The notes below the pieces were generated by a model. The model was given only the letters and a program-made list of their open reading frames with translations. It was not told the origin of the DNA and searched no databases. Positions 1 to 64,000 of a stretch of 64,000 nt of DNA are shown here, one piece after another. Source of the DNA: Candidatus Omnitrophota bacterium. Lineage in GTDB: Bacteria > Omnitrophota > Gorgyraeia > JAHJTE01. The stretch lies in contig JAHJTE010000001.1 in assembly GCA_018830005.1 (NCBI GenBank), positions 577,332 through 641,331 on the forward strand, read 5' to 3'. Each line of letters opens with the position of its first letter. Positions within the stretch are counted from its first letter, which is position 1. The position numbers were made by a program, and so were the translations under genes.

Positions 1-1
1 A

Positions 2-646
2 GATGTAATTATAGTTAAAAGCAATAAAGGCACTTATCAGGCAAAGACACTAATAATCGCCTCTGGCAAAAGATCAAGAGAATTAAATGTCAAAGGCGAA
101 AAGGAATTCAAGAATAAGGGCCTTACATATTGCGCTACCTGCGATGGACCGCTGTTTTCTGGAAAGGATGTAGCAATTATTGGCGGCGGGAATTCAAGTC
201 TGGATGCTGCACTGCAATTAATAAAAATAGCCAAGCGCATTTATATAATAAATATTAGCTCAGGGCTTGCTGGAGATGCTGTAATGCTGGATAAGGTCTT
301 AGGCAACGAAAAGGTAAAGGTTTTTAATAACAGCTCTGTGACTGAAATTTTAGGAGATAAATTCCTCAGTTCCATTAAGATAAAGACTCAAGAAGGGCAA
401 GAGGAGCTTTTGGTTTCAGGCGTTTTTGTTGAAATCGGCCTTAATCCAAATTCTGAATTTGCACCCAGCTTAGAAAGAAATGAACTAGGTGAAATTAAGG
501 TGAACTTTCACAACGAGACAAATATTGAAGGAATCTTTGCTGCGGGTGATGTCACCAACGTCCCGGAGAAACAGATTATAATTGCCGCTGGTGAAGGCTC
601 TAAGGCGGCTTTAAGTGCTTTTGGTTTTCTGGCTAGGAAAAGATAG
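2..646 (+). CDS. trxB: thioredoxin-disulfide reductase, C-terminal portion (5' end lies outside the window)
   Basis: Translation from nt 2 contains GLTYCATCDGPLF (redox-active CxxC), the GGGNSSLDAAL NAD(P)H-binding motif and the C-terminal FAAGDV motif. The ORF runs off the 5' edge. Confidence 0.8.
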   Translation, partial: DVIIVKSNKGTYQAKTLIIASGKRSRELNVKGEKEFKNKGLTYCATCDGPLFSGKDVAIIGGGNSSLDAALQLIKIAKRIYIINISSGLAGDAVMLDKVLGNEKVKVFNNSSVTEILGDKFLSSIKIKTQEGQEELLVSGVFVEIGLNPNSEFAPSLERNELGEIKVNFHNETNIEGIFAAGDVTNVPEKQIIIAAGEGSKAALSAFGFLARKR

Positions 647-740
647 ATATATACTTAAAAATATTCCCTTCCTCTTGCGCCTGTTAGTTGTTGTTAAAAG
701 AGGGATTGGAAAGGCCTGAGTTAAGAGAAAGGAGATAAGC

Positions 741-1874
741 ATGCCTAAAACAAACATCGAGGAGTTGAATCTTTTTGGACAAAGTGTCTGGTTGGACAAT
801 ATTAGTCGTTCTCTTATTGAAAGTGGTAAATTAAAAAGCTTAATAGCTAAAGGATTAAGAGGCATGACCTCTAACCCGACAATCTTTGATAAGGCTATCA
901 GTAATAGTGATGACTATGATCAGAAGATAAGACAATTATCCTTTGAAGCTAGATCGACTTTTGAAATTTATGATGCTTTGACGATTGCTGATATTCAGGA
1001 AGCTGCTGATATATTTAGGCCTGTGTATGATGAGACTGATGCCCAAGATGGTTATGTGAGTTTAGAGATTAATCCTGAACTTGCAGCAAGACCTAAAGAG
1101 ACCATAGAAGAAGGCAAGAGATTACACGGGATAGTAAATAGAGCCAATGTTATGCTTAAGGTGCCTGCAACTGATGCTGGATTTGAGGCCATTGAAGAGC
1201 TTCTTGCCTCTGGCATAAACATTAATGCTACTTTGATATTTTCCTTAGGCCAATATATTAAGACAGCGCAGGCTTATTTGAGAGGTCTTAGGCGGCTCTC
1301 AGCTGACTGTGGTGATTTGAGTAGAATAGTTTCAGTGGCGAGTGTTTTTGTAAGCCGCGTTGATACCAAAGTGGACAAAATGCTTGATGAGCGCATAGCA
1401 GAAGAGAGTGACGATTCAGTAAAAAAGCGACTACAGGCCTTAAAAGGAAAAGCAGCCGTGGCAAATTCAGCTATTATCTTTGGAAAATATTTAGAGATTT
1501 TTTCTGATAGTGAATTCAAGGAATTAGAAAAAAAAGGCGCTAAGGTTCAAAGGGCGCTCTGGGCCTCAACCAGTACCAAAAATCCAGCTTACAACGATAT
1601 TAAATACGTAAGTGAACTCATTGCAAGGGATACAGTCAATACCCTGCCAGATAATACATTTGATGCCTTTCTAGAACATGGAGTAGTAAAACAGGCCTTA
1701 ACAGCGGATATTACTCTAGTCCAAGCGGTTATTGATGATCTTAGGTGTTTTGACATTGACATAGATAGCGTATGTACAAAATTACTCCAGGATGGAGTAG
1801 TTGCATTTGAAAATTCGTTTCGCTCTCTTCTTGGTTCCTTAGAGGATAAGACTAAGAGGGTATGTGTTAAATAG
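741..1874 (+). CDS. tal: transaldolase (long actinobacterial-type form)
   Basis: 377 aa. SVWLDNISR and TSNPTIF motifs are typical of type 2 transaldolases. RBS AAGGAGA lies upstream. Confidence 0.8.
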   Translation: MPKTNIEELNLFGQSVWLDNISRSLIESGKLKSLIAKGLRGMTSNPTIFDKAISNSDDYDQKIRQLSFEARSTFEIYDALTIADIQEAADIFRPVYDETDAQDGYVSLEINPELAARPKETIEEGKRLHGIVNRANVMLKVPATDAGFEAIEELLASGININATLIFSLGQYIKTAQAYLRGLRRLSADCGDLSRIVSVASVFVSRVDTKVDKMLDERIAEESDDSVKKRLQALKGKAAVANSAIIFGKYLEIFSDSEFKELEKKGAKVQRALWASTSTKNPAYNDIKYVSELIARDTVNTLPDNTFDAFLEHGVVKQALTADITLVQAVIDDLRCFDIDIDSVCTKLLQDGVVAFENSFRSLLGSLEDKTKRVCVK

Positions 1875-1943
1875 GTTGGGTTAAATTAAGACGGGCCTCT
1901 TTTTTAATACAGAATTCCTCGAGTGCCTAAAATAAGGATTCAA

Positions 1944-3095
1944 ATGAATTCGTATCTGCGAACTCGCCTGGACTCTGCAAAAGTCCCCTTGGTAATAATA
2001 GCCACAGTATATCTTATATTTATAATTATGAGATTTACTATCTTTGATTATGAGCCCTCAGACTTTATAGAGGCAGGTGAAATGTTTTGTGATCCTGATC
2101 TTGTTCCTGACGGCTTAAGAGTGCTTGGCGATAATTCCGCTGGCTACGATGGCCAATTTTATTATCGTATGGCGCTTGATCCATTTGGTTTTAAAACTGA
2201 CGATTTCGGAATTACATTCGACGCCCCTTCTTATCGCCAACAACGGATTATGTATCCTTTAATTGTCTGGGGACTGTCGTTGGGACGTCCTGAGCTTGTT
2301 CCTATAATGATGATCTTGGTAAACTATTTTGCCTTGTGTTTAATCGCCTATTTAGGTGGACTTTTTGCCCAGTCAATGAAACAACATGCACTTTGGGGTC
2401 TTATTTTTGCTATATACCCAGGGTTTATCTTAAGTTTTGCGCGAGATCTTGCAGAAATAGTAGCAGTTTGTTTTTTGTTTTTGAGTCTATTCTTACTCCG
2501 AAACAACAAGCATCTCTTTGCTACCTTGTTTCTCACTCTGGCAATGTTTACGAGAGAGACCACGCTTATGGTTGCCGTAGCAGCTTTGTTAATTCGCTTC
2601 TTAGTGACAGATGAAGGCAAAAGTAATGATAAGTTGAAATGGTATTTTTTTGTAATACCTATTGTTTCATATTTTGGTTGGCAGTTATTTCTTTTTCTTA
2701 AGTGGGCAGAATGGCCTTTTCCTGTATCTAGTTATAATTTTGGTTTGCCATTGTTGGGTATTATAAATTTTTTCAAAGATAGAGAAAGAATTGACTTATT
2801 AGTATATTTTAGCGAGTTATGTTTCATTGTTGCATTTGCCATTTCCGTGCTAAAGTCTTTAGGCTCAACAGTAGCAACGAAACATGAAAAACTATCGTGG
2901 CTACTTTATGCAATTCCACTTTTATTTGCAAGCCGGGATTTTTGGGCAGAAGATTGGGGGTTTTTGCGTTTTCTTTCAGAATTTTATATTATTGGTTCCT
3001 TAATTATCCTCGGTTCAAAATTTAAACTAAAACTTCTAATATTTGTCTGTTCTCTGGTTTTTTGGCTATACTTGTTCAAAGATAGAATGCCATAA
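1944..3095 (+). CDS. polytopic integral membrane protein, function unknown
   Basis: Long ORF with about 10 hydrophobic segments. Start placed at the ATG at 1944, which is in-frame with the GTG at 1923. Confidence 0.5.
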   Translation: MNSYLRTRLDSAKVPLVIIATVYLIFIIMRFTIFDYEPSDFIEAGEMFCDPDLVPDGLRVLGDNSAGYDGQFYYRMALDPFGFKTDDFGITFDAPSYRQQRIMYPLIVWGLSLGRPELVPIMMILVNYFALCLIAYLGGLFAQSMKQHALWGLIFAIYPGFILSFARDLAEIVAVCFLFLSLFLLRNNKHLFATLFLTLAMFTRETTLMVAVAALLIRFLVTDEGKSNDKLKWYFFVIPIVSYFGWQLFLFLKWAEWPFPVSSYNFGLPLLGIINFFKDRERIDLLVYFSELCFIVAFAISVLKSLGSTVATKHEKLSWLLYAIPLLFASRDFWAEDWGFLRFLSEFYIIGSLIILGSKFKLKLLIFVCSLVFWLYLFKDRMP

Positions 3096-3121
3096 TATCT
3101 ATTTTATATAAGGAGAGCGCA

Positions 3122-3502
3122 ATGGAAAAAAAGAAGATACTAGTAGTCGATGATGAACTTGATTGTCTAGAGGCAATAAAGCAGAGACTAGAGGCGAAGA
3201 ATTATTTGGTGGTAGTTACATCCAAGGCTAAAGAGGTTTTTCCAACGGCAGAAAGGGAGGCACCCGACTTGATCCTTCTTGATATAGTAATGCCTGATAT
3301 GAATGGATATGAGATATGTGAACTCCTAAAGCAAGGAAATAAGACAAGAGATATACCCATAATACTTCTTACAGGCGAAAGTCTAGAGCCCAGAAGTATT
3401 ACCAAAAGATGCCTTAAATTAGGTGCTGACTCGTTTATTTTGAAGCCAATAGATATAGAAATACTTTTTAGTAAAATAAAAGAGTTATTAAAGGAAGAGT
3501 AG
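3122..3502 (+). CDS. single-domain response regulator (CheY-like receiver)
   Basis: KILVVDDE..DLILLDIVMPDMNG..LTGES..K motifs of a REC domain. 126 aa. RBS AAGGAGAG. Confidence 0.8.
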   Translation: MEKKKILVVDDELDCLEAIKQRLEAKNYLVVVTSKAKEVFPTAEREAPDLILLDIVMPDMNGYEICELLKQGNKTRDIPIILLTGESLEPRSITKRCLKLGADSFILKPIDIEILFSKIKELLKEE

Positions 3503-3522
3503 ATCTTTAGAGGGAGAAATTA

Positions 3523-3807
3523 TTGAGCAGGTCAAAGACGCGAAGATTTAAACGAGAAGGCAAGTTCTACGTATATATCCTTAAGTGTAAAAGCGGCACC
3601 TATTATACTGGCTATACAAACAATTTAGAAAATAGGATTAAAGAGCACAATGATGGAAAAGGTGCTAAATATACAAGAGACAGAAGGCCGGTTAAGCTGG
3701 TATGGAGCAGGGAATATAAATACTTTAAGAAGGCATTTTTAGAGGAAAAAAGAATTAAGAAATTAACGCGAGAACAGAAAAAAGAATTAGTAGATGCTAA
3801 AAAATAA
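3523..3807 (+). CDS. GIY-YIG nuclease family protein (UPF0213-like)
   Basis: FYVYILKCKSGTYYTGYTNNLENRIKEHN matches the GIY-YIG core. TTG start after GGGAG. Confidence 0.7.
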   Translation: MSRSKTRRFKREGKFYVYILKCKSGTYYTGYTNNLENRIKEHNDGKGAKYTRDRRPVKLVWSREYKYFKKAFLEEKRIKKLTREQKKELVDAKK

Positions 3808-3859
3808 GCTGATCTTAAAATTAATCAATTTACTCATGGTAATATGAAAGGAGGTTTGT

Positions 3860-4267
3860 ATGGAAAACACAGTATTTATCGCTAAACTTCTTGGTCCTTA
3901 CATGATCATTGTTGCATTAGGTATTATGTTGAACCTAAAGACCTATCAGAGGGTTATGGAGGATTTTTGTAAAAACACTGCCTTGGTTTATTTAGGCGGA
4001 ATATTTGCACTTTTATTCGGTCTTCTTGTAGTGATAATCCATAATGTATGGGTAGCTAGCTGGGTTGTAATCATTACAATCTTTGGCTGGGGCGGGATCG
4101 TTAAAGGTATCTGGTTAATCATCTTTCCGAATACGATAGACAAATTTATGCAGGTATACCAGAAGAAACAAGCTTTATTAAAGGTCTACTTGGTCCTGAT
4201 TCTTGCCCTCGGCGTATTCCTGACAATTAAGGGATATTTCATAGGTAGGCTTTGCGCTATTATGTGA
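3860..4267 (+). CDS. small membrane protein (about 4 TM segments)
   Basis: Hydrophobic 135 aa ORF with RBS AAGGAGG. Confidence 0.45.
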   Translation: MENTVFIAKLLGPYMIIVALGIMLNLKTYQRVMEDFCKNTALVYLGGIFALLFGLLVVIIHNVWVASWVVIITIFGWGGIVKGIWLIIFPNTIDKFMQVYQKKQALLKVYLVLILALGVFLTIKGYFIGRLCAIM

Positions 4268-4590
4268 TAATTTTATTTGTTTTAGTAGTTTTAATTGGAT
4301 TTTATGTTGGCAGACGTTGATGGCGATATGCATTGGGAGGCGTTGATGACTGTCAATGCCGTTTTGTTCTGTTCTGATTTACCATTTCGTGTTTCTAAAA
4401 AATATATGCCTTTTAGATATAGAAGGTTATCGGGTGATCCATTGGAAGATCACAGCGGGTTTAATTACGATATAGCACAGTCAGAAAGAGCATTTCATTA
4501 AGGGTCAATCAGGACTTTCGGATTACCGATGAGCACATTATTGCATGACTATTTTAAGTGTTTTAAGAAGATCAAATGCTCTAGTTCCTC

Positions 4591-4669
4591 TACCAAACAA
4601 TTTATGTAATTTTAAGAATTTTGTTTGGTAATTTTTTTTCTTGACAATTGTTACCAAACATAATATACT
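4591..4669 (+). promoter_or_regulatory. sigma70-like promoter flanked by three evenly spaced operator half-sites
   Basis: TTGACA at 4641-4646, 17-nt spacer, TATACT at 4664-4669. TACCAAACA half-sites at 4591-4600 (direct), 4621-4630 (inverted) and 4651-4660 (direct), 30 bp apart. Confidence 0.55.
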
Positions 4670-4708
4670 ATTTTTGGATATTTGTTAGGTAATTCTATAG
4701 GAGCGATT

Positions 4709-5029
4709 ATGGGAGTTATTAAAGGTGTTCTTAAAGAAGAATTAGAGAATTCTTTAAGAATGAAGAAGAATTATGAAAAAGCACTTGAAGTGCATCCGGG
4801 AGGTTGTTTCATCCGCAAAAAGATACGCGGGCATAATTATTATTATTTAGCTGTCCGTCAGGGGAAGAAAGTCAAATTCATTTATCAAGGTAAAAAACTA
4901 TCCAAAGAGGGCATTGCCAAGCTTGCGAAGTCAAAACAGCTTAGAAAGAAATACAAAAAACTGATTCAGAAGTTAAAAAAACGAATAAAATACTTAAGGA
5001 AAGTTTTGCATGGAAAAGAAGACGTTTAA
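4709..5029 (+). CDS. small basic protein, putative antitoxin or regulator partner of the downstream nucleotidyltransferase
   Basis: ATG at 4709 after TAGGAG. 106 aa, Lys/Arg-rich C-terminus. Overlaps the downstream gene by 20 nt. Confidence 0.45.
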   Translation: MGVIKGVLKEELENSLRMKKNYEKALEVHPGGCFIRKKIRGHNYYYLAVRQGKKVKFIYQGKKLSKEGIAKLAKSKQLRKKYKKLIQKLKKRIKYLRKVLHGKEDV

Positions 5030-5720
5030 TTTATGTTTAGAAGTGTTAAGAAGATTCAATAACGCCGGAATATTGAAATCAGTTGTCGTGATTGGTAGCT
5101 GGTGTATTTATTTTTATAGATATTATTTTAAGTCGAAATCTTACTCTACTTTTATTAGAACTACGGATATTGATTTTTTAGTTCCTTTACCTTTTAAGTT
5201 CAATAAAGAATTAGATTTACGTGAATTCCTCGAAGATCTTGGATTTAGACAGGAATTTAGAGGCTCAAAGGGATATATTAAATTAGTGCACCCGGATTTA
5301 ACTATTGAATTTCTCGTTCCGGAAAGAGGTCGCGGCAGTAATATGCCTTACCCTTTACCGGAATTGAAAGTTAATGCTGTGCGATTAAGATATCTAGATT
5401 TCCTTTTAGAAAATACGATGCTACTTAGTGCAAATGGAATGGAAATTCGCCTGCCTCATCCTGCGGCATACGCCTTGCATAAATTTATAATTTTTAAGCG
5501 TAGAAGAAAAATTGATAAGCATGATAGAGATATTGAAGGAGCGTTAAGGGTATTTTACGCATTGATACATAACAACGATCATAATGCTATAAGAAGCGTT
5601 TTCAACAAGATGCACCTTAAATGGCAAAAAACGGTTTTGCAGAATCTTGAATCTATTGAGGAATTTGAAATAATTGATATTTTGCAGAGCGAAGACCGTA
5701 CTGGTTCTAAATTTAAATAA
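5010..5720 (+). CDS. AbiEii/DUF1814-like nucleotidyltransferase-fold protein (putative toxin)
   Basis: IGSWCIYFY...TTDIDFLV matches the GG(S/T)-x-Y ... D-I-D-F pattern of AbiEii-type NTases. Paralogous to the protein at 33215. Confidence 0.45.
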   Translation: MEKKTFNLCLEVLRRFNNAGILKSVVVIGSWCIYFYRYYFKSKSYSTFIRTTDIDFLVPLPFKFNKELDLREFLEDLGFRQEFRGSKGYIKLVHPDLTIEFLVPERGRGSNMPYPLPELKVNAVRLRYLDFLLENTMLLSANGMEIRLPHPAAYALHKFIIFKRRRKIDKHDRDIEGALRVFYALIHNNDHNAIRSVFNKMHLKWQKTVLQNLESIEEFEIIDILQSEDRTGSKFK

Positions 5721-5899
5721 CAAGTCCTTTGATCCCGTATGAAAATTTAAGGAATTAGTAATGAAACTTTATCTTAAAGTCTATATTAAGACTTTAAGAT
5801 GGCCGATAGCTGCGTTATAGGGGGACTATGGAGAGGATAGCGGAGGTACTAGTTAAATTAGATTGAGCTTGAAAGGTGCAAATATAAAGAGAATAAAAG

Positions 5900-6562
5900 A
5901 TGAGTTTTAAAAATAGGTTTAAACGCTGGTTTAAATTACGCTTTGCCATTATTTATCCTTTTGGTATCTTTGTAGTTCTCTCTAGCTATCCTGATGATAA
6001 GTCAATAATGAATGGGATTTGGTTTATTTTAATTGGTTTATTCCTGCGAAGTTGGGCGAATGGCTATGCAATAAAGTTAGAAAAACTCACTACTTCTGGT
6101 CCCTATGCTTTCGTAAGACACCCCCTTTATCTAGGTACGATTCTACTTGTTCTTGGTTTTATTATTATGCTGAAAATTTATTATCTAGGCACATTATTCT
6201 TCTTAATAATAATAGGAGTATACTACCGAACAATTAAAAAAGAGGAGCAGATGTTAGAACAAAAATTCAAACATCGATACATCGATTATAAAAATAAAAT
6301 TCCAGCCATAGTGCCTGCGGTTTCTCCTTATCGTGAAGGCGAAAAATGGTCTTTTAGCTTGAAGCGTCTGATTAAAAGCCAAGAATATAAATTGTTTCTT
6401 TGGATGATCATTCTCGTAATTGCATTCCACTTAAAAGAGGAATTCTTAGTAGAACATGAAAAAATAGATACGAAAATAATTGTATTAATAGTTACTGCTT
6501 TTTTTCTGGGAATTATCGATTTTATAGGTGAAATAATAAGATGGAAAAAGAACGAGACTTAA
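5900..6562 (+). CDS. isoprenylcysteine carboxyl methyltransferase (ICMT/PEMT) family membrane protein
   Basis: GPYAFVRHPLYLG motif and multiple TM segments. Confidence 0.6.
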   Translation: MSFKNRFKRWFKLRFAIIYPFGIFVVLSSYPDDKSIMNGIWFILIGLFLRSWANGYAIKLEKLTTSGPYAFVRHPLYLGTILLVLGFIIMLKIYYLGTLFFLIIIGVYYRTIKKEEQMLEQKFKHRYIDYKNKIPAIVPAVSPYREGEKWSFSLKRLIKSQEYKLFLWMIILVIAFHLKEEFLVEHEKIDTKIIVLIVTAFFLGIIDFIGEIIRWKKNET

Positions 6563-6624
6563 ATAAAAAAGTATACCTGAAAAATAATGATATTTTAGGT
6601 GTTGATTAAGCTGGAGGTAATATT

Positions 6625-7101
6625 ATGAAACATTCACTAAAAGTAGGATTTAGTTTTGGCGTAACTTCTGGAATAATTACAACGCTTGGGTTGATGGTAG
6701 GGTTGCATTCAGGCACTAATTCGAAGCTAGTCGTTATAGGAGGAATTTTGACAATAGCAATAGCAGATGCATTTTCAGATGCATTGGGTATTCATGTCTC
6801 TGAAGAGATGGAAAATAAACATACTGCGAAGCAAGTGTGGGCGGCGACAATTGCTACATTTTTCTCTAAGCTTGTCTTTGCACTAACATTTATTATTCCA
6901 GTTTTGCTATTTGAACTTTCTACAGCAATTGTGATAGCTATAATTTGGGGATTATCTATACTTTCTCTTTTTAGTTATAGAATGGCTAGAAAACAGAGGG
7001 TAAATCCTTGGAAGGTTCTTGCTGAGCATTTGTTCATAGCAATAATCGTTATAATCATAACCCATTATCTTGGTGATTGGATAGCATCGAATTTTGCTTG
7101 A
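6625..7101 (+). CDS. VIT1/CCC1-family (DUF125-like) membrane protein, short form
   Basis: GFSFGVTSGIITTLGLMVGL resembles the VIT family signature. 158 aa with 4-5 TM segments. Confidence 0.4.
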   Translation: MKHSLKVGFSFGVTSGIITTLGLMVGLHSGTNSKLVVIGGILTIAIADAFSDALGIHVSEEMENKHTAKQVWAATIATFFSKLVFALTFIIPVLLFELSTAIVIAIIWGLSILSLFSYRMARKQRVNPWKVLAEHLFIAIIVIIITHYLGDWIASNFA

Positions 7102-7504
7102 CTCTTAATGGTGAATAGCAATAGTGATAATGTTTAGCCATTTGTAATGAATAACGATATGAAAGTTTTTATAAGGGCATGGGGATGACCGATGGTTGCA
7201 CTATTACATGACGATAATTAAGATATTTAAACAAAGGCAGATATAGTGGATAGTTACGTTCAGAAACGATGGTGGGCTCAAGGATGGTTTGTTTTGAGCG
7301 TCATAACAGTTTTGAATTCCGGGGATACATTACTTAATTCCTGATAGATAAGCGTTATGTCTTCCGAATTCGTCTATAGACATTGCCACAAAGGGTGCGC
7401 GGTTAATGTCGCCTGATCATCCTCTTATTAGATCTACCTGTTCAGTCAGCACATGTTTTGGAGACAAAATAGCCAGTTACACCAATAATAAAGATAGAGG
7501 GTAA

Positions 7505-8191
7505 ATGGAAGTTAAGGACTACTACGCAATTTTGGGAGTAGATGAAAGCGCTTCAAGTGAGCAGATAAAATCCGCTTACAGGAGTTTAGCCTTGAAGTAT
7601 CATCCAGATAGGTGCCCCGAAGAGAAAAAGAAGGAATGTGAAGAGAAATTCAAGGAGATCGCAGCTGCATATTACGTTTTGGGAGATGCCAAACGAAAAA
7701 AGGAATACGATGATTACCGAAAAGGCGCTTATGAATTTAGGAGCGGGCAGGGCTCGGGAGATTTTGCTTCGCAAACAGGGTTTGATTTTGAAGACTTAAT
7801 GAAGCATTTTCATGATCTTGGAGCACGCGGGGCCCGTCAGCAAGGGGGATTTAACAGATATTTCTTTTTTGATGACTTAACCGATATTTTTGAAGGGATG
7901 AGCTCAATGCAAGGCGATCAAGCCGGTGGTCCTTATACAGTTTATAACTTTACGGATACAGGGGGTCAACAAAAATATGATACAGATACATATGCAGACA
8001 TGAAGATTCCTCGAAATGTTGCTTTAAATGGCGGTGAAGTTAAAGTTAAGTTGAGCGATGCAAGAACAATTAGTCTAAAAATAAATCCCGGCACAAAGAA
8101 TGGCCAGAAATTAAGGTTAAAAGGCATCGGTAAAATGTGCCCTACGTGTGACCATAAGGGAGATCTAATAGTTACTATACGTTATTCATGA
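7505..8191 (+). CDS. J-domain (DnaJ-like) protein
   Basis: DYYAILGV...YRSLALKYHPDR with HPD tripeptide. The C-terminal region is unrelated to canonical DnaJ. Confidence 0.8.
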   Translation: MEVKDYYAILGVDESASSEQIKSAYRSLALKYHPDRCPEEKKKECEEKFKEIAAAYYVLGDAKRKKEYDDYRKGAYEFRSGQGSGDFASQTGFDFEDLMKHFHDLGARGARQQGGFNRYFFFDDLTDIFEGMSSMQGDQAGGPYTVYNFTDTGGQQKYDTDTYADMKIPRNVALNGGEVKVKLSDARTISLKINPGTKNGQKLRLKGIGKMCPTCDHKGDLIVTIRYS

Positions 8192-8219
8192 ACAGGTATT
8201 TGAAGCAGGGAGGTTAATG

Positions 8220-8381
8220 ATGGATAAAGATATCATAGGTATTGCAATAGGCGCATTTTTGGGTTTTTTGCTTGGCTATTTCGGCAAGTGTTCAACCGGT
8301 GTCTGTCCTTTGACGAGTAATAAATACATTAGTACTATTTATGGTGCATTATTAGGCTTTTTGATAGCTCGTTCCTTTTAG
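8220..8381 (+). CDS. small membrane protein with a CxxGxC motif
   Basis: 53 aa ORF after a GGAGG RBS, absent from the ORF track (<60 aa). Two hydrophobic helices flank GKCSTGVCP. Confidence 0.35.
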   Translation: MDKDIIGIAIGAFLGFLLGYFGKCSTGVCPLTSNKYISTIYGALLGFLIARSF

Positions 8382-8446
8382 CTATAAGATTTATTCTACA
8401 CAGTCAATGAAAATCTTTATAAATGAGTCTACGCAAGGAGGTTTTT

Positions 8447-8716
8447 ATGAGCAGTAAAAAAAGTTTTAGTTTTGATGAAGCAAAGAAAATTGGAGAGCAA
8501 CTAGGAATAAAGTGGGATAAGTTTGATGTAGAGCAATTTAGGCAAGGCATGGATGTGGAGTTAGAGCACGGGTTGCGTGATCAAACAACAAATGTTACGG
8601 GCAACGACCCCTTGACGACAGGGAAGATTGCGCTTGCGCACTTAGAAGAATTTCCTGATTATTATACGAGGCTTGCGAAGATGGAGAAAGAGGCAGAGGA
8701 TTTTTGGGAAAAATAG
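8447..8716 (+). CDS. hypothetical protein
   Basis: ATG at 8447 six nt after GGAGG. 89 aa, acidic. Confidence 0.4.
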   Translation: MSSKKSFSFDEAKKIGEQLGIKWDKFDVEQFRQGMDVELEHGLRDQTTNVTGNDPLTTGKIALAHLEEFPDYYTRLAKMEKEAEDFWEK

Positions 8717-8755
8717 CAATAATAGTCTTGTTTTAGAAATTAAAGGAGGCTTAAC

Positions 8756-8881
8756 ATGGGAGTACAAAAAGTGGATGAAAAATATCGTTGTAATGTATGC
8801 GGGAATGAAGTGACTGTTACTAAAGTTGGTGGTGGAGAATTAGTTTGCTGTAATCAGCCTATGGAGAAAATAGAAGGATAG
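8756..8881 (+). CDS. dsr: desulforedoxin
   Basis: 41 aa ORF below the ORF-track cutoff. MGVQKVDEKYRCNVCGNEVTVTKVGGGELVCCNQPMEKIEG carries the CxxCG...GGGxLVCCxxxM desulforedoxin signature. RBS AAAGGAGG. Confidence 0.7.
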   Translation: MGVQKVDEKYRCNVCGNEVTVTKVGGGELVCCNQPMEKIEG

Positions 8882-8906
8882 ACAGTCTCAATCTACTTTA
8901 GAATTT

Positions 8907-10433
8907 ATGGATACGAAAGCGCAAAATAAAGCCCTAAATTTTTCGATTATCGATGGTGCCCTATCCGCAGTTATGGGGTCATTGGCGGGTGGGATTTTCC
9001 TTATGGGTTTTGCCTTAAAGATATTAAAAGCAAAACCCGAGCAAATCGGATTTCTGGCCGCATTGCCCATGTTGGCAAATCTTATTCAAATTTTCGGATC
9101 GTATTTGATTGAAAAAACAGGCAAAAAAAAGATGCTTTGTTTTGTCTGCGTAGTTATGAGTCGTTTGCTATGGATTGCAATCATCATTCTTCCTATGGCA
9201 ATTTTCTCATCCTTTTCCGATTGGCGTGTTTTAGTCTTGGTAATTGTCATTGCCGTATCAAGTCTTTTCGGCTCGCTATCTGGAGTAGCGTGGCTGGCTT
9301 GGATGAGCGATTTGGTCCCTGAAAATATCAGGGGAACATATTTTGGAAAACGCAATATGATTGCTTCGGCATGTGGGACTGTTGTTATTCTCGTAGCTGG
9401 AAAATTCTTATCTCTTTGGGAAACGTGGTTCGGCGATGACAATCCCTACAGCTATATTATCATATTTTCTTTAGGGTTAGCGGTAGGATTGCTCAGTACA
9501 TGGTTCTTGGTTCGTATACCAGAAGTAGAAAGCACAACGCAGACCCCAAAAAGCTCAACAGATTTATCGCTATTCTTGAAACCGTTAAAAAATCATAATT
9601 TTCTCGCGCTTATTATTTATGTTTCATGTTGGATATTCGGAGTTCAGATGGCAGCGCCCTTTTATGGTGTATTCATGATTAACACTTTGAAAATTGATTT
9701 TTCAACCATTACGATTTTTGGAACATTTGCTATGTTAGCGACACTATTTATGATGAAGATATGGGGGCCAATTTCTGACAAATTAGGGAATAAACCAGTG
9801 ATCATCGTTTCTGGCTTAATTTTAGCTGCAATACCATTATTATGGATAGTCGCACTTCCAAAGAATTATTATATGCCAATAATGATAGCGCATTTATTAA
9901 CAGGCGCTTTTATGGCGGGAGTATCCCTTTCACAATTTAACATTCTAATTAAACTTTCTCCTCAAGAAGGCAGATCCGTGTATCTTGCCTTATTTGCGGC
10001 CATTACCGGTATAATCGGCGGGATCGCTCCAATTATCGGTGGATGGCTTTCCAAAATTTTTGAGAACCTTCATTTTACACTGTTTGCTTACGAAATTTCC
10101 AATCTGCATTTGATTTTTTTAATTTCTGCCGCTCTGCAAGCTATGACATTGTTTTTCATTCTAAAAGTTAGCGAGCCGGCAGCTTCGACGCCGATGGCTG
10201 TTATAATGCAGTTAAAGAACGATCTTAATCCACAAACAGGAATTGCCAGTACGACAGATTTTTTTATTATTGAGACGAAGAAAACCGAGAGCCTTCTTAA
10301 AAAGCTGGATCAATTTACAGAAAGAATTGCCGAGAAATCAGAAAATGAGATAGAGAAAGTTATTGAAAAAGGTGAGAAGATAGTAAAAAAACCTTTGAAA
10401 AAGTTAAAAGATTTCTTAAAAAACGATGATTAA
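8907..10433 (+). CDS. MFS transporter with a C-terminal charged extension
   Basis: 508 aa with about 12 TM segments in two 6-TM halves. Coiled/charged tail. Confidence 0.7.
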   Translation: MDTKAQNKALNFSIIDGALSAVMGSLAGGIFLMGFALKILKAKPEQIGFLAALPMLANLIQIFGSYLIEKTGKKKMLCFVCVVMSRLLWIAIIILPMAIFSSFSDWRVLVLVIVIAVSSLFGSLSGVAWLAWMSDLVPENIRGTYFGKRNMIASACGTVVILVAGKFLSLWETWFGDDNPYSYIIIFSLGLAVGLLSTWFLVRIPEVESTTQTPKSSTDLSLFLKPLKNHNFLALIIYVSCWIFGVQMAAPFYGVFMINTLKIDFSTITIFGTFAMLATLFMMKIWGPISDKLGNKPVIIVSGLILAAIPLLWIVALPKNYYMPIMIAHLLTGAFMAGVSLSQFNILIKLSPQEGRSVYLALFAAITGIIGGIAPIIGGWLSKIFENLHFTLFAYEISNLHLIFLISAALQAMTLFFILKVSEPAASTPMAVIMQLKNDLNPQTGIASTTDFFIIETKKTESLLKKLDQFTERIAEKSENEIEKVIEKGEKIVKKPLKKLKDFLKNDD

Positions 10434-10446
10434 GTAGGGGGTAACT

Positions 10447-11277
10447 ATGTCTAAGTTTGGCGGGATATTTCAAGATTTAGTTGTTAAAAAACTAGGGCAG
10501 TTGTACCAGTTTACTACGGAATTCGGTCCTAAAGTCGCACTTGCAATAATTATTTTTCTAATTGGCTGGATATGTGCGGTGCTCCTTAAGAAAATAGTTT
10601 CAAAGCTTCTTAAGGCGTTAGGTCTTGATGTGGTATCCGAGAAGATCGGTCTAAAACATTTCCTCGAAAAAGGCGGAATTCAAAAAAAGCCTTCATCTCT
10701 TATCGGTTTGCTATTTTATTGGATTATTATTTTTAGCGCATTAGTTATGGCGTTTAATAACCTGGAGCTAAATACCGCTTCGCAGCTCATACAACGGGCC
10801 CTTTCTTATATACCTAAGTTTATCGTAGCGTTAATTCTTCTTGTTATGGGTATATTCTTGAGTCAGTTTGTAGGCAAACTTGTAGAAGTAACTTCGCATT
10901 TAGCAAGCATACATTTTTACCGCTTTCTAGGTAAAGCAGCGCGTTATCTTGCTATGGCGCTAGCTATAATGATATGCTTGGAATATCTGGGCGTAGCAAA
11001 GACTTTCATTGCCATTATCTTCGGAGTAGTGCCGTTAATTGTTTCTTTACTTTTTATTATTGGAGGAAGAGAGATTGTTTCAAGTATTTTAGCCGGCAGG
11101 CTTCTTATGAAGGAATATAAACAAGGTGATACAATAGAATTTGATTCAATATCAGGTCAGATAAAAATTATTGATTTTATAGTCACAAAAATAACCGCTA
11201 AAGAAGGAGAAATAATTATTCCTAATTCAGAATTAGCCAATAAAATAATAAAGAGAGTTGAAAGAACGTCTAAGTGA
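10447..11277 (+). CDS. mechanosensitive ion channel (MscS family)
   Basis: N-terminal TM helices plus a C-terminal GDTIEFDSISGQIKIIDFIVTKITAKEGEIIIPNSEL beta-domain typical of MscS. Confidence 0.6.
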   Translation: MSKFGGIFQDLVVKKLGQLYQFTTEFGPKVALAIIIFLIGWICAVLLKKIVSKLLKALGLDVVSEKIGLKHFLEKGGIQKKPSSLIGLLFYWIIIFSALVMAFNNLELNTASQLIQRALSYIPKFIVALILLVMGIFLSQFVGKLVEVTSHLASIHFYRFLGKAARYLAMALAIMICLEYLGVAKTFIAIIFGVVPLIVSLLFIIGGREIVSSILAGRLLMKEYKQGDTIEFDSISGQIKIIDFIVTKITAKEGEIIIPNSELANKIIKRVERTSK

Positions 11278-11567
11278 ATCGATAAATGAACGGGGTGTTG
11301 CACTTATGACACTTTACAATTGAGGATGTTATGAAAAAGATTTTTCTGAAGACTTTCGGATGACCGTATGTATAAGTACCGCGAGATGATATTAGAGTTG
11401 TTGAAAAGATTGCAGGAGGGTGGAGGGTAAATAAAGAGAACTAAAGTTTTCTAACTCTTTGACAATGATTTAATATAAATATATAAGAGCATGGAAGTAT
11501 AACTAGTAATTATAGCAATGATGATGCCTGAAAAGGCATGGTTGCCTATAAAGACAGGGAGGGGAAA

Positions 11568-11789
11568 ATGCGTTTTGTATTTTTTATTATTATTGGTATA
11601 CTTGTCTTTTTATTTTCTGGTATTTTTGGTCAAAAAGCTTATGCGTACTTAGATCCAGGGACGGGAAGCTCCATCTTTCAGCTAATTATAGCTGTCGTAA
11701 TGGGAGGATTATTTGTAATTAAGCTATTCTGGACGAAGATTGCTCTTTTCTTTAAGAATTTATTCTCAAAAAGGAAAAAAAATGAATGA
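11568..11789 (+). CDS. small membrane protein
   Basis: ATG at 11568 after GGGAGGGG. 73 aa, two hydrophobic helices. Confidence 0.35.
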   Translation: MRFVFFIIIGILVFLFSGIFGQKAYAYLDPGTGSSIFQLIIAVVMGGLFVIKLFWTKIALFFKNLFSKRKKNE

Positions 11790-13173
11790 ACTTAAGCCGA
11801 ATGAAAATGTTTCAAGTTCCTTTCGTGATCCAAGTGGATTTCTTTTCTATCGGGACGGATTAATTTATCGACAGATAAATATTTCTTACAAAAGAAATTA
11901 TGACCGCTTGATGAATTCCGGACTTTATAAGGCTCTGACAGATGTTGAGTTATTGATTCCTCATGAAGAAGTTAATGTTGTCAGCTCAGCGCCCGATAAG
12001 GCTTATAAAATAATTAAGCCTGAGCCAATACCATTTATATCATATCCATACGAGTGGTGTTTTTCTCAATTGAAAGACGCAGCTTTGGCCACACTTGAAA
12101 TTCAAAAAAAATCGCTTAATTTTGGAATGTCCTTGAAAGATTGCAATGCCTACAATATACAATTCAGAAAAGGAAAACTAATACTTATCGATACGCTTTC
12201 TTTTGAAGAATACTGTGAGGGACAACCCTGGGTTGCATATAGACAATTTTGTCAACATTTTCTTGCGCCCTTGGCTTTAATGAACTATAGAGATATTCGA
12301 CTAAATCAATTATTGCGAGTTTATATAGATGGTATTCCTTTGGATTTGACGAGTTCTCTTCTTCAATTTCGTACCCGTTTTGTATTTTCCTTGCTTACTC
12401 ACGTTCATTTTCACGCTAAAGCCCAAAAGCATTTTGCTGATAAGACTGTGAATACAACAAGAGGTCAGGTAACACGTTTATCTTTTATGGGGCTTGTTGA
12501 CAGTCTAGAGTCTGCTATTAGAAAATTGAAATGGAAAGCTCAGGGTACCGAATGGAGCGATTACTATGAAGATACTAATTATTCCCCAGAAGGGCTTCAG
12601 CACAAGAGGCAAATTATATCTGATTTTTTAGACAAGGTCAATCCAAAAATTGTCTGGGACCTTGGTACAAATGTTGGGATGTTTAGTCGTATTGCTGCGG
12701 ATAAAAGGATGGAGGTGATCTCTTTTGATATTGATCCTCTTGCTGTTGAGAAAAATTATCTTCAATGTATTGAAAAGGGAGAAACCAGAATTCTTCCACT
12801 GTTATTCGACTTAACAAACCCAAGTCCCGGTATCGGCTGGGATAATAAAGAAAGAATGTCTTTGTTTGAGCGCGGCCCAGCAGATACGGTGTTTGCCTTA
12901 GCGCTGATTCATCATTTAGCAATTTCCAACAATTTACCGTTTAACAAGATTGTTGATTTCTTAAACAAAATTTGTAGTTCACTTATTATCGAATTTGTCC
13001 CTAAGGAGGATTCACAGACACAGCGACTTTTATCAACCAGGAAGGATATTTTTACCAATTATACTCAGCAATTTTTTGAATGTGAGTTTAAAGAAAAATT
13101 TATAATACGGGATTCTGTAACTATAAAAAATTCCAAAAGAATCTTATATCTAATGAAAAGGATCCAAGCATGA
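11782..13173 (+). CDS. SAM-dependent methyltransferase domain protein with an N-terminal domain of unknown function
   Basis: VWDLGTNVGMFS (motif I-like) followed by FDIDP. About 463 aa. ATG at 11782. Confidence 0.5.
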   Translation: MNELKPNENVSSSFRDPSGFLFYRDGLIYRQINISYKRNYDRLMNSGLYKALTDVELLIPHEEVNVVSSAPDKAYKIIKPEPIPFISYPYEWCFSQLKDAALATLEIQKKSLNFGMSLKDCNAYNIQFRKGKLILIDTLSFEEYCEGQPWVAYRQFCQHFLAPLALMNYRDIRLNQLLRVYIDGIPLDLTSSLLQFRTRFVFSLLTHVHFHAKAQKHFADKTVNTTRGQVTRLSFMGLVDSLESAIRKLKWKAQGTEWSDYYEDTNYSPEGLQHKRQIISDFLDKVNPKIVWDLGTNVGMFSRIAADKRMEVISFDIDPLAVEKNYLQCIEKGETRILPLLFDLTNPSPGIGWDNKERMSLFERGPADTVFALALIHHLAISNNLPFNKIVDFLNKICSSLIIEFVPKEDSQTQRLLSTRKDIFTNYTQQFFECEFKEKFIIRDSVTIKNSKRILYLMKRIQA

Positions 13174-14972
13174 ACATAAAGAAACAACCCCCGTTAGATT
13201 TTTTAAAAAAGAACATATTTACCACAGGAGTATTTATAAAAACAATAGTAGCGATAGCTCTTTTGTTTTTTTATGCGTTTGTTTCTTCTCGTTTTTTGCC
13301 TCAAGGAATAAATTATGTTTTTGTAACTAGGTTATATCAGTGGCTCTTGATGTTGATGGCAATGTTATATTTTGTCTTCTTTATATGTTTTTATTGCACT
13401 AGACACGGAAGCTTTAAGTATATAAATTCTGTGGAAGGTTTTTATATCGGAGACTTGTTTTTACTGTTGTTACCAATGATACCGATTGTGCGGTATATCA
13501 TCTTAAATCAGGATAGTTTGTCTACCTTTGACTCCATAATGGTATTTATTATTTTCTTTGCTGTATCTTTTATTTTAACTTTTCTAGTCCCTATAGTGGT
13601 TGGTATAATTGGATCAAGAAAGATTTTGATGATAGTGGGGTTAAGTTTTTCTTATGTACTTTTTAATATGGCTTCACTGGCATCTGATTTTAGCTGGCAT
13701 CTATCGGGAAGTTTAAAAATACAGTTTATCGTATTGGTTGTATTTTTTACTATTTCTTTAGTTATTTATTCATTGAATAGAAAATTCTTAAATATAGTGG
13801 TTGCTGTGCTCTTCGCTGTAAGTACACTAACTGCTCTAATTTCGTTTAGAAGAATTAGAAATGAAATTAAGGGGTTAATCTTTCCCGTTGATAGTCCAAA
13901 AATATATGCTTATACAAAAGGCAAGGAGATGAAAAGGAAGCCGGACTGTTTTCTTTTAACCTTTGATGCTTATGCTGCAAATGAAACTATGCTTAAATAC
14001 GGTATTGATAATAATGCACAAGAAGACTATTTAATACAAAATGGTTTTCACATATACAAAGGAATCTACTCTTTGGCCCCTGGCTCAAAACCATCAATGG
14101 ATTGTGTATTCAATATTCGTAGAACGTCACGCCAATCATGGCTAAGTGCCCTTATGGGCCCTAGATATAGTGATTTTTATGGTGCTGGGTTTTCCGGAAA
14201 TGGTGCAGTTCAAAATATTCTAAAAGAAAATGGCTATGAAACCTTCGGTATTTTTTCCTCTTATTATTTTTTTCGAGAAGTTGGCTCTTTTTATGATCAG
14301 TCGTTTCCAACAAAGGCAGTCGCATTTTATAAACTGTTAGCTAAATCAATTTTCGAAGGAGAGTTTAGATTTGATGTGGAGCTTTCTAAAAAAAATTATT
14401 TTAAGTATTTAGCGAAGAAAAATGAGGTATTGGCATCAACAACTAGTAAGCCTAGATTTTTATACACACATAATGAATTTCCCAATCATTCTCAAAACTC
14501 TGGTCGTTGCTTGGGGAATGAGATAGAGCTTTATAAAGAACGTTTAGTTAAAGCCAATAAAGAAATGAGGGAAGATATAGAGACAATAAAAAAGTATAAC
14601 CCGAATGCAATAATTATCGTTAATGGAGACCACGGGCCTTTTTTGACTAAAAACTGCTTTTTTACCAGTCGAAATAATCAGTATGATAAAAGTGAAATTG
14701 ATCAGCTTGATATACAAGATCGATATGGCGTTCTTTTAGCAATAAAGTGGCCTAAAGATGCAAATATTGATCACGATAAGATCAAAGTATTGCAAGATAT
14801 ATTCCCTTCAGTTTTTGCCTATTTATATGACGATGCCTCTATCTTAAATTCAAGAGTTGAACGATTAACATTTTACGAACTCAGTATAAGCGGTGTTCGT
14901 GTTAGAAACGGTATTATTGTAGATGGAAAAGATGATGGAAAATTACTGTTTGATTCTATGAAGGAAAGGTAA
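13170..14972 (+). CDS. membrane-anchored sulfatase/alkaline-phosphatase superfamily protein (LtaS/EptA-like)
   Basis: N-terminal multi-TM region and a C-terminal domain with IIVNGDHGP and other sulfatase-family motifs. Confidence 0.55.
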   Translation: MNIKKQPPLDFLKKNIFTTGVFIKTIVAIALLFFYAFVSSRFLPQGINYVFVTRLYQWLLMLMAMLYFVFFICFYCTRHGSFKYINSVEGFYIGDLFLLLLPMIPIVRYIILNQDSLSTFDSIMVFIIFFAVSFILTFLVPIVVGIIGSRKILMIVGLSFSYVLFNMASLASDFSWHLSGSLKIQFIVLVVFFTISLVIYSLNRKFLNIVVAVLFAVSTLTALISFRRIRNEIKGLIFPVDSPKIYAYTKGKEMKRKPDCFLLTFDAYAANETMLKYGIDNNAQEDYLIQNGFHIYKGIYSLAPGSKPSMDCVFNIRRTSRQSWLSALMGPRYSDFYGAGFSGNGAVQNILKENGYETFGIFSSYYFFREVGSFYDQSFPTKAVAFYKLLAKSIFEGEFRFDVELSKKNYFKYLAKKNEVLASTTSKPRFLYTHNEFPNHSQNSGRCLGNEIELYKERLVKANKEMREDIETIKKYNPNAIIIVNGDHGPFLTKNCFFTSRNNQYDKSEIDQLDIQDRYGVLLAIKWPKDANIDHDKIKVLQDIFPSVFAYLYDDASILNSRVERLTFYELSISGVRVRNGIIVDGKDDGKLLFDSMKER

Positions 14973-15374
14973 TTTAAAATTTGAGGATGTTAGTTTTCTC
15001 CGGAATGAGTGATGGCTTGCAACGGAATCGCCGGCTAGTTTGGAAAGGAATGCGGTGTTACCTTTAGGGCATCATTTTGGTTAATTTTCCTACAGAAACG
15101 AAGCAAGATTTAGAAGCCGTCAAGTGTTTAGCACAAGAACTTGGGGAATTAACGAATTCCTTTTTTATATACATTATATCTTAATAAAAAACTATACGAT
15201 TTATCCACAATTAATAACAAGAGCGTTAGGTTGTTTTATAGTCTCAAGGAATAGGAAGATTACGGATTTTGAGCCATTTAAAAGCCTATATCAAGACTTT
15301 CGGATGGCCAATGGCCAGTTTATAGTAAGTCGATGATGTCTATCGCTGAGGCACTGGTGGAGTAGCCTCGGCGG

Positions 15375-15447
15375 TGTCATTCCCGCCCCCTGTCATTCCC
15401 GCGTAAGCGGGAATCTATGCAGGGGGTAAACTCCAGCGGGAATCCAG
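15375..15447. repeat. intergenic structured repeat, copy 1 (nested hairpins)
   Basis: GTCATTCCCGCCCCC ... ATTCCCGC-GTAA-GCGGGAAT ... CAGGGGG-TAAACTCCAGCGGGAATCCA. Related copy at 32285-32333. Confidence 0.5.
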
Positions 15448-15454
15448 AAAAGGA

Positions 15455-16225
15455 ATGATTAAAATGAAACAATGGTACGAAGCATTATATGAAAACTACG
15501 CTCACAAATATGATAAAGAATGTTTTGTTCAGGGAACTGTGGGCGAATGTGATTTTATAGAACAGGAGATAAGCCAAGATAAATCCTTAAAGGTCATCGA
15601 TATCGGTTGTGGTACCGGCCGTCACGCGATAGAGCTAACGAAAAGGGGATATAACGTGATCGGTATTGACCTTTCCGAGGATCAGATCAAAAGGGCAAGG
15701 GAGAAGGCCAAAGAGGTCGGGGTGACGATCGACTTCCAAATACAAGACGCGCGCAATCTTCCTTTTGACGGCGAATTTGATCTGGCAATTATGTTGTGCG
15801 AAGGCGGATTTTCTCTTATGGAAACGGACGAGATGAATTTTGAAATCCTCAAGAACGCCACAAAAGCGCTAAAAAATAAAGGCAAGCTCATTTTCACCAC
15901 ATTAAACGGATTGTTCCCGCTGTTTCATTCTGTTAATGACTTCTATAAGTCGGCGCAGAAAGAAGGCCAGTCCCAGTGTAAGGATTGCTCCTTTGATCTG
16001 ATGACTTTCCGTGATCATAACACTGCTGTTTTTGAGGACGATTCCGGCAATAAAAGGGAGCTTAAGTGTAACGAGCGTTATTACGTCCCCAGCGAGATAA
16101 CATGGCTTCTCAAAAGCCTTGGATTTAAGAAAATCGATATCTTTGGCGCGAAACTCGGGGCATTCTCGAGAAACGACAAACTGACCACGGAAGATTTTGA
16201 AATACTCGTTGTCGCGGAAAAATGA
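15455..16225 (+). CDS. class I SAM-dependent methyltransferase
   Basis: VIDIGCGTGRHAIEL motif I. 256 aa. Confidence 0.75.
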   Translation: MIKMKQWYEALYENYAHKYDKECFVQGTVGECDFIEQEISQDKSLKVIDIGCGTGRHAIELTKRGYNVIGIDLSEDQIKRAREKAKEVGVTIDFQIQDARNLPFDGEFDLAIMLCEGGFSLMETDEMNFEILKNATKALKNKGKLIFTTLNGLFPLFHSVNDFYKSAQKEGQSQCKDCSFDLMTFRDHNTAVFEDDSGNKRELKCNERYYVPSEITWLLKSLGFKKIDIFGAKLGAFSRNDKLTTEDFEILVVAEK

Positions 16226-16242
16226 AATAGGAGGTATTTAAT

Positions 16243-16779
16243 ATGATGCCGGTTGGTCCTTTAATGATTGAACACAGGCTTATAGAGCGGATGATACGGG
16301 TAATGCAAGCTAACTTGGAGACTGTCAATAAAGAGGGGAAGGTCGACCCATCCTTTGCTGATACAGCGGTTGATTTTATACGGACATACGCTGACAGGTG
16401 TCATCATGGCAAAGAGGAAGACATATTATTTCGGGACCTCGCAAAGAAAGAGATATCCGATGAACACCAGAGGATTATGCAAGAGCTTATAGAAGAACAC
16501 AGGATGGGCAGGAATAATGTAAAGAAGCTGGTTGAAGCGAAAGAAAAATATGTCCAGGGCAACAAAGACGCCTTAAAAGACATAGTTTCAAATATGGAAA
16601 TACTGGTCAAATTTTACCCTAAGCACATAGAAAAAGAAGATAAGCGCTTTTTTATCCCATGCATGGATTATTTTACCGATGCCGAGAAAGATGCGATGCT
16701 CAACGAAATGTATGAGTTTGATCGGAACATGATTCATGAAAAATATAACAAAGTAGTGGAGAAGCACGAGAAAAAATAG
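16243..16779 (+). CDS. hemerythrin HHE cation-binding domain protein
   Basis: H/E-rich helical pattern (IEHRLIERM...DRCHHGKEEDILF) typical of hemerythrin-like proteins. Confidence 0.7.
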   Translation: MMPVGPLMIEHRLIERMIRVMQANLETVNKEGKVDPSFADTAVDFIRTYADRCHHGKEEDILFRDLAKKEISDEHQRIMQELIEEHRMGRNNVKKLVEAKEKYVQGNKDALKDIVSNMEILVKFYPKHIEKEDKRFFIPCMDYFTDAEKDAMLNEMYEFDRNMIHEKYNKVVEKHEKK

Positions 16780-16790
16780 AGGGCACCCAT

Positions 16791-17096
16791 ATGCAAGTAT
16801 TATCACTTAAAGAAATGGTCGAATATCAGGGCAGATCTATCGTAAGCAAAGAAATAATTAAAAAAGAATCAGGGATAGTTACGTTGTTTGCCTTTGATGA
16901 GGGGCAGGGCTTAAGTGAACATACGGCTCCATTTGACGCTTTGGTCAATGTGCTTGACGGGCAAGCGGAAGTCAAGATATCCGGGGAGCCGTTTATCGTA
17001 AAAGAGGGAGAGCTGATAATTATGCCTGCCAACAAACCGCACTCTATACAAGCAATAGAAAAATTTAAGATGCTATTGGTTTTAATTAAGAAATAA
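16791..17096 (+). CDS. cupin domain protein
   Basis: 101 aa with conserved His/Glu spacing (HTAPFDALVNVLDGQAEV...MPANKPH) of the cupin_2 fold. Confidence 0.55.
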   Translation: MQVLSLKEMVEYQGRSIVSKEIIKKESGIVTLFAFDEGQGLSEHTAPFDALVNVLDGQAEVKISGEPFIVKEGELIIMPANKPHSIQAIEKFKMLLVLIKK

Positions 17097-17109
17097 GGAG
17101 AGTAGAGAA

Positions 17110-17430
17110 ATGAGAATAGGAGTTATTATTTCAAGTAACGATGCCGAAACATGCTGGAACGCAATCCGCTACGCGAATTTTGCTCTAGGCCAGAAGGATG
17201 AGGTAAAAGTGTTTTTCATGGGCAAGGGAGTTGAATATCAAAAGATCAGCACGGAGAAGTTTAATACTGTTGAACAGGCGGAGAAATTTATGCAATCCGG
17301 TGGTAAGATCTACGCTTGTGGTAGTTGCATAAAGTCTAGGGAACAGGAGAGCTCTGGCATGTGTCCGATCTCGACAATGAAAGATATGTACGATATAGTT
17401 AAAGAATCGGACAAAGTAGTAACCTTTTAA
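17110..17430 (+). CDS. DsrE/DsrF-like (YchN family) protein
   Basis: MRIGVIISSNDAETCWNAIRYAN and the CGSC motif resemble DsrE-like sulfur-relay proteins. Confidence 0.5.
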   Translation: MRIGVIISSNDAETCWNAIRYANFALGQKDEVKVFFMGKGVEYQKISTEKFNTVEQAEKFMQSGGKIYACGSCIKSREQESSGMCPISTMKDMYDIVKESDKVVTF

Positions 17431-17444
17431 AGAGAGGTGAATAT

Positions 17445-17804
17445 ATGATAAGCATTTTGCTATATATCTTAATCGGCCTATTCGCGGGAGCTATAAGCGG
17501 CTTAATCGGCATAGGAGGAGGGATTGTCATTGTTCCCGCGCTTATTTATCTTTTTAGGTTTTCTCAGCACGCGGCGCAGGGGACAACTTTAGCGATGTTG
17601 ATTCCGCCTATTGGCATACTGGCAGCTTTAACTTATTATAAACAGGGACATGTCAACCTTCCGGTGGCAGGATTTATATGTTTGGGATTTGTTATCGGCG
17701 GATTCTTAGGCGCAAAATTCGCGGTGGGTTTTTCGGAACCGGTGTTAAGAAAAATATTCGGCGCATGTCTTTTGGTTATTGCGAGTTATATGATTATCAA
17801 ATAA
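17445..17804 (+). CDS. TauE/SafE-family membrane protein, half-length (4 TM)
   Basis: GIGGGIVIVPALIY signature. 119 aa is about one 4-TM repeat of the usual roughly 250 aa protein. Confidence 0.5.
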   Translation: MISILLYILIGLFAGAISGLIGIGGGIVIVPALIYLFRFSQHAAQGTTLAMLIPPIGILAALTYYKQGHVNLPVAGFICLGFVIGGFLGAKFAVGFSEPVLRKIFGACLLVIASYMIIK

Positions 17805-17805
17805 T

Positions 17806-17865
17806 TGAACTGGCGATGGGGTTCGCCGTTAACCGCCTCAACAGGCTGATAACTCCTATTGTAAG
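17806..17865 (+). ncRNA. fluoride riboswitch (crcB RNA motif)
   Basis: CTGGCGATGGGGTTCGCCGTTAACCGCCTCAACAGGCTGATAACTCCTA matches the conserved crcB-motif core (GGCGAUGG..UUCGCC..AACCGCC..GGCUGAUxAxUCCUA). It lies directly upstream of crcB. Confidence 0.8.
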
Positions 17866-17882
17866 AAAGGAGGTATCAGTTT

Positions 17883-18272
17883 ATGTTGAGGGTTTTATAC
17901 ATCGCAATCGGTGGCGCAGTTGGAGCGGTAATGCGCTATTGGCTTTCAGGGGTAACCCAGCGCATATTCAATGGCGGATTCCCCTGGGGCACGTTGAGTG
18001 TTAACTTGGTTGGATCTTTGATTATAGGTTTTTTGTGGGGGATGTTTGAATCAGTCGTTGTTTCTCAGAATGTGAAGATAATGATATTTATCGGTCTTCT
18101 CGGCTCTTTTACGACATTCTCCACGTTTTCACTGGAGAGTTTCCATCTTATTCGCGATGGCGAATACAATCTTTTCCTGATGAATACACTATCAAGCTTT
18201 CTTCTGGGAATAGTTTTGGTATTTGCCGGATATTTTATCAGCCAGTATTTATTTGCTTTGATAAGGAGGTAA
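17883..18272 (+). CDS. crcB: fluoride ion channel CrcB/Fluc
   Basis: YIAIGGAVGAVMRYWLS and GTLSVNLVGSLIIGF motifs. 129 aa, 4 TM. Confidence 0.8.
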   Translation: MLRVLYIAIGGAVGAVMRYWLSGVTQRIFNGGFPWGTLSVNLVGSLIIGFLWGMFESVVVSQNVKIMIFIGLLGSFTTFSTFSLESFHLIRDGEYNLFLMNTLSSFLLGIVLVFAGYFISQYLFALIRR

Positions 18273-18277
18273 TAAAA

Positions 18278-18610
18278 ATGAAGCTCCCGGAAGAAGGAAC
18301 GTTATTGCGTATATTTTTTGGAGAATCTGATAAGCATAATCGAAAACCGCTTTATGAAGTGATTGTGACAAAAGCCCGGGAGTTGGGCCTTGCCGGTGCC
18401 ACTGTTTTCAGGGGGATTATGGGCTTTGGCGCGGATAGCCGTATGCACAGCGCCAAGATATTGAGATTATCGGGCGATCTTCCTGTTGTGGTTGAAATTG
18501 TCGACACGGAGGAAAACATCGGCAAACTCTTGCCTTTTCTTGATGAGGCTGTGCAGGAAGGTTTAATCACCATGGAAAAAGTGAGAGTCATAAAATACCG
18601 GCACAAGTAG
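18278..18610 (+). CDS. DUF190 (PII-like) protein commonly linked to crcB
   Basis: LRIFFGESDKHNRKPLYEVIV...GATVFRGIMGFG pattern of DUF190. Same riboswitch-controlled operon. Confidence 0.6.
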   Translation: MKLPEEGTLLRIFFGESDKHNRKPLYEVIVTKARELGLAGATVFRGIMGFGADSRMHSAKILRLSGDLPVVVEIVDTEENIGKLLPFLDEAVQEGLITMEKVRVIKYRHK

Positions 18611-18627
18611 AGGGATAACGGATTAAA

Positions 18628-19110
18628 ATGAAGAAATCTATTACAATTAAACCAATAGGGATGATCAATACGCCCTACAAAGAATCAAAGGGAATACCTA
18701 TTCAGGGTAAGTTTAAAAGGGGAGTTTCCGGCACTGCCAGAATATTTCCTGAATATAAAGCGGGCTTAAAGGATATCGAAGGTTTTTCGCATGTTATCTT
18801 GATCTATCATTTTAACCGCTCGAAAGAGGAAAAGCTCACTGGCAAACCTTTTCTTGAGGATACAGAACACGGCATATTCGCGATACGCAGTCCGCACCGG
18901 CCGAACCATATCGGTTTTTCGATAGTTAAACTGGAAAGCGTCAAAGACTGCATCATTACTTTTTCGGAAGTCGATATTTTGGACGGCACACCTTTGTTGG
19001 ATATCAAGCCTTATGTTTCACATTTTGACTCAAGAAAGAATGTGAAAAACGGCTGGCTCGAGAAACATTTTGAAAGCGGCGAGATCCCAAAGCGAGTAAA
19101 GTTGGAATAA
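18628..19110 (+). CDS. TsaA/YaeB-like SAM-dependent methyltransferase (UPF0066)
   Basis: IKPIGMINTPYKESKGIPIQG...FSHVILIYHF is characteristic of TsaA-like proteins. Confidence 0.65.
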   Translation: MKKSITIKPIGMINTPYKESKGIPIQGKFKRGVSGTARIFPEYKAGLKDIEGFSHVILIYHFNRSKEEKLTGKPFLEDTEHGIFAIRSPHRPNHIGFSIVKLESVKDCIITFSEVDILDGTPLLDIKPYVSHFDSRKNVKNGWLEKHFESGEIPKRVKLE

Positions 19111-19141
19111 TTGAAGCATAGGGAGTAAAATTCACAAAAAA

Positions 19142-19210
19142 GTCACATAACTGTAACGCGGATTTCATTTATATTTTCTAAACTATTATCAATTGAGAGC
19201 GTTATGTGAC
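19142..19210 (+). promoter_or_regulatory. Pho-box-like operator upstream of the phoB-like gene
   Basis: GTCACATAAC-TGTAAC at 19142-19157 and an inverted GTTATGTGAC at 19201-19210. Shares the GTCACA core with the repeats at 21727 and 23438. Confidence 0.35.
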
Positions 19211-19235
19211 TATAACCATTTAAGGAGAGATAAAA

Positions 19236-19925
19236 GTGGCTGGACAAAAAATTCTCGTAGTTGAGGATGATAAGCATATTTCCAAGCTTGTTAAATATAA
19301 TTTAGAAAAGGCAGGTTTTGATTGCATTGTTACCGTAACCGGTGAGGATGCCTTGGAAGCCTTGGACCGGGAGTCAGTTGATTTGATAATACTAGATATC
19401 ATGTTGCCTAAAATGGACGGCTTTGAAACATGTAGGCACATTAAGCAGGATAAAAAGTTGTCAGGCATTCCCATTATAATGCTTACGGCAAAAGGTGAAG
19501 AGGTAGATAAGGTGGTTGGTTTTGAGCTTGGGGCAGACGACTATGTTGTAAAACCTTTTAGCCCCAGAGAGCTTATCCTTCGCGTAAAAGCGATCTTAAA
19601 ACGTGGGAAGCCCAAGGAAGAAGAAAAAGATATCTTAAGCGTTGATAAACTAACAATAGATATCCCGCGGCATAAAGTGACTGTTGATAAAAAAGAGATA
19701 AAGCTAACTCAGCTTGAATTTAAGCTGTTAGTCACCCTTATTAAAAGGCGGGGCCGGGTTCAATCAAGAGATGCGTTGCTTGAAGATGTTTGGGATATCG
19801 CTTCCGATGTTACCACACGTACCATAGACACGCATATAAAGCGCCTAAGAGAAAAATTGGGTAAGTCAGGAAAGTTAATTGAAACAGTAAGAGGTATCGG
19901 CTATAGATTCAACGAGGGAGATTAG
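19236..19925 (+). CDS. phoB: OmpR/PhoB-family response regulator
   Basis: REC domain (ILVVEDD, DLIILDIMLPKMDG) plus a winged-helix output domain (RTIDTHIKRLREKL). Sits upstream of a sensor kinase and the pst operon. Confidence 0.8.
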   Translation: MAGQKILVVEDDKHISKLVKYNLEKAGFDCIVTVTGEDALEALDRESVDLIILDIMLPKMDGFETCRHIKQDKKLSGIPIIMLTAKGEEVDKVVGFELGADDYVVKPFSPRELILRVKAILKRGKPKEEEKDILSVDKLTIDIPRHKVTVDKKEIKLTQLEFKLLVTLIKRRGRVQSRDALLEDVWDIASDVTTRTIDTHIKRLREKLGKSGKLIETVRGIGYRFNEGD

Positions 19926-19927
19926 AT

Positions 19928-21700
19928 TTGAGAATAAACATCCAACATAAAATTGCCCTTATTTTTATAATAATCAGTGCGATTATTCTTTTAGGCGTAT
20001 TCTTTTACCTAAGTAATAATCTGAAAGGCTATACCTATAACAGAATAAAAAGTAATGTATCTAAACAGATTGCATTATGTAAATCTTATTTATCCGATAT
20101 CCCTTTGAAGGATATTGCTTCATACGATCTAGATGAAATAGCTGATAAAATAGGCCGTGATTTAGATCTGCGAGTTACCATTATTGGGCTTGATGGCACT
20201 GTATATGGCGATTCAGAGCTTGATGGCGACCATCTGCGAAGAGTAGAAAATCACCTCTATAGACCTGAGGTTCAACAGGCTCTTCAGTCAGGAATAGGTG
20301 AAAGCAGGCGATTCAGTACTACCATTAAAGAGGATTTTCTTTATATAGCTTCGGTATTTGATAAGAATGATACCAGGATGATTATTCGTTTATCTATCCC
20401 TCTATCTGAAATAGAGCAGTTGTTAAATCGCCTAGAACATACTCTAGGTTTTTCACTTTTAGCGGCTTTTATCCTGGCAGTATTAGTTAGCTACTTGGCT
20501 TCATATTTTATTTCCCGGCCGCTTAAAGAAATATCCTGGGCTTCACAAGACATCGCTCATGGCAATTACTCTAAGAAAATCTCCCTTTCATCAAATGACG
20601 AAATAGGAGACTTAGTCTCAGCCTTTAACTATATGTCAGAGCAAGTAAAAGCGCGCATTGAAGAAGTAAACGAAAGCAAATCCCGATTAGAAGCTGTTTT
20701 TTTAAGCATGTTTGAAGGAGTAATGGTAGTTGATGTTAGCGGTTCAATTTTGTTAATCAATAAGGCGTTAAAGACTCTTCTTAGGATTGAAGAAAATCCA
20801 TTGGAGAGAAAACCCATAGAAGTAATACGTAATTTACAGATACAAGAGATTGTCGATAATACATTGCATTCTAATAATGGGCTTATCTCGCAAGAGATAT
20901 CAACCCTTCTTCCAGAAGAGAAGGTTTTATTAGTACATGCAACTCCAATTAAGAAAGAAGGAAAGACGGAGGGTGCTGTATTAGTGTTCCATGACGTAAC
21001 AAACTTAAGAAAGCTTGAAAAAGTACGTCAAGACTTTGTGGCTAATGTATCCCATGAGCTCAGGACTCCCATATCCAGCATCAAAGGGTATGCCGAGACC
21101 TTGTTGGAAGGAGCCTTAAAGGATAAAGAAAATGCTAAGGATTTTTTAAAGATTATTCTTTCTGATTCCAACCGCCTGGCAACCTTGATAGATGATCTTT
21201 TGAATCTCTCCAAGGTAGAATCAGGTAAGCTGGCCATGGAAACAAAACCTTATAAATTACTGCCTCTCGCAGAAAAGGTTGTAGCGAGTTTAAAAGGGCA
21301 AATAGATAATAAGTCAATCGTAATAAAGATGAATATCCCTAAAGATATACCGGATATCCTCGCCGATGAAACAAGGATAAAGCAGGTTTTACTCAACCTT
21401 ATCGATAATGCTATAAAATACAATCATCCCAATGGAGAAATTTCAATAACAGCTTGCGAAATAAACAATTTCATCAAAGTCGACATTACCGATACCGGCA
21501 TTGGTATTTCCGATAAAGATTTACCGCGGCTTTTTGAGCGTTTTTATCGTGTGGATAAAGCTCGTTCCCGGGAATTAGGCGGAACAGGGCTTGGTCTTTC
21601 CATAGTTAAACATATTATCTCTGCCCATCATGGCGAAGTTTCTGTTGAAAGTATATTAGGCCAGGGCTCCACGTTTAGTTTTACCATCCCTAAGGCATAA
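19928..21700 (+). CDS. phoR: sensor histidine kinase (PhoR-like)
   Basis: Two TM segments, HAMP, PAS, H-box SHELRTPISSIKGY and the HATPase_c N/G boxes. TTG start overlaps the phoB-like gene end. Confidence 0.75.
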   Translation: MRINIQHKIALIFIIISAIILLGVFFYLSNNLKGYTYNRIKSNVSKQIALCKSYLSDIPLKDIASYDLDEIADKIGRDLDLRVTIIGLDGTVYGDSELDGDHLRRVENHLYRPEVQQALQSGIGESRRFSTTIKEDFLYIASVFDKNDTRMIIRLSIPLSEIEQLLNRLEHTLGFSLLAAFILAVLVSYLASYFISRPLKEISWASQDIAHGNYSKKISLSSNDEIGDLVSAFNYMSEQVKARIEEVNESKSRLEAVFLSMFEGVMVVDVSGSILLINKALKTLLRIEENPLERKPIEVIRNLQIQEIVDNTLHSNNGLISQEISTLLPEEKVLLVHATPIKKEGKTEGAVLVFHDVTNLRKLEKVRQDFVANVSHELRTPISSIKGYAETLLEGALKDKENAKDFLKIILSDSNRLATLIDDLLNLSKVESGKLAMETKPYKLLPLAEKVVASLKGQIDNKSIVIKMNIPKDIPDILADETRIKQVLLNLIDNAIKYNHPNGEISITACEINNFIKVDITDTGIGISDKDLPRLFERFYRVDKARSRELGGTGLGLSIVKHIISAHHGEVSVESILGQGSTFSFTIPKA

Positions 21701-21726
21701 AGCCTTCTCTTTTCCCTCTTTTATAT

Positions 21727-21780
21727 TTCACAAACAATTCACTTGTCCTTAATCTTTTCGTCACAGGCGTATTATATACT
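21727..21780 (+). promoter_or_regulatory. Pho-box-like direct repeats plus a -10 element upstream of the small-ORF/porin operon
   Basis: TTCACAAACAATTCACTTG (TTCACA repeated 11 bp apart), a further CGTCACAG, then TATACT. Confidence 0.35.
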
Positions 21781-21808
21781 TTTGCTTGAAGAAAGGGAAA
21801 AAGGACAA

Positions 21809-21946
21809 ATGAATGTCATTCTATGGTTATTAATTTTAATCTGTTTTGCTTCGATGGGGTATCTTTATTATCGCTTTTGCCAGAATACCGCCGCCGAGTT
21901 TTTGAATAGATTAAAAAATCAAAAGCAAAAGGAGGTGAGAAACTAA
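21809..21946 (+). CDS. small membrane protein
   Basis: ATG at 21809 after GAAAGGGAAAAAGGA. 45 aa with one TM helix. Confidence 0.3.
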   Translation: MNVILWLLILICFASMGYLYYRFCQNTAAEFLNRLKNQKQKEVRN

Positions 21947-22147
21947 ATGCAAGGGGTGGTAAAAACTATGTCAAGCCTGCAAAGTGATTTTGTTGCGAGT
22001 TCTCTGCGTTCGCAACTCGTTACTCTACAGAACATATTGAATGACATCGAAAGTTCGCAAAGCATCGAAGATGTTTATGTGGAAGGATCATTGAGGCGTG
22101 TAGAAAAAGAACTTTGCCGACTTAGGAAATTTTTTAGTAGCAATTAA
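21947..22147 (+). CDS. hypothetical protein
   Basis: 66 aa ORF between the small membrane ORF and the porin. GGAGG lies upstream. Confidence 0.3.
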   Translation: MQGVVKTMSSLQSDFVASSLRSQLVTLQNILNDIESSQSIEDVYVEGSLRRVEKELCRLRKFFSSN

Positions 22148-22163
22148 AAAGGAGGGTTTAAAA

Positions 22164-23396
22164 ATGAGGAAGATTTCTTTTGTTATGATTGTTGGAATGT
22201 TGCTGAGCTTATTCAGTTCACAACAGCTTTATGCAGGAGAGATTGATGTTTTGGTGGATAAGTTAGTGGAAAAAGGATTCCTTACTCCTGTTGAGGCACA
22301 AATAGTTTTAGACGAAACGAAACATGAGGTTGCCAAAGAAGTAGCGAAAGGGGAATCGTACGCGCTTCCTAAGTGGGTTCAAAATATTAAATTCAAAGGA
22401 GACTTAAGGACTCGCTATCAATGGGAAAAGCAAAAAGGCAGCGAAGAACGGCACAGAGGACGTATTCGCTTTAGATTGGGATCTGAGATGAAAGTCACTG
22501 AAGGCCTTAAGGTTGCCGCAGGGCTTGCGACAGGAGGGACGGATCCTCGCTCGACAAATGAGACCTTGGATAATACCTTTGAAACGCCTGATATAAGGTT
22601 AGATTATGCTTATGCTCAATATGTGCCTGTATCATGGCTCACCCTTATGGGTGGAAAAATCAAGGGTATGCCTTTCTGGACGCCATCTGATCTTTTATGG
22701 GATTCTGATATTAATCCTGATGGAGCTGCCATCAACTTATATCACGGATTATCTTCAAATATAGATGGCTTCTTCAACGCAGGATTGTTTATTTTGGATG
22801 AGGCAAGCAGTGATACTTCAGATCCTTTTATGTACGTATTACAACCGGGTGTCGATATCAAGCTTAATGATGATATTAATCTAAAGACAGCCGTTGCTTA
22901 TTATGGTTTTGATAACATAAAGGGAAGCACGCTTGATCATTCAAGCGGTACAAATTCTTTGTCCGGAAGTGGCTTGCAGTACAATTATGATTCTCTTGGC
23001 GTAAGCACTGAATTAGGATTTAAGAATCCTTTAGGTATAGAAGCTTTGCCTTATTTTGCTTTGATTGGTGAATACGTAAACAACTTTGATCCTTCTAGTG
23101 ATAATGATGGTTTTTTAGTTGGTTGTGCATTTGGAGATAAGAAAGTAGGCAAAAAAGGGCAATGGCAGGGTAAGTACCTTTATAGGCGTTTAGAAAGAGA
23201 TGCTTTTCTTGATACTTTTCCAGACTCAGATTTCTATGGTGGCGAAACTAACGCAAAAGGTCACGAAGCAATATTCCAATATGGACTGCTTGATAACGTA
23301 ATATTGGGACTTGACTACTATTATTCTGAGCCTATTAAGGGAGTTACAAGGAATGAAGAGCATCTTTTCCAAACAGACATAGTATTCAAATTCTAA
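22164..23396 (+). CDS. outer-membrane porin, phosphate-selective porin O/P-like
   Basis: Signal peptide (MRKISFVMIVGMLLSLFSSQQLYA), beta-strand-rich 410 aa, C-terminal aromatic residue (..VFKF). Sits inside the pho cluster. Confidence 0.55.
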   Translation: MRKISFVMIVGMLLSLFSSQQLYAGEIDVLVDKLVEKGFLTPVEAQIVLDETKHEVAKEVAKGESYALPKWVQNIKFKGDLRTRYQWEKQKGSEERHRGRIRFRLGSEMKVTEGLKVAAGLATGGTDPRSTNETLDNTFETPDIRLDYAYAQYVPVSWLTLMGGKIKGMPFWTPSDLLWDSDINPDGAAINLYHGLSSNIDGFFNAGLFILDEASSDTSDPFMYVLQPGVDIKLNDDINLKTAVAYYGFDNIKGSTLDHSSGTNSLSGSGLQYNYDSLGVSTELGFKNPLGIEALPYFALIGEYVNNFDPSSDNDGFLVGCAFGDKKVGKKGQWQGKYLYRRLERDAFLDTFPDSDFYGGETNAKGHEAIFQYGLLDNVILGLDYYYSEPIKGVTRNEEHLFQTDIVFKF

Positions 23397-23437
23397 TGGA
23401 CATGCAATCAAAATAAATTTGCAGAGAATTACCATGT

Positions 23438-23456
23438 TTGTCACACAATTGTCACA
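23438..23456 (+). promoter_or_regulatory. Pho box (tandem TTGTCACA repeats, 11-bp period) upstream of pstS
   Basis: TTGTCACA-CAA-TTGTCACA, followed by an AT-rich -10 region. Confidence 0.5.
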
Positions 23457-23495
23457 ATTAAATATTAATATATTATTGAAAAGGAGGAAAACGTC

Positions 23496-24377
23496 ATGAA
23501 GAAACATATTAGAAATTTAGTTTTGCTGGTGAGTGTATTAAGTTTCGCGGTTACTAATGTATTTGCTCAAGAAATGATTCAGGTTAAAGGGTCAGACACA
23601 TTGATCAACCTGGTGCAAAGATTATCAGAAAGTTACATGGAGGAGAACCCGGGCAAATTTATTGCCGTTACCGGAGGCGGTTCGGGGACGGGAATCGCCG
23701 CATTAATTAATGGTAAGTGCGATATCGCGAACGCATCGCGTCTTATGAAAGATAAAGAGATCGCCCAGGCTCAAGATGGCGGTATTAATCCAAAAAGAAT
23801 CGTTGTTGCGATAGACGGATTATGCGTTATCACTAACTTAAAAAACCGAACCAATAAGCTTACCGTGGATGAAGTGGGTAAGATTTTCCGTGGGGAGATT
23901 ACTAACTGGAAAGAGATAGGTGGGGATGATGTATCAATTACTCTCTATGGCAGGCAATCAAATTCAGGAACGTACGAATTCTTAAAGGACGTGGTTTTAA
24001 AGGGTGACTATTCGTCAAGAATGAGAAGGATGAATGGGAATGCCCAAATAGTTGAGGCCGTAAAACAAGATATATCGGGAATAGGTTATGTCGGCGTAGG
24101 CTATGTAAAGGAAGAAAAAGGATTAATAGTTCTTGATATTGCAGCTAGCGCAGGTGGAGAATACAGCAGTCCTCTTAACCTTAATGATGTAAAAACAGGA
24201 AAATATCCGATTACAAGGCCCTTAAATCAATACATCAATGGTACACCTAAGGGTGATGCGCGTGATTTTATTCTTTTTGAGTTGAGCGAAGAAGGGCAGA
24301 AAATAGTTGAAGAAGAAGGATTTTTTTCTCTGCCTGATGAATATAGCGAATTCAATAATAAAGCACTGGGCATATAA
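23496..24377 (+). CDS. pstS: phosphate ABC transporter substrate-binding protein
   Basis: Signal peptide. IAVTGGGSGTGIAAL... and GYVGVGY motifs of PstS. Confidence 0.85.
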   Translation: MKKHIRNLVLLVSVLSFAVTNVFAQEMIQVKGSDTLINLVQRLSESYMEENPGKFIAVTGGGSGTGIAALINGKCDIANASRLMKDKEIAQAQDGGINPKRIVVAIDGLCVITNLKNRTNKLTVDEVGKIFRGEITNWKEIGGDDVSITLYGRQSNSGTYEFLKDVVLKGDYSSRMRRMNGNAQIVEAVKQDISGIGYVGVGYVKEEKGLIVLDIAASAGGEYSSPLNLNDVKTGKYPITRPLNQYINGTPKGDARDFILFELSEEGQKIVEEEGFFSLPDEYSEFNNKALGI

Positions 24378-24397
24378 GAACACTAGAGGGAAAGAAT

Positions 24398-25276
24398 TTG
24401 ACCAATTTAAAAGAAAGAATTATCCACGGTGTTTTTCTGATTAATGGGCTATTGGTTGTGATGGTGCTTTTAGGGATCTTTGGGTTGCTTGTTTTTACCT
24501 CAATCCCAGCATTTAAAGAGATACGCATAGGAGAATTTCTATTTAGTACCAACTGGAACCCTACTTCCTATGTAAAGCCAGCCTACGGGATTGTTCCTAT
24601 GCTTGTCAGCACTTTTATGGTTACCTTGGGGGCGCTGTTTATCGCAATTCCTTTAGGTATAGGCACGGCAGCTTATTTATCGGACGTAGCCAACCAACGT
24701 GTCAGAGAAATCGCTAAACCTATTATTGAAATATTGGCAGGAATCCCTTCGGTTGTTATAGGATTTCTAGGCATTGTTTTAGTGGGTCCTTTTATTTCTA
24801 AGATATTTGGGCTACATAACGGATTAAATGCTCTTAACGGAGCAATCCTTTTAGCTGTTATGGCTCTTCCAACGATAATCAGCTTATCCGAAGACGCACT
24901 CAAAAGCGTTCCTAAAGCCTATCAGCATGCCTCATTGGCTTTAGGCGCGACACATTGGCAAACACTTGTAAAAGTGAAAATTCCTGCTGCTTTATCTGGA
25001 ATAATCGCCGCGGTGATGCTTGGAATGGGAAGAGCCATAGGTGAGACGATGACCGTTCTGATGGCAACCGGATGCGCTCCGGCTATGCCGAGAAGCTTTT
25101 TGGATTCTGTTCGCACAATGACTTCGACTATCGCTATTGAATTAGGCGAGGTGCCTTACAATACGACGCACTACTACGCGCTTTTTGGTGTGGGATTGAC
25201 TCTTTTTATTATTACTTTCTTAGTGAATATGGTTTCGGACATTATCCTACATAGACACGAGAGGCTTATGAAATGA
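24398..25276 (+). CDS. pstC: phosphate ABC transporter permease
   Basis: 6-TM permease with an EAA-like loop. First permease of the operon. Confidence 0.85.
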   Translation: MTNLKERIIHGVFLINGLLVVMVLLGIFGLLVFTSIPAFKEIRIGEFLFSTNWNPTSYVKPAYGIVPMLVSTFMVTLGALFIAIPLGIGTAAYLSDVANQRVREIAKPIIEILAGIPSVVIGFLGIVLVGPFISKIFGLHNGLNALNGAILLAVMALPTIISLSEDALKSVPKAYQHASLALGATHWQTLVKVKIPAALSGIIAAVMLGMGRAIGETMTVLMATGCAPAMPRSFLDSVRTMTSTIAIELGEVPYNTTHYYALFGVGLTLFIITFLVNMVSDIILHRHERLMK

Positions 25277-26127
25277 ACAAAAAACACTTTAAAGAACTTA
25301 TGGGATTTATATTGCTCAAGATTTGCATAAGCATTATCGGTTTAATACTGATAATCATACTTTACGATATTATAAGTAAAGGCGCTGGAAAAATATCTTG
25401 GGAGTTCCTTACATCTATGCCCAGAAAAGGAATGACAGAAGGCGGTATATTACCTGCTATCGTAGGTACAGTTATGGTTACGGCAATTACCGCGATTCTA
25501 TCAGTCCCCTTAGGTATGGGTTGTGCCATTTATCTCAATGAATACGCTAAAGATAATAAGATAACAAGATTGATCCGAATGTCGATACGAAACCTCTCTG
25601 GGGTTCCTTCGATTGTATACGGTTTATTTGGAGTAGTACTTTTTGTGCAATTGATGCATATCGGAACATGTATCTTAGCGGCAGGGTTGACATTAGGCTT
25701 AATGACCTTGCCATGGACAATTACCGCAAGCGAAGAAGCATTAAAGAATGTGCCAAATTCATATAGAGATGGAGCATTAGCTTTGGGGGCTTCAAAATGG
25801 CAGGCTATTAGGACGAATGTTTTGCCGTATGCGATTCCCGGTATGCTTACGGGGACTATTCTAGGATTAGCTCGAGCAGCCGGAGAGACAGCTCCAATAT
25901 TATTTACCGGAGCAGCGTTTTATCTGCCTTTTCTACCAAAATCCTTGTTTACGCAGTTTATGGCGTTACCCTATCATCTTTATATAATGTCAACGCAACA
26001 CCACGCAATAGCGAAGGTAAGACCAATTGCTTATGGAACAGCACTTGTATTGATAGTATTAGTTTTTACGATGAATTTGTCAGCAATAATCCTAAGGTAT
26101 CAATTAAGGAAGCGCAGACTGGAGTAG
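25273..26127 (+). CDS. pstA: phosphate ABC transporter permease
   Basis: Second permease. Overlaps pstC by 4 nt. DGALALGASKWQ motif. Confidence 0.85.
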   Translation: MNKKHFKELMGFILLKICISIIGLILIIILYDIISKGAGKISWEFLTSMPRKGMTEGGILPAIVGTVMVTAITAILSVPLGMGCAIYLNEYAKDNKITRLIRMSIRNLSGVPSIVYGLFGVVLFVQLMHIGTCILAAGLTLGLMTLPWTITASEEALKNVPNSYRDGALALGASKWQAIRTNVLPYAIPGMLTGTILGLARAAGETAPILFTGAAFYLPFLPKSLFTQFMALPYHLYIMSTQHHAIAKVRPIAYGTALVLIVLVFTMNLSAIILRYQLRKRRLE

Positions 26128-26133
26128 GAAATA

Positions 26134-26889
26134 ATGGATGTTAAGATAAAATCGGAGAATCTTAATTTTTATTACAATGAAGTACAAGCTTTAAAAGATA
26201 TTTCTATGGATATCTTGCCGAACAAAGTTGTTGGCATTATAGGGCCTTCAGGGTGCGGGAAATCCACTTTTTTACGTAGCATAAACCGTATGAATGATGT
26301 TATCTTCGGTGCCAAATCTGAAGGTAAGCTCCTGATAGATGGGAAGAATATTTATGATCCTGACGTTGATGTTGTTCAAATTAGAAGAAGAGTGGGAATG
26401 GTTTTCCAAAAGTCCAACCCATTTCCTAAAACAATTTTTGATAATGTTGCGTATGGCCTAAGAGTAAACGGAATAAAAGATAAGGAGTATGTTATCCAAA
26501 AGGTGGAAAAGAGCTTAAAAGACGCGGCCCTTTGGAATGAAGTGAAAGACAGGTTTTCCAAAAGCGCTTTTGATTTATCCGGCGGACAACAGCAGAGATT
26601 GTGTATTGCCAGAGCGTTGGCAGTCGAACCCGAAGTATTGTTGATGGATGAACCAGCTTCCGCGTTGGATCCTACAGCTACGCTGAAGATAGAAGAGCTA
26701 ATTCAAGAATTAAAAAAGAAATACACGATTATAATAGTTACTCACAATATGCAACAAGCAGCGCGCATATCTGATTATACAGCTTTCTTTATGATGGGAG
26801 AGTTGGTAGAATATGATATTACAAGCAAAATTTTTACTAAGCCATCCAAGAAAATTACCGAGGATTATATAACAGGAAGATTTGGATAA
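26134..26889 (+). CDS. pstB: phosphate ABC transporter ATP-binding protein
   Basis: Walker [10 protein letters not shown], signature LSGGQQQRL, Walker [12 protein letters not shown]. Confidence 0.9.
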
Positions 26890-26904
26890 AAAAAAGGAGT
26901 TTTT

Positions 26905-27582
26905 ATGAAGAGACATTTTGATGAAGATTTAAAAAAATTAAATACGGATATTCTAAAAATGGCTACACTTGCGGAAGAGGCAATCTTTAAATCGATAGAG
27001 GCCTTAAAGAACAGAGATAAAGAATTGGCGCAATCCGTAATCCAGGAAGACAAAAGCGTTGATGAACTGGAATTAACCGTAGAAGAAATTGCCATTGATC
27101 TTCTGGCCTTGAAACAGCCGCTGGCACGAGATTTAAGGTTTATCACTACAGGAATGAAAATCAATGCCGAACTGGAAAGAATAGCGGATCTTGCTGTCAA
27201 TATCGCTCAGCGTGTTCTTGAACTCTCAGATAAACCGATATTGAAACCTCTTATTGATATTCCTAAACTGACCGATGTTGCAAGAAAAATGGTAAAAGAT
27301 GTTATTGATGCTTTTGTCAATAGTGATGAAACCTTAGCAAGAAAAGTAATACTTTCCGATTCGGAGGCTGATAATTTGAGGAATTTAATTCAGGAAGAGC
27401 TCATCAATGATTATATGAGTAAGGATGCTTCAACCGCTACCCGGGCAGTTCCGCTTCTTCTAATAGCCCGCCATTTAGAAAGGATTTGTGACCACGCAAC
27501 CAACATTGCTGAAGATGTTATATATATGGTTCAGGCCAAGGTCGTGAAACACCATCCGGAGAAGCTCAAAAATAATAAATAA
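26905..27582 (+). CDS. phoU: phosphate signalling complex protein PhoU
   Basis: Two PhoU repeats (EELAQSVIQEDKSVD..., ARDLRFITTGMKINAELERIAD). Confidence 0.85.
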   Translation: MKRHFDEDLKKLNTDILKMATLAEEAIFKSIEALKNRDKELAQSVIQEDKSVDELELTVEEIAIDLLALKQPLARDLRFITTGMKINAELERIADLAVNIAQRVLELSDKPILKPLIDIPKLTDVARKMVKDVIDAFVNSDETLARKVILSDSEADNLRNLIQEELINDYMSKDASTATRAVPLLLIARHLERICDHATNIAEDVIYMVQAKVVKHHPEKLKNNK

Positions 27583-27616
27583 CAATCGTTCCGCCGATCC
27601 CAAATTTTAATTTTTA

Positions 27617-27665
27617 TTGACAATCAGATGATTGAGTTGTACAATATAGCAAATTGGCTATATAG
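27617..27665 (+). promoter_or_regulatory. sigma70-like promoter with an ArsR-type palindromic operator
   Basis: TTGACA 27617-27622, 17-nt spacer, TACAAT 27640-27645. ATATAGC-aaattg-GCTATAT palindrome overlaps the -10/+1 region. Confidence 0.55.
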
Positions 27666-27678
27666 AGCTGACAAAAAA

Positions 27679-28053
27679 ATGAATCATTTATTAATTAGAG
27701 ATTTAGACAAAACAGTAAAAGCCTCGGCAGACGCTAACCGTATAAGAATTCTGTGTATGTTGCAGGACAAAAAGATGTGTGTCTGCGAGATCGCTTTCGT
27801 ATTAAATATTGCCCAGCCCAGCGTGTCCAGGCATCTTAAGAAATTGAAAGCGGCGGGGTTTATCTCCAGTGAAAATGAGGGATTGTGGACGAATTATTAT
27901 TTATGCCCTCAAAACTCTTACGCGAAGAATTTTATCAGGAATTTGAATTCATGGATTATTTCCGATGAAATTATTGCTCAGGATAAAAAGAAAGCCGATA
28001 AGGCGGATAGAGAAAAGCTCTGCTGTCCGCCTGCCCCGTTAAAGAAAGAATAA
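27679..28053 (+). CDS. arsR: ArsR/SmtB-family transcriptional repressor
   Basis: RIRILCMLQDKKMCVCEIAFVLNIAQPSVSRHLKKL HTH with a metal-binding Cys pair. Start placed at the ATG at 27679 because the upstream in-frame ATG lies inside the promoter. Confidence 0.7.
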   Translation: MNHLLIRDLDKTVKASADANRIRILCMLQDKKMCVCEIAFVLNIAQPSVSRHLKKLKAAGFISSENEGLWTNYYLCPQNSYAKNFIRNLNSWIISDEIIAQDKKKADKADREKLCCPPAPLKKE

Positions 28054-28117
28054 TCTCTAACGGGGTAATTTTTTTTACCTTTTTACATAGCAAATCCGCT
28101 ATTTAGGAGACGTTTTC

Positions 28118-29287
28118 ATGAAAGAATCAAGGAAGTTCTTATTAATGGTTGCGGCATTCCTGGCATGTTTTTACCTGCCGGTTGAGCTTTTGCCTTTCAG
28201 AAATCCTATATTTGAGGCATTGGCGCTGGTTCGGTGGTACGCGAGAGAACATGTCTTGCTTTGCCTTGTACCCGCTTTTTTTATTGCCGGAGCTATTTCC
28301 GTTTTTGTCAGTCAGGCTTCAGTAATCAAATATTTCGGTGCTAAAGCTAATAAATTTCTTGCTTACAGTGTTGCTTCTGTTTCAGGGACAATACTCGCGG
28401 TTTGTTCATGCACTGTTTTGCCGTTATTCTCCGGTATTTATAAGAGGGGGGCTGGTTTGGGGCCCGCTACTGCTTTTCTCTATTCAGGGCCCGCAATAAA
28501 TGTATTGGCTATCATCATGACCGCCCGGATACTGGGCTGGGAACTTGGCCTTGCCAGAGCCGTAGGAGCGATCCTTTTTAGCGTTGCCATAGGGCTTCTC
28601 ATGCATTTTATTTTTATTAATGAAGAAAGGGTGCGCCACGCGACAGGCGATTTTGTTGCCGGTGATATAAAAGAGGGAAGGCCCCTCTTTCAAAATGCGC
28701 TATACTTTGCCTCCATGGTCGGATTCTTGGTATTCGCCAACTGGTCAAAGCCGGAAGGGGCCGCAGGGCTTTGGGCCGTTATTTACTCTGTAAAATGGTA
28801 TATTTCAGCGGGTTTTCTCGTGCTTATAGGTATAATGCTTGTCCGCTGGTTTAAAAAGGAAGAAATTACGAATTGGGTTTCCGCCTCATGGACATTTGCC
28901 AAGCAGATAATGCCGCTTCTGCTTGTAGGCGTAGTTGTAGCTGGATTACTTTTAGGACGGCCGGGACATGAAGGGTTTATCCCGTCATGGATAATCGCAA
29001 AAGCTGTGGGCGGTAATTCCCTACTATCTAATTTCCTTGCTTCAATTGTTGGTGCTTTTATGTATTTCGCCACACTTACTGAAGTTCCGATATTACAGGG
29101 CCTTATCGGTTCAGGTATGGGCAAAGGGCCTGCCTTAGCACTTCTTTTAGCCGGACCCGCGCTCAGTTTACCGAACATGCTTGTTATACGAGGTGTTATA
29201 GGCACAAAGAAAACCATCGTTTACGTCAGTCTTGTTGTGGTCATGGCAACGATAAGCGGAATATTATTCGGAGTTATTGTCAGTTAA
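28118..29287 (+). CDS. predicted permease (DUF318 family), frequent ars-operon member
   Basis: 389 aa, about 10 TM, two Cys-containing loops (AVCSCTVLPLFSG). Confidence 0.6.
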   Translation: MKESRKFLLMVAAFLACFYLPVELLPFRNPIFEALALVRWYAREHVLLCLVPAFFIAGAISVFVSQASVIKYFGAKANKFLAYSVASVSGTILAVCSCTVLPLFSGIYKRGAGLGPATAFLYSGPAINVLAIIMTARILGWELGLARAVGAILFSVAIGLLMHFIFINEERVRHATGDFVAGDIKEGRPLFQNALYFASMVGFLVFANWSKPEGAAGLWAVIYSVKWYISAGFLVLIGIMLVRWFKKEEITNWVSASWTFAKQIMPLLLVGVVVAGLLLGRPGHEGFIPSWIIAKAVGGNSLLSNFLASIVGAFMYFATLTEVPILQGLIGSGMGKGPALALLLAGPALSLPNMLVIRGVIGTKKTIVYVSLVVVMATISGILFGVIVS

Positions 29288-29300
29288 AGGAGGAATTGCT

Positions 29301-29582
29301 ATGAAGATTGAAATATTAGGAGTAGGGTGCCCTAAATGCAAACAGCTTACGGCGAACGCTGAGGCGGCTGTGAAAGAATTAAATATTCAAGCCGAGATTG
29401 GCAAGGTCACGGACATTGATAAGATTACCGAGTACGGTGTCATGATGACGCCCGGGCTTGCCATTGACGGCAAGGTGGTTTCATCCGGGAAAGTTCTCAA
29501 TAAGAATGAAATCAAATCAATCCTTTCAGGAGGCGGATGTGAGAAAAATAATTCAGGTTCTTGCGGTTGTTACGGCAATTAG
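29301..29582 (+). CDS. redox-active disulfide protein 2 (small thioredoxin-fold protein)
   Basis: MKIEILGVGCPKCKQL with CxxC. RBS AAAGGAGG. Overlaps the next gene in another frame. Confidence 0.65.
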   Translation: MKIEILGVGCPKCKQLTANAEAAVKELNIQAEIGKVTDIDKITEYGVMMTPGLAIDGKVVSSGKVLNKNEIKSILSGGGCEKNNSGSCGCYGN

Positions 29583-29958
29583 CGCTGGATCTTTCGCTTT
29601 TGGTCAATCAAGTCCGCAGGCGAAAGTCATCGCTTATTATTTCCACGGTTCATTTCGGTGTTTTACCTGTACCAACATGGAGAAATTCACAAGAGATGCC
29701 ATTGAGACGAATTTCAAGGACGCTCTTGCTTCAGGCAATCTTGAGTTTAAGGCGGTTAATGTCGAGGAGCGTGGCAACGAGCATTTTGTGGATGATTATA
29801 AGCTGTATACCAAGTCGCTCATTCTTTCGCTGGTCAAAGACGGCAAGGAAGTTAAATCAAAAAATCTTGATAAGATTTGGGAGCTTGCCCGCAATAAACA
29901 AAAGTTTATGGATTACGTGACCGGCGAGCTAAGCGAATTTATGAAGGACACACAATAA
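29539..29958 (+). CDS. secreted thioredoxin-like CxxC protein
   Basis: GTG start after GGAGG. Signal peptide (VLAVVTAISAGSFAFG) and a CFTC motif. Confidence 0.45.
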   Translation: MRKIIQVLAVVTAISAGSFAFGQSSPQAKVIAYYFHGSFRCFTCTNMEKFTRDAIETNFKDALASGNLEFKAVNVEERGNEHFVDDYKLYTKSLILSLVKDGKEVKSKNLDKIWELARNKQKFMDYVTGELSEFMKDTQ

Positions 29959-30644
29959 TGGAGTTGTTAATCGCTTTCGGTTCTGCTTTATGGCTGGGGA
30001 TATTGACTTCTATCAGCCCATGTCCTTTGGCTACAAATATCGCGGCGGTGTCATTTCTTTCAAAAAAGATTGCTCACCCATTTATGGTTTTCGTTTCAGG
30101 GCTTGGTTATACGCTGGGCAGGATGGTTGCTTATGCGGCGCTTGGATGGGTAATTATCAGTTCTCTTTTGAGCATTCCGCAGGCCGCGCAGTTTTTGCAA
30201 AAATATATGGTCAAAGCCTTGGGGCCTATTTTGATAATTACGGGTCTCATTTTATTGGAAGTTATTAAGCTTAAATTATCTGGATTTACGTTATCACAAA
30301 AACATCATAACAAACTCGTTGAATCCGGAGCGCCAGGGGCTTTTCTTTTAGGATTGATTTTCGCGTTAGCTTTTTGTCCGGTTTCAGCGGGGCTGTTTTT
30401 CGGCAGTCTCATTCCTTTGGCGCTCAATAGTGAAGTCGGGACATTATTGCCATTTGTCTATGGAGTAGGGACAGGTCTGCCGGTGCTTATATTTGCATTA
30501 GCTATTGCTTTAGGGGTTACCTCTCTGAGCCATTGGTTTCACCGGATCACGAAAATTGAATTTTACACTCGAAGAATTACAGGGATTATCTTTATTTTTG
30601 TTGGATTGTATTATTCCGGAATTCATATCCTGAAGTTATTTTAG
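29958..30644 (+). CDS. ccdA: cytochrome c biogenesis/disulfide transfer membrane protein (CcdA/DsbD family)
   Basis: [12 protein letters not shown] and AFCPVSAG conserved Cys motifs. 6 TM. Confidence 0.7.
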
Positions 30645-30657
30645 GAGAGAAGAATCG

Positions 30658-31737
30658 ATGGAGCATGTTATTCACGAGGAACGCCGGTTAGGCTTATTTG
30701 AAAAATATCTTACCGGCTGGGTTTTGCTTTGCATCGCGCTGGGAATACTACTTGGCAAAGTGTTTCCACAGGTCGCTGTCGCTCTCGATAGGATTTCGAT
30801 TTATCAAGTATCCATCCCCATCGCAATTTGTCTGTTCTTTATGATGTATCCCATCATGGTCAAAATTGATTTTGCCGAAGTTATAAAGGCAGGCAAGACC
30901 CCTAAGCCGGTAATTCTTACCCTCATTGTCAATTGGTGCATAAAGCCGTTTACGATGCTTATTATCGCATGGTTATTTCTGGGGTTATTGTTTAAAGGAT
31001 GGCTTCCGGGAATGGAGGTTGTAAAGGGAGGAGCCCAGGTAGAATTGTTCAGGTCTTATATTGCAGGATGTATTCTGCTTGGCATAGCGCCTTGTACCGC
31101 CATGGTATTAATCTGGGGACATCTTGCCAAAGGTAATGACGGCCATACACTTGTCATGGTAGCTATAAATTCCCTCACAATGCTGTTTCTTTATGCCCCA
31201 TTAGGCGGCTGGCTCTTAGGCGTAAACAAGATGCCTATACCATGGCAGACAATTGTTTTATCGGTGATTATTTATGTCGGGTTACCGCTGTTCTTAGGAT
31301 ACCACTCAAGAAAATGGATTATCGCCAAAAAGGGATTTAAATGGTTTGAAGAGAAATTTTTGCATTATCTGACGCCGATTTCAATAGGAGCGTTGCTTTT
31401 AACGCTAGTGTTGCTTTTCTCATTTAAGGGGGAGTTAATCATTAATCAACCCCAGGTTATCTTTCTTATCGCTATCCCACTTTTTATCCAAACATGTTTT
31501 ATTTTCGCCATAACATACGGGATGGCAAAATGGTTAAAGCTATCCTATAGGGATGCGGCCCCGTCAGCCTTGATAGGAGCGAGCAATCACTTTGAGGTAG
31601 CAATCGCTACTTCAACGATTCTTTTTGGATTTTCTTCGGGGGCGTCTTTAGCCACAGTTGTAGGTGTCTTAATTGAGGTGCCGGTTATGCTGATGCTGGT
31701 CAAAATTTGTTTAAGTACGAAAAGCTGGTTTGTTTAG
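30658..31737 (+). CDS. arsB: arsenite efflux transporter, ACR3 family
   Basis: [24 protein letters not shown]-terminus and overall 10-TM architecture of ACR3. Confidence 0.8.
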
Positions 31738-31750
31738 GGAAGGGGATACT

Positions 31751-32176
31751 ATGGATAAAAAGAAAGTTTTATTTATTTGTGTGCATAATTCAGCGCGGAG
31801 CCAAATGGCGGAGGCGTTTCTCAAAAAATACGGCGGAGATCGCTTTGAGGTCGAGAGCGCGGGGCTTGAGCCGGGCAAATTGAATCCTATAGTTGTTGAG
31901 GCCATGAAGGAAGCCGAAATTGATATATCGCAAAATAAGACCAAAAGCGTCTTTGATTTCTATAAACAAGGAAAACAATACGATTATGTAGTAACAGTCT
32001 GCGATGAGTCGCAGTCGGGCGCGTGCCCGGTATTCCCAGGCAAGGGTAAGCGACTTCACTGGGGGTTTGATGATCCTTCGGGATTTGATGGGTCGCGTGA
32101 AGAAAAATTGAGACAGACACGCGTAGTAAGAGATGCGATAAGAGATCGGGTCAAGACATGGCTTAGGGAGTTTTAA
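31751..32176 (+). CDS. arsC: arsenate reductase, thioredoxin-coupled LMW-PTP type
   Basis: [20 protein letters not shown] (CX5R P-loop) and a downstream Cys pair ([10 protein letters not shown]). Confidence 0.8.
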
Positions 32177-32284
32177 CGGTATAGTTCCCGCTAAAATCTC
32201 TGTTCTACAAAACCGAACACTTGTTCTATATCATAGAACACCCTGTCGCAAAACTTGCATACTTTTTGCGACAACACACTACCG

Positions 32285-32333
32285 TCATCCCCGCCCCCGC
32301 TTTCGCGGGGATAAACTCCAGCGGGGACCCATT
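32285..32333. repeat. intergenic structured repeat, copy 2
   Basis: GTCATCCCCGCCCCC-GCTTTC-GCGGGG-ATAAACTCCAGCGGGGACCCA. Same family as 15375-15447. Confidence 0.5.
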
Positions 32334-32471
32334 TGTCACAAATAATATGCACTTTTTGTGACAAAGTAACTCCTCATGCACTCGTACAAATTATCTATAT
32401 TTATCTATAACTAGTGATATTTTGTACAATTTCTGCAAAAAAGCCTTTCCAACCCACACCAAAGAAAACCC

Positions 32472-32519
32472 TTGACATTAATGTTCAGTTAGCGTATATT
32501 GTTCAGTAGTTACTGAACA
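32472..32519 (+). promoter_or_regulatory. sigma70-like promoter with a palindromic operator
   Basis: TTGACA 32472-32477, 17-nt spacer, TATATT 32495-32500. TGTTCAGT-agtt-ACTGAACA palindrome at 32500-32519, with an extra TGTTCAGT at 32482. Confidence 0.6.
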
Positions 32520-32538
32520 ATAAAAAGGAGTGAACATT

Positions 32539-33225
32539 ATGAATAACCATACAAATGGAACAAATATTTTTGCCGATAAGGCGACCATTATCTTAAGAAA
32601 AATGCTGTCTGATCCTGAAAAGAAATGGGTTACGCGCGACTTTACAGGTGATGACGGGGTAAGCCTTGGAATGGCGCAAGGAGCGCTTGAAGCCATGGAG
32701 AAGAAGGGTTATATTGAGCGGGTCAAACGCGGCCCCGATAGCCACGCACTTCTTACGAACAAAGATAAGCTTATCAGCGATTGGGTCGCAGAGTACCAAT
32801 TTGAATTAAACAAAGTCGATACCTATTATTCTCCGGACAAAAATATCTTATCAAAGCTTAAGGATTATCTACAAGATAAGTCATACGCGCTTACGCTTCA
32901 TTCCGGAGCCAATCTGATGACTTCCTTTGTAGCCACAGATCAGGTCTATCTGTATTTTTATCCTGAAGACTGGAATAAGGATATTCTCGAGTTGCGCCAA
33001 CAGCTTGATTTAAAGGAACTCGTAAGGGGCGGTAATGTTCATATTATCCGTCCGTATTACAAAATAAGCGCATTTTATGGCGCCCAGACAATAAAAGGAT
33101 ATAAGGTTGTTTCTAATTTGCAGCTTTATCTGGACCTCTACAACTTTAAACCTCGCGGCCGTGAGCATGCACAACACCTTAAAGAATATCTGCAAGAGAA
33201 GGGAAAGAATTTGTATGAATCTTGA
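32539..33225 (+). CDS. winged-HTH protein, AbiEi-like putative antitoxin/regulator
   Basis: ATG at 32539 eight nt after AAGGAG. N-terminal wHTH (KWVTRDF...LGMAQGALEAMEKKGYIERVKRG). Overlaps the next gene. Confidence 0.45.
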   Translation: MNNHTNGTNIFADKATIILRKMLSDPEKKWVTRDFTGDDGVSLGMAQGALEAMEKKGYIERVKRGPDSHALLTNKDKLISDWVAEYQFELNKVDTYYSPDKNILSKLKDYLQDKSYALTLHSGANLMTSFVATDQVYLYFYPEDWNKDILELRQQLDLKELVRGGNVHIIRPYYKISAFYGAQTIKGYKVVSNLQLYLDLYNFKPRGREHAQHLKEYLQEKGKNLYES

Positions 33226-34012
33226 GAAAATCGAAGCCGTATTTTTCAATGTGCTTGAAGATATAAGCGATTATCTTCCGGATCTCACCCTTGTTGGAGG
33301 GTGGATGCCGTATGTTTACTCAAATTATCTTTGGAAGAAATCAGTTCGCAATCCGGTAGTTACGGTTGACATAGATTTTGGCGTGGATGAATCTGTTAGC
33401 GGAAAATATCCAAAGACAATTTTTGAAACACTCTCTTCATTAGATTACAAAGAACGTCATCCGAAGATGGACAGGCTATTTCCTGTTGTGCTGTATAAAG
33501 AGAAAATCCCGGTAGAATTTATTACATATCCTGCCGTTGATATTAAGGCAATCGAGAAGATGGTCGGCCAGCAAATTCAGATAAACAAGATAGAAAAATT
33601 TGATTTTCTCTTAAAGCACAGGATTCCGGTAAGCATTCAAACTAAAAAAAAGAGCAAAACCTATACTTTGAATTGCCCGAGACCATCAGCTTTTTTATAT
33701 CACAAGGGCGCAACTTTTATTGATAGAGAGAACCAAGAGAAACAGGCCAAAGATTTATATTATATGTATTTCATTTTGCGCTATGCGCCTGATATTGATG
33801 TGATTTTGCAGGAAGTATCCCAGTATAAACAAAAGGGATATTTAGTAAATACCGCGGATAACATAAATAAATTTTTCGAAAGGGTCTCAAGCCAGGGCTG
33901 TCTTCTAATAGAGCAGGAAAACGGCCCCGACGAATTCATTCACGACGTGCGGCAGGATATTTTTGATAGATTTAAACGCCTAAGAGATGTATTGCAAGGG
34001 ACTATCAAGTGA
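33215..34012 (+). CDS. AbiEii/DUF1814-like nucleotidyltransferase (putative toxin)
   Basis: LVGGWMPYVY...VTVDIDFGV motif. Paralog of the 5010-5720 protein. ATG overlaps the upstream stop. Confidence 0.5.
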   Translation: MNLEKIEAVFFNVLEDISDYLPDLTLVGGWMPYVYSNYLWKKSVRNPVVTVDIDFGVDESVSGKYPKTIFETLSSLDYKERHPKMDRLFPVVLYKEKIPVEFITYPAVDIKAIEKMVGQQIQINKIEKFDFLLKHRIPVSIQTKKKSKTYTLNCPRPSAFLYHKGATFIDRENQEKQAKDLYYMYFILRYAPDIDVILQEVSQYKQKGYLVNTADNINKFFERVSSQGCLLIEQENGPDEFIHDVRQDIFDRFKRLRDVLQGTIK

Positions 34013-34698
34013 AAGTCTACGCCGTCGGAGATATTCACGGCGCTTACAAGGCGCTCATACAGTGTTTTAAGCGCTCAGAATTCGACTATAAGAAAGACCG
34101 CTTGATAGTGATGGGGGATGTTTGCGATGGGTATCCGGACGTTAAACAGTGCATCGATGAACTTTTGAAGATTAAACACTGCGATCTGGTCATTGGCAAT
34201 CATGATATGTGGGCGCTGGATTGGGCGCTTAAAGGTGATAAGCCGGAGATATGGACAAGCCAGGGCGGTGACCGGACTATGGCCTCTTATAACGGCGGTC
34301 CTATGCCGCAGGCGCATATTGATTTCTTGAAGAATGGCCAGCTTTGGATCGAACGCGATGAACAAATCTTTGTGCATGGAGGATTCAATACGGATCTATT
34401 ACTTAAAAGCCATAGCGTGGATGCTTTGGTCTGGGATAGAACCCTTCTTGATATGGCTTGGAAGATGGAAATAGCTAGCCGTAAACGTCAGTTAGGTAAG
34501 TATAAGGATATATTTGTCGGCCATACGACAACAGAGCTTTACAATACACTACAGCCGATTCATGTATGTAATGTCTGGAATATTGATACCGGCGCAGGCT
34601 GGTCAGGAAAACTTACGATTATGGATGTTGATACAAAGAAATACTGGCAGTCGGACTTATCACCGGATTTATATGGTGGGACGCCGGATAATTTGTAA
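34009..34698 (+). CDS. calcineurin-like metallophosphoesterase (PrpE/ApaH/lambda-PPase-like)
   Basis: VYAVGDIHG, GDVCDG and GNHD motifs. Confidence 0.7.
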   Translation: MKVYAVGDIHGAYKALIQCFKRSEFDYKKDRLIVMGDVCDGYPDVKQCIDELLKIKHCDLVIGNHDMWALDWALKGDKPEIWTSQGGDRTMASYNGGPMPQAHIDFLKNGQLWIERDEQIFVHGGFNTDLLLKSHSVDALVWDRTLLDMAWKMEIASRKRQLGKYKDIFVGHTTTELYNTLQPIHVCNVWNIDTGAGWSGKLTIMDVDTKKYWQSDLSPDLYGGTPDNL

Positions 34699-34799
34699 AT
34701 TTTATTCCGGACATTATTTCGGACATTTATCGGCCATTTCGGACAATTGAAAGATGAGCCTAAGGGGACATAAAAGGGACAAATAAGCAGGATCTTATT

Positions 34800-35360
34800 A
34801 TGAACTACTGGTGGACAGCAGATTATCACTTTTCGCATTTCAATATCATTCGCTATTGCGAGCGGCCTTTTAAAACGGCTGAAGAAATGAATAGGGTGAT
34901 TATCCGCAAACATAACGAGAGGGTGAAACCCGAAGATACGGTATTCTTTCTGGGTGATTTTATCTTTAAGGGCGGGAAAGAAGGCGGAGAAGAGAGGTAT
35001 CGTGAGTTTGAGAAGAAACTAAACGGGAAGTTTATTTTCATCAAGGGTAATCACGACCGTAACAACAGCCTTAAGACGATCATTACAAAGATGTATATTC
35101 ACTACGGCTCAAAGGATATCTGCATGACGCACCGTCCGGAGAATGCTGACCCGGACGTGCCGCTTAATTTCTGCGGCCATGTTCATCAGCATTACAAGAT
35201 AAAACGCCTGAATGACAAGTCCTTAATCGTGAACCTTTCGGTTGAGGTTTGGAATTATTATCCGGTCTCATTTAATGAGATAAGCTCCGCTGTTTCAGCG
35301 TTTAAGAGGGAAGAAAGAAAAGCTGAGGTGGTTGAGGCTAATACAGGACATAAAGAATGA
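34800..35360 (+). CDS. calcineurin-like metallophosphoesterase, small
   Basis: WWTADYHFSH, FLGDFIFKGG, GNHDRN and GHVHQ motifs. Confidence 0.65.
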   Translation: MNYWWTADYHFSHFNIIRYCERPFKTAEEMNRVIIRKHNERVKPEDTVFFLGDFIFKGGKEGGEERYREFEKKLNGKFIFIKGNHDRNNSLKTIITKMYIHYGSKDICMTHRPENADPDVPLNFCGHVHQHYKIKRLNDKSLIVNLSVEVWNYYPVSFNEISSAVSAFKREERKAEVVEANTGHKE

Positions 35361-35824
35361 CGAAAAAAACTTTTAGACATTCAGCAGGGTTTGGGAAAAG
35401 GATTGAATATTGGGTTATCGGCCTGATGCTTAAAGAAGGGATTGATGTTTATGTGCCTTTAGTCGATGATGATGCGATCGACGCGGTTATAAAGAAACCT
35501 GATGGAACGTTTATTGAAGTTCAAATAAAGGCAAGGTCTAAAACCGTTAAAATGGGAGATGGAGCTCTATTTGCGGCCATTACACATGAGGCGCGTAAAG
35601 ATTATTACTTTGTGTTTTATTCTGAACGCTTGGATACTTTTTGGATAATGTCATCAGAGGAATTCATTAAGGAATCTGTTCAAAATAAATCAGGCAAAAA
35701 TGCCGGATTAAGATCGATCTGGTTTAATGGTAAACGCAAAAATAAAGAAACAGGCGAGTACAAAGAACATATTCATGAACGTTTCAAAAAATATGTAGTA
35801 AAAGATTTCTCAAGATTTAAATAA
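35357..35824 (+). CDS. PD-(D/E)xK nuclease-fold protein, Hjc/Holliday-junction-resolvase-like
   Basis: GKRIEYWVIGLMLKEGIDVYVPLVDDDAIDAV...FIEVQIKARS follows the E..D-x-D..E-x-K arrangement of Hjc/Mrr-type nucleases. Confidence 0.4.
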   Translation: MTKKTFRHSAGFGKRIEYWVIGLMLKEGIDVYVPLVDDDAIDAVIKKPDGTFIEVQIKARSKTVKMGDGALFAAITHEARKDYYFVFYSERLDTFWIMSSEEFIKESVQNKSGKNAGLRSIWFNGKRKNKETGEYKEHIHERFKKYVVKDFSRFK

Positions 35825-35850
35825 ATTTTTGTGAGGAGAAGAGAAAATCT

Positions 35851-37857
35851 ATGACCATAAATTTTAAAGAAAGAGCAAATTTTATCTGGAGTATTGCTGA
35901 TCTTCTGCGAGGTGATTATAAGCAGTCGGAATACGGTCGGGTGATTTTGCCGCTCACGGTCCTGCGTCGCTTGGATTGCGTACTTGAACCAACAAAAGAG
36001 AAGGTTTTGTCGTATCTTCCACAGGTTAAAAGCTTATCCCCGGGAGCTGCTGAAACCGTTCTAAAGAAAAAGGCGAAGTTGTCTTTCTACAATAAGAGCA
36101 AGTTTGATTTTCGAAAGCTAATCGCTGACCCGAATGATATCGCCGCTAATCTCAGAAATTACATCAATGGGTTTTCCAAAAATGCCCGCAGTATCCTAGA
36201 ACACTTCAATTTTGATGACCATATTGAGCGGCTCGATAAATCTAACCTATTGTATATGGTTGTTAAGCGCTTTGCCGATGTGGATTTGCATCCCGAAGCA
36301 GTTGCTAATATTGAAATGGGTTATATTTTTGAGGAGCTTATCCGGAAATTCGCCGATCTTTCCAATGAGACAGCGGGGGAACATTTCACGCCTCGAGAGG
36401 TTATCAGGCTTATGGTTAATATCCTTTTTTTAAATGACAAAGAGATTCTTACAAAGAAAGGTATTGTTAAGACGCTCTTTGATCCTGCCTGCGGAACTGG
36501 CGGCATGCTTTCCGTGGCAGAAGAGTATCTGCGCGAGCTCAATCCAGATGCGGATCTGCGAGTGTTCGGGCAAGAGCTCAATCCTGAATCGTACGCCATT
36601 TGCAACTCTGACATGCTCATCAAGGGACAGAATACGGAGCATATCAAGTTTGGCAATTCCTTCACCCAAGATGGGCTTAAAGACGAAAAATTTGATTATA
36701 TGTTGAGCAATCCTCCTTTTGGCGTGGAGTGGAAGAAAATTAAAGACGAGATCACCAAAGAATATGAACAATTGGGTTTTTCCGGGCGTTTCGGTGCAGG
36801 GCTCCCGCGTATCAGCGACGGTTCATTTCTCTTTCTTCAGCACATGATTTCTAAGATGCGTCCGGAAGATGGCGGCGCACGGCTCGGGATTGTTTTTAAC
36901 GGATCTCCCTTGTTTTCAGGTGGGGCCGGAAGCGGTGAAAGCGAAATCCGCAAATGGATTATCGAGCATGATATGCTTGAGGCAATTATTGCCTTGCCAG
37001 ATCAGCTTTTTTATAACACAGGCATATCGACTTACATATGGATAGTTACCAATCGCAAAGAGAAAGAACGCAAAGGCAAAATTCAGCTTATCAATGCGGT
37101 TGAGTTTTTTGTCAAAATGGCCCGCAGCCTCGGGAATAAACGCAATGAAATTAGCGATGAGCATATCGCTAAAATTACTAAGATTTACGGAGAGTTTAAG
37201 CAGGGAGAATACTGTAAAATATTTCCCAATAAATATTTTGGCTATACGCGCGTAACAGTTGAGAGGCCTTTACGTCTTAATTTCCAGATATCCAAGGAGC
37301 GGATGGATAGGCTTAGCGAGCAGAGTGTTTTTATTAATCTCGCTAAGTCTAAGAAGAAAGGCAAAGCTGGTTTGAAGGAAGCTGAAGAAGGCGAAAAACT
37401 GCAAAAAGAGATTAAAACTATGCTTTCGCAGATGGACGCATCCAAGGTTTACAAGAACAGACAGCAATTTATAGAGGCTATTGAAGAAGCAATTAACAAA
37501 AGGGAACTTAAGGTCAAAGCGCCGGTTATGAAAGCCATCATGGACGCTCTTTGTGAGCGTGATGAAACTGCTGACGTTTGTTTAGATAAAGATGGAAAGC
37601 CAGAGTCTGATACAGAATTGCGCGATTGTGAAAATGTTCCCTTGCTTGAGGATATCGATGCCTATTTCAAGCGTGAAGTCCTACCTCATGTGCCGGATGC
37701 ATGGATGGACAGGAGCAAAGACAAGGTTGGCTATGAGATTAATCTTACCAAAGAGTTTTATAAATACAAACCGTTAAGGTCGCTTGAAGATATTCGCAAA
37801 GATATCCTGGCTTTGGAGAAAGAGACCGAAGGACTGATGGATCAGGTGTTGGAATAA
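35851..37857 (+). CDS. hsdM: type I restriction-modification system, DNA methyltransferase subunit
   Basis: N6-adenine MTase motifs FDPACGTGGML (motif I) and LSNPPFG (motif IV). 668 aa. Confidence 0.9.
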   Translation: MTINFKERANFIWSIADLLRGDYKQSEYGRVILPLTVLRRLDCVLEPTKEKVLSYLPQVKSLSPGAAETVLKKKAKLSFYNKSKFDFRKLIADPNDIAANLRNYINGFSKNARSILEHFNFDDHIERLDKSNLLYMVVKRFADVDLHPEAVANIEMGYIFEELIRKFADLSNETAGEHFTPREVIRLMVNILFLNDKEILTKKGIVKTLFDPACGTGGMLSVAEEYLRELNPDADLRVFGQELNPESYAICNSDMLIKGQNTEHIKFGNSFTQDGLKDEKFDYMLSNPPFGVEWKKIKDEITKEYEQLGFSGRFGAGLPRISDGSFLFLQHMISKMRPEDGGARLGIVFNGSPLFSGGAGSGESEIRKWIIEHDMLEAIIALPDQLFYNTGISTYIWIVTNRKEKERKGKIQLINAVEFFVKMARSLGNKRNEISDEHIAKITKIYGEFKQGEYCKIFPNKYFGYTRVTVERPLRLNFQISKERMDRLSEQSVFINLAKSKKKGKAGLKEAEEGEKLQKEIKTMLSQMDASKVYKNRQQFIEAIEEAINKRELKVKAPVMKAIMDALCERDETADVCLDKDGKPESDTELRDCENVPLLEDIDAYFKREVLPHVPDAWMDRSKDKVGYEINLTKEFYKYKPLRSLEDIRKDILALEKETEGLMDQVLE

Positions 37858-38576
37858 TGTTTATCAGGAGATTTATAAAAAGTACGCCTAGTTTTTATAT
37901 TATGGTGATGATACTCCTTGGCGTTATTTGCTTTATTGTGGCCAAATATGTTCACGGAGATCTTAAGTCAAACTTGATAGCTGAGGTCATAGGAGCAGCT
38001 ATCACGGTTATTATTATCGGTGGCTTATTAAGGATTTGGTATCCCCCACCCACCAAAACGATGTCTAAGTTTTTAATTCCTATGTTGCAGTATTACCTTT
38101 TTGGCTATGTGCGTAGTTTAGGATTTTTATTGCAATATCGCTTTGATAATACAGGGTTCAAAGGCATGAGTCCTATTGATCTTAGCACCTATGGTGTTTT
38201 CTTGGAGAGAAATCTGAACGGATTAAAACAGCATCTCGAACAGAGAAATAATACGAACTATACGCGAGCTGAATTACAACAGATGAAAAGAATGTTTCAG
38301 GCCTTTCATAATGCTATAAACGAATTTGTTATTCGTTACGGGAACCATTTGGACGACGATCTTCTCAATTTGCTCTACCAAATACGGCATATATGCGAGT
38401 ATCAGGTTTTCTATACAGGTGCCTTCTCATTAGAAAATGAATCGCCTGATGAAGTAGTTTGCATGGGGCAAGATATATCGAATGAGCCTATGAAGAATGT
38501 TTTAATATTGATTGAAAAGATAATGACTAAGATTAAAGACGGTACTGTACTCAAAACTGAACCGCTACCCATTTAG
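37857..38576 (+). CDS. hypothetical membrane-anchored protein embedded between hsdM and hsdS
   Basis: ATG overlaps the hsdM stop (TAATG). Two N-terminal TM helices then a 170 aa soluble domain. Stop lies 4 nt before the hsdS start. Confidence 0.5.
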   Translation: MFIRRFIKSTPSFYIMVMILLGVICFIVAKYVHGDLKSNLIAEVIGAAITVIIIGGLLRIWYPPPTKTMSKFLIPMLQYYLFGYVRSLGFLLQYRFDNTGFKGMSPIDLSTYGVFLERNLNGLKQHLEQRNNTNYTRAELQQMKRMFQAFHNAINEFVIRYGNHLDDDLLNLLYQIRHICEYQVFYTGAFSLENESPDEVVCMGQDISNEPMKNVLILIEKIMTKIKDGTVLKTEPLPI

Positions 38577-38580
38577 TGAA

Positions 38581-39828
38581 ATGAAAAAATATCCGTCATA
38601 TAAAGATTCGGGAATTGAGTGGATTGGACAAGTGCCAAAGGATTGGCAGGTTAATCGTTTGAAAACGGTTTGCACTTTTACCTATGGAGATTCTTTGACA
38701 AATGAGGATCGAGTTGAAGGCGGTATTCCGGTCTTTGGTTCAAATGGAATTGTCGGCTATCACAACAAAGCGATTACGCATAAGCCATGCATTGTCATTG
38801 GACGCAAAGGTTCATATGGTAAAGTTAATTTTTCACAAGCAGAGTGTTTCCCTATCGATACTACTTACTTTGTTGACGACCGTTCAGCAAAATGTGATTT
38901 GAAATGGCTTAATTATGTTTTGCCGCTTTTAGAGCTCGATAAGTTTTCTAAGGACACTGGGGTTCCGGGGCTTAATCGGGAAGATGCGCATGACAAAAGA
39001 GTGCCAGTGCCTGAAAATAATGTTCAAAAAGTTATTGCTGAATATCTCGACCGCAAGACCGCGCAGATTAATGACCTTATTGCTAAGAAAGAGCGGATGA
39101 TTGAGCTTCTCAAGGAGGAGCGCACAGCGATTATCAATCAGGCGGTTACCAAAGGGCTTGATCCTAACGTGGAGATGAAAGATTCTAACACCGAATGGCT
39201 AGGAGAGATTCCGAAGCATTGGGAGGTGAAAAAACTAAAATATCTTGTTGATAAAGTTCAAACAGGAATAACGCCACCTTCAGAACGTACTGACTATTAT
39301 GATGACGGTGACATTGATTGGTATACGCCAGGCGATTTTCAAGAGTCGATTCGGTTAAAAAATTCTTTTCGAAAAATCAATAGATTAGCTATCGAAGAAG
39401 GAGTTGCGAGAATATTCCCGCCGCTCTCTGTCTTATTAATCGGAATTGGAGCTACGTTGGGTAAAGTCGGTATCATTGAAAAGCTATCAAGTTCTAACCA
39501 GCAGATAAACGCTATAACATTTTCGGATAAATTCAATCCATTTTTTGGTGTTTACTATTTACAGGCAATAGCTGATACAGTCATAAGTCTTTCAAATGCT
39601 TCTACTCTCGCCATTCTGAATCAGACGCAGACGAAAGATATTCTTATGTTGGTGCCACCCTTAGAAGAACAAGGCAAGATTTTTAAATATATTCAATCGG
39701 TTGAGCTTAGACATTCCGAAATTGTTAATAAAGAACAAAAGCAGATAGATTTATTAAAAGAATATCGCACTGCTTTGATTTCCGAGGTAGTAACGGGTAA
39801 AGTAGATGTTCGGGAGTACGCCGCATGA
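38581..39828 (+). CDS. hsdS: type I restriction-modification system, specificity subunit
   Basis: Two target-recognition domains, each preceded by W(I/L)G(Q/E)(V/I)PK(D/H)W(Q/E)V conserved regions. Central and C-terminal coiled coils. Confidence 0.85.
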   Translation: MKKYPSYKDSGIEWIGQVPKDWQVNRLKTVCTFTYGDSLTNEDRVEGGIPVFGSNGIVGYHNKAITHKPCIVIGRKGSYGKVNFSQAECFPIDTTYFVDDRSAKCDLKWLNYVLPLLELDKFSKDTGVPGLNREDAHDKRVPVPENNVQKVIAEYLDRKTAQINDLIAKKERMIELLKEERTAIINQAVTKGLDPNVEMKDSNTEWLGEIPKHWEVKKLKYLVDKVQTGITPPSERTDYYDDGDIDWYTPGDFQESIRLKNSFRKINRLAIEEGVARIFPPLSVLLIGIGATLGKVGIIEKLSSSNQQINAITFSDKFNPFFGVYYLQAIADTVISLSNASTLAILNQTQTKDILMLVPPLEEQGKIFKYIQSVELRHSEIVNKEQKQIDLLKEYRTALISEVVTGKVDVREYAA

Positions 39829-42800
39829 GCTCAATTACAAACGAAAAAGCTTTTGAAGAAACCATTGAACGAAGCCTAATTGATCATGGAAGCTATGTTA
39901 AGGGCGACCCTGATAAATTCAATCGGGATCTTGCAATTGATCAAACAGTCTTGTTTCAGTTTATCAAGGATACTCAGAAGAATGTTTGGGATAGCTTGGC
40001 GGCTATTCATGGCGCTGAAGTAGAAAAGAAGTTTTTATATCGTCTTAATCAGGAATTAGATGCACGTGGAATGCTTGATTGTTTGCGTCATGGTATCATC
40101 GATTACGGTAAGAAGTTTGCCCTCGCCTATTTTAAACCTGTCAGCAAATTAAATCCCGAAACGCAAAAGCTTTATAATCAGAATATCCTCACTGTTACGC
40201 GTCAGGTTCATTACAGCACAAAAGACGAAAGCTCTATTGATATGCTTTTATCTGTAAATGGCCTTCCTGTGGCTACGATTGAGTTAAAAAACCCATTTAC
40301 TGGCCAGGATGTTGATGATGCCAAGCGGCAATACAAATATGACCGCGATGAGCGGGAACTATTGTTTCAGTTTAAGCAGCGCGCCCTTGTCCATTTTGCC
40401 GTGGATACAGATGTTATTTATATGACTACGCGTCTCCAAGGGAGCAAGACAAAATACCTACCTTTTAATAAGGGCTATAACAAAGGTGCCGGAAATCCGC
40501 CAAATCCTAATGGGCATAAGACGGCATATTTATGGGAAGAGGTTTTAGTCAAAGATAGCTGGATGGATATTTTAAGCAGGTTTTTGCATTTAGAAGTAGA
40601 AGAAAAGGCTTTTGAGGGCAGGAAATTCAAAATTGAAACCATGATCTTCCCCCGTTATCACCAGCTTGATAGCGTTCGACAGCTTTCTATGGATGTAATT
40701 ACACAGGGCGCCGGAAAGAATTATTTGATTCAGCATAGCGCAGGAAGCGGCAAGAGTAATTCAATCGCATGGCTTGCCTACCATTTGGCTGGCCTTCACG
40801 ACAAAACCGATAAACGTATATTTGATTCAGTGATTGTGATTACCGACCGTGTTGTTCTTGATAAGCAGTTACAAGATACGATTTATCAATTTGAACATAA
40901 ATCAGGAGTGGTTGAGAAGATTGATAAAGATTCCGCGCAATTAGCCCAGGCGCTTATCAGCGGAACGAACATTATTATTACTACGCTCCAAAAGTTTCCT
41001 TTTGTTTTGGACAAGGTTAGCGATCTTCCCAAGCGCAATTACGCCGTTATTGTTGATGAGGCGCATAGTTCGCAGGGCGGTGAATCCGCTAAGAAAATGA
41101 AAGATGTACTTTCTTCAGTTGATAGAGATGAGATTTCGCTTGATGGGACTGATGAAGAAGATGATATAGAAGATACCATTCGCGAATCTATGCTTAAACG
41201 GGGCCCCAGGCCGAATCTGAGCTTCTTTGGCTTTACGGCAACACCCAAGGCAAAAACACTGGAATTCTTTGGCCAAAAAGGCATAGATGGTAAACCTCAA
41301 CCGTTTCATCTTTATTCCATGCGCCAAGCCATTGAGGAGAGGTTTATCCATGATGTCCTTGAGAATTACACTACCTATCAAACGTTTTTTCAACTATCCA
41401 AGAAGATTGAAGAAGATCCGAACGTAAACAAGAAAAAGGCTGCCCGTGCGATTGCGCGCTTTTTGACACTCCACCCCTATAACCTGGCTCAGAAAACCGA
41501 GGTTATGATTGAGCACTTCCGGCAGGTTACTATGAAAAAGATTGGCGGTAAGGCCAAGGCGATGGTGGTTACAGCTTCGCGCGAGCATGTGGTGCGATAT
41601 AAGCATGAATTTGATAGATACCTGAAAGAGAAAGGATATAGAGATATTAAGGTTCTTGTCGCTTTCTCAGGGGTAGTTCTTTTGGATGGCATACCGCCAG
41701 AATATTCAGAAGAAAGCATGAATAAATATGTCGATAAAGATGGTAAAGAACGGCACATAAAAGAAAAAGAATTGCCGGAGAAATTCTCAACATCAGAATA
41801 CCAGATATTGCTTGTTGCGGAGAAATATCAAACCGGGTACGATGAGCCGCTTTTGCACACTATGTATGTGGACAAGCGCCTTGATGGCGTTAAGGCTGTG
41901 CAGACCATGAGTCGTTTAAATCGAATCTGTCCGGGCAAAGAAGATACTTTCATCTTGGATTTTGTTAATAAGCGAGAGGATATTTTAGCGGCTTTTCAGC
42001 CATATTATGAGCAGACACAATTAAGCGATGTAACCGATCCGAACAAGCTTTATGATCTTAAGGCCAAGCTGGATTCGTTTAAGGTGATATACCAGTCAGA
42101 TGTTGACGCTTTTTGCGCCGTATTCTTCAAAAATAAAGAATTACAGACAAAACGCGAGCATGCTCAATTAAATTCAATAGTAGATGTGGCGGTTGAGCGG
42201 TTTAAGGCAATAGAGAAAGACGAGCATAAAGAGGATTTTATCAATACACTGGGTGTTTTTGTCCGCCTGTATGCGTTTTTGGCGCAGATTATGCCGTTCC
42301 AAGATATTGAGCTTGAGAAATTCTACGCTTATTCTCGTCTTTTACTGAAGAAACTTCCGGGGTCTGACCGGGGTGAAAGATATCACCTCGGTGATGAGGT
42401 CGCGCTTGAGTATTACCGTTTGCAGAAAATAGCTGATGGCAAGATTCAATTGCAAAAGGGTTCAGGTGCGGCTATTGAGCCGATTTCAGAAGCTGGAACG
42501 AGAAAGGATAAAGAAGAATATGCTCACCTATCTGAAATAATCAAACTTCTCAATGAACGGTTTGGAACTGATTTTACCGAAGCCGATAAGCTATTCTTTG
42601 ATCAGATTGAAGAAGAGATGGTTATGGATGAAAAACTTGGCGTCCAAGCCAAGACCAACACGATAGATAATTTCAAATACGGCTTTGAGGATGTGTTTAT
42701 TGCAAAGCTTGTTGACCGGATGGATCAGAATCAGGATATCTTCAATAAGATTATGGATGACAAGGCTTTTGCGGTAGTTGTGAAGGATTATTTATTGAAG

Positions 42801-43340
42801 AAGGTCTATAAGCGATTAAATATTGAAGAAGATGTTGTAAGAGAAGCCGAATCGTTTTTGAGTGATTTGGTTCCCGATGATGAGATAACGCAAGATCAGA
42901 AAAAGTCGCATGTTCGAGTCTGCACTCTTCAAGCCGTAGCAACTTCATTTACTGAACAGCGAACGCCCGAAGTAATTGGCTGGAAACGCTTGGATGGCGT
43001 CTTTAAACTCAATAAAGATATGTTTATCGCTAAAGTCGTTGGCAAGTCGATGGAGCCGACTATTAAAGACGGCAGTTGGTGTTTATTCCGCCCGGATCAG
43101 GGCGGAAGTCGTAACGGTAAGATTGTATTAGTGGAATCGCGGCATATTACTGATCCCGAGACGATGAAAAGTTATACGATTAAGCGTTATTTTAGCGAAA
43201 AAGCGGTAACTGAAGATACGTTTCAACATGTAAAAATCATCTTACGCCCAGATAATAAAGATTTTCAAGATATCGTTTTGGAGAATGTTCAAGAGGGCGA
43301 CTTCCACGTTGTAGCGGAGTTTGTGAAGGTGATTAGTTAA
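39825..43340 (+). CDS. hsdR: type I restriction enzyme R subunit with a fused C-terminal S24 (LexA/UmuD-like) peptidase domain
   Basis: HsdR N-terminal motif TIELKNPFTG, Walker A QHSAGSGKSNS, DEAH box VIVDEAHSS and helicase C motifs. The last ~125 aa read VVGKSMEPTIKDGSWCLF...GKIVLVE...YTIKRY...ILRPDN, like the LexA C-terminal domain. Confidence 0.8.
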   Translation: MSSITNEKAFEETIERSLIDHGSYVKGDPDKFNRDLAIDQTVLFQFIKDTQKNVWDSLAAIHGAEVEKKFLYRLNQELDARGMLDCLRHGIIDYGKKFALAYFKPVSKLNPETQKLYNQNILTVTRQVHYSTKDESSIDMLLSVNGLPVATIELKNPFTGQDVDDAKRQYKYDRDERELLFQFKQRALVHFAVDTDVIYMTTRLQGSKTKYLPFNKGYNKGAGNPPNPNGHKTAYLWEEVLVKDSWMDILSRFLHLEVEEKAFEGRKFKIETMIFPRYHQLDSVRQLSMDVITQGAGKNYLIQHSAGSGKSNSIAWLAYHLAGLHDKTDKRIFDSVIVITDRVVLDKQLQDTIYQFEHKSGVVEKIDKDSAQLAQALISGTNIIITTLQKFPFVLDKVSDLPKRNYAVIVDEAHSSQGGESAKKMKDVLSSVDRDEISLDGTDEEDDIEDTIRESMLKRGPRPNLSFFGFTATPKAKTLEFFGQKGIDGKPQPFHLYSMRQAIEERFIHDVLENYTTYQTFFQLSKKIEEDPNVNKKKAARAIARFLTLHPYNLAQKTEVMIEHFRQVTMKKIGGKAKAMVVTASREHVVRYKHEFDRYLKEKGYRDIKVLVAFSGVVLLDGIPPEYSEESMNKYVDKDGKERHIKEKELPEKFSTSEYQILLVAEKYQTGYDEPLLHTMYVDKRLDGVKAVQTMSRLNRICPGKEDTFILDFVNKREDILAAFQPYYEQTQLSDVTDPNKLYDLKAKLDSFKVIYQSDVDAFCAVFFKNKELQTKREHAQLNSIVDVAVERFKAIEKDEHKEDFINTLGVFVRLYAFLAQIMPFQDIELEKFYAYSRLLLKKLPGSDRGERYHLGDEVALEYYRLQKIADGKIQLQKGSGAAIEPISEAGTRKDKEEYAHLSEIIKLLNERFGTDFTEADKLFFDQIEEEMVMDEKLGVQAKTNTIDNFKYGFEDVFIAKLVDRMDQNQDIFNKIMDDKAFAVVVKDYLLKKVYKRLNIEEDVVREAESFLSDLVPDDEITQDQKKSHVRVCTLQAVATSFTEQRTPEVIGWKRLDGVFKLNKDMFIAKVVGKSMEPTIKDGSWCLFRPDQGGSRNGKIVLVESRHITDPETMKSYTIKRYFSEKAVTEDTFQHVKIILRPDNKDFQDIVLENVQEGDFHVVAEFVKVIS

Positions 43341-43450
43341 AGAAATTCGTTTAAAGAAAAATCGAGGGATATAATACTTATTTATTTTACAATTAAGTAT
43401 TGCGTCTACGTAATTTTCCTTGAGAAGTCAATTTGTTAGGAGGCTAAAAA

Positions 43451-44713
43451 ATGAATAGTGCAATTGAAACTTTTTATTCAGATTTAAGGCGCTTGAAAGA
43501 AGGAAAGTTGGCCATATTTTTCGGTGCGGGATCGAGTTATGATTATGGAATTCCCACTATGGAAGAAATGGCGAAGATGCTAATTGAAGAATTAAAAAAT
43601 GGTACAAGTAAAATTTTTGATAAAGATACATGCACAGTTTTAAATTCAATTATTGGTTTATCAACTAAAGATAGCGAGGGCGAGAGTAAAAAGCAAAAAA
43701 ATAGTTCACAATGGAATATTGAAGATTTATTGACACGATTACATCGTATTCAAGAAGCTATAGGCGATGAAGGGTCTCCTTTCCCAAAGGTTAATGCTAC
43801 TATTGGTTCATCTGATTTTTCGAAAGATGAGATTAAACATGCTGAGTCAAAATTAGTTGAGTTTATGGTCAAATGCTATCAGCTAGACATCGTTGACAAA
43901 ACCTCACATGGTGTCAAATCGATAGAATATCTGTCTAACTTTTTTGAGTGCTTGGGGGGTTTTTATAATTCAATTTCTGTTTTTACAACTAATAACGATC
44001 TGTGTATTGAGACAGCTCTGCTTCAGCTTTCACAGAGACCTAAAAATACTCAAAAGAAAACTTTTTACTTAATAGATGGATTTTCTCATGGTGCGCTACC
44101 AATATTTTCGATGACTAATTTTTCAATTGTACCTCCCACTCAATCTAATCGTGTAGTTGTATATTTATGGAAATTGCACGGTTCAATAGATTGGACATAT
44201 ACTTGCCCATTAACAGATAATGAGGACGAGAAAACAGAAAATACTAAGTTTCACGACGATTCTATTATTTGTAGATATATCGACCCTGATATGTGGAGAA
44301 AATTTCAAAAAGCCGGAGCTATTTCCAAAGCATCTTCGTTAGATCAATCAAAAATAATGATTTTCCCGACACCATCTAAATATTCTCAGACTTATAACAA
44401 CCCATATATGGATCTATATCAAGCTTTTCGCCGAACACTAGAGACTTGCGAACTTCTACTAGCAGTTGGCACTAGCTTTCCAGATAGTCATATAAATTCA
44501 GCAGTGAAATCGTTTATTAATCGTGATAATACCCAACTTTACGTAGTTGATCCTGAAGTAACATGTGAATCTATTCATAAGCTATTTGGTAAATGTAATT
44601 CCATACAGCCGATCATCAAGTCAGGATTTAAAGATTTTATTCAAGAGGTCCGCAATATCGAATTAATGCGAGAAAAAGAAAGCCCAAAAGAAGGAAGGGA
44701 TAATAATGAGTAA
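43451..44713 (+). CDS. SIR2-family (SIR2_2) NADase-like protein, Sir2-HerA defense component
   Basis: N-terminal KLAIFFGAGSSYDYGIPT (GAGxS) motif of the SIR2_2 family. Overlaps the downstream HerA-like gene. Confidence 0.75.
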   Translation: MNSAIETFYSDLRRLKEGKLAIFFGAGSSYDYGIPTMEEMAKMLIEELKNGTSKIFDKDTCTVLNSIIGLSTKDSEGESKKQKNSSQWNIEDLLTRLHRIQEAIGDEGSPFPKVNATIGSSDFSKDEIKHAESKLVEFMVKCYQLDIVDKTSHGVKSIEYLSNFFECLGGFYNSISVFTTNNDLCIETALLQLSQRPKNTQKKTFYLIDGFSHGALPIFSMTNFSIVPPTQSNRVVVYLWKLHGSIDWTYTCPLTDNEDEKTENTKFHDDSIICRYIDPDMWRKFQKAGAISKASSLDQSKIMIFPTPSKYSQTYNNPYMDLYQAFRRTLETCELLLAVGTSFPDSHINSAVKSFINRDNTQLYVVDPEVTCESIHKLFGKCNSIQPIIKSGFKDFIQEVRNIELMREKESPKEGRDNNE

Positions 44714-46559
44714 ACGTATAGGTGAAATATTAGCTGTAAGCGGTGTAAATGTCACAATAGAAGCAGACCCAAGCTTAAGCGATTTGCATGTTCGGCACGC
44801 TGGAAAAACATATTCTGTTGGGCAACCTGGTTCATATCTTCTTGTTGATCGTGGGCATGATAAACATCTTATTTTAGTAACAACTGTTCGTAAGATGCGT
44901 TGGTCTTCTGCGTCGCAGAATTCTGAAATTTCTTCTTCTGATAATATGCGAGAAGGTCTTCCCAAAGGTAATTTCCCATATTTACCCAAAGCGCCTGAAT
45001 TGATTGATCGGACGCTTATCGATGGACTTCTCGTAGGTTCAATTATCGGGAGGCGATTTGAGATAGGTGTTACACACCTGCCGATAGTGGGGGATAGTGT
45101 TACCCTTGCTCTTCAGGAACATCTTTCAATAGCACTAGCCCCTGATAAAGATCGACACACAGTTTCAATTGGGACCTTTGTTGATTCGAATATCTCTGTC
45201 CATCTAGACTTAGACGATCTTTGTGGTAAACATTCAGCAATTGTAGGCACGACTGGTTGCGGAAAATCTTACACCGTCGCACGCTTATTGCAAGAGCTAG
45301 TATGTAAATATCCCAGTGCAAATATTATTGTGTTTGATCTGCATGGTGAATATCGTAAATGTTTTGAGCATTCAAATTATATACGGGCAGATAAACTTAC
45401 ACTTCCCGCATGGTTGCACTCGTTCGAAAACTTATTTGATCTGTGTGCCGATTTAAGTAATCAGTTTAACATTCATAATCAACGATGGGCTTTTCGAGAC
45501 GGCATATTTCAGCTTAAACAAAGATATTGCAAGGATATTTTAAAGGACGAATCCCTATCAAAGAATATCGATTTAGATTCGCCTATCCCTTTTGATTTTG
45601 AGCATTTAGTTAATTATTTAAAAAACTTGAATAATGAAACCAGAAAATCTGACGATGATAAGCCAGCTTATGCAACTGCTGGCGATCATGATTTATTTAA
45701 GGAACTCATTGAATATTTGCCAAAAAAACGAGGGAGTATAGCCGCTGGCCCTCTAAATGGAGAGTTAGATCGGCAAGTATTAAGAGTCGAGGCGAGATTT
45801 AAGGATCCTAGATATGCTTTTATGTTTCAATATGAAAAACCTAAAGAAGGGGATCTTGAAAGACTAGTGCGACAAGTATCAGGTCTTATACTCGATTCTC
45901 CCTTACCTATCACGGTTTATGACCTTAGTTATCTTCCTTCGGAAACAGTTGGAACAGTTGTAGCTACGATATCGCGTATTATTTTTCAAGTCTATTTTCT
46001 AGCCAAGCGTCGTGAGTTTGTCCCAACGCTTATTGTTTTCGAAGAAGCACATAATTACATATCTCATAGATCTCGCAGTGCTTATGGTGATGCTCGTGAG
46101 GCTGCTGAAAGAATTGCAAAAGAGGGCCGTAAATTTGGAATAGGCATGCTGGCAGTAAGCCAGCGTCCTAGTGAACTTAGTGAGACTTTATTGAGTCAAT
46201 GCAATACATTCTTATGCATGCGGCTTGCTAATTCTGTTGATAAAAATCACATTTTGTCCTTATTGCCTGACTCAATGAGTAATTTAGTAGATATTTTACC
46301 TATTTTGCCACGAGGGCATATTTTAGCAGTTGGGCAAGCTACAAAAATGCCGGTACGGACAATTGTTACTAAAATAGAAAATAAAAATAATGAGCCCGAT
46401 AGTGATGATCCGCCATTTGGAAAAAAATGGAGTGGGGATATTACGAAAAGAAGTATTCCTGATATAGAAAAAATATGCGATATGTGGATAAGGTCAGAAA
46501 AACAAGACACGGATGATATTGCTTCAAAGACAAAAAATTTATCGAGCGAGAAAAAATAA
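44706..46559 (+). CDS. HerA/FtsK-like ATPase (DUF87), Sir2-HerA defense component
   Basis: Walker A AIVGTTGCGKSYTV and Walker B LIVFEEAHNY. 617 aa. Confidence 0.75.
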   Translation: MSKRIGEILAVSGVNVTIEADPSLSDLHVRHAGKTYSVGQPGSYLLVDRGHDKHLILVTTVRKMRWSSASQNSEISSSDNMREGLPKGNFPYLPKAPELIDRTLIDGLLVGSIIGRRFEIGVTHLPIVGDSVTLALQEHLSIALAPDKDRHTVSIGTFVDSNISVHLDLDDLCGKHSAIVGTTGCGKSYTVARLLQELVCKYPSANIIVFDLHGEYRKCFEHSNYIRADKLTLPAWLHSFENLFDLCADLSNQFNIHNQRWAFRDGIFQLKQRYCKDILKDESLSKNIDLDSPIPFDFEHLVNYLKNLNNETRKSDDDKPAYATAGDHDLFKELIEYLPKKRGSIAAGPLNGELDRQVLRVEARFKDPRYAFMFQYEKPKEGDLERLVRQVSGLILDSPLPITVYDLSYLPSETVGTVVATISRIIFQVYFLAKRREFVPTLIVFEEAHNYISHRSRSAYGDAREAAERIAKEGRKFGIGMLAVSQRPSELSETLLSQCNTFLCMRLANSVDKNHILSLLPDSMSNLVDILPILPRGHILAVGQATKMPVRTIVTKIENKNNEPDSDDPPFGKKWSGDITKRSIPDIEKICDMWIRSEKQDTDDIASKTKNLSSEKK

Positions 46560-46641
46560 TATAACTATGCGATGATTTTAAAGGAAACTACCAGTAGACC
46601 AAGGTTTTTGTGAGCAGACCGAAAACTGTAATAAATGCACA

Positions 46642-47547
46642 ATGAAAGATAAAATTTTAGAAAACGCAATTGATTTTAACCAGAAAGGAATGAAATATTA
46701 CGTAGGAGAAGATATGAAACATTCTCTGCTAAATGTAGCTGTTGCAGCGGAATTATTAGGGAAAGCTTTTTTGGTAGGTATAAATTCTTGTTTGATCATT
46801 GATAGAGATTTTGATTCTTTTTTACATATATGTGGAGAAGGTAAGCATGCAAAGAAAAGTCCTGCAAGTATTCGAACGATTGGAGCTAAAGAAGTATTTA
46901 GTCGTTGTGCCCAGATTGTTCCCAAGCTAAAAGACTACGACGTAGAAATGAGTTTGTTGGCTGATTTTAGAAGCGGTGTTCTTCATTTGGCAGAACACGA
47001 GAAAGAGTTTACAAAGAAAGTTTTCCTCCCTTATTTAAAGTTTGTAAAGATATTGTTAGAAGCCATGAAATTATCTTTAAGCGACTATTTTGGTGAATTC
47101 GCGCAACTTGTTGAAACTAGTATCAAGGAGGCTACGAAAGAAGTTGACATTAAAGTCGAACGGCTTATTGCTAAGGCGAAGATCAGCTTTAAAGAGAGAT
47201 TTGAGGATGTGGAAGCGCCAGTGAAAAGAAATATAATCAAAAGTATAATCGACAATTATGTTCTATCGCAGTATGAAGAAGAATTAACCGAATGTCCCGC
47301 TTGTGAAAACGATGCAGTTGTGACGGGATCTCATGAGGTCACGGATTGGGATGTTGATTTTGATCGTTACGGGAATCCAGAAGGGGCATATCCAATCGTC
47401 AAATTATATGCGACCTCTTTTAGATGTAATGTTTGTGGTTTAAAACTCAATACTTCCGAAGAATTAGAGTCTGCGGGCATTGATACTATTGTGCGTTTAG
47501 AAAATGTCAACCCAGCAGATTTTTACGATCCCGACAACACTTTCTAA
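46642..47547 (+). CDS. hypothetical protein with a C-terminal CxxC...CxxC zinc ribbon
   Basis: 301 aa. CPACEN ... CNVCG. Confidence 0.45.
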   Translation: MKDKILENAIDFNQKGMKYYVGEDMKHSLLNVAVAAELLGKAFLVGINSCLIIDRDFDSFLHICGEGKHAKKSPASIRTIGAKEVFSRCAQIVPKLKDYDVEMSLLADFRSGVLHLAEHEKEFTKKVFLPYLKFVKILLEAMKLSLSDYFGEFAQLVETSIKEATKEVDIKVERLIAKAKISFKERFEDVEAPVKRNIIKSIIDNYVLSQYEEELTECPACENDAVVTGSHEVTDWDVDFDRYGNPEGAYPIVKLYATSFRCNVCGLKLNTSEELESAGIDTIVRLENVNPADFYDPDNTF

Positions 47548-47602
47548 ATGATTTTCATAGGTAAAATTGTAGAAAAAAATAAAATTTTTCGAATGTCTTC
47601 TG

Positions 47603-48163
47603 ATGAAGGCGTATCGAGAGAATAATTTGCAAAATATGGAGGAAGCTATGAATACAAATTTTGATCAACCCTTCGATTTTAAGGTATCCGATTCATCTGA
47701 AAATTTTGATACTTGGATTAATCGTGAATACATACCTGCTGAATCGAGAACATTGTTACGTAACGCCAACATTCTTTTTGTCCCTCATGAGAATTTTCAC
47801 GAACAGAAAGTTCCTGTGTTTCCTCACAAAACTGAGGAAGTCTTTCATTTTCTTCGAAGGCATGCCCCTAAAGGGATTAATGTCGACATCTGTATTGCAG
47901 ATGATGATTATAAGGAAGTTGTCCTCCATTCTGCTTTAATTATTTTTGGAAGTATAGTTGTATCGGCGATAGCACTTCCTGTTCTTAAGGATTTACTGTC
48001 GGAATATTTGAAACAGAAATTATTTAACAAGTCTAACAGCAATATTAAAGTTTCATTGACCGTTGTTAATACTTCTGGTAAAGGGAAGCAGTTTGATTAT
48101 GAAGGGCCTATTGAAAATTTCGATAAAGTGGTTGCCAAAATCCAACGGGCTGGAGAGAAATAA
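47603..48163 (+). CDS. hypothetical protein (start uncertain: 47603, 47636 or 47648)
   Basis: ORF with one hydrophobic helix (LIIFGSIVVSAIALPVL). Confidence 0.4.
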   Translation: MKAYRENNLQNMEEAMNTNFDQPFDFKVSDSSENFDTWINREYIPAESRTLLRNANILFVPHENFHEQKVPVFPHKTEEVFHFLRRHAPKGINVDICIADDDYKEVVLHSALIIFGSIVVSAIALPVLKDLLSEYLKQKLFNKSNSNIKVSLTVVNTSGKGKQFDYEGPIENFDKVVAKIQRAGEK

Positions 48164-48166
48164 TCT

Positions 48167-49006
48167 ATGGACACTGAAGCAATTAAGCAATTTTTGAATG
48201 ATGTCCATCAGAGACATAAGGATTATGATTATACAAAAGTTAAATCGGTGTTACAGGAATTAAAACGAGGATTCGTTGCTACTAATAAACAGGATGAGGC
48301 CAAAGAAGTATGGTGTTATGAGCAAACAATAAATGCTCAAAAGAATTTTATGGAAGCTTACAAAGCATTAAAACAAGAAAAGTTTTATGAGGCTTGGTGT
48401 ATTTTGGAAAAATGCGAGATTGCCCTTTTGTATTTAAAACCGCATTTTTATCAACGGTTTTCGGAATATTCTTTGGATTTTATCGAAAATCATGCGCGAA
48501 TGTTACAATCATTGTATCCATATAAACTCTTTATAAGTCCAGAGATGCTTATCCATCATTACAAATGCAGTATATGCGATCAAAGAGTCGTTCTTCGGAA
48601 TCCGTGTAGACATGAAGTTGGAGAGATTTATAATGGCGAGATGTGCGTAAGAATCATAGACGGAATTGAGTTTCTAGGCTCAGCTTTTGTAACAAATCCT
48701 GTTCAAAAGTACTCAGTTCCGTTTTTGACCGATCAACAGACAGGTAAGACAGTAGATCCATATAATTATAACCTAGTAAAATTTTTAATTGAGAAGCTGT
48801 CTACACCATTTGATGATTGGAGCTTGAAATGGACGAAAAAGCTTCATCCGCATTCAAAATTTAAACATCTTAGTAGGAATGACAAATGTCCATGCGCTTC
48901 GGGGAAGAAATATAAGCAATGTTGCCTTAATAAAAAAGGAGTGCTAATGGATCATTGTATATTTTCTATTCCTGGAATAGAAGGTTGTGAAGAAAGGATT
49001 CTTTAG
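48167..49006 (+). CDS. hypothetical protein with a C-terminal SEC-C metal-binding motif
   Basis: KCPCASGKKYKQCC near the C-terminus. Confidence 0.5.
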   Translation: MDTEAIKQFLNDVHQRHKDYDYTKVKSVLQELKRGFVATNKQDEAKEVWCYEQTINAQKNFMEAYKALKQEKFYEAWCILEKCEIALLYLKPHFYQRFSEYSLDFIENHARMLQSLYPYKLFISPEMLIHHYKCSICDQRVVLRNPCRHEVGEIYNGEMCVRIIDGIEFLGSAFVTNPVQKYSVPFLTDQQTGKTVDPYNYNLVKFLIEKLSTPFDDWSLKWTKKLHPHSKFKHLSRNDKCPCASGKKYKQCCLNKKGVLMDHCIFSIPGIEGCEERIL

Positions 49007-49147
49007 GAAAATCAATAAAAGGCAATTGTAGAGATTTGCGTTACATCTAAACAGGATAGGTTATAAAAATAAGGGGGTAATTTTAAGCTTTTAGCAACAG
49101 GCGCTTGGTTTCATTTCGGCGTTCTTTCTCGCGGGAGACCAATCTTT

Positions 49148-49888
49148 ATGAGCACAACCTACGACCTCAACAAAATAAAATTCGCTACCGATGAAGCGAC
49201 GTTCAAACGTGCGGTGGGGTTATATGAGGGCGGCAAGGTGACGGAGGTTGAGGAGGCCTTAGGTGATTGGACAGCCATTGTGCTTGGGATTAAGCCGTAC
49301 CGGGTTTCTGTGTCAGGGCGTAATTACAAGCATAGCCATTGCACCTGTTATGTTGGAGAAAAAGGCACGCTTTGTAAGCACATGGTTGCTTTGGCAATCC
49401 ATGCGGTTATGGGAGGGAAGCCATTGGACGATAAGGATAAAGAGCTTTCTTGTGGGATTGAATACAGCGGGCGTCGCGGTGTGCTGAATAAGGAAGAATT
49501 AGAAGCGCTTAAGAAAGCTGTTACTGAATCTATGCGATATATAAAGCCTTACCGGGGGCCCTCACGCACCTGGTTTGCTAATCAGGATTCTTTACGGGAA
49601 GGATGCAACCGGTTGTCAGCCGTTATTTCTAGCCTGCCGGTTAACAAGCAGGTGGTTGATATCTTGGTCAAATTGCTTTTGCGCTTGGAAAGGAAGCTAA
49701 GTGTCGGAGGAGTGGACGATTCAAACGGTATTGTGGGAGGATTAGCCGGTGAATTAGTGGCTCTGCTTGAAGGATTCACAAAAATAGATCCGTCATGTAT
49801 TGATTCCTTTGAACCGCTTTGCGGGAAAGAGTATTGTTTCGGTTGGGAAGATCCACTTGTCCGTATTTTTGACGAGAGAGTTAAATAA
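49148..49888 (+). CDS. SWIM zinc-finger domain protein
   Basis: YKHSHCTCYVGEKGTLCKHMVA (CxCx(n)CxH). Confidence 0.55.
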   Translation: MSTTYDLNKIKFATDEATFKRAVGLYEGGKVTEVEEALGDWTAIVLGIKPYRVSVSGRNYKHSHCTCYVGEKGTLCKHMVALAIHAVMGGKPLDDKDKELSCGIEYSGRRGVLNKEELEALKKAVTESMRYIKPYRGPSRTWFANQDSLREGCNRLSAVISSLPVNKQVVDILVKLLLRLERKLSVGGVDDSNGIVGGLAGELVALLEGFTKIDPSCIDSFEPLCGKEYCFGWEDPLVRIFDERVK

Positions 49889-49894
49889 GAATAA

Positions 49895-51109
49895 TTGAGA
49901 GAAGAGATGGCTGAAGAAGTGATGGGAAAAGATTTAACAGAGAATGTCCAAGAATTGGCCGAGGCGTGGTATAAGGGCGAGTTTGACTTAGGATATTACA
50001 ACTTTTATATCTGCACCGCGACCGAAGGATTGATTCAGAAATGCAAGGACGAGCATAAGATTAAGGTGTCGCGTTCGGATATAGAAGATATGTGCAAGCT
50101 GGACCTGCTTGAGTTCATATTGGATAAAAAAGACGGGAAAAAGATGTTTCCTCAGTTTATAGCTGACAGGGTAGCGTTTATAAAGGAATTACAGGCAAAT
50201 CTTAATTATCCGGTTCCAAGGTTACAGCAGATTATCGCTTATGAGAACGAGTCGCTGCCGTATTCAAACGAGGCATGTGATTTCTATTATGCTGACAGAA
50301 AGAATATTATGACCTGGCTTATTAAGAGGCTTAAATTTGAGATAAATGGCAGGAAAGAGTACTTGAAGGCGCTTGATGCGATTAATAAAAAATACGCTGA
50401 TGATGTAAAAAAGAAAAGAATAAAAAGAGTGATTGCTGATTTGGTTAAAAATGCAGAGGCAAGTATTGTCACCATTGAAGAGGTTGTCACCGAGTTAGCA
50501 AAGTGGAAATGGAAGGGCTTATCCAAACAGCAGAAGGATGAAGTGGTAAAAGTTGTTTTTGAACAACAGCTTTACGATGAGCGTGAGCGCATATCTGATA
50601 TGAAGCACTATTATAATAAGATATTATCGGGATACAGCCCTCAAGTTGAGTTTAAAAAGCCTGAGACAGCAAAGGAGCGGTTGGATTTTAGGCAAATTAA
50701 CTGGGAGGAAACAATCGAGTCCGTTAAGATGTACTCGCAGTTTATCGATTTTTTCGCGACTCCGTATTTCTCTGTGGAAATTGATAGGAAAGCAATCACT
50801 ATAAAGATAACAAATCCTAAGGAAGTGAGCACTCCCTTAAAAGGCGCGATAGATAAAATTTACACTATTTTTAAAAGCCGTTTTGGATACAGGCGAAAAG
50901 GATGGGGAGAGCGTTCAGGGAAAAAGCAACTTATGGAGCAGCGCAACGAGAAGCTGAGAAAGCTTTACTCAATGATGCGCAAAGAGAAACCAAATGTAGC
51001 CAGCGGGATTTTGATTGACCGGCTTATCGAAGAAACAAAAAAGACGGAGATCCCAGTTTTGACCACCGAAAGGATAAAGAGAATTATTTATACAAAGAAT
51101 ATGTCGTAA
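49895..51109 (+). CDS. hypothetical protein
   Basis: 404 aa ORF with coding-like composition and no recognisable motif. Confidence 0.45.
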   Translation: MREEMAEEVMGKDLTENVQELAEAWYKGEFDLGYYNFYICTATEGLIQKCKDEHKIKVSRSDIEDMCKLDLLEFILDKKDGKKMFPQFIADRVAFIKELQANLNYPVPRLQQIIAYENESLPYSNEACDFYYADRKNIMTWLIKRLKFEINGRKEYLKALDAINKKYADDVKKKRIKRVIADLVKNAEASIVTIEEVVTELAKWKWKGLSKQQKDEVVKVVFEQQLYDERERISDMKHYYNKILSGYSPQVEFKKPETAKERLDFRQINWEETIESVKMYSQFIDFFATPYFSVEIDRKAITIKITNPKEVSTPLKGAIDKIYTIFKSRFGYRRKGWGERSGKKQLMEQRNEKLRKLYSMMRKEKPNVASGILIDRLIEETKKTEIPVLTTERIKRIIYTKNMS

Positions 51110-51162
51110 ACTCTCGCGCTTATTCTCGCATATGCGTGTAAATTTATTATAGTTTACGACAT
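51101..51162. repeat. 14-bp inverted repeat (AATATGTCGTAAACT / AGTTTACGACATAT) with a 38-nt spacer
   Basis: Perfect 12-bp arms at 51101-51112 and 51151-51162, overlapping the stop codon of the upstream gene. Possible element boundary or recombination site. Confidence 0.4.
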
Positions 51163-51190
51163 ATCCAGAGAAGCTTTTTTAGGGTATAGT

Positions 51191-51228
51191 CCCTGTAGGA
51201 ATAAAAACCTGCAGGGATTTTTTATTTT
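51191..51228 (+). terminator. rho-independent terminator
   Basis: CCCTGTAGG-aataaaaa-CCTGCAGGG hairpin followed by ATTTTTTATTTT. Confidence 0.6.
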
Positions 51229-51255
51229 ATGGCAACGACAAAAGGCGAGATAAAA

Positions 51256-51573
51256 ATGAGAAGAGTAAAAGTTGATGAAGTGGTTTTCTACCCCATACGT
51301 CCTACCGAAAAAGGTTTAATCGGTTTTGCCTCCTGCTTATTCGATAGACGCCTTTCCTTGAGCAGTATTGCCATATATACACGGCCTGACGGAAAAGATT
51401 ACAGGCTTCTTTTTCCCTCAAAGCGGCTCCCGAACAATAAGGAAATAAATATATTTTATCCCGTGAATAGCGAGACTTACGAGCTGATAAAAGACGCGAT
51501 CGTGAAAAAAATAGAAGAATTAACCGAAAAGGTGAAAGAAAGAGGTGGATATGAAGAATATGGAAAATTATGA
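51256..51573 (+). CDS. SpoVG-family nucleic-acid-binding protein homolog
   Basis: MRRVKVDEVVFYPI..GLIGFASCLFD..LLFPSKRLPNNKEINIFYPVNSETYELIKDAI aligns with the SpoVG fold. Alternative start at 51229. Confidence 0.5.
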   Translation: MRRVKVDEVVFYPIRPTEKGLIGFASCLFDRRLSLSSIAIYTRPDGKDYRLLFPSKRLPNNKEINIFYPVNSETYELIKDAIVKKIEELTEKVKERGGYEEYGKL

Positions 51574-54157
51574 TTTCAGGGACATTATCGAAAACGTAAG
51601 GGAAAGGTATGACATTGGCGAAGTAGTAAGCCGACATGTAAGGCTTACTCATAGCAAGAAAGGCATTTGCCCTTTTCATGAGGAAAAGACGCCGAGTTTC
51701 TCGGTAAATACGAAAGGGCAGTATTTTTATTGCTTTGGCTGCGGTAAGGGCGGAGATGTTTTTAAATTTCTTGAGCTTTATGAGAGGAAGTCCTTTGCCG
51801 AGGTTTTAAGAGAGCTTGCGGATAGGGCCGGTATTAAGGTTCCAGACTTAGGTCCTAATTCGCACAAGCATATTGATGAAGAAAGGACGACTCGAGATAT
51901 CCTTAGCGTCGCAGCGGAATATTATCACGAGCGCATTACGCAAGAAGCAAACGATTATTTGACAAAGAAAAGAGGCATTAAGGATGAGATAATCTCCAGA
52001 TTCAAAATTGGTTATACAAACGGGAATTTAAACGAATACCTGATTAAAGAGTGCTGTTTCCCGCTCGATATTTGTCTTAAGGCCGGAGTCCTTAAGAAAA
52101 GAGAAGATGGTACCATCAAAGACTACTTCTGCAATAGGATTATTTTTCCTAATTTCAGGCGCGGCCAGGTGGTTCACATGTCCGCAAGAGGATTGGGTGA
52201 TAATGAGCCGAAATACCTGCATCTTCCGGGAGAGATAAAATACCCATATAATGAAGACTCGCTTTATGAAAAGGAAGTCTATGTTGTTGAGGGAATACTT
52301 GACTGCCTATCTCTTATCCAGTGTAGTTATCCTGCCGTTGCCGTTTTAGGCGCATCCAATTTTAAGTCCGAATACTTACAAAAGTTTTCCCGCTGCGAAA
52401 AGGTCTACATTTGCCTTGATGGCGATGAGGCGGGCATAAAAGGTTCGCTTAAGATCGGCAACATGATAGGAGATAAAGCAAGAATCGCTTCCTTGCCGGA
52501 AGGTATGGATATCAACGATTACCTTAATAGTTACACAAAAGATGATTTTGATAAGTTAATCGCCTGCTCCAAAGATCCTATTAAATATGAGCTTAGCTTT
52601 ATCTCGCCGGATACGGATAAAACCGAGCTTCCCCAAAAGCTTGAACCTATCTTGAAAAAATTAAGCTCTATGGAAAAAGCCCGGATAGAGGCGTATCTCA
52701 GCTATGAGATTAAGGCGCGTTTCAAGCTTAAAAAAGAGGATGTAGACGGCTATAGAGATATGATTATGAAGAGCCGCAAGGCGGATATGCAGGAAAGTAA
52801 GAGCCGGGCGGAGGAAGAAGAAGCTAAGCCAGTATATACCGCTTTATTTGAGGGCTTGATTGACGTAGTAGAAAAAGAAGGCAAACCCGCTTTTTTGATA
52901 AAGGAAGGTGATGATCTTTTAATCGTGAACAGCCTAAAGAAGGACGGCTTGCTTTATCTCCCGCCGCCTAAAGAGCAGATTCCATGGCTTATGCCGCGGG
53001 GAGAGGAGATATTGAAATTATATGAGACCCAATCAGAAAAATCCGCTGAGGAATGTGATAGAGAGCTTTATGACGAGCTGTTAGCTTACCATAAGTCAAT
53101 TTCGGAATTGCCGGAGGATAGCTATTACGACCTAATAACGGCCTGGGACCTACACACCTATCTTTTGGAAACAATAGAATATACGCCGATTATATGCCTG
53201 TTTGCCGTTCCTGAGCGCGGCAAAAGCCGCACCGGCAAGGGCATGATTTACATTGCCTTTCGCGGGATACATGTCGAGTCTTTAAGGGATGCCTATCTTG
53301 TGAGGGTTGCGAATGATCTCATGGCCTCTTTGTTTCTTGACGTAAAGGAGATATGGAAAAAGGCGGAGAAAAACGGGAGCGAAGACATACTATTACACCG
53401 TTTTGAGAAAGGGGCAAAAGTGCCGAGAGTCCTTTTTCCCGATAAGGGCGCGCACAGGGATATCGTGTATTATTCCATATTCGGCCCTACCATAATAAGC
53501 ACAAACGAGGGGATACACAGGATTCTTGAAACAAGGGCTATTCCTATTAACATGCCCGATACGACAAGACGTTTTGAAGATGATGTTACGCCTTTACGCG
53601 CCTTACCGCTCAAGGAAAAATTAATCACGTTCCGGGCAAGGCATTACGGGAAGGCGTTGCCATGTATGCCGAAACCGGCTTTAGGCAGGTTAGGGGATAT
53701 ACTTAAGCCTATCCAGCAGATTATACGCCTGGTCAGGCCGGAGCGAGAGGCTTATTTTCTAAAGCTTGTTAAGAGGTTAGAGTCGGAGAAATTGATTGAA
53801 AAAGCGGATACTATTGAGGCTCAGATCTTGGCTGTCTTGTCGAATCTCAGAAGCAATGTGGACAAGGGCATGCTTCCGGTTAAGGAGATTACGGATAGCT
53901 TTAACGAAGATAGGAGTGATAAATACAAGGTTACCTATCAGAGGATTGGCCGGAGGCTGTCGGCCATGGGGTTTAGTAAGGTAAGGACAAGTAACGGCGC
54001 TTCTGCCATAGTCTGGGATGAGGAGAAATTGGAGAGAATTAAGGACTCATACGGGTTGAGCAAAACGTCAGAAATACCAGATACGTCAGATACACCTAAA
54101 GACCCTTATGTTACTGACGTTTCTTGCGATACTGACGTTTCCCGGAGGCCATTTTGA
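51545..54157 (+). CDS. DNA primase (DnaG-like CHC2 zinc finger plus Toprim) with a large C-terminal domain
   Basis: CPFHEEKTPSFSVNTKGQYFYCFGCGKGGDVFKFL zinc-binding motif. Toprim-like VYVVEG...LDGDEAG. 870 aa. Confidence 0.75.
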   Translation: MDMKNMENYDFRDIIENVRERYDIGEVVSRHVRLTHSKKGICPFHEEKTPSFSVNTKGQYFYCFGCGKGGDVFKFLELYERKSFAEVLRELADRAGIKVPDLGPNSHKHIDEERTTRDILSVAAEYYHERITQEANDYLTKKRGIKDEIISRFKIGYTNGNLNEYLIKECCFPLDICLKAGVLKKREDGTIKDYFCNRIIFPNFRRGQVVHMSARGLGDNEPKYLHLPGEIKYPYNEDSLYEKEVYVVEGILDCLSLIQCSYPAVAVLGASNFKSEYLQKFSRCEKVYICLDGDEAGIKGSLKIGNMIGDKARIASLPEGMDINDYLNSYTKDDFDKLIACSKDPIKYELSFISPDTDKTELPQKLEPILKKLSSMEKARIEAYLSYEIKARFKLKKEDVDGYRDMIMKSRKADMQESKSRAEEEEAKPVYTALFEGLIDVVEKEGKPAFLIKEGDDLLIVNSLKKDGLLYLPPPKEQIPWLMPRGEEILKLYETQSEKSAEECDRELYDELLAYHKSISELPEDSYYDLITAWDLHTYLLETIEYTPIICLFAVPERGKSRTGKGMIYIAFRGIHVESLRDAYLVRVANDLMASLFLDVKEIWKKAEKNGSEDILLHRFEKGAKVPRVLFPDKGAHRDIVYYSIFGPTIISTNEGIHRILETRAIPINMPDTTRRFEDDVTPLRALPLKEKLITFRARHYGKALPCMPKPALGRLGDILKPIQQIIRLVRPEREAYFLKLVKRLESEKLIEKADTIEAQILAVLSNLRSNVDKGMLPVKEITDSFNEDRSDKYKVTYQRIGRRLSAMGFSKVRTSNGASAIVWDEEKLERIKDSYGLSKTSEIPDTSDTPKDPYVTDVSCDTDVSRRPF

Positions 54158-54224
54158 GGATGCATTGTGGTTATTTAATGGGAAGATTATCAGTTTACTT
54201 TAACAGGAGAGGAGGTGATTAGAC

Positions 54225-54374
54225 ATGAGCAAGAATCAATGGGATAAAGCGTTTGAAAGGATGCAGTCTGAAGCGGGGCAAGAGTCCAGAGAACATAAGC
54301 AGAGATGGGATAAGACGCTTGAGAGATTAGCTAATGAGTGGAATGAAACAGCAAGAGAAATCCAGCGTTGTTAA
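54225..54374 (+). CDS. small hypothetical protein
   Basis: 49 aa ORF after a strong RBS (AGGAGAGGAGG). Below the ORF-track cutoff. Confidence 0.3.
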   Translation: MSKNQWDKAFERMQSEAGQESREHKQRWDKTLERLANEWNETAREIQRC

Positions 54375-54534
54375 ATTCTGGTAGATGTTGTTAATGGTTG
54401 GTGCAGACTTTGGAGGGGGAATTCGTTGGACATGGAGGCAAGGTTAACGAATATAAAATGGGTCCTTCCGGAGGGGGCTTGGGCCGAGGGTCAGGCGAGG
54501 CGCAGTTTGTCAGTGATTTTAGGTTCATTTTTTT

Positions 54535-54653
54535 GCATGTCGGTGTCGGTATATCAAGGGAAAAAAATCATAATTTTAAGCACAAAACCGAAAAAATCAG
54601 GGGCAAGTAGACCGACATGAGCCTTTAGCAAATGTCGGATAGGATGCCGGATT
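54535..54653. repeat. iteron-like (C)ATGTCGG repeats, candidate replication origin
   Basis: GCATGTCGGTGTCGGT, ACCGACATG (inverted), ATGTCGGAT and ATGCCGGAT within 120 bp of an AT-rich non-coding stretch downstream of the primase. Confidence 0.35.
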
Positions 54654-54675
54654 TTTTCAGAAAGGACAAACCATC

Positions 54676-55314
54676 ATGACAGAAGAACAAAAAAGACAAA
54701 ACGAGGTGAATAAACAAAGCATTGCCGAGATAGCCAAGAAGAAAAGGCAGCTTTATCTTTATAACAAGATGCAGAGCGGAAAACCTCTCTCTGTTTCCGA
54801 GATAAAGGAAGTCGAGGCATTTGAGGCCTCAACTTTATCTCCGGGAGTCGTCAGGACTCAAGCAGAGGTAGCGCAGACCCTTGGCGTAACCAAAAGGACT
54901 GTTGAGCGATGGGCTAGTCAGGGAATGCCGATAACTCGTGAAGGCAATTATGATCTTCTGGATATCAAGGCCTGGAAGGTCACGAGAAAGAGATTCAAGT
55001 ATTTAAAAGACAATGAAAAAGAAAAATGGGACATAGAGTATCGAAAAAACAAAGCGCTTATAATCAAGATCGAATACGAAAAGACTTTAGGCCAGCTTAT
55101 ATCAAGAGAGGAAGTTGAAAAAGGAAGGATCGCCAGAATCATTGCCGTTAAAAATGCTTTTCTTGTTCTGCCTACGAGACTTGCGCCTTTACTTGCGATG
55201 AAGGAGCCAAGAGAAATCGAATCCATCATGCATGAGAACATTGCTGAAATATTAGATGATTTTGCAGGCGTGAGAAAAGGAATAAATGGAGAAGATGTGC
55301 AAGAGGAATGGTGA
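54676..55314 (+). CDS. HTH DNA-binding protein (terminase-small-subunit or replication-regulator-like)
   Basis: AEVAQTLGVTKRTVERWASQGMPI helix-turn-helix. 212 aa. Confidence 0.4.
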   Translation: MTEEQKRQNEVNKQSIAEIAKKKRQLYLYNKMQSGKPLSVSEIKEVEAFEASTLSPGVVRTQAEVAQTLGVTKRTVERWASQGMPITREGNYDLLDIKAWKVTRKRFKYLKDNEKEKWDIEYRKNKALIIKIEYEKTLGQLISREEVEKGRIARIIAVKNAFLVLPTRLAPLLAMKEPREIESIMHENIAEILDDFAGVRKGINGEDVQEEW

Positions 55315-55555
55315 AGATAAAAGTATTAGGCCTCGAGGGTGGGAAGCTTTAGAAATGAAGCTTAAAGGTAGGGGTCTGTCCATAGCGGAGGTTCAAGAGG
55401 CTCGCAAGTCGTTTTATGAGGGGATAGAGCTTTTGTCTAAGATGTTTTTGGTGTGCTATGAAGCGGAGAAGCAAGAAAAATGATGATAAGAAATACCTTG
55501 TATAAGGTTGTTTAATACGGTACAATACGAATGCTTATTAAAAGGGTCATTTATT

Positions 55556-55732
55556 ATGAAGACTTATACAATGACAGAGACGGCTAAAATGCTGGGAGTT
55601 CATCGCCAGACTATGATTAACTGGATTCGTAGGGGTTGGGTTAAGCCCAAAAGGGATTATAAGGACTGGCCGGTGTTTACGGATGAGTGTATCAAGAAGA
55701 TCAAGGATTGGCGGGAGAAGTTAAAGGATTAA
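55556..55732 (+). CDS. excisionase/MerR-like HTH protein
   Basis: MTETAKMLGVHRQTMINWIRRGWVKP is typical of the Xis/AlpA/MerR HTH_17 family. 58 aa. Confidence 0.5.
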   Translation: MKTYTMTETAKMLGVHRQTMINWIRRGWVKPKRDYKDWPVFTDECIKKIKDWREKLKD

Positions 55733-55736
55733 AAGT

Positions 55737-56252
55737 ATGTTCAAAAAATTATGGGACAGTATAAAATATAAAAAAATTTTGAGTGAAGTTGGAGATGGCC
55801 GATACCAAATATTTTCTCCAGAAGATCCATTTATTTCATCTTATTTATCTCCGGGATTAGCTAAGAAGCATGAAGATAAATTTACATGCGTATGTCTTGC
55901 TACTTGTGCTACTATTGTGACTTCAACAATTGATTATGCTTGTGAAGGAGTAATTATTCCTAAATGTTCACCGGTAGTTTTGTGGAGAACTTTTCGATAT
56001 TGCGAACACGATGGTGTCCCGCATCTTAACGCAGATGATAACATTATCTTTCCAGATCAAAAGGGCAGTATTTGGAAAGTATCAAAGACAGATTCCGAAG
56101 ACCACTATATTTCTATTGCTACATGGGCAGGACTCAACGTTATAGCATCTGCTTACCATTTACCACAGGTTCCGAGCGGAGCTTATTCGGATTATGTAGA
56201 AAATGGAGCTTCTGTGCCAATTACATTTGTGCCGGTGGGGAACAATAAGTAA
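55737..56252 (+). CDS. hypothetical protein
   Basis: 171 aa, Cys-containing, no recognisable motif. Confidence 0.4.
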   Translation: MFKKLWDSIKYKKILSEVGDGRYQIFSPEDPFISSYLSPGLAKKHEDKFTCVCLATCATIVTSTIDYACEGVIIPKCSPVVLWRTFRYCEHDGVPHLNADDNIIFPDQKGSIWKVSKTDSEDHYISIATWAGLNVIASAYHLPQVPSGAYSDYVENGASVPITFVPVGNNK

Positions 56253-57931
56253 TGAAAGTAGCATTATACACAAGAGTCAGTACTGAGGATCAGGCGCGTG
56301 AGGGGTTCTCGCTTGAGGTTCAGCGGGATTACCTTTTGCAGTATGCCAAGAATTTCGGCTGGGATGTGTTTTGCAGTATGTCCGGCCGGGATATTTATAT
56401 GGATGACGGGTATTCAGGTGGAAACATGGACAGGCCTGCTTTGCAGAGGCTTCTCTTCGACGCTAAGAATAAACAGTTTGATTTAGTGATGGTCTATAAG
56501 CAGGACAGGCTCAGCAGAAAATTAAAGGATCTTTTAGCTTTATTAGAAGAGTTTGAGTCGCTTGGTATTGGCTATAAATCTGCAACCGAGCCTTTTGACA
56601 CTACATCAAGTGCCGGTAAAATGGCAATCCAAATGCTTGGTAGTTGCGCCGAATTTGAAAGGAACCGGCTTGTTGAAAGGGTATTTCCCGGAATGATCGT
56701 AGGCGTAAAGAAAGGCCACTGGCAAGGCGCCAGATATGCCCCATACGGATATAGATACAATAAAGAAATTAAGAAGTTTGAAGTCCATCCAGAAGAAGCA
56801 AAAATAGTTAAAGAGATTTTCTCTATGTATTTAGGCGGCAAAAGTACTTCTCAGATAGCAGGCCATTACTATAATCTGGGCATTGCTTCACGCCAGGGAG
56901 GTAAATTTTACACTAAATTTATCTCATCCATCCTGAAAAGCAAAGCTTATCTAGGCACCCTTGTGTGGAATAAGCGGCGTTATGATAAGAAAGAAAAAAC
57001 AAAAAACGGCGAGGGCAAGGGCTACAAATACGTCAACAATGACCCGTCAAAAATAATTGAAGTCCCGAATTGCCACGAGCCGATTATCTCCCAGGAAGAA
57101 TTTGACCGGGCTCAAAAACTGCTCAAAAGAAACCGCACTAATACCGTAGTCAGGTTCAGAAATAATGTTTATCATTTATCAGGGATATTGAAATGCAACG
57201 AGTGCGGGATGAATTATCGCGGGCTCACATTAACGGTTAATCACCACACAAAAATGAGGCGGCCGTGGTATTGCTGTTCGTCTGTTGGCGTGTCATATAT
57301 CAAATGTAAGAATAAATCCGTTACGGCTGACGCAATCAATAAGCAGGTCTGGGATATCATCGATACTATAAGCAAGAACCTTCATGTAATCGAAGAGCTT
57401 AGCGATATTATCAAGTTAAGCGCTACTGAGCCGGAGCAACATTATATTGAAGAGTTGGAGACAAAAGAAAAGGGCATTAGCAAGAACCTTGAGAAACAAA
57501 AGGCCCTCTATGAGGTATTTTCAGAGGATAAGATTAACATCGATATCTATAAAGACCGGGCCGAGCTGTTAAGGAATGAGGAGAAGAAACTTAGGCAAGA
57601 TGTTAAGGCGATCCAGTTAAGGATCCTTGAGAAGAGGAATGCGGTCAATCTGGTAAAAGCCACGCAGGATTTTCTTTTAAGGTTGAGGAGCAATCCTAAG
57701 GGCGAGCAGATGGATTACCTCATCAAAACGTTTATGAGGATAATATTCAGGGCTATCTATATCCAGAACCAGGAGATTGTCAGGCACGACCTGAATGAGC
57801 CCTGGAAGAGTTGTTATGAAGAGGGGATGAAATGGCTGAAAACGCAGGAAACAGCGCCAATAGAGGCGAAAAAGGCGGAAAAGGCAAGAAGAAGTTACGT
57901 ATACTTTTGCGTACCTTCGGATGTCAAATGA
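56252..57931 (+). CDS. large serine recombinase (integrase)
   Basis: N-terminal resolvase domain ALYTRVSTEDQ (Ser nucleophile) and DLVMVYKQDRLSR, a recombinase domain, a zinc ribbon (CNECG...CCSS) and a coiled coil. 559 aa. Confidence 0.85.
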   Translation: MKVALYTRVSTEDQAREGFSLEVQRDYLLQYAKNFGWDVFCSMSGRDIYMDDGYSGGNMDRPALQRLLFDAKNKQFDLVMVYKQDRLSRKLKDLLALLEEFESLGIGYKSATEPFDTTSSAGKMAIQMLGSCAEFERNRLVERVFPGMIVGVKKGHWQGARYAPYGYRYNKEIKKFEVHPEEAKIVKEIFSMYLGGKSTSQIAGHYYNLGIASRQGGKFYTKFISSILKSKAYLGTLVWNKRRYDKKEKTKNGEGKGYKYVNNDPSKIIEVPNCHEPIISQEEFDRAQKLLKRNRTNTVVRFRNNVYHLSGILKCNECGMNYRGLTLTVNHHTKMRRPWYCCSSVGVSYIKCKNKSVTADAINKQVWDIIDTISKNLHVIEELSDIIKLSATEPEQHYIEELETKEKGISKNLEKQKALYEVFSEDKINIDIYKDRAELLRNEEKKLRQDVKAIQLRILEKRNAVNLVKATQDFLLRLRSNPKGEQMDYLIKTFMRIIFRAIYIQNQEIVRHDLNEPWKSCYEEGMKWLKTQETAPIEAKKAEKARRSYVYFCVPSDVK

Positions 57932-58989
57932 ATGTTCGGGATTCTGAGATAATCTCCGGAAGCCTACTCATGAAGGGTTATAAAGTTGTTGACTCATCTG
58001 ATGATGCTGATGTTGTTCTCTTTAACACCTGCTCAGTACGGCAACATGCTGAGGATAAAGTCTGGTCAGAAATAGGCAAATTTAAACACGAAACACGAAT
58101 AATTGGACTCGTGGGTTGTATGGCTGAATACCACAAATTTGATGCATTCAAGAAAGCACCCAATATTGATTTTGTCTGTGGTCCGAATAATATAGCTTCA
58201 ATACCTTCTCTAATTGAACAGGCAAAGGCAGGCAATACTAAAGGTATGGCTATCGGCCAAAAACAACGTGATGAGTTTGCTTATAATACAAATTTTCAAG
58301 CAAAGAAAGACGATTCTTTTGTAGTGATTGCCGAAGGCTGTAATAATTTTTGCTCCTATTGTGTAGTGCCTTTTGTGCGTGGGCGAGAGCGCAGTCGCAA
58401 CCACAAAGATATCTTAAGAGAAATCCAGGCGCTTGTAACTAAAGGTGTTAAGGAAATAACACTTTTAGGTCAGAATGTTAACTCTTATCGTTGGAATGGA
58501 GTAGATTTCTCACAGCTTATGAATATGGTTAGTGGAATAGAGGGTTTGAGGTGTTTTAGTTTTGTTACAAGTCATCCTAAAGATGCCTCGAAAGATATGT
58601 TCGAGATTATTGCTAAATGTAGTAACTTAAAAAAATACCTGCATCTTCCGCTTCAGTCAGCCTCAGACAGAATTCTTAAGCTTATGAATAGAGGTTATAC
58701 CTTAAAAGAATACTTGAAAAAAATAGAAGATTATCGCAAGATAGTAGGAGGAGGCCTAAGTACAGATATCATTGTCGGTTTTCCTACCGAGACTGAAGGA
58801 GATTTTCAAGATACTCTGGAAGTCTTGGAAAAAATAAAGTTTGATAATGCCTACATTTTTAAATATTCTACCCGGCCGCATACTGAGGCTGCTAAATTAG
58901 AAGACGACGTAGGAATGCAAGAGAAAAAGCGCCGGCATAAAATTCTGCTTGATCTGCAAAAGCAAATCTCGAAAAAGAAGAAAATATGA
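57832..58989 (+). CDS. miaB: MiaB-family radical-SAM methylthiotransferase (no TRAM domain; N-terminus uncertain)
   Basis: LRTFGCQMN MTTase N-domain motif and CNNFCSYCVVP radical-SAM CxxxCxxC. Protein ends after the radical-SAM domain. First ~33 codons overlap the recombinase gene. Confidence 0.7.
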   Translation: MAENAGNSANRGEKGGKGKKKLRILLRTFGCQMNVRDSEIISGSLLMKGYKVVDSSDDADVVLFNTCSVRQHAEDKVWSEIGKFKHETRIIGLVGCMAEYHKFDAFKKAPNIDFVCGPNNIASIPSLIEQAKAGNTKGMAIGQKQRDEFAYNTNFQAKKDDSFVVIAEGCNNFCSYCVVPFVRGRERSRNHKDILREIQALVTKGVKEITLLGQNVNSYRWNGVDFSQLMNMVSGIEGLRCFSFVTSHPKDASKDMFEIIAKCSNLKKYLHLPLQSASDRILKLMNRGYTLKEYLKKIEDYRKIVGGGLSTDIIVGFPTETEGDFQDTLEVLEKIKFDNAYIFKYSTRPHTEAAKLEDDVGMQEKKRRHKILLDLQKQISKKKKI

Positions 58990-59732
58990 AAACATTTTTT
59001 TGTCTATTTATTAGTTATTTTCTGATTCTTACTACTTGTTTATTTGCTCAGGATTTCGAAGAGGCGCAAGTGAGTTTTTTAAAAGGCGAATATAGACAGA
59101 GTATCGAAAAACTGGAGGGGATTCTTGCTAAAGAGGTAGATAGGCCTTCATCGGCAAGGCTTTATTATCTTTTAGGTTTAAGCTATTTAAAAGCAGAAAT
59201 ATACCTAAAGGCAGGCGACTGCTTTGATATTATTGTAAATGAATATAGGAATTCACACTTAGTAGGCCTGGCTTTAATTAAACTTATTGATATTAAGTTT
59301 CTTAAAGGTGATTATATAAGGGCTTTAAATAGCACTGGAGAGCTCTCAGCTAGATTTGTTAGAAGTGAGTTTGAAAGCCCATTACTTCTGCGTCAGTATC
59401 TTTTGAATTTAAAATTAGGAAACTGGAAAGAGGCAAATTCCATTTTAACCCGAATTAGAGAATCATTTCCTGTCAGTCCTGCGATGAAAACAATATTAGA
59501 TGGAAATCTAGCAGTAGATTTTTTCAGCGTCCAGGTTGGTTCTTTTAAGAACAGAAGAAATGCCACGAATCTTTCTCGCCTGCTTAATAGTAAGGGCTTT
59601 GATAGTTTTGTCTTAAAAAACGCTGATTCTTTCTTCCGCGTTAGGGTTGGAAGGCTCGCAACGCTTGAAGCAGCGCAGGCATTGGAGAAGGACTTAATCA
59701 AGCAAGGGTTTATTACAAAGATATACCCCTAA
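58986..59732 (+). CDS. secreted TPR-like/SPOR-domain protein
   Basis: Signal peptide and a C-terminal SPOR-like segment (FSVQVGSFKNRRNATNL...RVRVGRLATLEAAQAL). Confidence 0.55.
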   Translation: MKTFFCLFISYFLILTTCLFAQDFEEAQVSFLKGEYRQSIEKLEGILAKEVDRPSSARLYYLLGLSYLKAEIYLKAGDCFDIIVNEYRNSHLVGLALIKLIDIKFLKGDYIRALNSTGELSARFVRSEFESPLLLRQYLLNLKLGNWKEANSILTRIRESFPVSPAMKTILDGNLAVDFFSVQVGSFKNRRNATNLSRLLNSKGFDSFVLKNADSFFRVRVGRLATLEAAQALEKDLIKQGFITKIYP

Positions 59733-59734
59733 AA

Positions 59735-60661
59735 TTGTTAAAAGAGATAAAAAATAAGATTGTCTTCATTCTCGGTCCTACCGCAGTCGGCAAGAGCAGA
59801 ATCGCCTTTGAGCTTGCAAAAAGAATCAAGTCAGAAATAATCTCGGCTGATTCAATGCAGGTCTATAGGCAAGTACCTATTCTGACTTCCTATCCACCAC
59901 CTATAATGTTAAAAAATATTCCACATCATTTGATATCGATTCTAGGGTTAAGCAAAGAATATAATGTAGCTAAGTTTATAAAAGATGCAAAAAGCGCAAT
60001 AAATAAAATAAGCAGAGCTAAAAAGATTCCTTTGGTGGTTGGTGGTAGTGGTCTGTATATACAGGGGCTTTTGGATGGTATCTTTTCCGGTCCGGGTGAA
60101 GATAGGGCCTTAAGAAGACGATTAGAGAAACAAGCTGAAAGATTCGGCAATAACCATGTCTATGAAAAGTTAAGGCAACTTGATCCTGAAACCGCTGATA
60201 GCATTCATCCTAATAACCTAAGGCGAATCATTAGAGCGCTTGAGGTATGTATTAAAAGCGGTAAAAAGATGTCAGAGGTCAAAAAAAAGAAAATTGGTAT
60301 TTTTAATGATTATGATGTGTTGTTAGTAGGCCTAAAACGTGAGCGTAGTCAGCTATATCAGCGTATTGATAATAGGGTTGAGGCTATGTTTAGACAAGGC
60401 GCAGTTTCAGAAGCAGAGAGGGCACTTAAGCATAGATTGAGCAAAACCGCCTTAGGCATAATTGGGATAAAGGAGATTGCTCGTTTTCTTGCTAAAGAGT
60501 ATAATAGAGATGAGGCAAAAAGACTTATAAAACGTAATAGTCGCCATTTTGCCAAGCGCCAGATGAGCTGGTTCAAGCGCGATAAGCGCATAAAGTGGAT
60601 AATGATAAAAGAAGGCGACGCAGATAAGGACATTGTTCAGAAAATCTTAAGCTATATTTAA
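59735..60661 (+). CDS. miaA: tRNA dimethylallyltransferase
   Basis: P-loop ILGPTAVGKSRIA, with DSMQVY and IVGGSGLY motifs. Confidence 0.85.
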   Translation: MLKEIKNKIVFILGPTAVGKSRIAFELAKRIKSEIISADSMQVYRQVPILTSYPPPIMLKNIPHHLISILGLSKEYNVAKFIKDAKSAINKISRAKKIPLVVGGSGLYIQGLLDGIFSGPGEDRALRRRLEKQAERFGNNHVYEKLRQLDPETADSIHPNNLRRIIRALEVCIKSGKKMSEVKKKKIGIFNDYDVLLVGLKRERSQLYQRIDNRVEAMFRQGAVSEAERALKHRLSKTALGIIGIKEIARFLAKEYNRDEAKRLIKRNSRHFAKRQMSWFKRDKRIKWIMIKEGDADKDIVQKILSYI

Positions 60662-60676
60662 TTTGTCATTGACAAT

Positions 60677-61921
60677 ATGGAGCGTTCCTTATTAATCACC
60701 GTTGATTTTAAAAAGCACAGCCACTACAACGTTGAACTGGCAAAGCAGGAGCTGCGTCAGTTAGCCAAGACAGCTTTAGCTACTTCCGCAGCCGAGGTTA
60801 TTTGTCAGCGCGATAAGCCTGATCCAGCGTATTTTTTAGGCAAGGGTAAGGTTGAGGAGCTGGCAGAGTTAATTACAGAGAATCAAATAGATACAGTAAT
60901 TTTTAATAACGATCTTTCCAGCTCTCAGCAGAGGAATTTAGAGGAGAGATTAGGGGTAAAGACAATTGATCGTACGCAGCTTATCCTTGATATCTTTGCC
61001 CAACATGCCAGGAGTCAGGAAGGTAGTCTTCAGATTGAGCTGGCGCAGTTAGAGTATCTTCTGCCCCGGCTTACAGGTAAGGGCACAATGCTTTCTCGTT
61101 TGGGTGGCGGCATTGGGACAAGGGGCCCAGGTGAGAAAAAACTTGAGGTTGACAGAAGAAGGATCCGTCAGCGCATTGGTAAATTAAAGAAGGACTTACA
61201 AGGTCTGCGCACGCATCGGCAGAATCTAAGAAAGAAAAGGCTGAAAGAAACAATTCCTGTGATTGCGCTTGTAGGCTATACCAATTCTGGGAAATCAACA
61301 CTTATTAATACTCTCACTAAAGCTGACCAGGTAGTCAGGGACAGTCTGTTTACTACACTTGATCCTTTAAGTCGTTCTGCTAAATTCAAGAATCATCAAA
61401 AGTTTATATTTTCTGATACTGTTGGTTTCCTAGATAGACTGCCGCATGGCCTGATTGAGGCGTTTAAGGCAACACTGGAAGAGGTGAAGCAGGCGCAGCT
61501 GCTTATTCATGTTTTGGATATTAGTTTTGGCCAATATGCAGAAAGGGCACAGGCAGTCAATAGGGTTCTAGATGAGCTGCAGGTCCAGGATAAGCCTTTG
61601 ATTACAGCTTTAAATAAAATAGATAGATTAGAAGATAGAACCTGGCTTGGCAGGTTAAAAAGGGATTTCAAAAACCCTGTTGCGATATCTGCTGCTTCTG
61701 GCGAGGGTCTGGAAGAATTAAAGGACTTAATTACAGCAGAGTTTAGTTGCAATTTGAAAAATATGAAATTAAGCCTGCCTTTAGATAAAATGCATGTTGT
61801 GGATTTGATTTATCGGGAGGGCAATGTCGAAGATATTCGTTATACCCAGAGAGAGATTGAAATTAATGCGAACTTACCCTTAAATTTAGCGGAGGCATTA
61901 AAGGGATATGAAAAGAAATAA
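60677..61921 (+). CDS. hflX: GTPase HflX
   Basis: HflX N-domain, G1 GYTNSGKSTL, G3 DTVGF, G4 NKID. Confidence 0.85.
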   Translation: MERSLLITVDFKKHSHYNVELAKQELRQLAKTALATSAAEVICQRDKPDPAYFLGKGKVEELAELITENQIDTVIFNNDLSSSQQRNLEERLGVKTIDRTQLILDIFAQHARSQEGSLQIELAQLEYLLPRLTGKGTMLSRLGGGIGTRGPGEKKLEVDRRRIRQRIGKLKKDLQGLRTHRQNLRKKRLKETIPVIALVGYTNSGKSTLINTLTKADQVVRDSLFTTLDPLSRSAKFKNHQKFIFSDTVGFLDRLPHGLIEAFKATLEEVKQAQLLIHVLDISFGQYAERAQAVNRVLDELQVQDKPLITALNKIDRLEDRTWLGRLKRDFKNPVAISAASGEGLEELKDLITAEFSCNLKNMKLSLPLDKMHVVDLIYREGNVEDIRYTQREIEINANLPLNLAEALKGYEKK

Positions 61922-62513
61922 TTCTTTTAGAGTTAAGATTAAGTGTTTGAATCTTTCAGGATTTACTTTTGTGGAGGCGCTTATTATCTTTGTTGTACTT
62001 TTTATTCTGGTCTTTGCCGGTACCTTAGCCTACATAGACATGCGTGAGAAGGCAAGGAAGGTGCAGGAGGAGGCAATAATTGCTGCAATGCAAACAGGAA
62101 TAAGGAGATATCATTCCCAACACCTTCGTTGGTCTCAATGTCCTCCTCTTATGTCAGAGAGTGATTTTGGACACTGGTGGTTTAATAATCCTCCTGTAGG
62201 CAACGTCTGTACGCAAAGCCAGGATGAAATAGTTATGCCATTTGCCCCTGAGCACAATTTTAATAGTTACGGCATTGGAGACAATTGGGGTACTTGTTTG
62301 AATGATGTTCCAGGCTGTACGACTTTTTGTGGATACTCAATCTATTGTTCGCATATAAGTGATAATGGGATCTCTGCAGATTACTCAAATGGCAACGTTT
62401 GGTATTATTATTTTAGAGATCCGGAGAATGATCCTTTTCCAGCACAAGGGATAATGAAAGACGGTCTTGCAGGGCAGATTATAAAGAATCCAACATGCGG
62501 CGGACACCAATAA
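61908..62513 (+). CDS. type IV pilin-like (prepilin N-terminal) Cys-rich protein 1
   Basis: GFTFVEALII class III signal/N-methylation motif. About 9 Cys. C-terminal ..NPTCGGHQ. Confidence 0.65.
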   Translation: MKRNNSFRVKIKCLNLSGFTFVEALIIFVVLFILVFAGTLAYIDMREKARKVQEEAIIAAMQTGIRRYHSQHLRWSQCPPLMSESDFGHWWFNNPPVGNVCTQSQDEIVMPFAPEHNFNSYGIGDNWGTCLNDVPGCTTFCGYSIYCSHISDNGISADYSNGNVWYYYFRDPENDPFPAQGIMKDGLAGQIIKNPTCGGHQ

Positions 62514-62556
62514 TATTCGCTACTCATGAGGGAAGTAAAGTTTGCGTTATATTAAC

Positions 62557-63126
62557 ATGAGATTGGGAATAAAACATAAAACATTTAATAAAAACAATGA
62601 GCAAGCTTTTACGCTTTTAGAATTAATCATTGCCTTGGCATTATTAGCCATCTTTGCCTCAGCAGCAGTTTCCCGATTTGTTGATCTTGCTAATAAGTCA
62701 CTGGATATTCAGGAGAATGCATCGATGGCTTCGGTGCGCGCAGCAGTACTTGCCTATTATGGTAAGTATGGAGCCCTGCCGCAAACTGCTCCTTTCTGTA
62801 GTGGAACTGCAATATCGCATTGGGGATTTGGTGGCACTATCTATTGTCAGGGTACTATGGAGGAGATGTTGTTAGAAAACCCTCCGGATTGGAAAGAGAA
62901 TTCTTACGGAGATGGCCTTCATCGCTGGGGGATGTGTAACGTGAATTGGGCAGTGGGAAGTTGTCCTGCAGATCCTCATTCTGGTTGGTGGATTTTCTGT
63001 CCGCATGCGACCGATACTAGTGTTACTGCTTGCAATATTTGGTTGCTTTATTTTGGCGGTCCTTGTGCCGGCAGGATTATAAAGAATCCGGGCGGTCCAT
63101 ACGGAAGCTGTCAGGGGCATATGTAA
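62557..63126 (+). CDS. type IV pilin-like Cys-rich protein 2
   Basis: AFTLLELIIALALLAIFASAAV prepilin motif. About 10 Cys. C-terminal ..GSCQGHM. Confidence 0.65.
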   Translation: MRLGIKHKTFNKNNEQAFTLLELIIALALLAIFASAAVSRFVDLANKSLDIQENASMASVRAAVLAYYGKYGALPQTAPFCSGTAISHWGFGGTIYCQGTMEEMLLENPPDWKENSYGDGLHRWGMCNVNWAVGSCPADPHSGWWIFCPHATDTSVTACNIWLLYFGGPCAGRIIKNPGGPYGSCQGHM

Positions 63127-63160
63127 AATTAATGACAAGTATTTTTTTAAAACTAGTAAG

Positions 63161-63703
63161 ATGAGAGCGATAATAATACAGCCTGTTCTTATCAAAAATA
63201 ATAAAAATGCCTTTACGCTTTTGGAGTTAATCATTGTTTTGGCATTATTAGCTATAGTTGTTTCTGCTGCTGTTGCCAGATTTGTTGATGTAGCTAGTAG
63301 GTCACTGGATATTCAGGAGAATGCAACAATAGCTGCTTTACGTTCAGCAATTTTGTTGTATCGGGCTGATACTGGAAGTTGGCCAACTTGTCCTCCTTTT
63401 ATGGATGATGCAGATGTTAGCGGAGCTGCTTGGAATTGGTGGATGGATCAAGGTTGTGGTTTTGCCCGAAGTGCAAATGAAGTGATGATGCAGAATTCTC
63501 CGCCACATGCTTGGAATTCTTATGGCGGGGCAGGTAAATGGGGTATATGCAAGAGTCCGGGTACATGTTCAGGGGCAGCGTGTGTTTATCAAATCTGGTG
63601 TCCACATGGTAGTTTAGGACCGCCAAAGACTGGCAATTACTGGGAATATAATGTTAGTACTGGCAGTTTAGTAAAGGACCCTACTTATCCTGGTCATCAA
63701 TAA
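63161..63703 (+). CDS. type IV pilin-like Cys-rich protein 3
   Basis: AFTLLELIIVLALLAIVVSAAV prepilin motif, shared SLDIQENA segment. C-terminal ..YPGHQ. Confidence 0.65.
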   Translation: MRAIIIQPVLIKNNKNAFTLLELIIVLALLAIVVSAAVARFVDVASRSLDIQENATIAALRSAILLYRADTGSWPTCPPFMDDADVSGAAWNWWMDQGCGFARSANEVMMQNSPPHAWNSYGGAGKWGICKSPGTCSGAACVYQIWCPHGSLGPPKTGNYWEYNVSTGSLVKDPTYPGHQ

Positions 63704-63776
63704 TTTATGTATCAACTAAGGATATGAGCTATTCTTAAAATGCATTTGAGGCAAGAGTATTTTTTTTGTTTATTTC

Positions 63777-63803
63777 TTAGCGCTCTTTTAATAAGAGTGC
63801 TAA
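63777..63803 (+). promoter_or_regulatory. CIRCE element (HrcA operator)
   Basis: TTAGCGCTC-N9-GAGTGCTAA. Consensus is TTAGCACTC-N9-GAGTGCTAA. Confidence 0.8.
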
Positions 63804-63855
63804 ATTTATGTTATCTTGGGATAAAACTGATAGGATTTAAAGCACTTATGAAACA

Positions 63856-63883
63856 TTGACAATTGAAAAAAATGTGGTAATAT
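63856..63883 (+). promoter_or_regulatory. sigma70-like promoter with extended -10
   Basis: TTGACA 63856-63861, 16-nt spacer containing TGg, TAATAT 63878-63883. Confidence 0.5.
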
Positions 63884-63920
63884 ATGCTTTTGGCTTTTTG
63901 GGCTTAATTAGCGGAGAAAC

Positions 63921-64000
63921 ATGCGTACAGTTGATAGTAAGGCAAGAAAAAGAGAAATATTGCTTGAGACAATAAACGAATATATATCAAGCGCAACCCC
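63921..64000 (+). CDS. hrcA: heat-inducible transcription repressor HrcA, N-terminal fragment (continues beyond the window)
   Basis: MRTVDSKARKREILLETINEYISSATP matches the HrcA N-terminal wHTH region (R..IL..IV..YI..A.P). CIRCE lies upstream. Confidence 0.6.
   Translation, partial: MRTVDSKARKREILLETINEYISSAT

Follow-up and report, generated by a model that had tools for sequence, protein, structure and literature searches.

A five-gene block at the cargo-backbone boundary of an integrative element in Candidatus Omnitrophica: a probable mosaic of three units

Five co-directional orfs of 301, 186, 279, 246 and 404 aa (P1 to P5, forward strand), with intergenic gaps of 56, 4, 142 and 7 bp, are found in the stretch of 64,000 nucleotides that was analysed (the window). 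Type I RM and SIR2-HerA genes are situated upstream of them, and a replication and integration module with a DnaG-type primase and a large serine recombinase lies downstream; the orfs, their lengths and this defence-packed setting are as the original prediction described them. The question raised by the locus is whether P1 to P5 act together as a single, new multi-gene system of defence or anti-defence. The shared direction and close spacing of the genes, the absence of a strong terminator between any of them, their location within a defence island and the lack of a characterised function for all five would suit such a system. Because no strong terminator separates the five genes, they may be co-transcribed.

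Linkage of the five genes and the element that carries them

A single system is largely refuted by the linkage data. When the window's proteins were compared by tblastn with 28 loci bearing P5, P1, P2 and P3 recurred only in two contigs identical to the window and were absent from every non-identical locus, while P4 recurred in about half of the 28. Elsewhere, relatives of P1 and relatives of P2-P3 are found with no other gene of the block, every unit can be found alone, and P5 goes with the replication module and not with the cargo. Furthermore, the block contains a discontinuity. Third-position GC is 0.30-0.32 in P1-P3, resembling SIR2-HerA (0.26-0.27), and 0.47 in P4-P5, resembling the primase and the recombinase; the rise from 0.30 to 0.47 falls at the P3-P4 gap (49007..49147), in which blastn homology to sister elements L009, L010, L014 and L021 begins abruptly at 49135-49169. 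The block straddles a boundary, at approximately 49135-49148, of variable defence cargo with conserved backbone. One system of five genes is accordingly very improbable, and the block is likely to be a mosaic of three independent units (P1, P2-P3 and P4-P5), which stand side by side because they are located where the cargo bay of an integrative element meets its backbone. Of the proposed novel defence module, the defence island remains, and a role in defence is credible for two of the three units, but not as one five-gene module.

The integrative mobile element that contains the block occupies approximately 25.7 kb (32177..57931, forward strand), from the end of arsC to miaB, with defence cargo at ~32.5-49.1 kb and backbone at 49.1-57.9 kb. 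Its host is a Candidatus Omnitrophica genome (Omnitrophota). On the left edge, the ars genes of the host stop at arsC (31730-32176); on the right, the large serine recombinase (56252-57931, matching a PHROG integrase with E 3e-111) adjoins miaB, and the same junction is present in sister locus L010. A repeated core that would mark att sites was sought between the left and right edges of the element and was not found. A 212-aa protein of the element matches a PHROG small terminase (E 4e-22), so that a recombinase, a primase and a packaging-related gene are together on one integrated element, a combination of genes expected of phage satellites or PICI-like islands.

The site upstream of the P5 backbone is a defence hotspot. 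In sister elements the same site is occupied by Gabija (L010), Dsr1 (L012), a NACHT-like protein with DUF676 (L023), type I RM (L017), or DUF4062/HATPase, AAA_13, HNH and helicase genes (L006). Ordinary-looking metabolic and transporter genes are upstream of P5 in L005 and L015; one divergently oriented gene of L005, without a Pfam match, is an exception.

The cargo genes: P1 and the P2-P3 cassette

The SIR2-HerA defence pair (43451..46559, forward strand; PADLOC SIR2 E 9e-29, HerA E 9e-126) is directly upstream of P1 (46642..47547), which, as profile matches and the family alignment indicate, is a DUF3644/HEPN-like protein that stands alone, carries an R110-x4-H115 motif and has a four-cysteine zinc ribbon in its C-terminal part. 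The protein of the window matches PADLOC PDC-S64 (E 2.4e-5), HEC-08 (E 9.4e-4) and DUF3644 (E 2.8e-3); within its family of 23 sequences, DUF3644 is matched by 11 (best E 4.8e-7), PDC-S64 by eight (best E 3.9e-12) and HEC-08 by six. Pfam HEPN matches are weak, and hhalign of P1 against two neighbouring proteins yielded nothing. Across the 23 sequences H115 is invariant and at least 90% have R110, the motif being R[NS]G/S-x-x-H, and C218, C221, C262 and C265 are invariant. The CxxC..CxxC ribbon noticed earlier is thereby located (C218-x2-C221 and C262-x2-C265), and the statement that the block has no enzymatic motif is not quite right, as this HEPN-type R-x4-H motif is conserved. DUF3644 is a HEPN family, and HEC-08, which combines a DUF3644/HEPN domain with zinc fingers at the C-terminus, depends on the motif histidine for defence (bioRxiv 10.1101/2024.01.29.577857). 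P1 thus appears to be built like HEC-08, a validated single-gene defence, and like PDC-S64. It may be an abortive-infection RNase in which R-x4-H is the catalytic site and the zinc ribbon at the C-terminus acts as a sensor or regulator. The neighbours of its relatives vary over six contexts and are often defence-like.

P2 (47603..48163) and P3 (48167..49006), both on the forward strand, are a self-contained, horizontally mobile two-gene cassette. P2, the first gene, encodes a single-pass membrane protein whose one hydrophobic stretch (Kyte-Doolittle(19) 2.0-2.4) has the same position in seven of seven relatives. In each context examined, the P3 relative is immediately preceded by a P2-like gene, and the two adjoin in 10 of 10 independent contexts from at least four phyla, with spacing that ranges from 4 bp to an overlap. 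P3, the partner of P2, is a predicted cytosolic zinc/SEC-C protein, and consists of a bundle of helices at the N-terminus, then a beta-rich domain bearing C134-x2-C137...C147-x-H149...C160, and then SEC-C (C241-x-C243...C252-C253, all four cysteines invariant). The SEC-C motif of the original prediction is real (PF02810, E 3e-8, residues 237-254; 33.8 bits against a Pfam cut-off of 20.4), but it is not at the extreme C-terminus, because 26 residues come after it. The profile matches the zinc domains of SecA and YchJ in PDB, and the 147 relatives of P3 are all about 280 aa long. The AlphaFold model (pLDDT 92, pTM 0.87) has no Foldseek match in PDB or BFVD at E<=0.001.

No recognisable effector domain was found in P2-P3. 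PADLOC, Pfam and NCBIfam match P3 by the SEC-C motif only; P3 and 38 of 40 relatives match just the SEC-C tail (~30 residues) of the PADLOC models PDC-S12 or E2. PADLOC 2.0 gives no full-length match for either protein, and for P2 it gives only Csn2 (E 0.015). Therefore, as P2-P3 matches no PADLOC system, the cassette is a candidate for a new module of defence or addiction. Its obligate adjacency, with a transmembrane segment in one of the two proteins, is a feature expected of two-gene membrane-effector (Abi or TA-like) modules. P3 might be the cytosolic sensor or regulator and P2 the membrane effector or anchor; the cassette would then work by membrane damage or by sequestering P3.

The contexts of P2-P3 include IS elements, integrases, a prophage end and RM genes. 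A near-identical copy of this unstudied cassette is carried on more than 200 plasmids of hospital type (approximately 205 enterobacterial plasmids) and in 24 E. coli genomes; the plasmid census returned 214 records with P3 and 205+4 with P2, with nearly equal genus counts. These ~200 plasmid copies count as one event, because all of them are one near-identical cassette. The many conjugative plasmids, on which the cassette lies beside IS elements and TA genes (GNAT/DUF1778, HipBA), would also suit a cassette with no anti-phage role, either a TA-like one for addiction or stabilisation or a membrane-associated zinc- or secretion-related accessory passively carried on mobile elements. The SEC-C motif is familiar chiefly from SecA, in which it is a binding site for zinc and SecB, and the lack of a PADLOC model for the cassette points the same way. 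However, the cassette recurs near RM, SIR2-HerA, HNH, Mrr-type and ABC-three-component genes, which is guilt by association, and SEC-C is also present in Rugutis, a validated antiphage protein of a lactococcal plasmid (359 aa with an N-terminal SEC-C motif; PMC11381338), and among the genes to which DefensePredictor assigns a defence role, for example the 719-aa E2DP / DS-23 (PMC13092281 supplement). An addiction or accessory function without a part in defence is a possible but not the favoured interpretation of P2-P3.

P4, P5 and the conserved backbone

P4 (49148..49888, forward strand) has a SWIM zinc finger, as originally predicted (PF04434, E 4.5e-5), and a C-terminal helical domain. The finger, C65-x-C67...C76-x-H78, is invariant in 27 relatives, and the family profile matches the SWIM region of ZSWIM8 (E 1.2e-5). 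In the C-terminal domain DDS-x-G is invariant (D190, D191, S192 and G194; consensus DDS[DN]G), and this domain yielded no matches. The N-terminal 90 residues match the PADLOC defence candidate PDC-S62 (E 1e-14, model positions 6-94 of 566); since only 89 of 566 model positions are spanned, P4 is not a full-length member. Among the sister loci P4 is complete and adjoins P5 in five, is nearby in one, is reduced to a 3′ remnant in two (L023 and L027) and is absent from seven, and its family has 287 representatives, compared with 47 clusters for that of P5. P4 is a dispensable accessory partner of P5. Its larger family and the resemblance of its N-terminus to PDC-S62 would also suit a separate gene of the cargo, outside the backbone. 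In some sister elements incoming cargo has overwritten part of P4.

P5 (49895..51109, forward strand), for which gene callers on identical metagenome contigs chose the start codon ATG at 49907 (400 aa), is a backbone gene of the element, linked to the replication module rather than to the cargo. Its 47 relatives are all metagenomic. In all loci with enough flank to be informative, a SpoVG-like gene is 3′ of P5, followed by a primase or a 379-aa protein. P5 has no sequence matches in Pfam or PDB. In its structure model (pLDDT 74) a putative MerR-like winged helix at the N-terminus is followed by long coiled helices and, C-terminally, by a helical region. Its Foldseek matches are local only, to GlnR (probability 0.99; 78 aligned columns at rmsd 2.0), to SoxR (0.91) and, with 0.82, to a MerR-like protein, and their global E-values are poor (0.4-0.7). 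The modelled fold suggests that P5 probably binds DNA as a regulator.

Between P5 and the SpoVG-like gene is a conserved non-coding segment of approximately 130 nt (51099..51229, forward strand), comprising an inverted repeat with a perfect 14-nt pair (51099-51112 / 51151-51164) and a terminator-like hairpin (51188-51219) followed by a T run. Both structures had been predicted to close the block; they are real, but do not simply close it, being parts of a segment that 12 related elements conserve alongside P5 and the SpoVG-like gene. Some compensatory changes are evident in both stems across these elements, and no Rfam family matches the segment. The SpoVG-like gene (51229-51573, forward strand; Pfam SpoVG E 2e-6) and the DnaG-type primase (51545-54157, forward strand; CHC2 zinc finger, DnaG_N and Toprim domains, PHROG DNA primase E 2e-73) are the replication module of the backbone (51229..54157). 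Through the inverted repeat and the terminator, both probably under its control, P5 would also govern the SpoVG-primase replication operon downstream.

If P4-P5 were instead a two-gene cargo defence system, composed of a SWIM sensor and its partner and merely common in this family of elements, one might point to the resemblance of P4 to PDC-S62, to the distance of 7 bp between the two genes and to their adjacency in the five sister loci. Such a system is improbable, for P5 is present without P4 in seven loci and never without the SpoVG-like gene and the non-coding segment, L023 and L027 keep only 3′ stubs of P4, the N-terminus of P5 resembles DNA-binding MerR proteins in the local Foldseek comparison, and no copies of P4-P5 were found on plasmids, phages or viral contigs. 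The assignment of P5 to the backbone is preferred.

Comparison with known systems

P1 shares with HEC-08 (Hma-embedded candidate 08) and PDC-S64 an N-terminal DUF3644/HEPN domain with R-x4-6-H, followed by a C-terminal zinc finger or zinc ribbon, and like them it is a single gene within defence islands. It is distant from both in sequence (E 9e-4 over ~50 residues of HEC-08, E 2.4e-5 over 160 of 339 positions of PDC-S64), and unlike them it is shorter and has one four-cysteine ribbon, with an activity that is predicted only. P3 has in common with Rugutis and E2DP / DS-23 the SEC-C motif, the rest of the comparison being one of descriptions: Rugutis is the product of a single gene, 359 aa long with its motif N-terminal, and E2DP / DS-23 likewise of a single gene, 719 aa long, whereas P3 has 279 aa, a motif near the C-terminus and an obligate membrane-protein partner. 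P4 shares with PDC-S62, ZSWIM8 and other eukaryotic and bacterial SWIM proteins the CxC...CxH finger and the ~50 residues that precede it.

Phage satellites and integrative islands with hotspots for defence genes include P4-like satellites, PICIs and Vibrio phage-defence elements. Like these, the element has a conserved integration and replication backbone beside one site at which unrelated defence systems are swapped, here Gabija, Dsr1, a NACHT-like protein, RM and SIR2-HerA, and it possesses a recombinase, a primase and a small-terminase-like gene. In contrast to them, it resides in Omnitrophota and has a large serine recombinase instead of a tyrosine integrase. The element, which is satellite-like here on the evidence of its genes, has a core trio of its own: P5, the conserved inverted repeat and the SpoVG-like gene.

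The five-gene block within an integrative element

Five co-directional orfs on the forward strand, P1 (46642-47547, 301 aa), P2 (47603-48163, 186 aa), P3 (48167-49006, 279 aa), P4 (49148-49888, 246 aa) and P5 (49895-51109, 404 aa from a TTG start), had been put forward as a candidate novel multi-gene defence module. All five are present at the predicted positions, separated by 56, 4, 142 and 7 bp, and gene callers on identical metagenome contigs start P5 at the ATG at 49907 (400 aa). An identical copy of P3 was found on a record from a Candidatus Omnitrophica MAG. Pfam bears out the SEC-C motif of P3 (E 3e-8) and the SWIM motif of P4 (E 4.5e-5) and assigns no family above threshold to P1, P2 or P5. 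The predicted inverted repeat is a perfect 14-nt pair (51099-51112 and 51151-51164), the predicted terminator is a terminator-like hairpin (51188-51219), and an Rfam search of the block gave no match. The surroundings are also as originally described. On the upstream side are AbiEi together with a nucleotidyltransferase, two metallophosphatases, a PD-(D/E)XK protein, SIR2-HerA and a type I restriction-modification system; on the downstream side are a SpoVG-like gene, the replication and integration genes for a DnaG-type primase and, abutting miaB, a large serine recombinase, and a gene for a small-terminase-like HTH protein.

Two features of the restriction-modification system deserve mention. 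HsdR (39825-43340, 1171 aa) has at its C terminus a Peptidase_S24 (LexA/UmuD-like) domain (E 6e-9), an unusual fusion, and a similar large S24-bearing protein is encoded near a P1 relative in another locus (L035). Between hsdM and hsdS, touching both, is an orf of 239 aa (37857-38576) that has no Pfam match and is possibly an embedded accessory or defence gene.

Host genes (the pst operon, phoU and an ars cluster) extend to 32176, and the recombinase gene (56252-57931) ends at 57931 with its stop codon overlapping the start of miaB; therefore, the island is approximately 25.7 kb long. When the two edges of the element were compared, no attL/attR repeats above chance level were found. The 212-aa protein encoded at 54676-55314 matches a PHROG small terminase (E 4e-22) as well as excisionase-type HTH models. 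Considered with the primase and the large serine recombinase, this points to a possible phage-satellite-like nature of this Omnitrophota island.

The last gene of the ars cluster (31730-32176) reads from its sequence as a putative ArsC-type arsenate reductase; that it might be a split-off fragment of miaB was ruled out by the lack of any similarity to MiaB. The miaB gene (57928-58989) matches MiaB models only at positions 2-366 of 429, with no C-terminal TRAM region, and the gene after it begins at 58986.

The junction of cargo and backbone

Relatives of P5 were collected by exact look-up and by scanning metagenomes for matches to the P5 alignment, giving 28 loci, and all proteins of the island were compared with these loci by tblastn. 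P1, P2 and P3 were detected only in two contigs identical to the window, being missing from every non-identical P5 locus, so that conserved co-occurrence of the five genes was not found. The nucleotide sequence points the same way. Homology of the window to four sister elements (L009, L010, L014 and L021) starts at 49135-49169, within the gap between P3 and P4; homology to L023 starts at 49808, inside the 3′ end of P4, and homology to L012 at 49882, just ahead of P5. Third-position GC is 0.26-0.32 in SIR2, HerA, P1, P2 and P3, and 0.47-0.50 in P4, P5, the primase and the recombinase. The breakpoints and the base composition together indicate that the five genes straddle the junction between variable cargo and conserved backbone. 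Thus the defence context of the original prediction stands, whereas a single five-gene system does not; the tempting five-gene reading is wrong, and the dissected map that replaces it makes cloning of the whole block a poor experiment. What is new here is modest but concrete: a divergent HEPN and zinc-ribbon gene (P1), a membrane/SEC-C two-gene cassette (P2-P3), and a family of serine-recombinase elements with a hotspot for defence cargo.

The content upstream of P5 is unrelated from one sister element to the next. It comprises Gabija GajA/GajB in L010; Dsr1 in L012; a 1542-aa NACHT-C-terminal protein and a DUF676 esterase in L023; a type I restriction-modification system and a metallo-beta-lactamase-fold pair (281 aa and 445 aa) in L017; DUF4062/HATPase, DUF2130, AAA_13, HNH, a HEAT-SEC-C protein and a DinG-like helicase in L006; and ordinary-looking metabolic and transporter genes in L005 and L015, with one divergently oriented gene lacking a Pfam match in L005. 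These unrelated gene sets mark the site as a cargo hotspot and P5 as part of the backbone. The element family, found in Omnitrophota and related metagenome contigs, has a defined hotspot for defence cargo that can be mined for more systems.

Two further observations concern the cargo. The overlapping 281-aa and 445-aa pair lies directly upstream of P5 in both L016 (4858-7028) and L017 (7804-9974); the first protein has no family match, its partner has a metallo-beta-lactamase/RMMBL fold and is also encoded in L019 (114-1451), and the pair, which has no PADLOC match, is a candidate for another cargo system. In L027, a homologue (1129-1572, 85% identity) of the second metallophosphatase of the window (34800-35360) lies directly against P5 and its accompanying 3′ stub of P4; evidently, cargo modules are shuffled among elements of the family.

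P4 is a dispensable gene, part of which incoming cargo has overwritten. Relative to P5 in the sister loci it is complete and adjacent in five, 1.3 kb away in one, reduced to a 3′ stub in two and absent from seven. Its family numbers 287 cluster representatives at E<=1e-3, of which 42 remain at E<=1e-30, and most are about 245 aa long. The residues of the SWIM finger are invariant, as is a DDS-x-G motif (consensus DDS[DN]G) that lies in a helical C-terminal domain without a Pfam match. The family profile matches the SWIM region of ZSWIM8. P5 has 47 relatives, all metagenomic, and wherever the contig is long enough it is followed by the SpoVG-like gene and then by a primase or a 379-aa protein. 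Scans of IMG/VR viral contigs found no relatives of P4 or P5, and plasmid searches with either gave no match. In the structural model of P5 (pLDDT 74), three helices of 30 residues each connect a winged-helix-like unit at the N terminus with a helical region at the C terminus, and its Foldseek matches, which are local only, are to MerR-family DNA-binding domains: GlnR (prob 0.99, rmsd 2.0 Å, 78 columns), SoxR and a MerR-like protein. P5 may be tentatively annotated as the putative DNA-binding regulator of the element, which would act at the non-coding segment downstream.

That segment of approximately 130 nt (51085-51235) is kept in 12 elements (the window with L003, L005, L006, L009, L011, L013, L015, L017, L020, L023 and L028; alignment A6), even in the most divergent, where P5 is 36-38% identical. 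The outer inverted repeat (ATAxGYCGTAAAC...GTTxxCGRCxTAT) and a central box (ATTCTCGACATATGCGA) are conserved, and the terminator hairpin, just ahead of the SpoVG start, has compensatory changes in its stem. The segment matches no Rfam family and may serve as operator, origin or attenuator.

P1 and the HEPN proteins

A word-index search yielded a P1 family of 24 members, all of about 300 aa, and tblastn located full-length P1-like sequences of 27-31% identity on 70 plasmids of Streptomyces, Agrobacterium, Pseudomonas and others. Invariant in the alignment are E37, K41, R88, H115, C218, C221, C262 and C265, with R110 nearly so; the resulting motif is R-x4-H (typically RNGxxH) followed by a four-cysteine ribbon. 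Against PADLOC, the window protein matches PDC-S64 (2.4e-5), HEC-08 (9.4e-4) and DUF3644 (2.8e-3). Among 23 family members, DUF3644 is matched by 11 (best 4.8e-7), PDC-S64 by eight (best 3.9e-12), HEC-08 by six and the Csx1/Csm6 HEPN model by two. DUF3644 was placed in the HEPN superfamily by Anantharaman et al. (PMC3710099), and HEC-08, which combines DUF3644/HEPN with C-terminal zinc fingers, confers anti-phage protection that is abolished by mutation of the motif histidine (bioRxiv 10.1101/2024.01.29.577857).

The neighbours of P1 relatives differ in six contexts (a Ymh protein; a Dcm/Vsr/HATPase island with T5orf172; unremarkable genes; an AAA ATPase with an integrase; a DEAD-box helicase; and SIR2 with a UvrD/AAA pair), which argues that P1 is a stand-alone gene. 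When the P1 family was compared by hhalign with the upstream neighbours of two relatives, one of them the Ymh protein, no relation was found; hence there is no conserved partner and no added support for HEPN from this source. On these sequence comparisons, P1 stands alone as a gene and is annotated as a divergent branch of the known HEPN and zinc-finger defence proteins; by mechanism it would be an RNase.

The P2-P3 cassette

The 147 relatives of P3 are nearly all 280-290 aa long and align end to end; their named sources are Omnitrophica, Leptospira venezuelensis, Ignavibacteria, Thermoanaerobaculia and Nitrosotenuis. Immediately upstream of the P3 relative, each of the contexts inspected has a P2-homologous gene of 146-208 aa, the spacing ranging from an overlap to a gap of 18 bp. 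These contexts are L029, L032, Leptospira (L030), an Ignavibacteria MAG (L118), the Enterobacter IncFII plasmid p58983CZ (L121), Acinetobacter baumannii (L122), a Hymenobacter plasmid (L123), a Pseudoalteromonas replicon (L125) and a 1.46-Mb JGI contig in which the P2-like gene was judged by size and position only; blastp E values are 1e-30 to 1e-52 and P2-profile matches 1e-13 to 6e-40. In a plasmid census, P3-like sequences occur in 214 records and the enterobacterial P2-like sequence in 205, with nearly identical genus counts, and the window P2 matches exactly four non-enteric records at coordinates adjacent to the P3-like gene. P2-P3 is a real, mobile and uncharacterised two-gene unit.

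The enteric copies (WP_016239970 and WP_016239971) are at least 99% identical and therefore count as one lineage; 182 of their plasmids are typed as conjugative. Among 5426 complete E. coli genomes, 24 carry the pair as well, under the annotation "hypothetical protein (x2)"; one of these copies is at a prophage end beside hipBA. No mention of the accessions was found in the literature. The enteric pair is accompanied by an ISLad2 transposase and an FRG-domain gene. In L121 (3134-5312) and L124 (6670-8848), it follows the transposase, a 267-aa hypothetical protein and a 453-aa FRG-domain protein. The order in front of the pair is constant on enterobacterial plasmids and E. coli chromosomes, and what moves there may be a block of four genes. 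In the Ignavibacteria MAG (L118 6929-9200), the genes after the pair encode a 260-aa guanylate-cyclase-domain protein and an N6_N4 methylase-Mrr fusion, and this may be another defence cluster.

A scan of IMG/VR viral contigs found no relatives of P2, and a search of phage GenBank records with P3 gave only a partial match, to Halorubrum virus Humcor2. There a "CxxC motif protein" (MW344764.1 2746-3111) resembles P3 residues 57-181 (E 1e-6, 28% identity), which comprise the helical bundle and first zinc site; this part of P3 thus occurs also in an archaeal virus, without the SEC-C tail. A scan of genome contigs with the P3 alignment returned at least 80 loci, all matching the SEC-C motif only and having no bearing on P3 itself.

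Invariant residues of P3 include W49, W77, P118-Y119, C134-x2-C137, R144, C147-x-H149, Y155, G157, C160, K181-Y182-S183, D197 and the SEC-C cysteines C241, C243, C252 and C253. Its AlphaFold model, which is confident (pLDDT 92, pTM 0.87), has an N-terminal bundle of five helices, and the SEC-C knuckle and C-terminal strands pack into a beta-rich zinc domain; Foldseek detected no structural counterpart in PDB or BFVD. All P2 relatives have one central hydrophobic segment (Kyte-Doolittle(19) 2.0-2.4), and W38, P61, F73-P74, T77, D102-Y103, E105 and L108-H109 are invariant in them. Neither protein matches a model in PADLOC, Pfam, NCBIfam or PHROG beyond the SEC-C tail, and PDB sequence searches with the single proteins and the family profiles found SEC-C and SWIM motifs only.

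P3 might be a zinc-dependent sensor or regulator, and P2 a membrane effector or anchor. A tentative reading, which we hold to be somewhat doubtful, is that P2-P3 is an unrecognised, widely transferred anti-phage or anti-plasmid system in which P3, with two zinc sites and SEC-C, would sense infection or dock on the translation or secretion machinery and control single-pass P2 as the executioner. The cassette is compact, conserved, unstudied and spread over at least four phyla, and since a near-identical copy is present on many clinical enterobacterial conjugative plasmids and in the 24 E. coli genomes, it is directly testable in a model host; if the reading is true, the copy on >200 conjugative plasmids would be the representative to test. 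SEC-C would then be a recurrent module of bacterial immunity, together with Rugutis, PDC-S12, the tails of CBASS E2 proteins and DS-23. SEC-C motifs are carried by lactococcal Rugutis (PMC11381338) and by some DefensePredictor entries (PMC13092281 supplement); what these have in common with P3 is the SEC-C motif, and the likeness is known for the motif alone.

Follow-up and report, generated by a model that had tools for sequence, protein, structure and literature searches.

A mobile island of about 43–47 kb in the first codons of miaB in an Omnitrophota bacterium, carrying a large serine recombinase whose C-terminal tail is exchanged by integration

Analysis of a 64,000-nucleotide stretch of DNA from a Candidatus Omnitrophota bacterium (the window) revealed a mobile island of about 43–47 kb (42.6–46.6 kb) inserted in miaB. 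Very probably, large serine recombinases put this foreign DNA, window positions 11355–57923, into miaB by site-specific insertion at its first codons, with the DNA that codes for the universally conserved MiaB motif T-F-G-C-Q-M-N as the integration target. An earlier, sequence-only reading had assigned about 7 kb to the element; since the left junctions lie at 15299 and 11355, the insertion measures 42.6–46.6 kb, and the region from 11.4 to 51 kb, which had been taken for host DNA, is part of it. The best reading is that two elements are stacked, a decayed 3.9-kb remnant (E1, 11355–15298) and an intact 42.6-kb island (E2, 15299–57923), in which case the layout would be host, B-O-P'1, E1 remnant (3.9 kb), P1-O-P'2, intact E2 (42.6 kb), P2-O-B' and miaB. 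The island belongs to a family that is widespread in Omnitrophota-type bacteria and apparently undescribed. Genes, att cores and arms are given below on the + strand.

The right end is marked by the attR core TTCGGATG (57916–57923, arrangement P2-O-B'), found by core search and comparison with relatives, with a P arm at ~57870–57915 and a B' arm at ~57924–57950; dyad geometry suggests GA as the crossover dinucleotide within the core. The core lies in the gene int (56252–57931), which encodes, in its integrated (short) form, a large serine recombinase (Int) of 559 aa recognised by Pfam (Resolvase PF00239, 6.8e-34; Recombinase PF07508, 7.2e-24; Zn_ribbon_recom PF13408, 2.9e-9), PHROG (integrase match, 3e-111) and PDB (TP901-1 integrase, 8e-31; SPbeta SprA, 5e-18), and its YTRVSTEDQ motif with the catalytic serine, Ser10, is invariant across 40 Int homologues. 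Int ends in ...YVYFCVPSDVK; for its three last codons and its TGA stop it uses host miaB codons (GGA TGT CAA ATG A) in another frame. A C-terminal [ST][DAGV][VA][KR], the exact Int-frame reading of host codons GGN TGY CAR ATG A, occurs in 101 of 120 Int homologues, and 13 more have long attP-type tails. Because attP lies inside the int ORF, integration changes the Int C-terminus, so that the recombinase exchanges its own tail. The final 100 nt of int (57832–57931) are dual-coding: besides the Int C-terminus they provide, read in the miaB frame, an upstream ribosome-binding site (GAGGGG), an ATG start codon and 28 residues that replace the N-terminus (MAENAGNSANRGEKGGKGKKKLRILLRT), and the overlap of about 100 nt noticed earlier is indeed 100 nt against the longest miaB ORF. 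As now predicted to be expressed, miaB (57832–58989; Pfam UPF0004 and Radical_SAM) encodes 385 aa with a chimeric N-terminus, in which host sequence begins within or after the core; the same extension is also present on MiaB proteins otherwise only 53–58% identical. Since the element supplies the ribosome-binding site, ATG and N-terminus, MiaB should still be made. Its transcription presumably comes out of the element, and a search for a miaB promoter identified none.

The native start of miaB was found 46 kb upstream. Six-frame translation located it at 11331–11363, preceded by a ribosome-binding site (GAGGA), as ATG AAA AAG ATT TTT CTG AAG ACT TTC GGA TGA (MKKIFLKTFG, stop), the sole other native-type miaB N-terminal peptide in the window, and in attL1, the outer left junction (core TTCGGATG, 11355–11362, by core search; B-O-P'1), it makes up the B arm. 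Joining attL1 in silico to the right arm of attR yields MKKIFLKTFGCQMNVRDSE..., a protein of 365 aa whose N-terminus resembles those of unoccupied relatives (MKKSVFIRTFGCQMN and similar). The core TTCGGATG has only three copies in the window (11355, 15299 and 57916), and the pattern ACYTTCGGATG likewise matches three times (11352, 15296 and 57913) against 0.07 expected. Downstream of miaB, the genes for a SPOR/TPR protein, miaA and hflX follow the same order as in four related loci (L001, L082, L084 and L085), with synteny kept on this side and broken upstream at the core. The displaced start, the splice and the relatives thus strongly support the earlier proposal that a serine-integrase element inserted at the 5' end of miaB and supplies its first codons.

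Further evidence came from related metagenome loci. Among the 57 with an Int 3' end, 45 have it joined, at one and the same nucleotide, to a miaB-like ORF and 12 are attP forms, which occur in several independent assemblies. About 40 of the 45 integrated elements provide a ribosome-binding site, ATG and in-frame N-terminus for miaB, the site and ATG being located within the conserved Int motif CYEEGxKW. Moreover, Int proteins 96–100% identical stand beside MiaB proteins only 38–44% identical (L092/L093, 100 vs 41; L098/L101, 99 vs 38). In the nearest MiaB relatives the native N-terminus is short, and in L151, a compact relative, an attL of its own lies 11.6 kb upstream from attR. It is therefore very improbable that no mobile insertion took place and that a domesticated recombinase gene overlaps miaB by chance in an ancestral fixed arrangement: near-identical Int beside very different MiaB proteins, the independent attP forms, the displaced start, the short native N-termini and a locus (L083) with no recombinase gene upstream of miaB all oppose such a history, which at the family level is already contradicted. 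What speaks for it is that this locus was found in occupied form only (three of three contigs carrying the identical downstream protein), that its genes are all co-oriented and that the G+C of the island is not distinct from its flanks. The comparison with related genomes proposed earlier thus gave a locus free of the recombinase but no empty site for exactly this element; likewise, no circular or attP form of exactly this element was found, and the reconstructed native MiaB and attP-form Int were both absent among 15 billion proteins. The nearest MiaB relatives are at most 74% identical, so the comparison is not one within a single species.

The two left junctions differ in their P' arms. At the outer one, P'1 (11363–11430) would lengthen Int by DRMYKYREMILELLKRLQEGGG before a stop, a tail resembling that of the attP form of the distant family member L154 (..RTMILGILKRL), whose P' DNA it matches in register at 24/45 positions. 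The inner junction (core TTCGGATG, 15299–15306, P1-O-P'2, by core search and relatives) is followed by P'2 (15307–15365), which reads in the Int frame (SD)GQWPVYSKSMMSIAEALVE, stop, and agrees with the P' arms of relatives in attP form at 29/45 (L103), 27/45 (L108) and 27/45 (L168) positions, compared with 11.7 ± 2.8 (maximum 22) for random 45-mers. TTATAGTA occurs in P'2 and, with an unchanged offset, in L086 (Int 93% identical), and the P'2 tail resembles that of L108 (SDGRCLPYRHSMADIAEALTGE). Each arm therefore extends the Int ORF with a tail homologous to real attP-form tails. The choice between 11355 and 15299 was made by sequence similarity alone; by this measure the intact element likely has its cognate left end at 15299. 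The intervening DNA (E1, 11363–15298; Pfam and int-remnant similarities) is probably a remnant of an older related element. It holds ORFs for an 83-aa protein (11538–11789), a 477-aa membrane protein (11740–13173) and a 600-aa sulfatase-like protein (13170–14972), then frame-broken traces of an int gene (14993–15055 and 15208–15306) with short, weak matches upstream of 15299 (VFPGM..WQGAR; ..IDFE..EPFKSLY). To its left, the 15299 site carries an arm that matches the L168 P arm (aaagYctatatcaRgact); preceded by the int scraps, this arm is best read from its similarity as the P arm of a distant family member.

Two insertions would then have occurred in succession, first of E1 and then of E2, the second perhaps possible because the rebuilt miaB start of the first element mimics attB (AAGACT and core identical). 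Alternatively, a single 46.6-kb element may have its functional attL at 11355, with 15299 an internal fossil rather than the cognate left end, for instance a piece of another family member, with its attP region and int scraps, that was taken up by co-integration. We consider this unlikely, even though an intact B arm and displaced miaB start are present at attL1 only, both arms at 15299 resemble a single attP, that of L168, and the best ungapped dyad symmetry is given by P with P'1 (14/28, vs 11/28 for P'2). P'1 resembles only a distant subtype (L154, Int 43% identical), whereas P'2 matches, in register, the P' arms and tails of close Int relatives (80–93% identical); and since the true attP of L086 is also low in dyad symmetry (10/28), symmetry does not tell the two arms apart.

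Excision would require Int together with a directionality factor, for which the HTH_17 protein adjoining int is a candidate; it would recreate attP within int, lengthening the Int tail by 19–22 residues, and if it used the outer junction it would in addition bring back the native miaB start. Int shares its domain architecture with the integrases of TP901-1, SPbeta (SprA), A118/LI, Bxb1 and phiC31, and among solved structures TP901-1 and SprA are the nearest. As in characterised large serine integrases, the att sites are short, with a small common core and imperfect dyad arms, and directionality presumably depends on a separate factor; identity is, however, low outside the catalytic domain, and attP inside the int ORF sets Int apart from them. 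A118 and SPbeta insertions split their targets (comK and spsM) and are not known to rebuild them. Burkholderia phage JC1 and related Bcep22-like prophages integrate at the 5' end of rimO; there too a serine recombinase targets the first codons of a gene for a MiaB-family methylthiotransferase, and in prophages of B. multivorans the integrase gene and rimO overlap (PMC9144972). JC1 supplies an in-frame ATG, so that only N-terminal residues change; its overlap region is reported to be 18 bp and its attP to lie 41 bp upstream of the recombinase gene (PMC9144972). It differs in target (rimO, not miaB), in its proteobacterial rather than Omnitrophota-type (metagenome-assembled) host and in being a complete podovirus, while no structural genes were found here; the Int C-terminus swap, the 100-nt dual-coding segment and the element stacking seen here have no part in the JC1 account (PMC9144972). 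The dusA-specific integrases and islands also use one position at the 5' end of a tRNA-modification gene, which element sequence replaces (PMC4482086), and form a large family of islands and prophages with variable cargo (Farrugia et al. 2015, PMC4482086), but these integrases are tyrosine recombinases with a different att architecture, and their excised circles were detected by PCR (PMC4482086), whereas none was detected for the miaB element. In SSV1-type elements attP likewise lies inside a coding sequence, the int gene of a tyrosine integrase, which integration cuts in two. Mycobacteriophage BPs, too, has attP in an element coding sequence, and integration alters the length of an element protein; there the integrase is a tyrosine integrase, the altered protein is the repressor and immunity is integration-dependent (PMC4557955). 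A regulatory role for the Int tail swap is our conjecture.

The intact element is best explained as carrying adaptive cargo (pst/pho phosphate, ars arsenic and crcB fluoride genes) together with defence systems. Its first cargo block (15455–32176; Pfam, Rfam) encodes a methyltransferase, hemerythrin, cupin, DsrE, TauE, crcB with a fluoride riboswitch (17803–17865, Rfam), DUF190 and a TrmO-like protein, followed by a phoB/phoR-like two-component pair, a porin and pstSCAB-phoU, and then arsR, arsP, thioredoxin, a DsbD-like protein, Acr3 and ArsC; the pst-pho and ars genes, a large share of the cargo, look like ordinary chromosomal genes, a point against the mobile-island reading. The second block (32530–49006; Pfam, PADLOC) is a defence island with AbiEi-like and nucleotidyltransferase genes, two metallophosphoesterases, a PD-(D/E)XK nuclease, a type I restriction-modification system (hsdM at 35851, hsdS at 38581 and, at 39825, hsdR fused to a Peptidase_S24 domain), SIR2 and HerA (PADLOC, 9e-29 and 9e-126), two unknowns and a SEC-C-motif protein. 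The backbone module before int (49148–56252) comprises a SWIM-domain protein (49148), a 404-aa protein (49895), a SpoVG-like ORF (51229–51573; a weak Pfam match, E 2.3e-6, just under the gathering score), an 870-aa CHC2/DnaG_N/Toprim primase (51545–54157; Pfam, PHROG), a TerS-like ORF (54676–55314; phrog_57, terminase small subunit, 4e-22), a 65-aa ORF (55286), an Xis-like HTH_17 ORF (55508–55732) and a unique 171-aa ORF (55737–56252), which bears out the SpoVG-like, primase, Xis-like and large serine recombinase genes named by the sequence-only reading. Homologues of the HTH_17 protein occur in 59 of 83 related loci, those of the 65-aa ORF in 42 and those of the TerS-like ORF in 10.

This gene content raises the question of a satellite-type element, as had been suggested. 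Phage-inducible chromosomal islands and satellites similarly combine int, small HTH proteins, a primase and a TerS-like gene with no virion genes. It is conceivable, though doubtful, that the intact element is a phage satellite or degraded prophage packaged by a helper via the TerS-like protein; the alternative would be an integrative plasmid able to replicate on its own, or simply a genomic island. The phrog_57 match, the primase and the satellite-like order of the int/HTH module favour the satellite or prophage reading, as do two IMG/VR contigs predicted to be viral (L169 and L170). These are attP forms whose Int is 80–83% identical, and some of their genes look like those for an internal virion protein, for TerS and for a DnaD-like replisome organiser. 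Against it, no capsid, portal, TerL or tail family match appeared in Pfam/PHROG scans of 11.7–57.9 kb (all ORFs of at least 150 aa and many smaller ones), the terS family match may reflect merely a DNA-binding fold, and other family members differ strongly in content (L151: Fic, NmrA-like and Replic_Relax-like). The element is moreover far above typical satellite size at 42.6 kb, with mostly metabolic and defence cargo; neither a helper phage nor capsid-remodelling genes are known for it, and no transfer or packaging machinery was found in it. The suggestion thus has weak support, from the TerS-like gene and the two contigs predicted to be viral, but satellite membership is not established.

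The backbone also bears on where the element ends. The earlier reading had proposed, as candidate ends, an inverted repeat at 51.1 kb (~6.8 kb) or palindromes at 32.2 kb (~25.7 kb), with ATACTTT(T)TGCG as a possible shared att core, and this version retains next to no probability. The repeat exists and is perfect over 14 bp, with its arms at 51099–51112 and 51151–51164, two bases from the coordinates first given; palindromes are abundant in the 32.2-kb gap, and both places lie at module borders. Neither, however, has the core or a miaB 5' fragment. Terminal inverted repeats of the 51.1-kb type are not known to flank serine-integrase att sites, which also counts against this version. The proposed core fares no better, since ATACTTTTGCG at ≤1 mismatch has two matches in the window against 1.8 expected, neither at 32263, where the copy carries an extra T and is part of a local palindrome. 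Related elements carry the region of the inverted repeat and its neighbouring genes in conserved form: window 51050–51232 matches L089 at 87% over 183 nt, the SWIM-domain protein, 404-aa protein, SpoVG and primase have homologues in L089, L104 and L114, and gene synteny with L089 and L104 extends from the SWIM-domain ORF through Int. We conclude that both the inverted repeat at 51.1 kb and the palindromes at 32.2 kb lie within the element and do not mark its ends. A terminator-like hairpin (51190–51226) follows the inverted repeat, and a conserved G-rich block of 58 nt (54460–54517) precedes ATGTCGG repeats (54537–54638). The iterons reported here before were not recovered as such, no family of at least three long direct repeats being found; rather, six of the nine window copies of the heptamer ATGTCG[GT] cluster in 51.10–54.64 kb, and short tandem (A/G)TGTC units occupy 54537–54553.

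By its domains, Int (559 aa, 56252-57931, + strand) is a large serine recombinase, in which a resolvase-type catalytic domain (Pfam Resolvase, PF00239, 6.8e-34, residues 3-156) is followed by Recombinase (PF07508, 7.2e-24, residues 180-294) and zinc-ribbon (Zn_ribbon_recom, PF13408, 2.9e-9, residues 309-368) domains. Its Y6-T-R-V-S10-T-E-D-Q motif, which contains the serine nucleophile, is invariant across 40 homologues, the catalytic domain of TP901-1 integrase matches Int at 8e-31, and the nearest solved structures are TP901-1 integrase and SPbeta SprA. The sequence-only reading had noted that the recombinase gene runs over the first ~100 nt of miaB, and the longest miaB ORF, starting at 57832, indeed overlaps int by 100 nt. 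The ATG at 57832 follows GAGGGG at a distance of five bases and its frame is open into FGCQMN; thus, the element provides an in-frame start codon and N-terminus for miaB. A six-frame search of the window for a native-type MiaB start elsewhere gave exactly one other match, at 11331, where GAGGA precedes a displaced native 5' fragment (11331-11363, ATG AAA AAG ATT TTT CTG AAG ACT TTC GGA TGA) encoding MKKIFLKTFG and then a stop. This displaced start and the ATG at 57832 bear out the proposal that a serine-integrase element sits in the 5' end of miaB and supplies its first codons.

The 11331 site and the int/miaB junction have in common the 8-bp core TTCGGATG (11/12 with flanking bases), and the longer ACYTTCGGATG occurs three times in the window, at 11352, 15296 and 57913, versus 0.07 expected. 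Joining the left arm of the core at 11355 to the right arm of the core at 57916 gives MKKIFLKTFGCQMNVRDSE..., a native-type MiaB of 365 aa, while the left arm of 57916 joined to the right arm of 11355 leaves the Int frame open 22 codons further. The third core copy, at 15299, is followed by GCCAATGGCCAGTTTATAGTAAG..., which in the Int frame reads SDGQWPVYSKSMMSIAEALVE and then a stop. With O for the core, B and B' for host arms and P and P' for element arms, numbered by element, the reconstructed junction sequences are ..CTGAAGACTTTCGGATGTCAAATGAATGT.. for attB, ..TTTTGCGTACCTTCGGATGGCCAATGGCCAG.. for P-O-P'2, ..GCGTACCTTCGGATGACCGTATGTATAAG.. for P-O-P'1 and ..CTATATCAAGACTTTCGGATGTCAAATGAA.. 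for P1-O-B'. The arms are otherwise unrelated outside the shared core and their dyad symmetry is modest; the att sites fit the serine-integrase pattern of few shared bases around the crossover, whose dinucleotide is putative, and imperfect dyad arms. No tRNA or tmRNA that could have served as the integration target is present in the window. The insertion is a real, well-defined integrated island and, at the level of sequence, it appears to pass the tests for a large-serine-integrase island rebuilding its target.

The origin of the new miaB start can be followed in other genomes. Among the closest MiaB proteins (65-74% identical) the native N-terminus is short, for example MKKSVFIRTFGCQMN, and the window's odd extension, MAE...KKLRILLRTFGCQMN, recurs on a number of MiaB proteins whose overall identity is just 53-58%. 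Since the DNA of the extension and of the last int bases is near-identical in those distant loci, and similarity drops to ordinary coding conservation past TTCGG, the extension is a property of a mobile element, not of the host gene. Transcription of miaB presumably comes from within the element as well; scans for promoters and terminators near int/miaB and attL gave counts no higher than shuffles, and the promoter scan provided no usable signal. By this overlapping-frame design an important tRNA-modification gene would stay working after insertion, a clean example of lowered host cost. As for the target itself, MiaB of the window lineage is short, about 365-390 aa, and has no TRAM domain match, whereas other targets of the family have 430-500 aa, so that the integrases have targets of several kinds among MiaB-type genes.

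A protein search returned hundreds of Int relatives, 45-94% identical. Among the best 120 homologues, 101 end in [ST][DAGV][VA][KR], which is the Int-frame reading of the host codons GGN TGY CAR ATG A, with the ATG-A of Met-Asn supplying the TGA stop; in a further 13 the tail is longer and of ..SD(x)RWxxY... type. At the DNA level, 80 loci from a metagenome scan and L086, a locus in the attP form (Int with the longer, unintegrated-type tail), were taken together, and 57 related loci retained the Int 3' end. Int ends 16 nt past the core start, inside a miaB-like ORF that continues in frame, in 45 of these, and the remaining 12 are attP forms. In about 40 of the 45 integrated elements the miaB frame receives an N-terminus of 14-41 residues from the element, together with a ribosome-binding site and an ATG that are both located in CYEEGxKW, a motif conserved in Int. 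L151, a compact member of the family, shows a displaced start of its own (MNETKILLKTFG and then a stop), 11.6 kb upstream of its attR. The Int gene of this 11.6-kb relative carries an in-frame stop near its 5' end (locus 10250-10252), which could reflect a pseudogene, a sequencing error or recoding. The target position is family-wide, and near-identical Int genes have moved between different miaB genes: Int pairs 96-100% identical adjoin MiaB proteins that are 38-44% identical (L092/L093, Int 100% versus MiaB 41%; L098/L101, 99% versus 38%). The members of a pair come from different samples, and such pairs show recent movement between very different targets or hosts.

These results define a large serine-integrase family, with hundreds of metagenome members, which uses as attB the TFGCQMN coding motif, nearly universal in MiaB-type enzymes, and whose att sites can be read directly from sequence data; for these two reasons, the integrases are candidate broad-host integration tools for phyla that have no genetic systems. 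Three independent assemblies (L086-L088) recovered a 93%-identical Int in attP form, and a terminal-overlap test of the attP-form contigs for circularity was negative. A scan of the genome collection with MiaB gave no same-species empty site, its best matches being only 53% identical; exact look-up found neither the reconstructed native MiaB nor the attP-form Int, and every contig with a protein identical to the downstream SPOR protein was occupied. No empty site or circle having been found, present-day mobility of the window's copy is presumed. In L084 (1-135) and L085 (1-100), which come from two other MAGs, the contig ends in the last ~100 nt of a family int, beside miaB; assemblies seem to break at the int/miaB junction, which would fit mixed occupied and empty populations or repeated elements. 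In L139 (11202-17380) an attP-form Int precedes one 1868-aa ORF, after which an apparently native miaB start comes 6 kb downstream of Int; in L108 a conserved 58-nt noncoding block has a second copy (18210-18267), which lies 6.5 kb past an attP-type junction. The family may commonly form arrays or unusual arrangements at miaB.

As the left junction that belongs to the intact Int, the arms favour the inner site at 15299. Compared in register, its P' arm matches close relatives at 29/45 (L103), 27/45 (L108) and 27/45 (L168) positions, where random 45-mers average 11.7 +/- 2.8 and reach at most 22; TTATAGTA stands in this arm at the same offset as in L086, and the Int-frame tail of the site resembles the tails of L108 and L103. 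The sole resemblance of the arm at 11363 is to L154 (Int 43% identical), both in DNA (24/45) and in the tail it would encode (..REMILELLKRL versus ..RTMILGILKRL). The left arm of 15299 (aaagcctatatcaagact) matches the L168 P arm (aaagtctatatcaggact), and just upstream of 15299 there are short, frame-broken similarities to Int (VFPGM..WQGAR, 14993-15055; ..IDFE..EPFKSLY, 15208-15306). From the P'2 match to close relatives, the L168-type left arm and these int scraps, the best reading of the layout appears to be host, B-O-P'1, a decayed remnant E1 (11363-15298), P1-O-P'2, the intact element E2 (15307-57915), P2-O-B' and miaB; we infer, rather than observe, the order of the two insertions. The alternative, one element of 46.6 kb in which the 15299 site is an internal fossil, is rather unlikely. 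Ungapped dyad symmetry slightly favours P'1, but this measure does not discriminate between the P' arms, as the true attP of L086 also scores low.

Two twists are noteworthy. One is the swap of the Int tail together with a dual-coding overlap, the other the probable stacking of elements at the site of a serine integrase. With attP located inside int, the excised element would encode a long-tailed Int of about 578-579 aa and the integrated element a short one that ends in host-gene codons. Each element would also rebuild an attB-like miaB start, leaving the site open to further family members, so that islands could stack. Stacking at one site is familiar from tRNA-gene islands of tyrosine integrases; to our knowledge it is not expected for serine integrases. 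A more far-reaching idea, that the att site acts as a bidirectional 'gene-swap' regulatory switch between two Int forms differing in stability or directionality, with islands stacking at miaB, we hold to be quite improbable.

The ORFs of note in the 64-kb window are all on the + strand. E1 contains three ORFs, one small, one membrane and one sulfatase-like. The first cargo block of E2 comprises methyltransferase, hemerythrin, cupin, DsrE and TauE genes, a fluoride riboswitch (17803-17865, Rfam RF01734, 60 bits; the sole match in the Rfam scan) upstream of crcB and a DUF190 gene, a TrmO-like gene, a phoB/phoR-like pair, porin, pstSCAB-phoU, arsR, arsP, thioredoxin, DsbD-like, Acr3 and ArsC genes. 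The second is a defence island with an AbiEi-like/nucleotidyltransferase pair, phosphoesterases, a PD-(D/E)XK nuclease, a type I R-M system and SIR2 + HerA. The annotation is thereby corrected for about 46 kb, whose phosphate-uptake, arsenic/fluoride resistance and defence genes are integrase-borne DNA, not core chromosome. The type I R subunit (39825-43340, 1171 aa) bears an unusual C-terminal fusion to a LexA/UmuD-type Peptidase_S24 domain (residues 1059-1165, E 6e-9), and a homologue of this C-terminal part is found in L158 and L118. The SIR2 + HerA anti-phage pair (43451-46559; PADLOC SIR2 9e-29, HerA 9e-126) is carried as cargo, and the related element L086 also carries a SIR2 gene. AbiE-like nucleotidyltransferase genes (NTP_transf_8) lie both in the host flank (5010-5720) and in the island (32530-34012).

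Only the backbone (49.1-57.9 kb) has relatives in other family loci. Here we recovered the gene content read earlier from the flagged stretch: a weakly matching SpoVG-like ORF (51229-51573), an 870-aa CHC2/DnaG_N/Toprim primase (51545-54157), an HTH_17/excisionase-like ORF (55508-55732) and Int. Also present are a 212-aa HTH protein (54676-55314) that matches the PHROG 'terminase small subunit' phrog_57 over almost its whole length (4e-22), a 65-aa ORF between this TerS-like ORF and HTH_17, and a 171-aa ORF without relatives (55737-56252). HTH_17 occurs in 59, the 65-aa ORF in 42 and TerS-like in 10 of 83 loci; a SWIM protein, a 404-aa protein, SpoVG and the primase are present in L089, L104 and L114. 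The HTH_17 ORF adjoining int is a candidate directionality factor only, and assignment of that role to a protein is presumptive.

The upstream flank (5' of 11331) holds ordinary genes (transaldolase, response regulator, GIY-YIG, DnaJ-like, MFS transporter, MscS), and a GIY-YIG homologue lies immediately upstream of miaB in the relative L083. Downstream of miaB follow a SPOR/TPR protein, miaA, hflX and hrcA-grpE-dnaK-dnaJ, an order common to relatives. NCBI annotates the window's MiaB and Int as proteins of Candidatus Omnitrophota MAGs, and the best relatives of MiaB belong to this phylum; the host is an Omnitrophota-type bacterium.

With respect to known systems, the element shares with the dusA-island/JC1-rimO type both the displaced native 5' fragment at the distal junction (11331-11363, and similarly in L151) and the element-supplied in-frame start and N-terminus. 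The dusA islands likewise rebuild the 5' end of their target gene, but with tyrosine integrases (PMC4482086). Phage JC1 is the nearest described case; a literature search for miaB-targeting serine integrases or for this Omnitrophota family found no report, only the rimO (JC1) and dusA analogues. A prophage was rejected, as Pfam and PHROG searches of every ORF of at least 150 aa and many shorter ones from 11.7 to 57.9 kb gave no capsid, portal, large terminase, tail or lysis gene, the TerS-like match being the single one. Among the ORFs scanned there were no Pfam matches to relaxase, coupling protein or type IV secretion genes, and a conjugative or mobilisable element was also rejected, its one hint, a DUF87/TrwB-like match, being the HerA partner of SIR2 (PADLOC HerA 9e-126). 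A PICI-like phage satellite shares int, HTH proteins, primase and a TerS-like gene with the element, but such satellites are compact, about 10-20 kb, whereas this element has 42.6 kb. Two related IMG/VR contigs carry a few phage-like genes, and a phage or satellite connection is possible judging from gene content.

The repeats once taken for element ends or replication signals proved to be otherwise. The 14-bp inverted repeat exists (51099-51112/51151-51164), but as a left end it fails, having neither core nor miaB fragment and lying in a region conserved inside relatives. The palindromes at 32.2 kb, the other proposed left end, likewise lack both, and ATACTTT(T)TGCG, suggested as att core, occurs at chance level. 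Nor did the reported iterons materialise: a repeat finder and Tandem Repeats Finder gave short two-copy repeats only, and an iteron-controlled replicon was rejected for want of three or more 17-22 bp direct repeats near a replication gene. Across the window as a whole, the heptamer ATGTCG[GT] shows no enrichment (9 copies versus 7.7 expected); six of the nine lie within 3.5 kb around the primase (51101-54638), two as arms of the 51.1-kb inverted repeat, one at 51631 and three at 54537-54638, and a replication or regulatory protein may bind this motif.

A G-rich block of about 58 nt (54460-54517, GGGTCCTT..GGGGG..GGCCGAGGGTCGGGCGAGGCGCAGTCTGTCAGTGAT) shows 78-97% conservation across at least 23 loci of the family, 55-200 nt upstream of the TerS-like gene where such a gene was detected. 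It carries 1-2-nt indels and is therefore noncoding; a consensus RNA fold gave no supported structure. After it come an A/T-rich stretch and tandem (A/G)TGTC(N) units (54537-54553), of which both copies vary in concert between loci. Two copies of the block are present in L093 and in L108, and that of L103 is just downstream of its attP-form int. A GC-rich MITE-like repeat, GTCATYCCCGC..GCGGGRAT..AAACTCCAGCGGGRA, stands at two module borders of the island (15369-15445 and 32281-32330) and is listed for L089, L115, L124, L129, L151 and L168. The second copy is flanked, within 32236-32375, by two hairpin-forming palindromes, TGTCGCAAAA..TTTTTGCGACA and TTGTCACAAA..TTTGTGACAA, which sit between the ars operon and the defence island and are not att sites. 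MITE-like sequence, translated as ..RFRGND.., is also found within the variable linker of several Int homologues (e.g. P0123, P0125, P0137, P0143 and P0158).
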